A DNA stretch of 33,328 nt from the IMG/VR virus record IMGVR_UViG_3300030376_002050, positions 1 to 33,328 of that record; one strand, 5' to 3'. Source of the DNA: a virus (Duplodnaviria > Caudoviricetes). This document shows positions 1 to 33,328 of the stretch, piece after piece (position 1 is the stretch's first letter; each line of letters begins with the position of its first letter). The position numbers were made by a program, and so were the translations under genes. The notes under the pieces are model-generated. The model saw only the letters and a list, made by a program, of their open reading frames with translations, made no database searches and was not told the origin of the DNA.

Positions 1-2
1 GT

Positions 3-52
3 TCTCGGTATTAATTATCAAGCTTTAGCTTGATTAATAATTAATACCGAGA
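3..52. repeat. AT-rich long imperfect inverted repeat (21-bp stem, 4-nt bulge, TTTA loop)
   Basis: TCTCGGTATTAATTATCAAGC-TTTA-GCTTGATTAATAATTAATACCGAGA read directly. Confidence 0.9.
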
Positions 53-87
53 GGCAAAAACTGTCGGCTCGGTGAAGGGAGTTTGCG

Positions 88-447
88 ATGATTGTCGTAA
101 ATATGTCAGACCAAGAGGCGAAGGCTGTCCTCTCTCTTGGATCAAAGATCAGGAGGGCGCAAGGACTTCAAGAAGTCCATGTCTCTGCTGAAGATGCACC
201 GAAGGTTCGGGAGGCTTTGAAGAAACCACGCAAGAAAGAACGTACGGTTTCTAGGTCGGCTAAGAAGACGGCTAATGCTGTCCTGAATCGGAAGATTAAT
301 GCACAGAAAAGCCAAAGTACTTTGGCTTTGAGTAGGGGTGAGAAAGAGTCAGCGATTGAGCATTTGCAATCTGCTTTGGATCTTACACCTGAGAATTGGA
401 ATAGCGTGAGGGATTCTATTCAGCGTAGGCTAGTCAAATTGGCTTAG
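88..447 (+). CDS. hypothetical early protein, basic, 119 aa
   Basis: ORF with AAGGGAG upstream; no recognised domain. Confidence 0.7.
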   Translation: MIVVNMSDQEAKAVLSLGSKIRRAQGLQEVHVSAEDAPKVREALKKPRKKERTVSRSAKKTANAVLNRKINAQKSQSTLALSRGEKESAIEHLQSALDLTPENWNSVRDSIQRRLVKLA

Positions 448-453
448 TCTCTT

Positions 454-494
454 GGGAAATGTGCATGGTGATATTATCACTGTGTGCATTTCCC
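454..494 (+). promoter_or_regulatory. intergenic 19-bp hairpin with 4 G-U pairs
   Basis: GGGAAATGTGCATGGTGAT-ATT-ATCACTGTGTGCATTTCCC; all non-Watson-Crick positions are G-T on the + strand. Confidence 0.8.
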
Positions 495-519
495 TCAATC
501 AACCCCATAGGGAGGTACT

Positions 520-690
520 ATGGACTGTTTTGCTTTGGTATTTGAACACGACTGTGAGTGTGAGTGTCACAATGTCGGCTTTATTTCTTCACGGGAGACC
601 TGTTTTAGAGGGTGCGTGGAGTGTGATGAAGAGACGCTAACAGATGCGGATATACTCGGTGATCCTGTGAGGTATGTCTGGATCGATTAG
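520..690 (+). CDS. small Cys-rich acidic protein, 56 aa (absent from ORF track)
   Basis: GGGAGG at 510-515 and ATG at 520; MDCFALVFEHDCECECHNVGFISSRETCFRGCVECDEETLTDADILGDPVRYVWID; fills the gap between two hairpins. Confidence 0.75.
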   Translation: MDCFALVFEHDCECECHNVGFISSRETCFRGCVECDEETLTDADILGDPVRYVWID

Positions 691-699
691 TGCAAATCT

Positions 700-741
700 G
701 GTAGTTAGTGAACCCCTCATTTATGAGGGTTCACAACTACC
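700..741 (+). repeat. hairpin repeat copy 1; core GAACCCCTCATTTATGAGGGTTC at 710-732
   Basis: identical 23-nt core at 710, 1104 and 2819; outer arms GGTAGTTAGT/ACAACTACC. Confidence 0.95.
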
Positions 742-764
742 ACTAGAACCATTTGGGAGGTCAA

Positions 765-1088
765 ATGGCTGAGCAATACCAATATACATTTACCTATACG
801 TTGGCTTTGGTTGACGATGACGGTAACGATTATTCGTTTGAGGCCATGCAAGCATGGTTTACGATGGATCAAGCAGGTGGTCCTGTGTTCAGCATTACTG
901 CTGGGACTGGGACCGATACTGATACAGGTGAGACGGAGCCGATCATGATCGTGCAAGGGTTCACCAATGATATTGAGGCAACTAAGTACTACTGTGCTTA
1001 TGTGGCTCATACTATTAACCAGCGAGCGTTTGGTTGGTTCCAATCGCAGGCATCCTATGTGCCTGTGTCGGAGCTGGTCAAGGTTTAG
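765..1088 (+). CDS. hypothetical early protein, 107 aa
   Basis: GGGAGG at 755-760 supports ATG 765 rather than 753. Confidence 0.8.
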   Translation: MAEQYQYTFTYTLALVDDDGNDYSFEAMQAWFTMDQAGGPVFSITAGTGTDTDTGETEPIMIVQGFTNDIEATKYYCAYVAHTINQRAFGWFQSQASYVPVSELVKV

Positions 1089-1092
1089 CAAC

Positions 1093-1137
1093 TGGAGGGA
1101 GAAGAACCCCTCATTTATGAGGGTTCTTCTCTCTCCA
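1093..1137 (+). repeat. hairpin repeat copy 2; core at 1104-1126
   Basis: TGGAGGGAGAAGAACCCCTCATTTATGAGGGTTCTTCTCTCTCCA. Confidence 0.95.
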
Positions 1138-1161
1138 AAATCAAGTGATGGAGGTCACAAT

Positions 1162-1596
1162 ATGACATTTGAAAATATCAATCCGCTTACAGGTCGCCCA
1201 GAGAGTTGGGGTGGACGTGAAGCGCCTAGCACTGCATCTGTTTGGGATTTGCCAGATCATTATACGATTACGGACGATCCTGAGATGCGTAAGCTTTGGG
1301 CTAACTGGAAGAATCCAGCGATGTTTGAGCCTGAAAAGTACACGCTTGGTGAGCATGAGATTATTAGTGCTTTAGGTATGGACCCTAGACGTACCCTTGA
1401 TTATGAGGATGCGTTTCAAATGGGTACTCAAGCTGTGGGTATGTTGTTCGATCAGAATACAGGTGTGTGGACTGATCAGGATTACATGACTGATGATTGG
1501 GATTATTTGATTGATCCTGAGCATTTGGCTATACGTAGCACTGATTGTTACGAAGTAGATGCAGGCGATTACGTAGATGTAATTGTCCACGACTGA
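1162..1596 (+). CDS. hypothetical acidic early protein, 144 aa
   Basis: GGAGGTCA at 1150-1157 supports ATG 1162 (track start 967 is too long). Confidence 0.8.
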   Translation: MTFENINPLTGRPESWGGREAPSTASVWDLPDHYTITDDPEMRKLWANWKNPAMFEPEKYTLGEHEIISALGMDPRRTLDYEDAFQMGTQAVGMLFDQNTGVWTDQDYMTDDWDYLIDPEHLAIRSTDCYEVDAGDYVDVIVHD

Positions 1597-1607
1597 TTGG
1601 AGATCAG

Positions 1608-2144
1608 ATGAATATATATGATATTGCAGTGCTCGTATTGGCGAGCTGTTCCATGTTCCTGTATGTGGGGTGTATCTTGCATTACAGGGATTTAAAAAGT
1701 GCACAGGACATAGTGCGTGAGGTGGCTAGGGGTTTTAGTCCTGAAGCTGAGGCGCCATACCAGCAGGTCCGAGCGTTGGCTTTGTTCACGGCAGATGTTG
1801 CCAGTATTACTGACTATAGGGACAGGTTGGCTAGGACGTGTTACAGCGTGTTTCTAGAGTATGGTCCTGAAGCTGAGTTTCCACGTTATTTCGGTAGGCA
1901 ACTGATCAACGATTATGTGAGGCATTTATCGCTCAATAATCTACCAGTGCCACCGTATATGGTGAATCTTTCCAACATGGATGTTGGAGAGTTTGTAATG
2001 CAAGTCCTTAGAAGCGACCCCATCGTAAGAAGGATCTTAGATGCGTATGTTGCTGAAACTATTGACAGAATAAACGAATCCCCAGAGATAACAGAGTTCT
2101 TGACAAGCGAGGCACAGGTAATTGACCTGCACCCCGATTCGTAA
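1608..2144 (+). CDS. hypothetical protein with N-terminal transmembrane helix, 178 aa
   Basis: GGAG before ATG 1608; hydrophobic IAVLVLASCSMFLYVGCIL. Confidence 0.75.
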   Translation: MNIYDIAVLVLASCSMFLYVGCILHYRDLKSAQDIVREVARGFSPEAEAPYQQVRALALFTADVASITDYRDRLARTCYSVFLEYGPEAEFPRYFGRQLINDYVRHLSLNNLPVPPYMVNLSNMDVGEFVMQVLRSDPIVRRILDAYVAETIDRINESPEITEFLTSEAQVIDLHPDS

Positions 2145-2151
2145 AAGAAGA

Positions 2152-2172
2152 ACAATCTGAAATACAGATTGT
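2152..2172. promoter_or_regulatory. perfect 8-bp intergenic inverted repeat
   Basis: ACAATCTG-AAATA-CAGATTGT. Confidence 0.6.
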
Positions 2173-2203
2173 CAATTAATAATATATGCCATAGGAGGCA
2201 GAT

Positions 2204-2413
2204 ATGAGTAAGAAAGAAGCTAACAAGTTGCGATACCGCCAACTCAACGCCCAAATAGCTAACGCTACAAAAGCTAGCAAAAAGGGTGACAAGAAAGCGG
2301 TCAGTAAAGCGCTCAAAACAGCGTATAAGCTAGCTAGCAAACCAACTGTTTGGGAAACTGAGCAATTGCGTGTAAAAAAGAATGCCGTCACACACGGTGT
2401 AGACATAGCCTAA
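2204..2413 (+). CDS. small Lys-rich basic protein, 69 aa
   Basis: AGGAGG RBS; ORF. Confidence 0.75.
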   Translation: MSKKEANKLRYRQLNAQIANATKASKKGDKKAVSKALKTAYKLASKPTVWETEQLRVKKNAVTHGVDIA

Positions 2414-2416
2414 GGG

Positions 2417-2512
2417 GTATGTGTGGTAGGGCATGGCGACATGCCTTACTACAGGGTGCATGTGTATTCCCCCATGTGCATCCTGTAGTGGGAACTGCCC
2501 CACATTTCATAC
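2417..2512 (+). ncRNA. candidate multibranch structured RNA
   Basis: closing stem GTATG-TGTGG/CCACA-TTT-CATAC; GNRA-capped hairpin GGCATG-GCGA-CATGCC; 16-bp hairpin 2449-2488 with loop TATTCCCC. Confidence 0.55.
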
Positions 2513-2535
2513 AAGAGGTAAGTAAGGAGGCTTGG

Positions 2536-2805
2536 ATGAGCTATTACAAGAAAAACGAACAGGTAGACTCTCTGAGTTTAGAAGGAAAGCGATTCCCTTT
2601 AGAACAGGGGCGCTTGTTTAAAGTACGCAACCAAAGAGGCATATACAGAGTGCACCAAATATACGTCTGTAAAGACGACTCGGAGCTTGTAGAGATACAC
2701 GCTTGGTGGCGTGATAAAAAAATGTTCACAGGTGGTAAAGCGCATTGGCGTTTTGTCAAACCTGAAAACATTAAACACATCCTGAAGGATGTGGAAAGTA
2801 TTTAA
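2536..2805 (+). CDS. hypothetical protein, 89 aa
   Basis: AAGGAGG at 2524-2530 supports ATG 2536 (track start 2419 is too long). Confidence 0.8.
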   Translation: MSYYKKNEQVDSLSLEGKRFPLEQGRLFKVRNQRGIYRVHQIYVCKDDSELVEIHAWWRDKKMFTGGKAHWRFVKPENIKHILKDVESI

Positions 2806-2807
2806 AG

Positions 2808-2852
2808 TGGAGGGAGAAGAACCCCTCATTTATGAGGGTTCTTCTTCCTCCA
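2808..2852 (+). repeat. hairpin repeat copy 3; core at 2819-2841
   Basis: TGGAGGGAGAAGAACCCCTCATTTATGAGGGTTCTTCTTCCTCCA. Confidence 0.95.
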
Positions 2853-2882
2853 AAACCAAATTATTGAACTGGGAGGTTCACA

Positions 2883-3290
2883 ATGAGCAATGAAAAAATA
2901 GAAGTCAGGCTAGTTCTTGACGCTAACGAGTTACCAAGTCCTAATGTTGACGTTGATAGCATCGTGGAAGCGGTTGTAGAAAGCTATGACTTCGATAATG
3001 CTGTAGACAGACAAATCAACGACCGCATAGAGAGCTTAGAGTCAGATATACATACCCTTAAGGAGAACACTGAAGACTACGACTTTGACTTGATGGGAGA
3101 CGACCTTAGAAGGGACGAAGTAGCCATTGATGGTTTAAATAAGCGTGTAGATGAGCTTGAAACACTTATGCTACCTGAAGATTCAGGCGATAGGATGTCC
3201 ATGCTTATACTCAGAGTTGAGCGTTTAGAGAAGATCAATGAACGTTTGTTGCACGTTATTCACAACGTACAAGGAGTAGATCTTCCTTAA
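2883..3290 (+). CDS. acidic coiled-coil hypothetical protein
   Basis: GGGAGG RBS; heptad-like segments such as INDRIESLESDIHTLKE. Confidence 0.8.
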   Translation: MSNEKIEVRLVLDANELPSPNVDVDSIVEAVVESYDFDNAVDRQINDRIESLESDIHTLKENTEDYDFDLMGDDLRRDEVAIDGLNKRVDELETLMLPEDSGDRMSMLILRVERLEKINERLLHVIHNVQGVDLP

Positions 3291-3310
3291 ACGTACTTAG
3301 AACGCTGGGG

Positions 3311-3332
3311 TGTCACACCCCTCGTATAAAAT
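3311..3332 (+). promoter_or_regulatory. candidate promoter TGTCAC-N10-TAAAAT
   Basis: same box and spacing recur at 6324-6345. Confidence 0.4.
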
Positions 3333-3364
3333 ATACACAACAATGACCAAAGGAGGTCACTATT

Positions 3365-4369
3365 ATGACATGGGGCAGAGATCACATGTTTGCTGGAGGT
3401 GACGACTCTACGCCAGTAGCGTCTGTTCACTTCAAAGCAGAACAAGTAGGTGCGGATTTTAGCGTATCCTATTTACCAGCAGGTTTCCTGAAACAAGCTG
3501 TAGCGTGGCAAGAACCAGAATTTACGGTTCCTGTTTACGAATCAGGCGAGTATGAAGGGCAACCTAAACAAATGTACCTCGTTCGTGATGACACGAATGA
3601 AGTAGTCGGGCAACATTCATCCAAATACCCAAGACGTGAGGCATATAGCCACAACTTTGAGGTGTTGGAAAATGCGTTTCCAAACTCTTGTGAAAGCGTC
3701 CAAACGTGGGAGAACGGCGGTCTTTGCCTAGTTACCCAACGTATAGGAGAAGAAGTAGAGTTGCCTATGGGCGATGAGCTAGTCCAATATGTTTACAGCA
3801 CGATGTCCTTGAACGGCACAAAACGTACTGCAACCATACCTAAGGCACAGCGAGTTTCTTGCACAAATGCTTTGGGCATTACCTTAGCGATCATATCGTC
3901 AAAGGCTACACGTAACCATGACACTAGGATTTCTTTCCAAGCTGAAGTGTTTGAAAAGTCAGAGATTCAACTAGATGCACTTGTCCGTATGGCAAGGACA
4001 TTTACTGACCAGAACTTCACAGATGAAGAGTTCAAACGCATGGTTCATGCAATAGTCCCAGACCTTGAAAAAGACCCAAGCACCAGAGCGCTTAATAAAC
4101 ACAACAGCACACTTGGTAGCATGTTTGGGGCATGGAAGAAAGAGTCTGACGAATACGGCGACAAAAACATGTGGGTTGCTTACAACGCCATCCAAGGCGC
4201 TGAGCAACACCGCATTAACACCAATTTCAAATGGGAAGACGACAAGGGCTATGACGCTGGACAGAAGAAGTCCATCTTCTCCGCTCTTGAGGGAGTCACG
4301 CCATTTGCTGATGCTTGTGAACAATATCTCAAAGACGAGCTTAATCGTCCTGAGAGTTTGCTAGTATAA
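3365..4369 (+). CDS. DUF932-family (phage/plasmid) protein
   Basis: family-like motifs YLVRDDTNEVVG, S-x-NG, RVSCTNAL, WVAYNAI; about 330 aa. Confidence 0.75.
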   Translation: MTWGRDHMFAGGDDSTPVASVHFKAEQVGADFSVSYLPAGFLKQAVAWQEPEFTVPVYESGEYEGQPKQMYLVRDDTNEVVGQHSSKYPRREAYSHNFEVLENAFPNSCESVQTWENGGLCLVTQRIGEEVELPMGDELVQYVYSTMSLNGTKRTATIPKAQRVSCTNALGITLAIISSKATRNHDTRISFQAEVFEKSEIQLDALVRMARTFTDQNFTDEEFKRMVHAIVPDLEKDPSTRALNKHNSTLGSMFGAWKKESDEYGDKNMWVAYNAIQGAEQHRINTNFKWEDDKGYDAGQKKSIFSALEGVTPFADACEQYLKDELNRPESLLV

Positions 4370-4379
4370 ATACAGGTTT

Positions 4380-4446
4380 GGTGGGGCTGTCGCCTAATTT
4401 CTTTGGAACAGAGTTTGACCTCCCTCTCTGAGGCGATGGTCCCACC
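4380..4446 (+). ncRNA. candidate structured RNA with anti-SD loop TTTGACCTCCCT
   Basis: 16-bp outer stem 4380-4395/4431-4446 (3 G-U); inner stem CAGAG/CTCTG; loop 4414-4425. Confidence 0.6.
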
Positions 4447-4463
4447 TCCATTAGGAGGATCTT

Positions 4464-4841
4464 ATGATACTTATTAACCAAGATGGTGCGTACTTAATCA
4501 TGCCTTGGAAGGGCGGATATTTAATACGTGCTAAACACACAGAAGACATACGCAAAATGATGACTCGTTTACATGGGAAACGTTGGTGTATAGGGAATCT
4601 GGCAGAAAAAATTATTGCAACCCCAAAGTCCTTGTGGAAATACAGGGTGGTTTTAAGGGCTGGCGAATGGAGCACGTATCTAACCAAAGTTTCTAAAGCT
4701 ATTGATTATACGGATTTGTTTGAAGAGTTGCGCCAACAGGAGGGCATGACAGAAGACAAGCTCAAGGGGCTTATGGGAGTGCAAATGCACATAGATAAAG
4801 GCTGGACTTATAAGGGGTTAGAAAATGCCGAATCTTTATGA
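4464..4841 (+). CDS. hypothetical phage protein, 125 aa
   Basis: AGGAGG RBS; ORF. Confidence 0.75.
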   Translation: MILINQDGAYLIMPWKGGYLIRAKHTEDIRKMMTRLHGKRWCIGNLAEKIIATPKSLWKYRVVLRAGEWSTYLTKVSKAIDYTDLFEELRQQEGMTEDKLKGLMGVQMHIDKGWTYKGLENAESL

Positions 4842-5043
4842 AGTAGTACATGTATACATATACGAAGACAGTGAACACACACAAGTGGTTGCTGAAAGTG
4901 AACAAGAAGCAATGGCAGTAGCAGAACAGGAACGTGAAGGTCCAGATTCTGCTTGGAACCATGCTCCGCTGTCACAGGATTATGTATATGAAGTGAATGT
5001 TGTGGAAGAAGACGTTAACGAAGAAGACTATGACTATGAGTAA
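4825..5043 (+). CDS. small acidic protein (possibly DpnD/PcfM-like)
   Basis: VVAESEQEAMAVA motif; overlaps neighbours. Confidence 0.6.
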   Translation: MPNLYEVVHVYIYEDSEHTQVVAESEQEAMAVAEQEREGPDSAWNHAPLSQDYVYEVNVVEEDVNEEDYDYE

Positions 5044-5638
5044 TTATAAACGCAAAGCTAAATACGGAGAACGTAAAACTAAAAACATAACAGGGGCTGG
5101 CACTGAATGTGAAGTTTCGGGTTGTGAAAGAGAAGTTCGTGCTCGTGGTATATGTGCAAAGCATTATCAATCATGGAGTAAATACGGTTACCCTTTTCCA
5201 TCGTCATACCTTCCGCAAGCAGAAAGCCTTGAAGAATTTTTGGATATGCGCCACACCAAAACAGATAACTGTTGGACATGGACAGGTTCAATAGATATAT
5301 ACGATGGGTATGGTAAATGTCATATTAGAGGATGGGGGGACAGGCTGGAAAAGCTAGGGGTTGGTGGTCGCAAACCTAAACCCAAAAGACCTAGCCATCA
5401 TGTTCGTGCTCATCGGCTGGCTTATGCTGTTTGGGTAAAGCCAATTCCCAAAGGATCGGTAATCCATCACATTTGCAACAATCGTTCATGTGTAAATCCA
5501 GATCATTTACAGGCAATTAGCCCTAAAGAGAACACGGCTGAAATGGTCGAACGTAAAACCTATCTAAGGGAAATACGTGAATTAAAGAAACGCATAAAAG
5601 AGCTAGAGAAAGGACACAAAACATGCTGTACAACTTAG
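5036..5638 (+). CDS. HNH endonuclease with N-terminal Cys/His zinc motif
   Basis: CEVSGC...CAKHY; CWTWTG...GYG; RAHRLAY...IHHICNNRSCVNPDHL...EN; start may be 5030. Confidence 0.9.
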   Translation: MSNYKRKAKYGERKTKNITGAGTECEVSGCEREVRARGICAKHYQSWSKYGYPFPSSYLPQAESLEEFLDMRHTKTDNCWTWTGSIDIYDGYGKCHIRGWGDRLEKLGVGGRKPKPKRPSHHVRAHRLAYAVWVKPIPKGSVIHHICNNRSCVNPDHLQAISPKENTAEMVERKTYLREIRELKKRIKELEKGHKTCCTT

Positions 5639-5829
5639 TAAGTTGCCCTTTATGCAGGAAAAAATTCCCTGATGAGCTACATGCTTTAAGCAGGGTAGAC
5701 AACAAAACACACATTTGCTCTGACTGTGGCACATGGGAAGCTATGGCTCCCATGCGCAATACTTGGGGCTTAATGGCTATGGCTGACTTAATGGCTAAAG
5801 TACTTAAGGAGATACAAAATGGCAATTAA
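5623..5829 (+). CDS. small zinc-ribbon protein
   Basis: CPLC...ALSRVDNKTHICSDCG. Confidence 0.7.
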   Translation: MLYNLVSCPLCRKKFPDELHALSRVDNKTHICSDCGTWEAMAPMRNTWGLMAMADLMAKVLKEIQNGN

Positions 5830-6028
5830 ATTTGATGCAGAAATAACCTTAGATGACGACTATCTAGAACATACGTATGCTGACTGGGATGAAGGCAGTT
5901 TCAGCGTAGAAATGGTTATTCGTGATGCTATTAGCGATATATGGGAGTCACATAGGTTTGGAATTAGCTTAACGGCTAAGAATGTAAGCTTAGATTCACT
6001 AGAAATAGGAGGTAGGGAAGATGGCTGA
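5819..6028 (+). CDS. small acidic hypothetical protein
   Basis: AAGGAG RBS; overlaps neighbours. Confidence 0.7.
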   Translation: MAIKFDAEITLDDDYLEHTYADWDEGSFSVEMVIRDAISDIWESHRFGISLTAKNVSLDSLEIGGREDG

Positions 6029-6308
6029 AGTATTAGATAAATTCCCAAAGAACGAAGGCAAAGGACGTTTTTTCAGAGGTGACCCAGAGTGGCTGGATGG
6101 GCGTGTTTGGAAGTTGCATCCAGACAGAGATCTCTACATGTATAAGAGCATTAAGTCTGCCCGAACTAGCCTTAGATATATGTCTATACAGCGAGGTTGG
6201 AGTGGCTTTCGTACAAAGATTAGCGCAGACGATTGCTTGATCATACAATGCTACGAACTCACAGGAGAGTGGGACAAAAGCTTTGATTCTGATTATTTAG
6301 AGGAATGA
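6021..6308 (+). CDS. hypothetical protein, 95 aa
   Basis: AGGAGG RBS; ORF. Confidence 0.7.
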   Translation: MAEVLDKFPKNEGKGRFFRGDPEWLDGRVWKLHPDRDLYMYKSIKSARTSLRYMSIQRGWSGFRTKISADDCLIIQCYELTGEWDKSFDSDYLEE

Positions 6309-6323
6309 GGTTGGAAAAGAAAA

Positions 6324-6345
6324 TGTCACACTCTATATTTATACT
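6324..6345 (+). promoter_or_regulatory. candidate promoter TGTCAC-N10-TATACT
   Basis: matches 3311-3332; precedes the replication module. Confidence 0.4.
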
Positions 6346-6347
6346 AG

Positions 6348-6393
6348 TACTTAGTACACGATTTCCTGTTAAGGGAAATCGTGGTACTAAGTA
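6348..6393. repeat. long imperfect inverted repeat (about 20-bp stem, GTTA loop)
   Basis: TACTTAGTACACGATTTCCT-GTTA-AGGGAAATCGTGGTACTAAGTA. Confidence 0.9.
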
Positions 6394-6410
6394 TCACTTA
6401 GGAGGTCTTC

Positions 6411-7223
6411 GTGATTAAATACCCAATTCATAAAGATGAACAAGGACGTTGGGTTCACACTTGGGTAAGGCAGTCATCTATAAAAACTGCAGATATGTGC
6501 ATGGAAAGATTTAAGCACTCTATCTTTGGAACTGTTAGCGAACCAAACAATGATGGCGCTGATCTAGGAACAGCTTGCCATTCAGTAGCTGAAGACGCAA
6601 TAAATCACATGCGTCAAGGTTTTGATATGAGTTTAAATGACTGCTACGAAGCGTTAGATTACTACTGGGAAATACTCGCAGAGAACGTAGACAACTGGTA
6701 TTCATACGGTGATGCGCTCAAAGCCCAAATGATGGGTCGCCAGAAGATAAAAAGCTGGTACGAAAATGTTCTACCAATGATCACAGACCCAATAGGGGTT
6801 GAAGTAGATTTCAACAAGGTCTTGATAGAGGACGACAAGCGTGTCGTATATCTCAGAGGCACTGTAGATTTAGTAGAACCGCACATGCTGTGGGATTGGA
6901 AGTTCCCTAAGGCTGACTATACGAGAGATCGTTGGCAGTACGATAGGTGGGATGTCCAGTCAATTGCCTACACATGGGCGTTAGGCATTCCCAACTTTAG
7001 GTTTGGCGTAATGCACAATAAAGGTTGGGGAACAATGGAATTTACACGTAGCGAATCAGATTATGATTGGCTACGCAACAAAGTCGCTAGCATCTGCGAA
7101 TACGTTGAAAACGCCACATCAGGAGCTTGGCTCTTGGGCGACAACGGTTGGTGGTGTAGTGAAAAATGGTGTCCAGCTTGGACACAGTGTAAGGGTAAGA
7201 AAAACCCAGAAAGCGAGGAATAA
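6411..7223 (+). CDS. Cas4/RecB-like PD-(D/E)XK exonuclease with probable Fe-S cysteines
   Basis: N-terminal Cys (DMC), GTACH, E...RGTVDLV...WDWK, Q-x-x-x-Y, C-terminal C-x4-C-x5-C. Confidence 0.85.
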   Translation: MIKYPIHKDEQGRWVHTWVRQSSIKTADMCMERFKHSIFGTVSEPNNDGADLGTACHSVAEDAINHMRQGFDMSLNDCYEALDYYWEILAENVDNWYSYGDALKAQMMGRQKIKSWYENVLPMITDPIGVEVDFNKVLIEDDKRVVYLRGTVDLVEPHMLWDWKFPKADYTRDRWQYDRWDVQSIAYTWALGIPNFRFGVMHNKGWGTMEFTRSESDYDWLRNKVASICEYVENATSGAWLLGDNGWWCSEKWCPAWTQCKGKKNPESEE

Positions 7224-7224
7224 C

Positions 7225-7926
7225 GTGGGATACTCCATGACTCCTTATGAGAGGGCTTCAATAGAAGCCCAAGTCTGCATAAAAGCAGGCGTAGAAATGG
7301 CTGTTGCTGAAATCAGCAACGGTGGTACAGGTGGTGTGTCACTTGCTTTGGCAAATGCACTAGCACTTGCCGAATCACTGACAGACTTGAAAGACGTCAT
7401 AGTCGGTGATAATGCAACTGCACCCAGCTCTGTACCGATGGCTACAGAAGCAGATATTAAAAATGCGTTTCCCAGTGCGGTAGCGCAGACAACTCCTTCT
7501 GGACAGACATCACAATACATAGCCGATGAGGATTACTCAGCGGTACACAAACTATTCATGCACGAACAAGCTAACGGAATCACTTATGGTTCCCAAGAGT
7601 CTGCGTTTATGGATAATCAAGCTGTCAGGAAGCTCTATGCAAATGGCGCACGTCAGTTCCCACCAGATTACTGGGCAGAAGTGATGCGTGGCAAAGAGAT
7701 CCCTGTCACAAAGAAAGGCAAATGTGCCCTTGGAGATTTTAAAATCAAAAAGGGTGTCAGTGTTAGCGCCGAAGGCACTCCCAGTTTGGGGACTGGAGAG
7801 GGCAACCACCCACTAGCCAATAAATCAGGCTACTTTGGTGGATTGGTGAACAACACACCTTTCAATTGGTCAGACCGTCCTGCACCTATCGACCCACAGG
7901 GTTGGCTAGCAGGCATAAGTGGCTAA
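7225..7926 (+). CDS. hypothetical protein in replication module (position suggests an SSB or recombination partner)
   Basis: GAGGA then GTG 7225; lies between exonuclease and helicase; no recognised motif. Confidence 0.65.
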   Translation: MGYSMTPYERASIEAQVCIKAGVEMAVAEISNGGTGGVSLALANALALAESLTDLKDVIVGDNATAPSSVPMATEADIKNAFPSAVAQTTPSGQTSQYIADEDYSAVHKLFMHEQANGITYGSQESAFMDNQAVRKLYANGARQFPPDYWAEVMRGKEIPVTKKGKCALGDFKIKKGVSVSAEGTPSLGTGEGNHPLANKSGYFGGLVNNTPFNWSDRPAPIDPQGWLAGISG

Positions 7927-8908
7927 TAAGCGTCTCACTATGACAGACGCAATGGACTTGTTGGGGCAGCAGGCAACTGTTGCCCCAACAGTCGTTCCAA
8001 AGGCAAATGGTGTCACAGACATAGACCTAAAGCGATTATTTACACCTAAGACAGAGCAGATGAAACGTATGCGCTCTGATCTTCGTGCAGGCGGAGAGTG
8101 GCGCTTTGGTATTGATGCTTTTGACACCGCAACTTTGGGAGGCGCAAGAGCAGGCCAGCTAGTAACGCTGATCGGCAAAACGCATACAGGTAAGACTATG
8201 GTGGCCATGAATATGGTCGCCAAGAACAGGAACCACAGGACTCTTTGGGTAAGCCCAGATGAGACTGAGACAATGTTCTGGGGTCGCTACTCAGCTATGA
8301 AATTACAAGTCAGCCAATCTGACTGGCTTGGTAGGCTGATGCGTCAAGATGAGCAAGCTTGGGAGCGTACTTCGCAAATAGTGCAAGACGAAAAGAACCT
8401 ACACTTTGAGTCTACAGGAATGTCTGTAGATGATTTAGATAAAGCGCTGAGGATAGCGTCAACAGAACTATGGGACGGTGAACGTCCACATGTTCTGGTA
8501 TATGACTATCTAGAGTTAATCAGGGGAGGCACTGGCGATGCACAAAGCGTGCAAGCCAAGATTGAATCCTTTAAACAACTCGTAAGCGACTGGCGGATAA
8601 TAGGAGTTATGCTTCATCAGTCAGGTAGAGGTTCTGGTACTCGTGGAACTGCTGGAGGCATAGACTCAGGTCGTTACGGCTCAACGTCAGAAAGCCACTT
8701 CGTGATTGAAACATGGCGTAGGTGGGATGACACAAGCTTAGACGAAGAGACTCGCTCTTGGTACCAAAACGAAATAAGCGTAGGCTTATGGAAAAACAAA
8801 GCTGGCGAAGGCACAAAAGCCGAAGCCAACCTGACAATAGACCCAAGTGGACGATTGCTTGAGGCAGGTGTTACTTGGGAGCAAAGGGAGTTGGAAATAG
8901 ATGTCTGA
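7919..8908 (+). CDS. DnaB-like / RecA-fold replicative helicase
   Basis: Walker A GKTHTGKT, Walker B VLVYDYLELI, LHQ motif, C-terminal KNK. Confidence 0.85.
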   Translation: MANKRLTMTDAMDLLGQQATVAPTVVPKANGVTDIDLKRLFTPKTEQMKRMRSDLRAGGEWRFGIDAFDTATLGGARAGQLVTLIGKTHTGKTMVAMNMVAKNRNHRTLWVSPDETETMFWGRYSAMKLQVSQSDWLGRLMRQDEQAWERTSQIVQDEKNLHFESTGMSVDDLDKALRIASTELWDGERPHVLVYDYLELIRGGTGDAQSVQAKIESFKQLVSDWRIIGVMLHQSGRGSGTRGTAGGIDSGRYGSTSESHFVIETWRRWDDTSLDEETRSWYQNEISVGLWKNKAGEGTKAEANLTIDPSGRLLEAGVTWEQRELEIDV

Positions 8909-9920
8909 CATTACACAAGACTTCATAAATCTATTTAAAGGCTTCCCTAACGCTTTCGGCACTAACGAAGGCGGATGTAAATGGGAAAAACCAAACTGGG
9001 AAGAGCACCTATTCGGGACTCGTGAAGATGAGATGATAGGTATTTACCCAATGGTTTACGATCCACACTGCAAACTAGACATGCAAGGTCCAGAGGCTTA
9101 CGACTCTGAACGCAAATACACAGAGATGCAACCAGATATGTGGCATTGCATTTGGGGTGCTATAGACATAGACGAAGGCGACGACTCACTAGACTACGCT
9201 TTTAATGCCCAGACAATACTCAGAGCATTAGACATACCTAGTTGGGTTGAGCTTTCACGTTCCAAAGGATGCCATGTGTGGGTATTTTGCGAGGAATGGG
9301 TTACTGCCAAATTAATACGTAAAGTATTAAAAGGTGTAATGCAACTAGGCGACATACCTTATGACGCCGTGTATCCAAAGCAAGATTCACTTGACGGACC
9401 AGTAGGTAACTACATGAGATTGCCCTACGGTTGTTTGCGACCTGAAGGTAGACAGATGATGATTAATCACACAGGGGAAGCCTACGATATTAACTCATTT
9501 GTCTTTACGGCAACTGACCGTAAAGCAAGCAAGGTAGCGTTAGAAGCAGGTTCACACCTATATAAAGAACCCAAAGCTGATCTACCCCCACCACGTGAAT
9601 ACTCCAAAGAGCCATTAATGACAATGGACGGATCTAAATTGCGTGGAGCAGCCCGAAAAATGTATGATGACGGACCAGTTGAATACTTCCTCACAGGACA
9701 AGGCGCAGGTCGTGGACGGCATGGCTTCTTGCATAGATTTGCAAGGGCCATGTGGGAGTCAAATTACGCTATTTCTGATATAGTTTCATGGACCGCAGAC
9801 CTAGACTCTCGTCTTGGACTATGGTATCCAGAAGGACCAAAATTTTCAGGGAGGCGTGATGGGCAAAAGCAAATCCAAAGAATCGTTGAAGACGCAAAAA
9901 GCAGAGCAACGATCCGTTGA
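8901..9920 (+). CDS. archaeo-eukaryotic primase (AEP) superfamily primase/primpol
   Basis: motif I WGAIDID, motif II SRSKGCHVWVF, YPKQ...GNYMRLPY; follows helicase. Confidence 0.85.
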   Translation: MSDITQDFINLFKGFPNAFGTNEGGCKWEKPNWEEHLFGTREDEMIGIYPMVYDPHCKLDMQGPEAYDSERKYTEMQPDMWHCIWGAIDIDEGDDSLDYAFNAQTILRALDIPSWVELSRSKGCHVWVFCEEWVTAKLIRKVLKGVMQLGDIPYDAVYPKQDSLDGPVGNYMRLPYGCLRPEGRQMMINHTGEAYDINSFVFTATDRKASKVALEAGSHLYKEPKADLPPPREYSKEPLMTMDGSKLRGAARKMYDDGPVEYFLTGQGAGRGRHGFLHRFARAMWESNYAISDIVSWTADLDSRLGLWYPEGPKFSGRRDGQKQIQRIVEDAKSRATIR

Positions 9921-10251
9921 GTTCACTGTAGAGGGACGACCCAGACCAAAGGGTCGCCCTCGCATGACTCGGCGAGGTAAAGTATATACACCAATAGAGA
10001 CTATTAAAGCTGAAGAACTATACGAAGACGCAGTTGACAAAAGATGGAAATCTTTTGAAGGTCCAGTAAGCGTGACAATTACTTTTTCTAATGAAAGTAC
10101 ATACGTAAAGATTACAGAAGAAGAGGGTTGGACTTCTCCTTTGCGTGGCGATTTAGACAATTACATCAAGCTTGCACTTGATGGAATCCAACGATCAGGT
10201 TTAATCGCTAACGATAGGCAAGTGGTAAAAATAGACGCAATAAAGGTATAA
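9859..10251 (+). CDS. rusA: RusA-family Holliday junction resolvase
   Basis: GRPRPKGRPR, DLDNYIKLALDGI, NDRQV; GGGAGG at 9849-9854. Confidence 0.9.
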   Translation: MGKSKSKESLKTQKAEQRSVEFTVEGRPRPKGRPRMTRRGKVYTPIETIKAEELYEDAVDKRWKSFEGPVSVTITFSNESTYVKITEEEGWTSPLRGDLDNYIKLALDGIQRSGLIANDRQVVKIDAIKV

Positions 10252-10252
10252 C

Positions 10253-10693
10253 ATGGAACAATTCAAAGACAGAGCTTTTGAACACAGATTTAAACTAATG
10301 GGTGATTTAGCTGAACAAGCTTTTGAAACTTCTTGGAAAAAGGGGTTCGTTAGATATGGGTTAAACCGTCCGCCATTAAAAATGTCGTCTTTACCTTTAG
10401 AGATAAGGCACACACCAGATTATTTAACTTCCTCGCATTTAGTGGAAGTTCAAGGTATAGGCAAAGATCAGAAACTCAAGTTAAAACTTGATAAATGGAA
10501 AGCTTTAGATTGGTGGAACATGGTTCACCCCCTGCTCTTCTTTATCTACGACTCTTTTAACGACAGGGTAACAATGCTTGAATGGGAAACATTAACGAAT
10601 TTATGCAAAGATGCAGAAATAGAGACATTTAAAGAGGGAAAAAAGTACTATGCGGTCCCTGCTACCCTAATATGGGTAAATGGGGAAACGTGA
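10253..10693 (+). CDS. putative PD-(D/E)XK-fold nuclease
   Basis: GDLAE...TPDY...LVEVQG pattern. Confidence 0.5.
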   Translation: MEQFKDRAFEHRFKLMGDLAEQAFETSWKKGFVRYGLNRPPLKMSSLPLEIRHTPDYLTSSHLVEVQGIGKDQKLKLKLDKWKALDWWNMVHPLLFFIYDSFNDRVTMLEWETLTNLCKDAEIETFKEGKKYYAVPATLIWVNGET

Positions 10694-11054
10694 CTTCATA
10701 CTTGATCCAATAGAAGCATCTTGGATATTTGATAAAGCATACAGCAAACAAAGGCACAAAATAGCAACAGCTATGGAAGCGCTAATGTTAGCGGAACCTT
10801 ATAGAGAACCAGACATATCTTTAGAGGAACAACACGAATTGCGAGAAGTGCTTGTGGGTGCGCTAGATGTTTTGGAACCCATAGAACTATGGATTATTAA
10901 CGCTTTGCTTTTTGAAAAGCTGAGCTTAAGAGAGGTCCAACACATACTTGGAATTCCCAAAACAACTTTGGCACGCAAAAGAGATAAGATTTTTGCAAAA
11001 CTCAAAGAAGAACTTAAAAACAACACAAAAATACAGGAGTATTTAAATGGATAA
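10680..11054 (+). CDS. sigma-70 region-4-like HTH protein
   Basis: ALDVLEP...LSLREVQHILGIPKTTLARKRDKIFAKLK. Confidence 0.75.
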   Translation: MGKRDFILDPIEASWIFDKAYSKQRHKIATAMEALMLAEPYREPDISLEEQHELREVLVGALDVLEPIELWIINALLFEKLSLREVQHILGIPKTTLARKRDKIFAKLKEELKNNTKIQEYLNG

Positions 11055-11607
11055 CCCCCCAAACATAACGCCTACCTACTGGGAAGACTCAGCGGATTTG
11101 ATGGCATTCAGAATAGATGACGCCAGAGATAGAGGTTTAGAACATCCAGATATTAAAGACGGATTTTTTGGATTGTTAAAAGCAATCCGAGAAGAATTTG
11201 ACATGTTCTGCATGAAAGTCTGGGGCGTCCCCGAAGATGACCTAGACGGAACAGTAATAGCCAATTGGTTCACAGCGTTTGCAACACTAGTTTTAGATGC
11301 AGGAGATCAGAACGAAGAGATTGATATACCCAACGCAGCAGCTTTGCTACCGTTATTAATTGCCAAACAACATGATTACGGACACATGAACATTCAACGT
11401 TTCGGAGTTGAGGGTATCCTCGTAAGGATGCACGACAAAATAGCACGCTTAGAAAATCTAAGCATGCGTTCTTATGACATGGAAGATGGCGCATTGTGCG
11501 AAGCAACCGAAGACACAATAGCTGATCTAGTAGGTTACTGTGTAATTGCGTCCATGTATTCCTTCGGAATATGGATGCTACCTATGCAATTAGATGATTT
11601 AGATTAA
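11047..11607 (+). CDS. nucleotide-modification-associated domain 1 (Nmad1/DUF1599-like) protein
   Basis: KQHDYG-x2-NI-x2-FG-x2-GILVRMHDKIARLENL...EDTIADLVGY. Confidence 0.75.
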   Translation: MDNPPNITPTYWEDSADLMAFRIDDARDRGLEHPDIKDGFFGLLKAIREEFDMFCMKVWGVPEDDLDGTVIANWFTAFATLVLDAGDQNEEIDIPNAAALLPLLIAKQHDYGHMNIQRFGVEGILVRMHDKIARLENLSMRSYDMEDGALCEATEDTIADLVGYCVIASMYSFGIWMLPMQLDDLD

Positions 11608-11771
11608 AAATCTTTAGTTAAAGCTTTAGCTACAGGATTCTTAAAAAGGCAACCACCGATAAATGCAATAGCAGCGTCTCCACCGATTGTTCCCACTGAT
11701 GCAAGAACAACAACGGCAATAACGCCAACTATTGTAAGTAATTCACCTTTTAATTCTTTTACACTGTCCAC
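11604..11771 (-). CDS. putative holin, 55 aa (absent from ORF track)
   Basis: GGAG then GTG 11771 (alternative ATG 11783); MDSVKELKGELLTIVGVIAVVVLASVGTIGGDAAIAFIGGCLFKNPVAKALTKDF; hydrophobic; directly after endolysin. Confidence 0.7.
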   Translation of the reverse strand: MDSVKELKGELLTIVGVIAVVVLASVGTIGGDAAIAFIGGCLFKNPVAKALTKDF

Positions 11772-12502
11772 AAATATCTCCATGTCACTGGTCCTATTAC
11801 CCCATCATTGTAGATAGGGTGTTGTTTCTGAAAGCGTAGCACAGCTTTACGTGTGTTCCTACCAAAAACTCCATCTACAACAAGTTTCACTGGCAAACGC
11901 ACATTAAGTTGCTGTTGCGCCATTTGCACGTATTTGCCCTTAGAGCCACGCTTTAAAGGTTTACGTTGCAACTCAACACCAATATCCAACAAATAACGGC
12001 GTATCCCACTAAAATCAATAGTCGTAGGATTAGTTACAACATCAGGCATTCCTGCCTTAACCCACTCAGCTAATTTGTCAGCAGGACAATATGTAGCTGC
12101 ATAATCACGATGACATTTTATCCAAATTTGTTCCCCATACTTTTCACGCACGCCTTCAACAGCCTTAATAAAACCGTCCTTAGCTTCATCAGTTATTTCA
12201 TCCCCAGAGCCAATGTAAGCGATAGAAATGCTTCTCCAATTCCATCCCCTAGTAGCTGCACCTTGGTGCCAGCCACGACCTTCAAAGATCTCCCCATTCT
12301 CTCCGACTAAAAAATTGTACCCAATTGATCTCCACCCTAAGGTTTTAGTGTGGTATCTATCGTGATTCTTTATGCGCTCGGAAGGCATCGTTGAAGCACC
12401 AGTAGTGTGGTGCACAATAACGCCGACAGGTGGCACACGAAACGGATAAAGTCGCTTCCCTGAATCAATCGCTCCCCATTCTTTACGAGTCGTATACTTC
12501 AT
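11759..12502 (-). CDS. endolysin: Amidase_2/PGRP-like amidase plus C-terminal peptidoglycan-binding domain
   Basis: IVHHT, SIGYNFLV...EGRGW, HRD-x3-T-x-CP; LKRGSKG...VDGVFGRNT...FQ...DGVIGPVTW. Confidence 0.92.
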   Translation of the reverse strand: MKYTTRKEWGAIDSGKRLYPFRVPPVGVIVHHTTGASTMPSERIKNHDRYHTKTLGWRSIGYNFLVGENGEIFEGRGWHQGAATRGWNWRSISIAYIGSGDEITDEAKDGFIKAVEGVREKYGEQIWIKCHRDYAATYCPADKLAEWVKAGMPDVVTNPTTIDFSGIRRYLLDIGVELQRKPLKRGSKGKYVQMAQQQLNVRLPVKLVVDGVFGRNTRKAVLRFQKQHPIYNDGVIGPVTWRYLWTV

Positions 12503-12505
12503 ACC

Positions 12506-12523
12506 TAATGTCCTTTTCGTCCC
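12506..12523 (-). promoter_or_regulatory. candidate late promoter GGGAC-N7-ACATTA
   Basis: identical motif and spacing at 25435-25452. Confidence 0.4.
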
Positions 12524-15500
12524 TACTCGTTTAATGACCTAATCGCCTCATCTATTCTAGACTGAGTGTTAAGGTCATATTTCTCTTGCCTATCATCATA
12601 GTACTCAGATGTGATTTCTTGTTGGACCTCGTATTTTGTAAGAACCCTTGTACCTATTCCAGCAAAGTAACTCATAATATTAGAGAAATGCCTCTCTGAG
12701 TATTTCTCCTCAGTTGGAGCTACTCTCCTGAGGTCATTAATTAATGGAAACATCTGTGTAATTCCATGCAACCAATTACTTCTAGCAACCAAATTCCCAT
12801 CAGGGGTTTTTTGTACCGAATCAGTCATGCCTGAAGTATGGATAATTTCAAAAAGGGGCTTCGCCCAAAATGGAACTTCTTCCCATTTGTTCTGGAAACT
12901 ATAGCCTTTCCAAATGTTCCTATTAAGCCAAATCTCTGCTGGTCCCTTGACCAAAGGAGTGACCATTCCACCCATCCCAGAAAACGCAGATTCAAATCCG
13001 CCTACAACATCTCCTTTTGTTGCTTTACCTAAAGGCTCACCCAACAAATCAAAAACAGATCTCATGGGCAAATCAGGAATAAAGTAAACAGGTCTGTCGT
13101 TGTAGTTCATTCCTTTGGGTAGTCTTATTCCGCCTTGGCGAACCATCCAATCAGGCACAGGACCGTACTCAGGTTGCTCTTTGTCATGCAAAGCTTGCAT
13201 GACTTGAGAATACCTGTGGAACTTTTGAGGTTGTTTAAAGTATTGACCTATCTGCAGGGGAACATTGTGCCTTGTAAATGTGTAGAAAGGAATTACCCTT
13301 TTAACGTTTCTTTCTGCTGGACTCAAATCAGAATAATCAAAATGATATTTTGTTATCTGATCCCAAGCATCGCCCAAAGTTCCACCCTTATTAATAGTGT
13401 CGTACCCTAAAGCGCCCCTTACATAATCCTCAACCCTTGAGTTAACTCTCCTAAAACCTTTCAAAGGAGCGAATTGCGAACTTATAGGAATTAAAGACCT
13501 AACATCTATGTCATGTTTTCCGACACGCACGCTAGTTCTAAATTTCTTTTTACCTATTTTAATAGTTCGTTTTTCAGAAGGAATAAATTCTTGTGCGTAA
13601 AAACCGCTACCTTCTTTCCCAATAACTCCTGTGTCGTACATTTGTTTAACAATGTTGATGTCTTTAGCGCTTGTAGCTTTACGAGCTTCAGCTACAGCTT
13701 TTTCAGCTTTTCTTAATTTCTTTGTATTGGTTGGATCAAACATGATTAAATCTGCATGTTGTTCAGACAACCGTAAATACTTGTACGCTGTAGAAAACGA
13801 CTTGTACGCACTTGGCGAAACGTTAGCCAAGTAGTTCATCCACACAGCGCCATAAAAGTTTCTAGCCAAAAACCCAGATTTCAAAATCATGTAACCTTTA
13901 GTGATGTTATGAACGTTGTCGTAATACTTCCCAAAAGCGCCGCTAGGCTTGCCCTGCTCCAACCCCATCTTTGTGTTGCCCATCATGGTTGTACGCAAAG
14001 ACTCAGAAGATTGAGCATTTAAGCCAATAGGTCTCCTAGATGCGTTGTTTTGATAACGCAAAGTTTCTTCAAGTCGCAATTTGGTTTTGTTGCCCATTTG
14101 ATCAGGTGCAGGAACCTCTATTTCATCAACCAAATACTTGACGTTGTTCAAGTCGCCTAAAAGTTCGTCAGCTTGTTCCATGTCTGCAATTCCTATTTGC
14201 TTTAAAGAACTAGCCAAGTCAATAATAGCATCGTAACTTTCTAAAGTTTGAGCTTGATCAGGGTCAAGGCCATTGATCAAAGCTTGAAGATTGTTACGAG
14301 CATCTTCGTATTGTAAAAGCCTAGACTGAATGTTTTCCATTATCTGGTGTTCAGCCAAAATTTGCTTTTCAACATCCCCAAGCTGTTTTATGATTCCGCT
14401 TTCTTCCAATTGATCATCAGGTAGCCATTGACGCAACTTGCGCAAATCATCAGATATCTCCGCTTTGTCTAAACTCAAATAGCCTATTCGGTGCTTTTCG
14501 CTTAGCGTCTTTAGTCTGTCTAAATAAGCTGCCTTTAAGTTGTTGTGATTGTATTTCAATTGACGCACTTCATTTTTGCGTTGGATTAAATCACGTAACA
14601 AAGTATCAAAGTTTTTGTAACCTAAAGCTTTTGCTTTAAAGTTCCTTAAGGCAACGTCTTCCCCATTTGTGAAAGGATCAGCCCAAGCAGTACGCACTTG
14701 CTCTTCGTAACGGCGAATCAAAGCTTCCCTGTTTGGGGCAACTTCAAGTATCGCATCATCAATCATTTTCTCCCTAGAAGGAAGTTTTTCAGGTTCAGCC
14801 TTTAGCGCATTTGCACGTATCCGTTGATCAACAGTTCGCTCAATAAGCTCCCTGTCAATCGTTACTGCTGCATCGTCAACAACATTAACATCCATAACAA
14901 ACGGCATCTTTATAGACATTTCGTCATGGTTGCCTGCTTGTCTCCCTTGGATGATTTGTTCTCTCGTCAAGTTACGAGAAGCAACTTCTGTCATTTCGCC
15001 ATCAGCAACTTCAGACAAATCTATCAATCCCATTTGAGCTTGTTTACTGTAAGCCCTGCGACCACCTGCAATTGTACGAGGTTGAGAGGTAGCTATATAG
15101 CCATCGCTAACAAGAGAGTTCTTATATTGCTTGACAACAAGGTCAAGCAATTCTTTATTCTTTCCAGTCTTATTAATACTTTGAGACAAATAACTAAACA
15201 ACCTGTTAGCGTAAACATAAGATTGCATTTTCGCCTTTAGGACTTCTTGCCTGTAAGAAGGGTTACTTGGATCTGTGACACGAATGTATTCTGCCAAGTC
15301 ATCCATAAACAATCGCAATCCTTGCGATTCTGTCAAACCATCCATAGCCATGTCTATTTGCCTGTACTTGTTATCCCTCCAAGAAACAAACTCAAACACC
15401 TCTTGAAAGGTTCCGCCTTCAGGCATCAAAGGAAGAATGTTGTTCCCAACAGGGGAACCAATAATTGCCTGTGTCTTAGCCACTGCACTAATAGCTTTAA

Positions 15501-18500
15501 TTCCACCAGCTCTTTCAGCACCCGAAACAGTATCAACACGGAAAGGCACGTCCTTGTAAACACCTGAAGATTCATCCCAAATCCCCTTTAAGTGATTGAC
15601 AAAAACCTTTCCTTCTTCAGCATCAGGAGAAACACCTGTTAATGGAACAGAAAGTTCAATATTTTCAGATAAACCTGTGCGATACGGATTCACGAGAAGC
15701 ATGTCTATGGCAGCTACCTGTTTTCTGGTCAAAGCATCCTTGCCAACAATTCTTAAAATCTCGTCTAAAGTTATCCCATCTACACGAGACATGACATCTA
15801 TAAGGCGTTCACCCACAGAAATCATGTCTGAAGGCATTTGCCTAGTAGGACCATTCCAAGCTACTAGCCTCAACACTTCATCTGTGAATTTTGCTAGCTC
15901 TGTCTGCGATGTTTTTCTACCTGCAGGATTAATTGTGCTTAATTCAGTGAAAAAATCAACAAGCGTCATCTGGAACTCGTTGAAATCAACAAACGAGTTC
16001 ATGTCCAAACCATTCCAATTGATTTCACTCAACCCCAAAAGCCCTTCAAGCACAGGCTGAACTTCTCCTTGTAAGTCTGGGTCAAGTCCGTAAAAACGAA
16101 TATCCCCACGGCTTAAGTCAATACCTAAACCTCTGTAACTTACCCCATCTCTATAAGCAAAAGGCGCTAACGTTCTACGTGGTCCAGAATCCAGAAACTG
16201 GGGAACTCCGTCAATAACTCCCGATTCAATAACTCCTTCATCGTAACCACCAGCAGGCACATTGTCTAAAAGTTTTAGCACGCCCTCTTTGCCTGAAGTG
16301 TTGTAAGCTTCTAAGACGGCTTCTTGGGGAAGCATGTCGGCAGCAAAAGCTTTAAGCATTTCATCTTCATCAACTAAATATGGTTTTTGTAAATACTCAG
16401 CTAAATACATTGTGCGCATTTCTAGAAACTCAGCTAGCTCTTCTCTTGTAGCTTCGTCTGCGTAAGGAATAACGTTTTCAACAAAGTTTCTCCAACCTCC
16501 TACCGATAAACGAGCATTTAAAAGCTCGTCTACTTGAGAAGAAAGAAAATCTGCGCTTCCAGCACCTACTAAAAACTCTTCACCAGTTGCGCTTGCTAAA
16601 CCATATATTTCTGTGCCTAAACCCAACTCCATTACTTGAGTCAAATCGTAACCAATTGCTTGAACCCTTGGAGTACCATCCGCCTTTAAAGGCGTTCTAG
16701 CTGCAACAGAAGTTCTTTTAGATATGTCATCAACAGATCTAAACAAATCATCTAATTCATCATTCAAATCGCCAACAACTCTAGCAATTAGCTCTTCAGG
16801 ATCGTCAGTAGTTTCTTGTATTTTTCTAATCTTCTTAGCAGCTCTACGTTCAGCAGCTTGCGCTTGCCTCCACTGCGTATAGCGAGTTCCGTAAATCCTG
16901 TCTTTCTTACCAATCCCCTTAGCCTCAAGCCAAGAAGAAACATATTCACCCCTACGAGCTTCAGTTTCAACTTTGCTAGGTTTCCTAGCTGCCCTTGTCC
17001 TTACAGTCCCATCCGCTTCTTTGTAAGTAACTGTCCCTCGTTTAGCTGGCTCAGAAACACCTTTAGGTTTTTCAGGAGCCTTAGGAGGTTTTTTAGCAGG
17101 GCGAGGACGAGGGGGAGGAGTCGGTGCAGGAGTTTCAACATTAACAACCGTAAGATCCTGTAATAGTTTTTCTTCAATCTCGTTTATCTTATTATCCAAT
17201 TCAATTGGGTAATCAATAGGAACATCATTGGAAAAAATGACAAGACCCTCTTCAGCAGTTTTTTGTTTCGCTATCGCATTTTTTGCAGTTTCATAAATTT
17301 GTTCTTCTGACATGTCATTTGAAAGAACAGCTTGAGTTCCATTTTTTCTTTCCCACCTGCGCAAAGCAACATCATAACTGCGCCACTCAGCGCTATCTTG
17401 TTCCCAAATTTTTAAATCTTTTTCATAACTGATTGCTTCAGCATCATATTTTTGCTTAGCAAGAACATCTTCTTCAGCGAAACCTTCAGGAACATATTTA
17501 GTTATCTGCTGAGTTTCTGGGTCAACAGAAACAAACTCAGGACGCCTAGGTACTAATTCTAATTTCCCATCAACGTAATCTAAAACAAGGTATTCTCTAC
17601 TAGGATCTAACCCTTTTTCAAAGCCACCAGAAGTAAAGAACGTATCATCCAGTCCGTATCTAACAACTTCGCCACCGTCCAAAAGACCAGAAGTTACGCC
17701 AACATTGGTCTTAGCGCCACGCCCCATTACTCCCCAATTGCCCAAAAGAACGTCAGCCATAAAACCTAACGAAACTTTATTAACCAAGTCGTTACCAACC
17801 TCATCTAAAGGCAAAAGAGCAGCATCAGGATTTAACCGAGTAATTGTGTAGCTAATCCCATGATGAGTTCGTGCTTCAACTCTTGGCGCTTTAATGCCCA
17901 AAAGTTGATACACCTTAGAAGCAAGCACAGCTTGATCACGTTGTGCCCTATCTAAACGTCTTCCGTTGTCGTCAGCGCCACTAACCGTATAGCTTTTAAC
18001 CAAATAATATTCTTTGTCACCTAATTGGTAAATCCCATCTAGGGCATCAGGGTCCATAGGGCCAGTGCTTCGCATAGCTTCTGAACCTTCAAACCCCAAA
18101 ACAGCAGGATCTACACGCATTTCTGGAGAGATCGTATCTAGTTCCAATGGGAAGGATTCATCATAACTGGGAACGTCTATACCATCGTCAATGGCTTTAG
18201 AAGTTTTAGAGAACGCACTATCAAGGTTCGTTATTTGCTCACGAGTAACACGTATGTTTTCGTAGACCATTTCCAATTGGTGAAACGGATTAACTGCAAG
18301 TTCAGCTTGAATAACCTCTTTAGAATTTTCTAATTTGGCTTTATAGCTTTGAACAATGTCCATAAGGTCTTGAGAATTTTCTATTTTTGCTAATCTGGTT
18401 TTACCCATTAACAAATAGTAACGGCGAGTAGCGTTAGTTAATTCTTGTGAAGCCACAGGATGAACAAGTGTATTAGTTTGTTCTTCTAAACCAGCATTCA

Positions 18501-21500
18501 TATAGCCAGCAATTATCCTTCTCCAGCTTTCAACATTTTCTACAGTTGGTATCCCATAAAAATCTATTGGGCCATCTAAAGCTTCATCATATTCAGAAAC
18601 GCCAAAATGTTTAGCTATCTTGTCAAGCTCGGTCATTTGCCTGTTTATTTGAGCATCCATGACTTCTAAAGCTCTAAAGAAAGTTAAAGGCGTGTTATAT
18701 GGTGCATCTTCAATCATTTCATCCCAATACGTTGCCTTGAACCATTCGCCCAAACTGTTCTGATCAAAATCAAAAAACATTTCATCAAAAAATTCGCTAA
18801 CTTCCCTATAGCTCATTTGCCTATTGCCAACTTTAAGAATCCTTGCAGGAGTGTTTAAATACCCATTGTTTAATATGTTTCGTATTTGATCAGGAGTGTA
18901 TCTGTGGTATTCAATTGTGTTTAAAAAATGCAACTCATCTTGATTTGGTCTTGGAAAATTGCGAAGCTCTTCTTCTTGCAATTGACTAATGCCAGCATCT
19001 GCAAAATCTTCAGGAACTTGATCACCCAATTGTTCTTTAGCAGCTTGAGACTCATCTAAAGTTTGTCCTACTTGCTCATCAAGAGATTGAGAACCCGAAA
19101 CATATTCTTTCCTGTACCTATCTATCTCAGCGTTATATTCATCTATTAACTCTTCACGCAAAGTTCCTTCAATAGCATCAGGCGTTGCTTCATCTGGTAA
19201 AGCACCTTCGCCCTCCCTAATTCGTTGCCCCCTTAAACGAGCAGTAGCTTCAGGATTATTATCAAATGCTTGATTCATAATAATCTGTTGCAATTCTTGA
19301 TCCGTAAGATCATCGATACTAGTAACAGTTGCAAGTTCAGGCAAAGCACCAACCGCTTCAGGATTCGTGTACCTATCGTTAAACAAGCCCCTCAACCTGT
19401 TTGCTTCATCTGCGATATCTCGTGTGTCTTGCATTATTTGGTTAGCAAGCTGCAATTTCGCAGGATCTGGAGCTATTTCCCCATTAACCACATTTTCAAG
19501 AACAGCAGCAAGCTGTTCAAGAGTAAATTGTTCTCTTATGTCTTCAGGCATAATGCCTTTAGCCAACGCATAAATTCTTTGCTCTAAAGCATTAAACGCA
19601 TTTCCATCAACATAGTTTCGCATTGGTTGATTCGTCAGAACCCATAAAGCTGTTTGCGCAAATCCATCCACTTCCTCAGGAATGTTCTCAATAATTTCAA
19701 GTATTTCTTCATGCCCCAACCCAAGATCTACAGGATTTTGACCTGTGAACTGTTGAGCCACTAAATCCTTATTAAGTTGAGACGCTTGCCCTGTAGCTTC
19801 GGTATACGCCTGAACCCATCGCATTGCTTCATCAACGCTTCCAAATTTATTTTCCAAACGAGAAATCAACAAAGCTCTTGCTTGGACGCCAGAGCGAAGA
19901 CTGTCATAAATGAAATAATAAACAGTGTCTGTCCCCAATTCATTTTCGCCACCTAAAAACAATGCGTTTATTTCTTGGTTTATTTCACGCAAACGTTGGT
20001 TTTTGTTTAACATGTCTTGGAACTCAGGGAATTGCTCAATTCCTATTTCACCATTAACAAATTTTCTAGTACGTAAAAAGATTTCTTCTTCTTGACTAAC
20101 AATGGTTTGTATTTCTTCTTGAAGTTCAACCATGCGCCCTTTAGCTTCAATGTAATTTCTTTCAGCGCCAATTGTGTAATTGCGATGTTCTCTAGCTTTA
20201 TTAAGCATTTCTTCGTACTCTTGCTCTAAAGCAAGTTTGCGTTCATACAAGCCAGCTAAACGTTCATCAGTGCTTTTAAGTATTTGAGCATCAGCTTGCG
20301 CTAACAACACAATGAGTTCATCTATTTCGTCTTGGTTTTTTACCATTTTGCGTGTTTGCAAATTAAGGCTTATAGTGTTTTTTACCGAAGTCATGTCGGG
20401 CATAACTACGCTAGAGATCCAATCGCTAGCGTTAGGTGCCCATCCACCCTTAACGAATTGTTGCTCTGTCCAATGCCCACCAGTAAGTTGCGATATGCCT
20501 TTAACGTAGTTGTTCATTACAGAAGCAATATCGTGACTAAAGAACTTATCATCCATACCGTAATCTCTTAAAATTTTAGAGATTTGCTCAGGGATAGAAC
20601 CGCCTTCAGCTACTTCAGTTAAATCAACCCCCATAAACTTTTGTTTAACACCTGTTTCTTTTTCAAATTTTGCAAACTTGGCTTCCTCTGTCATGTCTTT
20701 AGAAAGTTTTGCGGTCTTTTCCCATTTTTTGAATTCTGCAACATATTGATCGGGGGGCAAATACCCACGCTTTAAAGAAGCGTTGGTGGCCCCACCATCA
20801 ACTGTTTGCCCTTTTCTAGCTGATTTAGCAGTCCTTCTCATAGCTGCTAAAGACTCAGGATCTAATTGGTGTGGAAAATAGAACTCACGATTATTTAAAA
20901 AATCTACACCAGCGGTCTTGTTAGCGTATTGCCTCATTAAAGCAAAAGCATTACGCCCTTGATCCACAAGGTCATTTCCTGTTATTGTAGCTATTTCGTC
21001 AAAAATTTTAATAGCTTTAACATCGCCTTCTAAGGCAGACATCAAAGCCCTATCAAAAGCCTCGTCAATGGTTCTTCCATAAGAATTTGAACCATCACCA
21101 ATAATTCTTTCACCGTCAAGATTTTTAACGTATCTTTTAATTAGTTGTTGTGCAGCACTTTCTTTTTTGGTTTGCCCAACAGATTCCAAATACCTAGCAG
21201 CTTGTTTATTAAGTTGGACAAAAGCCCTACGAGAAACGTTTCTACCCATTCCTGCAGTGTTGATAAATTCCTTAGCTGCCATCACAGCCCAAGGATTGTC
21301 AGACGTTTTAATAGTAGCTTTAGCATTCGCCATGCCACCATTAAGATTTCTTCCAACGATACCTACGGTTTTATCAGGTCGCATTTTCCTTGCTTTGCCC
21401 CACGTTCCACGAAACGCCCTTGGAAGCGATCTAAATAGTTTGTCAGCATATTGGTTAGTGAAACGAGCAACAGTTATTCCATACTGCCTATCAGCAAGCC

Positions 21501-23049
21501 TTAAATTAGGAGGAAGAACACGAGAATTTAATAGTTGATTTAAAGTTGCACCATTTTCACCAAAACTTTTTTTGGTAAAAGGCAATCTTGTAAATCTGGC
21601 AATATCCCCAGTAAACGGAGCTTTAATACCGTACTCTGCTTTCACAACATCCCCAAGTGAATATTGTTTGCTTAGATCTCTAAAGTCCTTTTCGTTTCGT
21701 TGCCAAAGCCCATCAATTGCTTTTCCTGTGTCATCAACTTGTGCGCCTCCAGCAGCCAACCAATCTGCTTTACTCATCAGATCTTGGTTGTAGCCATGCT
21801 TTACACCCCAGTTTTTTAATTTGTTTATATCGCCAACAGACAAACTAGATCTACCCATTTGTTGAGCACGTAAAAGAATTTCCGCAAATTCAACTAGCTC
21901 ATCAACAATTTCTTCTTGCCCATCAAAAGCGTATTTCGCATTTCCCCAAAATTCTCTTCGTATGGGATCAATAACTTCGTCACCGATAGCAATACCAAGA
22001 GCAGATCCTCCAGCAAGTTCCCTAGCTCCACTTATGTTAATGCGCTGAACATCTTCAACTTTAAATTCTTTAAACACGCTTGTAATAGCTTCAGTAACAC
22101 TAACACCTTCATCCAAAGCATTAGCAGCAGAAACTTGAACTTGACTTACAAGGTCATCTATTACTCTATCGCTAATCCTACTTGCAAGGTCTGCCTCGTC
22201 AATAGCGCCAAGTGGAATGCCATTGGCTTTTTTGAAGTTGTTTCTTAAAGCACTTGAAACAGCATCACGAGTAGCAGTTTTAAGAACTTTAGTTCCGTTT
22301 CTAGCAGCAGCAGTACCTAGGTGCCTATAAACGCCCAAACCACCAAACCAGTTCAAAGGATCAAGAATCAAATCTGGACCCATAGCAGCTAAACCAGACG
22401 CAGAGACAGTCATCTTCCAATCAGGACCAACACCTACAAGGCGAAGAGGATTGATAGGAACTTGCGTAGACCAACTATCTTGCAACCAATTTTCATCCTG
22501 TAACCATTCACCAAATGAATAATATTTCTGACCAGAATAAATTTTTAAAGTTTGTTTAGTTCTTTCCCACGTAAAAGGATTATTGTTTTTCCAAGGATCT
22601 TCTTTACCCATAATCATCCCTGAAAGACCTTGATCTATATCGTTAATAGACCTCCAAGCATCAGCAACTATTCCCAAAGGAATACCCAAAGGACGAAACG
22701 CCACCCCAACAACGTTTAAGCCTTTAGCCCACCAAGGAGCGTCAGGTTCTTTAAACAAATCAGCAGTTCTATAGTCGTTGTTTGCGCCTATTTTAAGAAC
22801 TTCATTTAACGCAAAAGAAGGAGTCCAATTAGCAGTACCTATTGGAGCATTTAAATCAGCATTGAATTTAATATGCTCATTTGCGTAAGCTTGAAAAGGA
22901 GTAACAGTTGGTTCGTAATTTTTTTTGTATTGTTCAAAAAGACTATCTACTTTTTCACGAGCGCCAGTTTCTAAACCTGCACCGCTTTTAACTTTTAAAG
23001 CAGCGTTTTGTACTGCATGCCAAGCCATTTCCGTATTGGACAATGCCAT
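12523..23049 (-). CDS. giant (3508 aa) internal virion/ejection-type polyvalent protein
   Basis: last of three large genes after the fibres; coiled coils; kinase-like segment; C-terminal HFDYSDLSPAE...IPFYTFTRHNVP region resembling large polyvalent proteins. Confidence 0.75.
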   Translation of the reverse strand: MALSNTEMAWHAVQNAALKVKSGAGLETGAREKVDSLFEQYKKNYEPTVTPFQAYANEHIKFNADLNAPIGTANWTPSFALNEVLKIGANNDYRTADLFKEPDAPWWAKGLNVVGVAFRPLGIPLGIVADAWRSINDIDQGLSGMIMGKEDPWKNNNPFTWERTKQTLKIYSGQKYYSFGEWLQDENWLQDSWSTQVPINPLRLVGVGPDWKMTVSASGLAAMGPDLILDPLNWFGGLGVYRHLGTAAARNGTKVLKTATRDAVSSALRNNFKKANGIPLGAIDEADLASRISDRVIDDLVSQVQVSAANALDEGVSVTEAITSVFKEFKVEDVQRINISGARELAGGSALGIAIGDEVIDPIRREFWGNAKYAFDGQEEIVDELVEFAEILLRAQQMGRSSLSVGDINKLKNWGVKHGYNQDLMSKADWLAAGGAQVDDTGKAIDGLWQRNEKDFRDLSKQYSLGDVVKAEYGIKAPFTGDIARFTRLPFTKKSFGENGATLNQLLNSRVLPPNLRLADRQYGITVARFTNQYADKLFRSLPRAFRGTWGKARKMRPDKTVGIVGRNLNGGMANAKATIKTSDNPWAVMAAKEFINTAGMGRNVSRRAFVQLNKQAARYLESVGQTKKESAAQQLIKRYVKNLDGERIIGDGSNSYGRTIDEAFDRALMSALEGDVKAIKIFDEIATITGNDLVDQGRNAFALMRQYANKTAGVDFLNNREFYFPHQLDPESLAAMRRTAKSARKGQTVDGGATNASLKRGYLPPDQYVAEFKKWEKTAKLSKDMTEEAKFAKFEKETGVKQKFMGVDLTEVAEGGSIPEQISKILRDYGMDDKFFSHDIASVMNNYVKGISQLTGGHWTEQQFVKGGWAPNASDWISSVVMPDMTSVKNTISLNLQTRKMVKNQDEIDELIVLLAQADAQILKSTDERLAGLYERKLALEQEYEEMLNKAREHRNYTIGAERNYIEAKGRMVELQEEIQTIVSQEEEIFLRTRKFVNGEIGIEQFPEFQDMLNKNQRLREINQEINALFLGGENELGTDTVYYFIYDSLRSGVQARALLISRLENKFGSVDEAMRWVQAYTEATGQASQLNKDLVAQQFTGQNPVDLGLGHEEILEIIENIPEEVDGFAQTALWVLTNQPMRNYVDGNAFNALEQRIYALAKGIMPEDIREQFTLEQLAAVLENVVNGEIAPDPAKLQLANQIMQDTRDIADEANRLRGLFNDRYTNPEAVGALPELATVTSIDDLTDQELQQIIMNQAFDNNPEATARLRGQRIREGEGALPDEATPDAIEGTLREELIDEYNAEIDRYRKEYVSGSQSLDEQVGQTLDESQAAKEQLGDQVPEDFADAGISQLQEEELRNFPRPNQDELHFLNTIEYHRYTPDQIRNILNNGYLNTPARILKVGNRQMSYREVSEFFDEMFFDFDQNSLGEWFKATYWDEMIEDAPYNTPLTFFRALEVMDAQINRQMTELDKIAKHFGVSEYDEALDGPIDFYGIPTVENVESWRRIIAGYMNAGLEEQTNTLVHPVASQELTNATRRYYLLMGKTRLAKIENSQDLMDIVQSYKAKLENSKEVIQAELAVNPFHQLEMVYENIRVTREQITNLDSAFSKTSKAIDDGIDVPSYDESFPLELDTISPEMRVDPAVLGFEGSEAMRSTGPMDPDALDGIYQLGDKEYYLVKSYTVSGADDNGRRLDRAQRDQAVLASKVYQLLGIKAPRVEARTHHGISYTITRLNPDAALLPLDEVGNDLVNKVSLGFMADVLLGNWGVMGRGAKTNVGVTSGLLDGGEVVRYGLDDTFFTSGGFEKGLDPSREYLVLDYVDGKLELVPRRPEFVSVDPETQQITKYVPEGFAEEDVLAKQKYDAEAISYEKDLKIWEQDSAEWRSYDVALRRWERKNGTQAVLSNDMSEEQIYETAKNAIAKQKTAEEGLVIFSNDVPIDYPIELDNKINEIEEKLLQDLTVVNVETPAPTPPPRPRPAKKPPKAPEKPKGVSEPAKRGTVTYKEADGTVRTRAARKPSKVETEARRGEYVSSWLEAKGIGKKDRIYGTRYTQWRQAQAAERRAAKKIRKIQETTDDPEELIARVVGDLNDELDDLFRSVDDISKRTSVAARTPLKADGTPRVQAIGYDLTQVMELGLGTEIYGLASATGEEFLVGAGSADFLSSQVDELLNARLSVGGWRNFVENVIPYADEATREELAEFLEMRTMYLAEYLQKPYLVDEDEMLKAFAADMLPQEAVLEAYNTSGKEGVLKLLDNVPAGGYDEGVIESGVIDGVPQFLDSGPRRTLAPFAYRDGVSYRGLGIDLSRGDIRFYGLDPDLQGEVQPVLEGLLGLSEINWNGLDMNSFVDFNEFQMTLVDFFTELSTINPAGRKTSQTELAKFTDEVLRLVAWNGPTRQMPSDMISVGERLIDVMSRVDGITLDEILRIVGKDALTRKQVAAIDMLLVNPYRTGLSENIELSVPLTGVSPDAEEGKVFVNHLKGIWDESSGVYKDVPFRVDTVSGAERAGGIKAISAVAKTQAIIGSPVGNNILPLMPEGGTFQEVFEFVSWRDNKYRQIDMAMDGLTESQGLRLFMDDLAEYIRVTDPSNPSYRQEVLKAKMQSYVYANRLFSYLSQSINKTGKNKELLDLVVKQYKNSLVSDGYIATSQPRTIAGGRRAYSKQAQMGLIDLSEVADGEMTEVASRNLTREQIIQGRQAGNHDEMSIKMPFVMDVNVVDDAAVTIDRELIERTVDQRIRANALKAEPEKLPSREKMIDDAILEVAPNREALIRRYEEQVRTAWADPFTNGEDVALRNFKAKALGYKNFDTLLRDLIQRKNEVRQLKYNHNNLKAAYLDRLKTLSEKHRIGYLSLDKAEISDDLRKLRQWLPDDQLEESGIIKQLGDVEKQILAEHQIMENIQSRLLQYEDARNNLQALINGLDPDQAQTLESYDAIIDLASSLKQIGIADMEQADELLGDLNNVKYLVDEIEVPAPDQMGNKTKLRLEETLRYQNNASRRPIGLNAQSSESLRTTMMGNTKMGLEQGKPSGAFGKYYDNVHNITKGYMILKSGFLARNFYGAVWMNYLANVSPSAYKSFSTAYKYLRLSEQHADLIMFDPTNTKKLRKAEKAVAEARKATSAKDINIVKQMYDTGVIGKEGSGFYAQEFIPSEKRTIKIGKKKFRTSVRVGKHDIDVRSLIPISSQFAPLKGFRRVNSRVEDYVRGALGYDTINKGGTLGDAWDQITKYHFDYSDLSPAERNVKRVIPFYTFTRHNVPLQIGQYFKQPQKFHRYSQVMQALHDKEQPEYGPVPDWMVRQGGIRLPKGMNYNDRPVYFIPDLPMRSVFDLLGEPLGKATKGDVVGGFESAFSGMGGMVTPLVKGPAEIWLNRNIWKGYSFQNKWEEVPFWAKPLFEIIHTSGMTDSVQKTPDGNLVARSNWLHGITQMFPLINDLRRVAPTEEKYSERHFSNIMSYFAGIGTRVLTKYEVQQEITSEYYDDRQEKYDLNTQSRIDEAIRSLNE

Positions 23050-23064
23050 TATTGCTCCAATCCG

Positions 23065-25014
23065 TTACTTAAGAAAACTTTGCCAGTTCAACTGAGGTAC
23101 TGTCTCATTTATTTGTTGTTGCGATTGGCTAGCGATTAAAGCTCGAAGATAATCTATTGCCGTTTGTGATCCGCTTGGGGCAGCTACAGGAGGTAAAGCA
23201 AAAGAAGGTGTCACCGTATAACCTGCTTGAGCTTGAGTAGTAGCAAAAGGATTTAACGTACTATTAGGGTCATTAAATGTCGTAGTTGTAGGACTAAATT
23301 CGCCATCTACGCTTGCCCCCTGTATAGGCGCTGTATAAGTTCCTTGCTGAGCAGGCACATAAGGCTGATAAGCATCTAACCATTTAAGCGCAGCATCAAC
23401 TTTAATTCCCATACCCGAAGTCGAACCACCTAATGCAGTATAAGAATTTGCGATTTCGTTGTCAATATCGGCTACCTTATCAGAGTCGCCACCATACAAA
23501 TTAATAGCGTCAGCTTTTTGTTTCTGTAATTCGTTTAATCCCATAGCGTGACTAGCAACAGTGTTATCCCACATTTCTGCAATTTGTGCATGACTATCAA
23601 GAGCTGGACCCTGAGCTTCAGGAGTCTCAGTCAATTCCGCTATTCGTTGGCCTGTAATTGTAGGATCTATCATGAGGTAAGTTTCTACGTCCATACCCAA
23701 AAGAGCTGCATTGGTCATTGCTACATAATCCGTTTCAGGCACTTCTACTTCTTCAGGGTTTAATTGCTGATCCCACAAAGTATTACGAGCAGAAGCAGGC
23801 ATAGCAGCATATACCTGTGGATCTATCCCCAGTATTGCTGCAGCATTTGCAAGTTGCTGAGCTTCAGCAGCAGCTTTATTCTGTGCAGCAGCAGCAGCAG
23901 CAGCACGAGCACGTCTTTGTTCCTCTTCCCTAATGTACGTATTGGCTCTTTGAGCTTCAATCTGTTGAAGCGATTGAGCCAAAGCCATATCTTGAGCATA
24001 TCCCTGTTGTGCCAAACGTTTAGCTTCATCAAGAACCTGTTGGCGTTCATTAGCATTTAATTGACGCAAAGCGTCAGAAGTAGCCTGTTTAATTTGATTC
24101 TGCAACCTAAACTTTTCATCGCCTACAGCCAATTGAGCTTGAGCAACTAACTTAGCTGGCTGAGCAAGACGCTCTTGCGAAGCCATCCTAGAAACAGTAC
24201 GCAACCTGTCCATAGCAGCAGCATTGGATTCATCAGTATTTGCACGCAAACCTGCAGTTAAGGCAGCAACTTCTTCAAACTCTGAAGAAACCTGTTCTCC
24301 AAGTTCTCCACGAGCTGCCGACAAGCGGTCACCTTCAGCGCCAGCAGCTTCCCTTTGCCTGTTTAAAGCTGATTCAGAAATAGCGTCCAATTCAGCACGA
24401 CCTGCAGAATCCAAAATACGAAGCTCGCTAGTAAGGTCAGAACCTATTTGAGTTATTTGCGAAATCCTCCTGTCGTAAGAATCTTGCAAAAAATTCAATT
24501 GTTCTTGAGACATGTCTTCAATATCTATCCGACCTTGCTCTGCCAATTCCTTAATTTGAGAAGTGAAATCTTTACTAGTTACATTTTCAAAAAGTTCTTT
24601 AGTGGATTGAGCCAACTGGTCGTAAATGTCGTCATACGAATTAGTACCGTAGCCACCACCACCGCCACTACCACCACTACCACCACCAAAATTAAAATTT
24701 ACAGGTTTAGGCATGGGATACTTTTCTTGAGCAGCAGCTATGTCTTCTGGAGAATATGTGCCAGTATCCGTAAGGTATGAATCTCCTAGACCTGCACCTA
24801 CATTGCTAAAAGTAGGCTGAGACACACTAGGCGTAAAAAAATCACCTATTCCGTGAGGCACAGCAGAAGCTTGACTAGTGTTTGGCGTAAAAAAATTACC
24901 TACATTAGCGTCATGTATGGGTTGCGAAGCATTAGGTGATACAAAAAAATTGCTGTAATCTTGCTCCATAAGAGCTTGATCAATATTAGTATTGCGACCA
25001 TTACCATTAGGCAT
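23065..25014 (-). CDS. putative internal virion/ejection protein, Ala/Gln-rich coiled coil, 649 aa
   Basis: position, composition, Gly-rich linker; GGAG RBS follows for the next gene. Confidence 0.65.
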   Translation of the reverse strand: MPNGNGRNTNIDQALMEQDYSNFFVSPNASQPIHDANVGNFFTPNTSQASAVPHGIGDFFTPSVSQPTFSNVGAGLGDSYLTDTGTYSPEDIAAAQEKYPMPKPVNFNFGGGSGGSGGGGGYGTNSYDDIYDQLAQSTKELFENVTSKDFTSQIKELAEQGRIDIEDMSQEQLNFLQDSYDRRISQITQIGSDLTSELRILDSAGRAELDAISESALNRQREAAGAEGDRLSAARGELGEQVSSEFEEVAALTAGLRANTDESNAAAMDRLRTVSRMASQERLAQPAKLVAQAQLAVGDEKFRLQNQIKQATSDALRQLNANERQQVLDEAKRLAQQGYAQDMALAQSLQQIEAQRANTYIREEEQRRARAAAAAAAQNKAAAEAQQLANAAAILGIDPQVYAAMPASARNTLWDQQLNPEEVEVPETDYVAMTNAALLGMDVETYLMIDPTITGQRIAELTETPEAQGPALDSHAQIAEMWDNTVASHAMGLNELQKQKADAINLYGGDSDKVADIDNEIANSYTALGGSTSGMGIKVDAALKWLDAYQPYVPAQQGTYTAPIQGASVDGEFSPTTTTFNDPNSTLNPFATTQAQAGYTVTPSFALPPVAAPSGSQTAIDYLRALIASQSQQQINETVPQLNWQSFLK

Positions 25015-25427
25015 TACGACACCAAACCTTGCATAGTTTGCGCAATTCCGAATCTTCTCATTGCATCTGTAATAGCTTCATTCATTCCACCAGCGGAAAA
25101 TTGATCTTCCAGCATTGACTGCTGGCGATCTAACTGCGCTTGAGCTTCCATAATATTAGATTCTAAATTCCAAGAACTTAACTGTTTGTCTCCAGCAAGT
25201 CTTTCAGAAGCCTTGCGTTCTACACCTGAATCTATCATTCCACGTTGATTCATTTGACCACGTTGTTGTTTGCTCAGGTCTTTAAATTGCCTGTCTAGAT
25301 TAAATCTTTGTAAAGCGCTTTGTCTTTCTAGACCTTGCCTTGCTAAAGTTATATCACTTAAACCGTAGCCCAAGGTGGTATATCTTGACGCAGATCCAGA
25401 TCCAGATCCAGTATATGTAGAACTCAT
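25014..25427 (-). CDS. putative small internal virion/ejection protein, 137 aa
   Basis: Gln-rich helical; NQRGMIDSG; TAATG coupling to the next gene. Confidence 0.6.
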   Translation of the reverse strand: MSSTYTGSGSGSASRYTTLGYGLSDITLARQGLERQSALQRFNLDRQFKDLSKQQRGQMNQRGMIDSGVERKASERLAGDKQLSSWNLESNIMEAQAQLDRQQSMLEDQFSAGGMNEAITDAMRRFGIAQTMQGLVS

Positions 25428-25434
25428 CTCATAT

Positions 25435-25452
25435 TAATGTATTAACTGTCCC
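25435..25452 (-). promoter_or_regulatory. candidate late promoter GGGAC-N7-ACATTA
   Basis: matches 12506-12523; just upstream of the ejection-gene block. Confidence 0.4.
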
Positions 25453-25615
25453 GATTTTCAGGTGTTTCCTCAGAGTTCAAAGACGTTTCTACGGCATGAA
25501 TTTCAGCTTTTTTCATAGCCAAATCCCATTCTTGCTGTCCTCTGGGGGACAGCATATTAAGCACATCTTCTAAACTTATCTCTATTTGCTGTTGCTGGTC
25601 TTCTGTTACTGACAT
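25442..25615 (-). CDS. small acidic protein, 57 aa (absent from ORF track)
   Basis: GAAAGG RBS; MSVTEDQQQQIEISLEDVLNMLSPRGQQEWDLAMKKAEIHAVETSLNSEETPENRDS. Confidence 0.7.
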   Translation of the reverse strand: MSVTEDQQQQIEISLEDVLNMLSPRGQQEWDLAMKKAEIHAVETSLNSEETPENRDS

Positions 25616-25643
25616 TTGTTACCTTTCAGTATTTGCTTAATGC

Positions 25644-25910
25644 CTATAATAGCGCAATATCTTCTTCATCTTCACGTTGTTTTGCTGTTTTAACGTCAGC
25701 GTTATTAACAACTGTTTCTTTATCCGCAGGGATAGAAGTAACATCGTCATCGTTAGTCATTCTTTTAACTTCTTGCTCGTACAAGCGATCCATTGTTTTG
25801 CGACATTTGTTTTTAACAGCGCCTTCAACCCATTCTTCAGGGTCTACTACTTCCCAATAGAACGCTTTTTCTTCAGCGTCAGTGATTGTTACTGTAAATG
25901 TTTTGGCCAT
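25644..25910 (-). CDS. hypothetical protein, possible fibre assembly chaperone
   Basis: AGGAGG RBS; directly after the fibre gene. Confidence 0.7.
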   Translation of the reverse strand: MAKTFTVTITDAEEKAFYWEVVDPEEWVEGAVKNKCRKTMDRLYEQEVKRMTNDDDVTSIPADKETVVNNADVKTAKQREDEEDIALL

Positions 25911-25919
25911 ATTGCCTCC

Positions 25920-28505
25920 TTATCCCACTAGGTAGCCATTAAAGGCATTGTATTTCGCAGACGTATACGCTGTTATAACTCCACCTGATGTTGCAATATA
26001 AGGATAGCAGACATCGCCTGCATCTAAATGAAACAACGCTGAAATAGATTGACCACCATCTTGACCTTCAACACCGTGGTTAAACCATGCGTTATCGCCA
26101 GTAGCAACAAAACCAAAATAAGTATTAGTATCATTGCTGTAAGTTGTATACATAAACCAGTGCATAGTAAAGAAATAATAGCCATCTACAGGTGCATAAA
26201 ATTTGCCGTCACTGGTATTAAAGTCATTTCCATTATCAAAAATTTCAGTGTCACAAACCCATATATTTGCTCCTGTTGTGGTCACCTTGTTAGCAGCCGA
26301 TTTGTACGCTCTAAACGCAGGAACGTTTGGTAGAGTAACTTCTCCAGTAGCAGCAATTTTTAATCTAGCTGTTTCATCAGTAGCAAGATAAAGTTCACGA
26401 GCACCAGAATTATGCCCAACCCACATAGCGGTATTATCTATAGCTATACCACCTGTATATGCAGAACCTGTGCCAGCGCTAATCTGAAATTGACCCGACC
26501 AACTGGCGTCAGGCGTTTTAGCGGTACTTGAAGTAATTTTGAAAGCACCATCTGTGTCAAACTGTGCAACATGAGTACCATTCGCCCTAAATTGGATCGG
26601 TGCATTTGTACCTTCTTTACCGTCAATAGTTATAGGGTAACCAGTGTCTAACTTCCAACCATCAGTAGCACGATCATCATAAACCATGCCCATAGTGGCA
26701 TAAGTAGCAGTGTCATCTTGATTAAAAGTCCAACGAACCTGACCAGTAGTCCCAGCAGCCCCTTGCCTAATGTTCAAATAGGTTGATTGGTCACTTCCGA
26801 AAACATGCACCCCATCAGGGCCGATACGGTAACGGCGTGTAGGAGATTCACTGCCATCCGCAGAAGTACCGAAAAGCAACTCAGTTGGCATGTCGCCATC
26901 GCCAGTAGCTCCATCCACCTGTGCCATTATGTAAGCGCCTTGAGCAGTGCTATCAGCGTCTTCATATCCGTAGAAATTTATTCGCCCCAGAACAGCGTCA
27001 TCATCCACAGCAGATGGACTTGCGGCGCTACCATCACCTTTAAGAAATTCAAGAGTCGGAGCCGTAGCTTCAGTGTCGTGATATGCGCCTATTTGCACTA
27101 TTGCAGCAGCAGAGTCTTTTTGAACTGTTAATTTACTACCATTATACGTCAAGGTAGAAGCAGCACCAAAAGAACCACTGTTATTGTATTGCACTTGCGT
27201 GTTAGAACCAGCAGGAGTCCCTGAAACACTGGCCAAATTAGCTATAGATTGAGCTGTTACTTTCTTAACGTTAGCGCTATCAGAAGTATCCGTAATTAAA
27301 ACAAGATCATCTGTAGCTACTGTAACTGTTGAAGCAGTTACGGTAGCAGGAGTAATAGCACCGCTTACAGTTAAAGAAGAAAGAGTGCCAACGCTAGTCA
27401 AAGAAGACGTAACAACAGTAGATTTCAGCTCTGTTCCAGTTAAGGTTCCTGCAGCAGCAGTAACAGTAATAGGTGCTGTACCATCAAAATCAACGCCATT
27501 AATAGCTCTAGCAGTAGCCAATGCAGTTGCTGTTGCAGCATTCCCAGACGTATTCTGGTTACCTGCAGTATTTACCCCAGCTAAATCAATGTTTGCAGTT
27601 CCGTTAAACGAAACCCCACCTATTGTCCTAGCTGTTGCTAGAGCAGTAGCTGTCGCTGCATTACCTGACGTATCTTGATCACCTGCGGTGTTTACGCCAG
27701 CAAGATTTATATTCCCTGTGCCATCAAACGACACGCCACCTATGGTGCGTGCAGTTTGTAAAGCAGTTGCAGTAGCAGCGTTACCACTTATGTTGGTAAC
27801 TCCTGTTATATAGCCATAAGAAAGTATTTTGTCCTGAATAGCAGCACTTGTCATTAAACTAGTGTCGTTATCCGCAAAAGATTCTGAGCTTGTTTGCACA
27901 GCAGCGTCAGCAAGCTGTGCAACTGCGACATCAGCAACATTAAGAGTTACGCTACCTGAAGAACCCCCACCTGATAAAGCTGTTCCAGCTACAACTTCAG
28001 TTATGTCACCTTGCGGAGCTAAAGCAGCTATAGATGAAGCAGTAATTGTTTTGGGGTTATCACTATCACTTGTATCTGCTATGACTACTTTGTCATCTGC
28101 AGCTACTGTTACTCCTGACAATTCAGAAGGAGCAAAGTTTAGAGTGACAGATCCAGTGTCTCCTCCTCCAGTTAAAGCCGTACCAGCAACTACTTCAGTA
28201 ATATCTCCTTGCGGAGCCAATGCAACAATTGAAGACACTGTAGCAGTTTTAGGATTATCACTGTCGCTTGTGTCGGCGACAATTACCTTATCGTCAGAAG
28301 CCACAGTTAAAGCACTTAACTCAGACGGAGCGAAATTAACGGTGACTGTACCTGTAGTACCCCCACCAGATATTGCTTCTCCAGCAGTAACGCCTGTTAT
28401 CGTTCCCCCACCACCAACAGGCATTTGTTTAGCTATTTGCCTTAATTCATAATCAATAGCTATACCATCTTCTGTAACAAATTTACGAGTAGGTTTGTAT
28501 GCCAT
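25920..28505 (-). CDS. tail fibre with internal repeats and C-terminal C1q-like domain
   Basis: ATARTIGGVSFDGT repeats; GDITEVVAG repeats; C-terminal PAFRA...FDNGNDFNTSDGKFYAPVDGYYFF...LDAGD...FNGYLV. Confidence 0.85.
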   Translation of the reverse strand: MAYKPTRKFVTEDGIAIDYELRQIAKQMPVGGGGTITGVTAGEAISGGGTTGTVTVNFAPSELSALTVASDDKVIVADTSDSDNPKTATVSSIVALAPQGDITEVVAGTALTGGGDTGSVTLNFAPSELSGVTVAADDKVVIADTSDSDNPKTITASSIAALAPQGDITEVVAGTALSGGGSSGSVTLNVADVAVAQLADAAVQTSSESFADNDTSLMTSAAIQDKILSYGYITGVTNISGNAATATALQTARTIGGVSFDGTGNINLAGVNTAGDQDTSGNAATATALATARTIGGVSFNGTANIDLAGVNTAGNQNTSGNAATATALATARAINGVDFDGTAPITVTAAAGTLTGTELKSTVVTSSLTSVGTLSSLTVSGAITPATVTASTVTVATDDLVLITDTSDSANVKKVTAQSIANLASVSGTPAGSNTQVQYNNSGSFGAASTLTYNGSKLTVQKDSAAAIVQIGAYHDTEATAPTLEFLKGDGSAASPSAVDDDAVLGRINFYGYEDADSTAQGAYIMAQVDGATGDGDMPTELLFGTSADGSESPTRRYRIGPDGVHVFGSDQSTYLNIRQGAAGTTGQVRWTFNQDDTATYATMGMVYDDRATDGWKLDTGYPITIDGKEGTNAPIQFRANGTHVAQFDTDGAFKITSSTAKTPDASWSGQFQISAGTGSAYTGGIAIDNTAMWVGHNSGARELYLATDETARLKIAATGEVTLPNVPAFRAYKSAANKVTTTGANIWVCDTEIFDNGNDFNTSDGKFYAPVDGYYFFTMHWFMYTTYSNDTNTYFGFVATGDNAWFNHGVEGQDGGQSISALFHLDAGDVCYPYIATSGGVITAYTSAKYNAFNGYLVG

Positions 28506-28507
28506 AG

Positions 28508-28789
28508 CTACTCCTCTTCGTTACAAAGTTCTTGAATTATCTCATCCATTGTCGTAACTTGCTGATTTAACGAATTGATCTGAAATTGCAATTGCTGCAA
28601 TTCAGATTGAGTAACACTGTTTTCAATTAATGTTTCTACTTTTTCGCTTACACGATTTATCTTGTTTGAATAGCTAGATACTGACCATACGATTGTTGCC
28701 ACTATCACGATAACTGTCATTAAGAAACCGAGTGTCATTGAAGACACTCGGAAATTCTTCACGTTATCTTCCGTTAATGGCGTTTCCAT
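28508..28789 (-). CDS. small membrane protein with coiled-coil tail
   Basis: LGFLMTVIVIVATIVW followed by heptads. Confidence 0.7.
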   Translation of the reverse strand: METPLTEDNVKNFRVSSMTLGFLMTVIVIVATIVWSVSSYSNKINRVSEKVETLIENSVTQSELQQLQFQINSLNQQVTTMDEIIQELCNEEE

Positions 28790-28791
28790 TG

Positions 28792-30531
28792 CTACTCGTC
28801 TGCATCAATATTTATGTCTGGATTTTCGTATTCTGTTACTAGTTTTCCAGACTCATCTGTTGTGGAACTTTCTATAATAGTTGGGTCTTTGCGTTCGCCA
28901 ATGACCATCCAACAACAAACAGCTTCATCTGGACCTTCTATCGTTAAAATTTTTCCTGACAAAGACCACGTAACAGCGTTTCCAGAACTAGAAACCATAG
29001 ACCAAGGATTAGTGTTTAACGCTTCCCAAGTTCCATCAGTCATATTAGAAACAGCATCTAAATCAACGCTTACAGAACCACCAGAAACAATAGCTGTACC
29101 TCTATAAATGTTGTCACAAGTCGGTCCTTCAATAAACGAATGACGTAAACGCCAATCCCCATCTTTAACAGGGTGAGGAATGTCAAAAGTACCTGAAGTT
29201 TTAGATAACGCACCGACAACATACGTATCGCCACGAAGATGGATCTGATCAAAAACTGCCCCAGAAGCTCTTGGTCCAATATAACAATTTCCACCATCAT
29301 TTCCTGAAATCCAAATTCGTGAGCTATCTGACCCTGTTCCTTGGTTGTCAGCAAGAATATGGTAATTTTCAGCAAAACCAATTTGATAATTAGCACTACT
29401 CGGAGTAGTAGAAGTCAAGTTTATTTTGGCGTCTCCATCAAAATAAAGATCATCATTTGCTTGATCCCACCGCATGTAAGAACCCGAAGTATCTCCATAC
29501 CATGTAGCAGTGTAACCTGTTCCATCTACACCATATTGAGTAGGAACATCCACTTTAAATAAAGTATCTGTTATAGAAGCCCTAGTCGCAGGCACTGCAG
29601 TATGTGTTGTTTCATAATCTGGATCGTATTGAAACAAAATACCAGTATCCCCAATTTCTACTGAACCTGCCTGTGGGTAACTATTAATATCCAAATGATG
29701 CCAAGCGTTGTCAGCGCCTCTTTCATAGTTCCAAGTGATAGAAGTTCTATAAGATCCCTGCGTACCAATTGACCCATAAGCACCTAAAGAAATAGTAGAG
29801 TCAAAATAAGGTCCACCAGCTACCTGAAATGTAGTTTGCCCTGTTTGTAGTTTGTGTTTAGCAAAAAATGCGCCTTCAACTAGCAAGGCATCAGCAGAAG
29901 TATCCCATGTAAGTTTTTTACTTGCAGTGTCCCCATAGAATATAACGTCATACCCTGTGTCATTCTCGCCTACCGTAATTGTGTTATTGGCTTGCGTAGG
30001 TTTTTTAAGAGTGACTGTTCCATCAGGAATAATAGTTAAAGATTCATTAGTGATCCCTGACCCAAAAGTATCAGAAGTCCCAAAAGCTAATTCAGTACCA
30101 GATCCACTTATTTTCGCTGCAATACGAGCCAAAGGATTGGCGCTACCACTGTACCCAAAGTCCAAAGCAGTGTAATCGCCAGCATCATACTGGTTATTAC
30201 TTATTTTAAGTACACCGCCAGTTGTTCCAGTAAAACTAGTTATATCGTTATCGCCCTCAAGCAATGTTGTGCCGACAACATGCAATTCGTCTTGGGATTG
30301 ATCCCACTGCATATAACGTCCAGTAGTATCGCCAAAGAACTTAACGTCATAACCTGTTCCGTCTGCACCTACCGTTATTGTATTAGTCCATGTGCAAGCG
30401 CCAGTAAACGCAGCTCCATCCAAACGTGCTACTTCACTTGACCACGTTGTGACCGTTGCAAAGTTAGCATTCATTTGAGAAGCAACTATCGTTGTCCCTG
30501 CTGTAAAACTGTTAAATGTTCCTAAAGCCAT
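28792..30531 (-). CDS. tail fibre/spike protein
   Basis: N-terminal FTAGTTIVASQMNANF anchor-like motif; three GYDV-x-F-x-GD-x6-WD-like repeats; C-terminal FDIPHP...HSFIEGP...YRG. Confidence 0.75.
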   Translation of the reverse strand: MALGTFNSFTAGTTIVASQMNANFATVTTWSSEVARLDGAAFTGACTWTNTITVGADGTGYDVKFFGDTTGRYMQWDQSQDELHVVGTTLLEGDNDITSFTGTTGGVLKISNNQYDAGDYTALDFGYSGSANPLARIAAKISGSGTELAFGTSDTFGSGITNESLTIIPDGTVTLKKPTQANNTITVGENDTGYDVIFYGDTASKKLTWDTSADALLVEGAFFAKHKLQTGQTTFQVAGGPYFDSTISLGAYGSIGTQGSYRTSITWNYERGADNAWHHLDINSYPQAGSVEIGDTGILFQYDPDYETTHTAVPATRASITDTLFKVDVPTQYGVDGTGYTATWYGDTSGSYMRWDQANDDLYFDGDAKINLTSTTPSSANYQIGFAENYHILADNQGTGSDSSRIWISGNDGGNCYIGPRASGAVFDQIHLRGDTYVVGALSKTSGTFDIPHPVKDGDWRLRHSFIEGPTCDNIYRGTAIVSGGSVSVDLDAVSNMTDGTWEALNTNPWSMVSSSGNAVTWSLSGKILTIEGPDEAVCCWMVIGERKDPTIIESSTTDESGKLVTEYENPDINIDADE

Positions 30532-32141
30532 TATCTCATCCTTCTAGGCACATACGTAAAGCCTATCGCATTTACCTGCCACTCGGAGTTGGTAGCTGTC
30601 GGTCCAATAATCTTCATACTTATAGCCCTAGCTGTCCCTAAAGTAGGCAATCTTTTAACATCTGTAATTTGCGATTGTGATTCTGACCCCCAAATAGCGT
30701 TTCCTTGACTACCAGCAGGCATAGCAGCTCCAGTATTAGGGTTGTTCCCTGAAGGTTCTTGCCAAGTAGCAGTATCCCACACAGAAATACTTGCACGACC
30801 AGTAATATCCACAGGAAAGGTCTTAGCATAATCAGCAAAATCGTAATCTTTATACACTTCTACAGTCAATTGCATAGAAGATCTGGCCAAAGTAACCATT
30901 TGAGGCTTACCCCAGCGTTTTTTAACTACAGGATTGTTTGTAGACATCCAAGGAGTCACGAAATGTGAAGGAATGTTGTCTTCGTCCGTAACATATTTGT
31001 CAAAAACCCTGTCATCATCGTCATCAATGGCTATGACTCTTCCTGTGTTAGCGACACAGCCACCAAATAAAGTGTGCTCACTATTCGGAGGTTGATACGC
31101 AAACAGCGGGCCAGCATCCATGTCAGTCATAACCCAAGCGCCCCCTTGTCCTAATGAAGGATCAAAAATAAACGTTCTTCTTGTAGTAGCGCCAGCGTAA
31201 GTCCAATCAACAGAAACGTACAGCTTCTCATTGGCCCATGCCAATTGTGGTGGATTAGAAAAAGTTATTCGCCCATCATCAATAGCAGGTTTTAACTTTT
31301 CAAACACATAAGCAGTTCCATTTTCACCTAATACGTGCACCCCTGAACGATCATGCCAAAAGAACACACCATAAGGTGTAGAAACAGGGCTAGATAAAGG
31401 AATGGAGCCAACTGTTTTAGTTATATTAACTAACTGAAAACTGTCACTGTCAAAACCATACATTGCGTAGATAGCGTTAGATTTAAAAACCACTAATCTT
31501 TCACCGTTGGGAACAATGCCAGTAATGTAGTCACCTGCTTCGCCTTTGTCTACATCTACGTAATCTGCTGCTGACCATTTTTCTGCTTCGTTAAGGTTAG
31601 ACCACCTTAAACGATATTTTGTGTTTCCACCTTCGTAGGTGTTGGCAACCCAAACATGGTTGTTCCATTGGGCGATATATTGCGCTTGTGGAAATTGACC
31701 TGCAGAACCATTAAGTGTTGTCCCCAAATCTGCATCAGTGCTTCCATCCCATTTAAAAGAAACCTTGTCATAAGAAACCCCATACGTAACGTTATTAAAA
31801 GTTATCCCATAAACCCTAGAACCATCTGTCCGAGGAGTAATGTTTGTAAAATCAGTAAAATCTCCAGAAGCTGAATGAGCAACTTTAGTACTGTAATTAA
31901 CCATTAACCTGTTGGTTCCACCATCTGTATGGAAGCCCCAAATACCCTTAACGTCTGCGCTTAATGCTGTTCCATTTCTACGCATAACGCCATTACGTAT
32001 TTGCACGCCACCACGAGGATCTACAGTAACGTTTAACAAATCAGGGGATTCATCTTCCCCCAAATCAAATTGGTCAGCACGAAAATTTAGACCACCAGAA
32101 AAAGATTTCAGCATCGCTAGCTGAAAATCACGTTTAGTCAT
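30531..32141 (-). CDS. tail nozzle / tubular protein B-like (beta-propeller)
   Basis: FSGGLN N-terminus, RLRWSN, LVVFKSNAIY; size and position after the adaptor. Confidence 0.7.
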   Translation of the reverse strand: MTKRDFQLAMLKSFSGGLNFRADQFDLGEDESPDLLNVTVDPRGGVQIRNGVMRRNGTALSADVKGIWGFHTDGGTNRLMVNYSTKVAHSASGDFTDFTNITPRTDGSRVYGITFNNVTYGVSYDKVSFKWDGSTDADLGTTLNGSAGQFPQAQYIAQWNNHVWVANTYEGGNTKYRLRWSNLNEAEKWSAADYVDVDKGEAGDYITGIVPNGERLVVFKSNAIYAMYGFDSDSFQLVNITKTVGSIPLSSPVSTPYGVFFWHDRSGVHVLGENGTAYVFEKLKPAIDDGRITFSNPPQLAWANEKLYVSVDWTYAGATTRRTFIFDPSLGQGGAWVMTDMDAGPLFAYQPPNSEHTLFGGCVANTGRVIAIDDDDDRVFDKYVTDEDNIPSHFVTPWMSTNNPVVKKRWGKPQMVTLARSSMQLTVEVYKDYDFADYAKTFPVDITGRASISVWDTATWQEPSGNNPNTGAAMPAGSQGNAIWGSESQSQITDVKRLPTLGTARAISMKIIGPTATNSEWQVNAIGFTYVPRRMR

Positions 32142-32146
32142 CTAAA

Positions 32147-32872
32147 TCACCATCTAACTCCACCAGTACTGGCATAACGCAATTGCCCAGTTCCAATCAT
32201 GTACCTAGTAGAAGTACGTGAATTAGCTATCATTGGCTGAGGCGCAGGAGTGTCAGCGTAACGCCTAGCAACGTTATCTAACTCCATAGCGTATTGATTC
32301 ATGTATTGATTAGCCATCACAGGATCTTCTTGTTGTAGGTACGCTTTAGCTATAACGTATGTAGTTAAAACAGGATGAAACGGATTAGGCAAATCAGGCG
32401 TTTCACTCCCTGCAGCACTGGCTGCGTTGCTAGGAAAATCAGTAGGAAACCGCACGCAACGAACGTAAATAGTTTTAACAGTATCTGGTGTTGGGTAGAA
32501 CCTAACAGTGTCATTCCAAAAACTCCATTCCCAAGGATCACCGCTGGTAGAGACATCCAATGGATTGTCACGGTCACCCTCATCACGACCAACATAGGCC
32601 ATTACATGATCATCATCACGAATAGCAATTACTTCACGAATGCCTTGAGTAATGTTAGCACCAACTGTGGCTATCGTATAATCGGAAGTTCCAGCTACAG
32701 TTTGAAACGTTGTTTCGGTTTCGTAAAACCCCCATCGTTTTTCACTGTAGGCAATAGTGTCATACCCCTGCCCTATAATGCGATTAAGCACAGTGTCACT
32801 AATGTCGCTTGAGTCTATATCTATGACATCACGAGTTTGATTACGTATATCATCTAGGGTCATTGCAGGCAT
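32147..32872 (-). CDS. head-tail adaptor / tubular protein A-like
   Basis: MTLDDIR, TVAGTSDY, FYPTPD, PDLPNPFH; position. Confidence 0.7.
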   Translation of the reverse strand: MPAMTLDDIRNQTRDVIDIDSSDISDTVLNRIIGQGYDTIAYSEKRWGFYETETTFQTVAGTSDYTIATVGANITQGIREVIAIRDDDHVMAYVGRDEGDRDNPLDVSTSGDPWEWSFWNDTVRFYPTPDTVKTIYVRCVRFPTDFPSNAASAAGSETPDLPNPFHPVLTTYVIAKAYLQQEDPVMANQYMNQYAMELDNVARRYADTPAPQPMIANSRTSTRYMIGTGQLRYASTGGVRW

Positions 32873-33141
32873 TACTCAGCCTCGCTTAAAAATTTTTCAA
32901 ATTGTTGTGTGTGACCTGCACACAACTGCGTTCCTTTAATCGGATGAGCTTTGCAATCGCTTCCAGCTTTAGTTTGCCCTGAACAAAAAGCAGACTCTAA
33001 AGGCATTTCAGCGAACTCAGAAACACCAGCAACTTGACGTATATTGCCAGATTTGCCGTGTGCTGCGCCCCCAACTGCTCTGCCTTCTTGACCTGCAAGT
33101 CTTGCGTTTGAATTGTAAGCTATTGCATTTGCTCTCATCAT
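32872..33141 (-). CDS. small protein with C-x3-TK-x-G-x2-C...C-x-GH putative zinc motif
   Basis: CSGQTKAGSDCKAHPIKGTQLCAGH; GGAG RBS. Confidence 0.65.
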   Translation of the reverse strand: MMRANAIAYNSNARLAGQEGRAVGGAAHGKSGNIRQVAGVSEFAEMPLESAFCSGQTKAGSDCKAHPIKGTQLCAGHTQQFEKFLSEAE

Positions 33142-33156
33142 GCTCCGATCTGACTA

Positions 33157-33181
33157 GTGGGGGAACAACCTGTCCCCCCAC
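33157..33181 (-). terminator. GC-rich hairpin after the capsid gene (terminator or stabiliser; no U-tract)
   Basis: minus strand GTGGGGGGACA-GGT-TGTTCCCCCAC; its one mismatch is G-U only on the - strand. Confidence 0.6.
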
Positions 33182-33193
33182 CAATCGGATTTA

Positions 33194-33328
33194 CTAGTCA
33201 GTCAACGTATGCAACAGACCCTGACGAGCGCGGTTGCTTGTTGTGAGGTTTCCGTAAGACAAGATTTGCGCATAGCGTGCATCTTGGTTAGTTGGACGTA
33301 CAAACGGTGTTGGCTTGAACCAAACATC
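33194..33328 (-). CDS. major capsid protein, C-terminal fragment (truncated by window)
   Basis: DVWFKPTPFVRPTNQDARYAQILSYGNLTTSNRARQGLLHTLTD*; position upstream of the adaptor, followed by a hairpin. Confidence 0.7.
   Translation of the reverse strand, partial: DVWFKPTPFVRPTNQDARYAQILSYGNLTTSNRARQGLLHTLTD

Follow-up and report, generated by a model that had tools for sequence, protein, structure and literature searches.

We have identified a structured RNA element in an uncultured marine phage family, placed directly behind a gene of the DUF932 family, whose open loop carries an anti-Shine-Dalgarno (anti-SD) core. Comparison across relatives indicates that the element is selected to complement the phage's own early ribosome-binding sites (RBSs). 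It probably functions as a small RNA that pairs with the RBSs of the DUF932 gene and of other early genes and blocks their translation. Early phage gene shut-off is usually credited to proteins or nucleases. If our reading is true, an RNA that recognizes an early-gene set through the SD sequence plus a private flank would constitute a general, protein-free switch, and it would explain why early phage RBSs are often conserved beyond 16S pairing.

The window, meaning the whole stretch of 33,328 nucleotides analysed here, is a 33-kb virus record that is 83% complete. Its plus strand carries small unknown genes and the DUF932 gene, followed by a replication module. The features around the element are:

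3365..4369, plus strand: DUF932 gene (Pfam PF06067, E 5.8e-9), the constant upstream neighbour of the element
4362..4367, plus strand: candidate -10 hexamer overlapping the last DUF932 codons, with a predicted start near 4374
4380..4446, plus strand: structured RNA element of about 67 bases, intergenic, behind the DUF932 gene
4380-4395/4431-4446, plus strand: outer stem of 16 bp with three G-U pairs, closing a junction
4409-4413/4426-4430, plus strand: inner, loop-bearing stem, beside a weak side hairpin within the junction
4414..4425, plus strand: open loop of 12 nt, with the anti-SD core and a lineage-specific 5' flank
4445..4466, plus strand: RBS and start of gene 4464, directly 3' of the element and without covariation
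plus strand: replication module with exonuclease, helicase, primase, RusA and a sigma-like factor
minus strand: lysis and virion genes

Relatives were drawn from IMG/VR and from metagenome contigs, among them a Tara contig that encodes a protein identical to the DUF932 protein of the window. Searches of prokaryote genomes returned no relatives, and searches of named phages returned none save one weak helicase match. The host may be an actinobacterium; WhiB was found in 0 of 18 records, and an Atlas search with the endolysin led to mixed taxa. The structure model of the DUF932 protein (pLDDT 77) had a best fold match of Z 7.4 that was uninformative on function, and an Atlas search with the gene 765 product revealed none. 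Inside the virion module, the minus strand carries an open reading frame of 3508 codons at 12523-23049.

The preliminary description, made from the sequence alone, had claimed an outer stem of 16 bp with three G-U pairs and an inner stem, holding up a loop that exactly complements the RBS of gene 765. Refolding gave that structure at -33.5 kcal/mol (z -4.98), and none of 200 shuffles folded equally well; the wider segment 4370-4460 had a z of -2.69 and the minus strand one of -1.51. A paired loop had been named as grounds for abandoning the idea; the best fold leaves the loop open, and opening 4414-4424 costs 0.39 kcal/mol. Positions 4414-4424 are the exact reverse complement of 755-765, which reaches the A of the ATG at 765, and this is the sole 11-nt match to the loop region on both strands of the window. 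The shorter matches claimed were likewise present, at 8 nt (1150 and 3352) and at 7 nt (6401, 510 and 2871). Among 27 CCTCC sites, with the backs of RBSs excluded, the loop ranked first in complementarity to 35 start regions. Two other sites of the 27 attain 10 nt, so the 11-nt match by itself is weak evidence. The element is the only one of 39 CCTCC sites in the window that is exposed in a long stable stem. The argument for it is carried by the relatives.

The predicted target RBSs are the following, most of them with the SD sequence in a small hairpin of its own:

749..768, plus strand: gene 765 RBS hairpin, SD in a 6-nt loop and start codon in the 3' arm; 11-nt complement
3344..3359, plus strand: DUF932 RBS hairpin; 8-nt complement to the loop and the most consistent partner across clades
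1145..1158, plus strand: gene 1162 RBS hairpin; 8-nt complement
505..523, plus strand: gene 520 RBS hairpin; 7-nt complement
2865..2880, plus strand: gene 2883 RBS hairpin; 7-nt complement plus one G-U pair
6401..6407, plus strand: RBS of the exonuclease gene 6411; 7-nt complement, without a stable hairpin of its own

After opening costs, gene 765 scored -13.0 kcal/mol and ranked first of the 35 starts in the window, with gene 6411 second, which makes the exonuclease gene a possible downstream target. All ten best-scoring starts belong to genes read rightward, and four of these (6411, 9859, 8901 and 6021) lie in the replication module; the best late gene reached -7.1 kcal/mol. In 10 genomes annotated with a crude gene caller, the share of RBS calls with GGAGGT was 52 of 91 for early genes, 17 of 62 for middle genes and 6 of 85 for late ones; the loop would thus discriminate by stage. 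Of 268 early RBSs, 228 can form a stem of at least 5 bp around GGA, where shuffled flanks would yield 62%; for downstream RBSs the corresponding values are 75 of 106 and 64%. Such hairpins fit an initiation by loop-loop pairing. The preliminary description had also pointed to a recurring C beside these SD sequences as something that ribosome pairing could not explain. The C does recur, but at 756, 1150 and 3352 it pairs inside the RBS's own hairpin, a nearer explanation that calls for no RNA partner.

Other inverted repeats accompany these genes. Three long hairpins lie between early genes of the window (710-732, 1093-1137 and 2808-2852; z about -5), share an identical 23-nt top and stand each just 5' of an RBS hairpin. 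The 23-nt motif was found in 14 of 124 loci, in some directly 3' of the element, and these hairpins are possibly RNase III-type processing sites or protein-binding sites. At the left end of the early region, further long inverted repeats occupy 3-52 and 454-494.

In order to assess conservation, loci were picked by protein similarity, independently of the RNA. Of 120 distinct sequences, 73 had CCTCC within 100 nt 3' of the DUF932 stop, among them 72 of the 78 with at least 34.5% protein identity, which bears out the expectation that the loop is kept in relatives. By identity class, the proportions were 9/9 (at least 65%), 1/4 (44-65%), 46/46 (37-44%), 16/19 (34.5-37%) and 1/42 (below 34.5%). 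Control genes carried CCTCC 3' of their stops in 1 of 104 (exonuclease), 1 of 104 (helicase) and 6 of 89 (primase) cases. Between clades, the stems and side hairpins are wholly different, with the core kept. Nine close relatives keep every one of the first 10 outer pairs canonical, although six columns vary, three of them on both sides, and the 10-nt loop core is invariant in all nine aligned sequences. A filter for CCTCC exposed in a long stem was passed in 7 of 10 whole genomes and failed in G004, G010 and G011; for L112/L338 and their clade, the best fold has the loop base-paired.

Two further searches yielded candidates that were set aside. CCTCC also follows homologs of gene 7246 (36/76), and in the 13 cases inspected this apparent second element was the coding start of the helicase gene. 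An exact 16-mer scan of viral contigs gave 10 matches, of which three were known relatives; the remaining seven matched the window in no protein, lacked a comparable fold and were put down to chance. Directly 3' of the element, 24 of 68 element loci (e.g. L112, L113, L276 and L316) have a second small conserved hairpin that is absent from the window.

In the relatives, the loop and the early RBSs change together. The 5' flank of the loop reads TCA in the clade of the window, TTGCA in that of L338, TTTCA in that of L113 and TACA in those of L054/L200/L138, and the early RBSs often track the flank of their own clade. Covariation was tested by permuting loops among groups defined by DUF932 identity; the groups are not fully independent. 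With a broad set of 35 loci, the early RBSs gave p < 1e-4 (17 groups) and p = 0.006 (6 groups), compared with 0.08 and 0.03 for downstream genes, and the 5' side of the SD gave no signal. A strict test counted only bases beyond GGAGGT and used 36 of the 69 CCTCC-bearing sequences, namely those with ACCTCC and at least three early GGAGGT sites; the 33 left out had no A before the core or fewer than three such sites. For 18, 12 and 8 groups, the early RBSs gave p <= 1e-4, 1e-4 and 0.001, and the downstream genes 0.055, 0.18 and 0.28. Duplex energies agreed, with p = 0.0004/0.004/0.001 for early RBSs and no significance downstream. The covariation persisted on leaving out any one group (p <= 0.0007); on dropping the three best groups, it fell to p = 0.011 with Watson-Crick pairs and 0.13 with G-U pairs. 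Relatives thus display the covariation that the preliminary description had called for (12 groups, p = 1e-4), unevenly between clades: the own loop beat decoy sites of the same genome in 7 of 11 groups, it ranked by energy 11th or 12th of 12 in two groups, and in the L036 group there is no contiguous extension between the loop and the early RBSs.

The strongest covarying target is the RBS of the DUF932 gene, at p = 1e-4 in base extension with or without G-U pairs (mean extension 3.25 versus 1.76 with G-U) and p = 0.0008 in duplex energy (-16.3 versus -14.4 kcal/mol). The DUF932 gene is a likely target of the element. The proposal that the loop pairs with early RBSs is partly supported by these comparisons, but the place of chief partner given to gene 765 is not, the adjacent DUF932 RBS being the most constant. 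In sum, of the first reading, an open, conserved and covarying loop stood, and the primacy of gene 765 and the unexplained C did not.

That same result favours an alternative in which the element belongs to the DUF932 3' UTR and pairs in cis with the RBS of its own mRNA, the other matches being by-products of shared RBS hairpins. The element is always directly behind the DUF932 gene, and there is a precedent in icaR of Staphylococcus aureus, for which the available text of PMC3868564 describes a C-rich motif behind the gene that complements its own SD, in cis on one mRNA. Complementarity of this type between motif and adjacent SD was found in most groups, not in L112, L034 and L113. Tight linkage alone would, however, favour covariation of the adjacent RBS. 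Moreover, in the L112/L116, L034/L037 and L113 clades the loop finds no extension at the DUF932 RBS and does find it at far-upstream RBSs; in the L338 and L113 clades, RBSs 3-6 kb upstream match the loop and the DUF932 RBS does not, so that action at a distance is needed. Early RBSs other than that of DUF932 still covary (p = 0.0015 with Watson-Crick pairs and 0.20 with G-U in 12 groups; p = 0.013 in a separate test).

A separate transcript is further suggested by the -10-like hexamer at the DUF932 stop, which is invariant in nine of nine close relatives. The pattern TANNNT, which we take to be that of a -10 element, is loose; counted without the stop codon's own TA, it was seen close to the DUF932 stop in 44 of 63 loci with the element, versus 8 of 55 DUF932 loci without it, and close to 60 of 313 other stops. 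By groups, the proportions are 21/29 with and 3/17 without the element; in the L142 group, the match falls inside the stem. No -35 consensus was evident on reading the sequences upstream of the element. The preliminary description supposed an RNA made later than the early genes; on that point, the hexamer suggests a host-polymerase promoter at the border of the early and replication regions. Repression by a separate RNA is in our judgment likelier than cis control of DUF932 alone, to which we assign a low though appreciable probability.

The single metatranscriptome (X1) contained only contigs of a relative that is 90-95% alike, and these cover little of the window. The end of one contig falls at 4424, the edge of the loop; it was rejected as evidence because contigs show no strand or RNA end. 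Another skips 5038-5683, so the HNH endonuclease gene at 5036-5638 of the window looks like a mobile insertion.

It is improbable, and somewhat more so than cis control, that a protein (CsrA/RsmA-like or a phage repressor) reads the early RBS hairpins, the element being a terminator, a processing hairpin or a minus-strand decoy and its loop an inverted RBS copy. The excess of early RBS stems over shuffled flanks speaks for such a reader, as do RBS hairpin loops resembling the CsrA site, in the form that we presume for its motif. The sister clade L180/L107/L108/L178/L109 also has early RBS hairpins of a uniform type, and in its sequences, which are fragments, no anti-SD loop was found exposed; the RBS hairpins may be older than the RNA, with the RNA adapting to them. 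CsrA family matches, though, numbered 0 in 19 virus records. Nor does the element resemble an intrinsic terminator: no U-run follows 4446, and one follows the element in only 8 of 68 loci, so that a short GC stem and then a U-run were not found, a pattern that U-less terminators would escape. Terminators of that kind are known for high-GC Gram-positive hosts. A terminator also needs no fixed CCUCC loop with a flank that tracks RBSs across clades at 35-45% protein identity. The minus strand folds too, with z < -2 in 28 of 67 elements versus 45 of 67 for the plus strand; median z is -1.82 versus -2.36, and in 40 of 67 elements the better fold is that of the plus strand. G-U pairs are also commoner on the plus strand, with 216 of 1529 pairs versus 67 of 1411, to which plus-strand G skew contributes. 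Fold and G-U pairs together carry the signature expected of an element acting as a plus-strand RNA.

We consider it a little less probable again that the loop mimics the 16S rRNA 3' end, silencing host mRNAs with strong SDs or decoying a protein or nuclease that reads the anti-SD. The loop core is the anti-SD core itself, the available part of PMC6486639 reports C-rich loops that bind many targets in Actinobacteria, and further RNAs linked to translation, short tmRNA-like elements, occur in these early regions. Against this, the loop flanks vary by clade, following the phage's own RBSs, and of 12 groups, the own loop outscored a 16S-type extension in 7, tied with it in 1 and fell short of it in 4. 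Host silencing may be a side effect of the loop. Very unlikely, finally, is a 5' leader controlling gene 4464 in cis via a pseudoknot with its RBS, since, even though the element abuts that RBS and in L002/L003 the RBS shows 8 nt of complementarity to the 3' part of the loop, the first gene 3' of the element shows no covariation with the loop (p = 0.70) and many clades have another hairpin in between (one motif shared by 24/68).

The repression by a separate RNA that we favour would proceed as follows. A host-polymerase promoter overlapping the DUF932 stop would make the RNA, which would accumulate as infection proceeds. Its CCUCC core would seed on the looped GGAG of an RBS hairpin, and the flank would then invade the 3' arm of that hairpin toward the start codon. 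DUF932 and a lineage-specific subset of the other early genes would be damped, and late genes, mostly without a full GGAGGU, would escape. An RNA chaperone would not be required, as reported for the mycobacterial 6C RNA.

The element is probably of the C-rich-loop antisense kind, outside any described family. Rfam 15 covariance models, those of c4, 6C, RsaE, RNAIII and ar14/cuckoo included, gave only matches below the gathering score, to unrelated families, in 1-12500 and 4340-4480 of the window, and no match at the element in 11 related loci. A literature search at the level of titles, exclusive of subscription papers, found no report of a phage anti-SD RNA directed against early genes. The conserved unpaired C-rich motif of C-rich-loop small RNAs is present, open in most clades and paired in some, and covariation places its SD complementarity beyond chance, unevenly between clades. 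RNAIII of S. aureus is a C-rich-loop small RNA that binds SD regions. In the available text on RsaE and its kin in S. aureus (PMC2790875) and on 6C RNA of Mycobacterium tuberculosis (PMC6486639), an unpaired C-rich motif binds the SDs of several mRNAs without Hfq, and the element is predicted to do likewise. RsaE, 6C and RNAIII, however, are chromosomal and act on host genes, whereas the element is viral, has its targets in its own genome, with RBS flanks that change with the loop, and shows no sequence family match to them.

The c4 antisense RNA of P1/P7 is the nearest phage counterpart among the systems compared: in the portion of PMC12197685 available, it is a structured RNA whose loops pair around an RBS on an mRNA of the same phage and prevent its translation, as is predicted for the element. 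It differs in having one target operon, a role in temperate-phage immunity and private complementary sequences, whereas the seed of the element is the universal SD and its putative targets are several early genes. Cuckoo RNAs of Alphaproteobacteria, as far as the accessible text of PMC4615179 goes, share a fixed anti-SD loop motif on highly variable stems but comprise 2-4 adjacent hairpins, each with CCUCCUCCC. The element has a single loop with a variable flank and lacks the cuckoo motif, so it falls outside their definition. Unlike icaR, it has a candidate promoter of its own, and in several clades it matches distant genes and not its neighbour.

A possible parallel exists in Cluster K mycobacteriophages, where start-associated sequences (SAS) are over-conserved RBS motifs at non-structural genes (PMC3203893, PMC11373665, PMC12699233); in the parts of these papers available, their function is stated as open in 2011, 2024 and 2025. 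Pope et al. 2011 do not decide between an RNA and a protein as the binding partner of SAS, and they mention a single inverted copy in four K1 phages (PMC3203893). In the right 36 kb of Anaya, we counted 16 forward SAS matches and one inverted, the latter forming the 10-nt loop at the tip of a long hairpin that separates genes 96 and 97 (L269:34874). Adephagia likewise has its inverted SAS as an open hairpin loop (unpaired probability 0.90; L273:437) in the interval between genes 92 and 93, where late transcription starts according to the available part of PMC11373665. Hammy carries an altered anti-SD loop at the corresponding place (L270:468), and no inverted-SAS loop was found in the examined parts of Shandong1, Hurricane, Omnicron and TM4, so the tally is two exact and one partial among seven. 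The inverted SAS of K1 phages sits in a long structured leader behind a promoter-like sequence that is conserved in five of five aligned phages.

Cluster K phages and their sequences are unrelated to those of the window, and the motif of the window is less uniform than SAS; we regard the K1 parallel as a lead and not as a rule. It nevertheless allows a wider proposal, which we offer tentatively and hold to be rather less than evenly probable: lytic phages would time their development by a self-made anti-Shine-Dalgarno RNA, one loop reading the lineage-specific tag of the early genes' RBS hairpins by loop-loop pairing and shutting the early regulon, and the same design would explain the K1 SAS, whose complement is shown in the late-transcript leader. 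The K1 anti-SAS hairpin makes the idea directly testable in cultured phage with published RNA-seq.

Relatives of the window contain further structured RNAs. Short tmRNA-like elements of about 80-105 nt, with tRNA-like ends and without an mRNA-like domain, pass the Rfam tmRNA cut-off, and a pattern search finds nine distinct ones in 12 of 124 loci:

L030:4514-4619, tmRNA-like element
L033:4138-4220, tmRNA-like element
L113:4445-4526, tmRNA-like element
L045:2714-2808, tmRNA-like element
L123, tmRNA-like element just behind the structured RNA element

ARAGORN returned no tRNA or tmRNA on 23 loci and misses these elements, and a search of literature titles found none on short phage tmRNA-like RNAs. 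They are possibly SmpB decoys. Early regions of two of these loci also carry a pistol ribozyme (L033:3873-3934) and a type II hammerhead (L030:1342-1418), both above their Rfam gathering scores.
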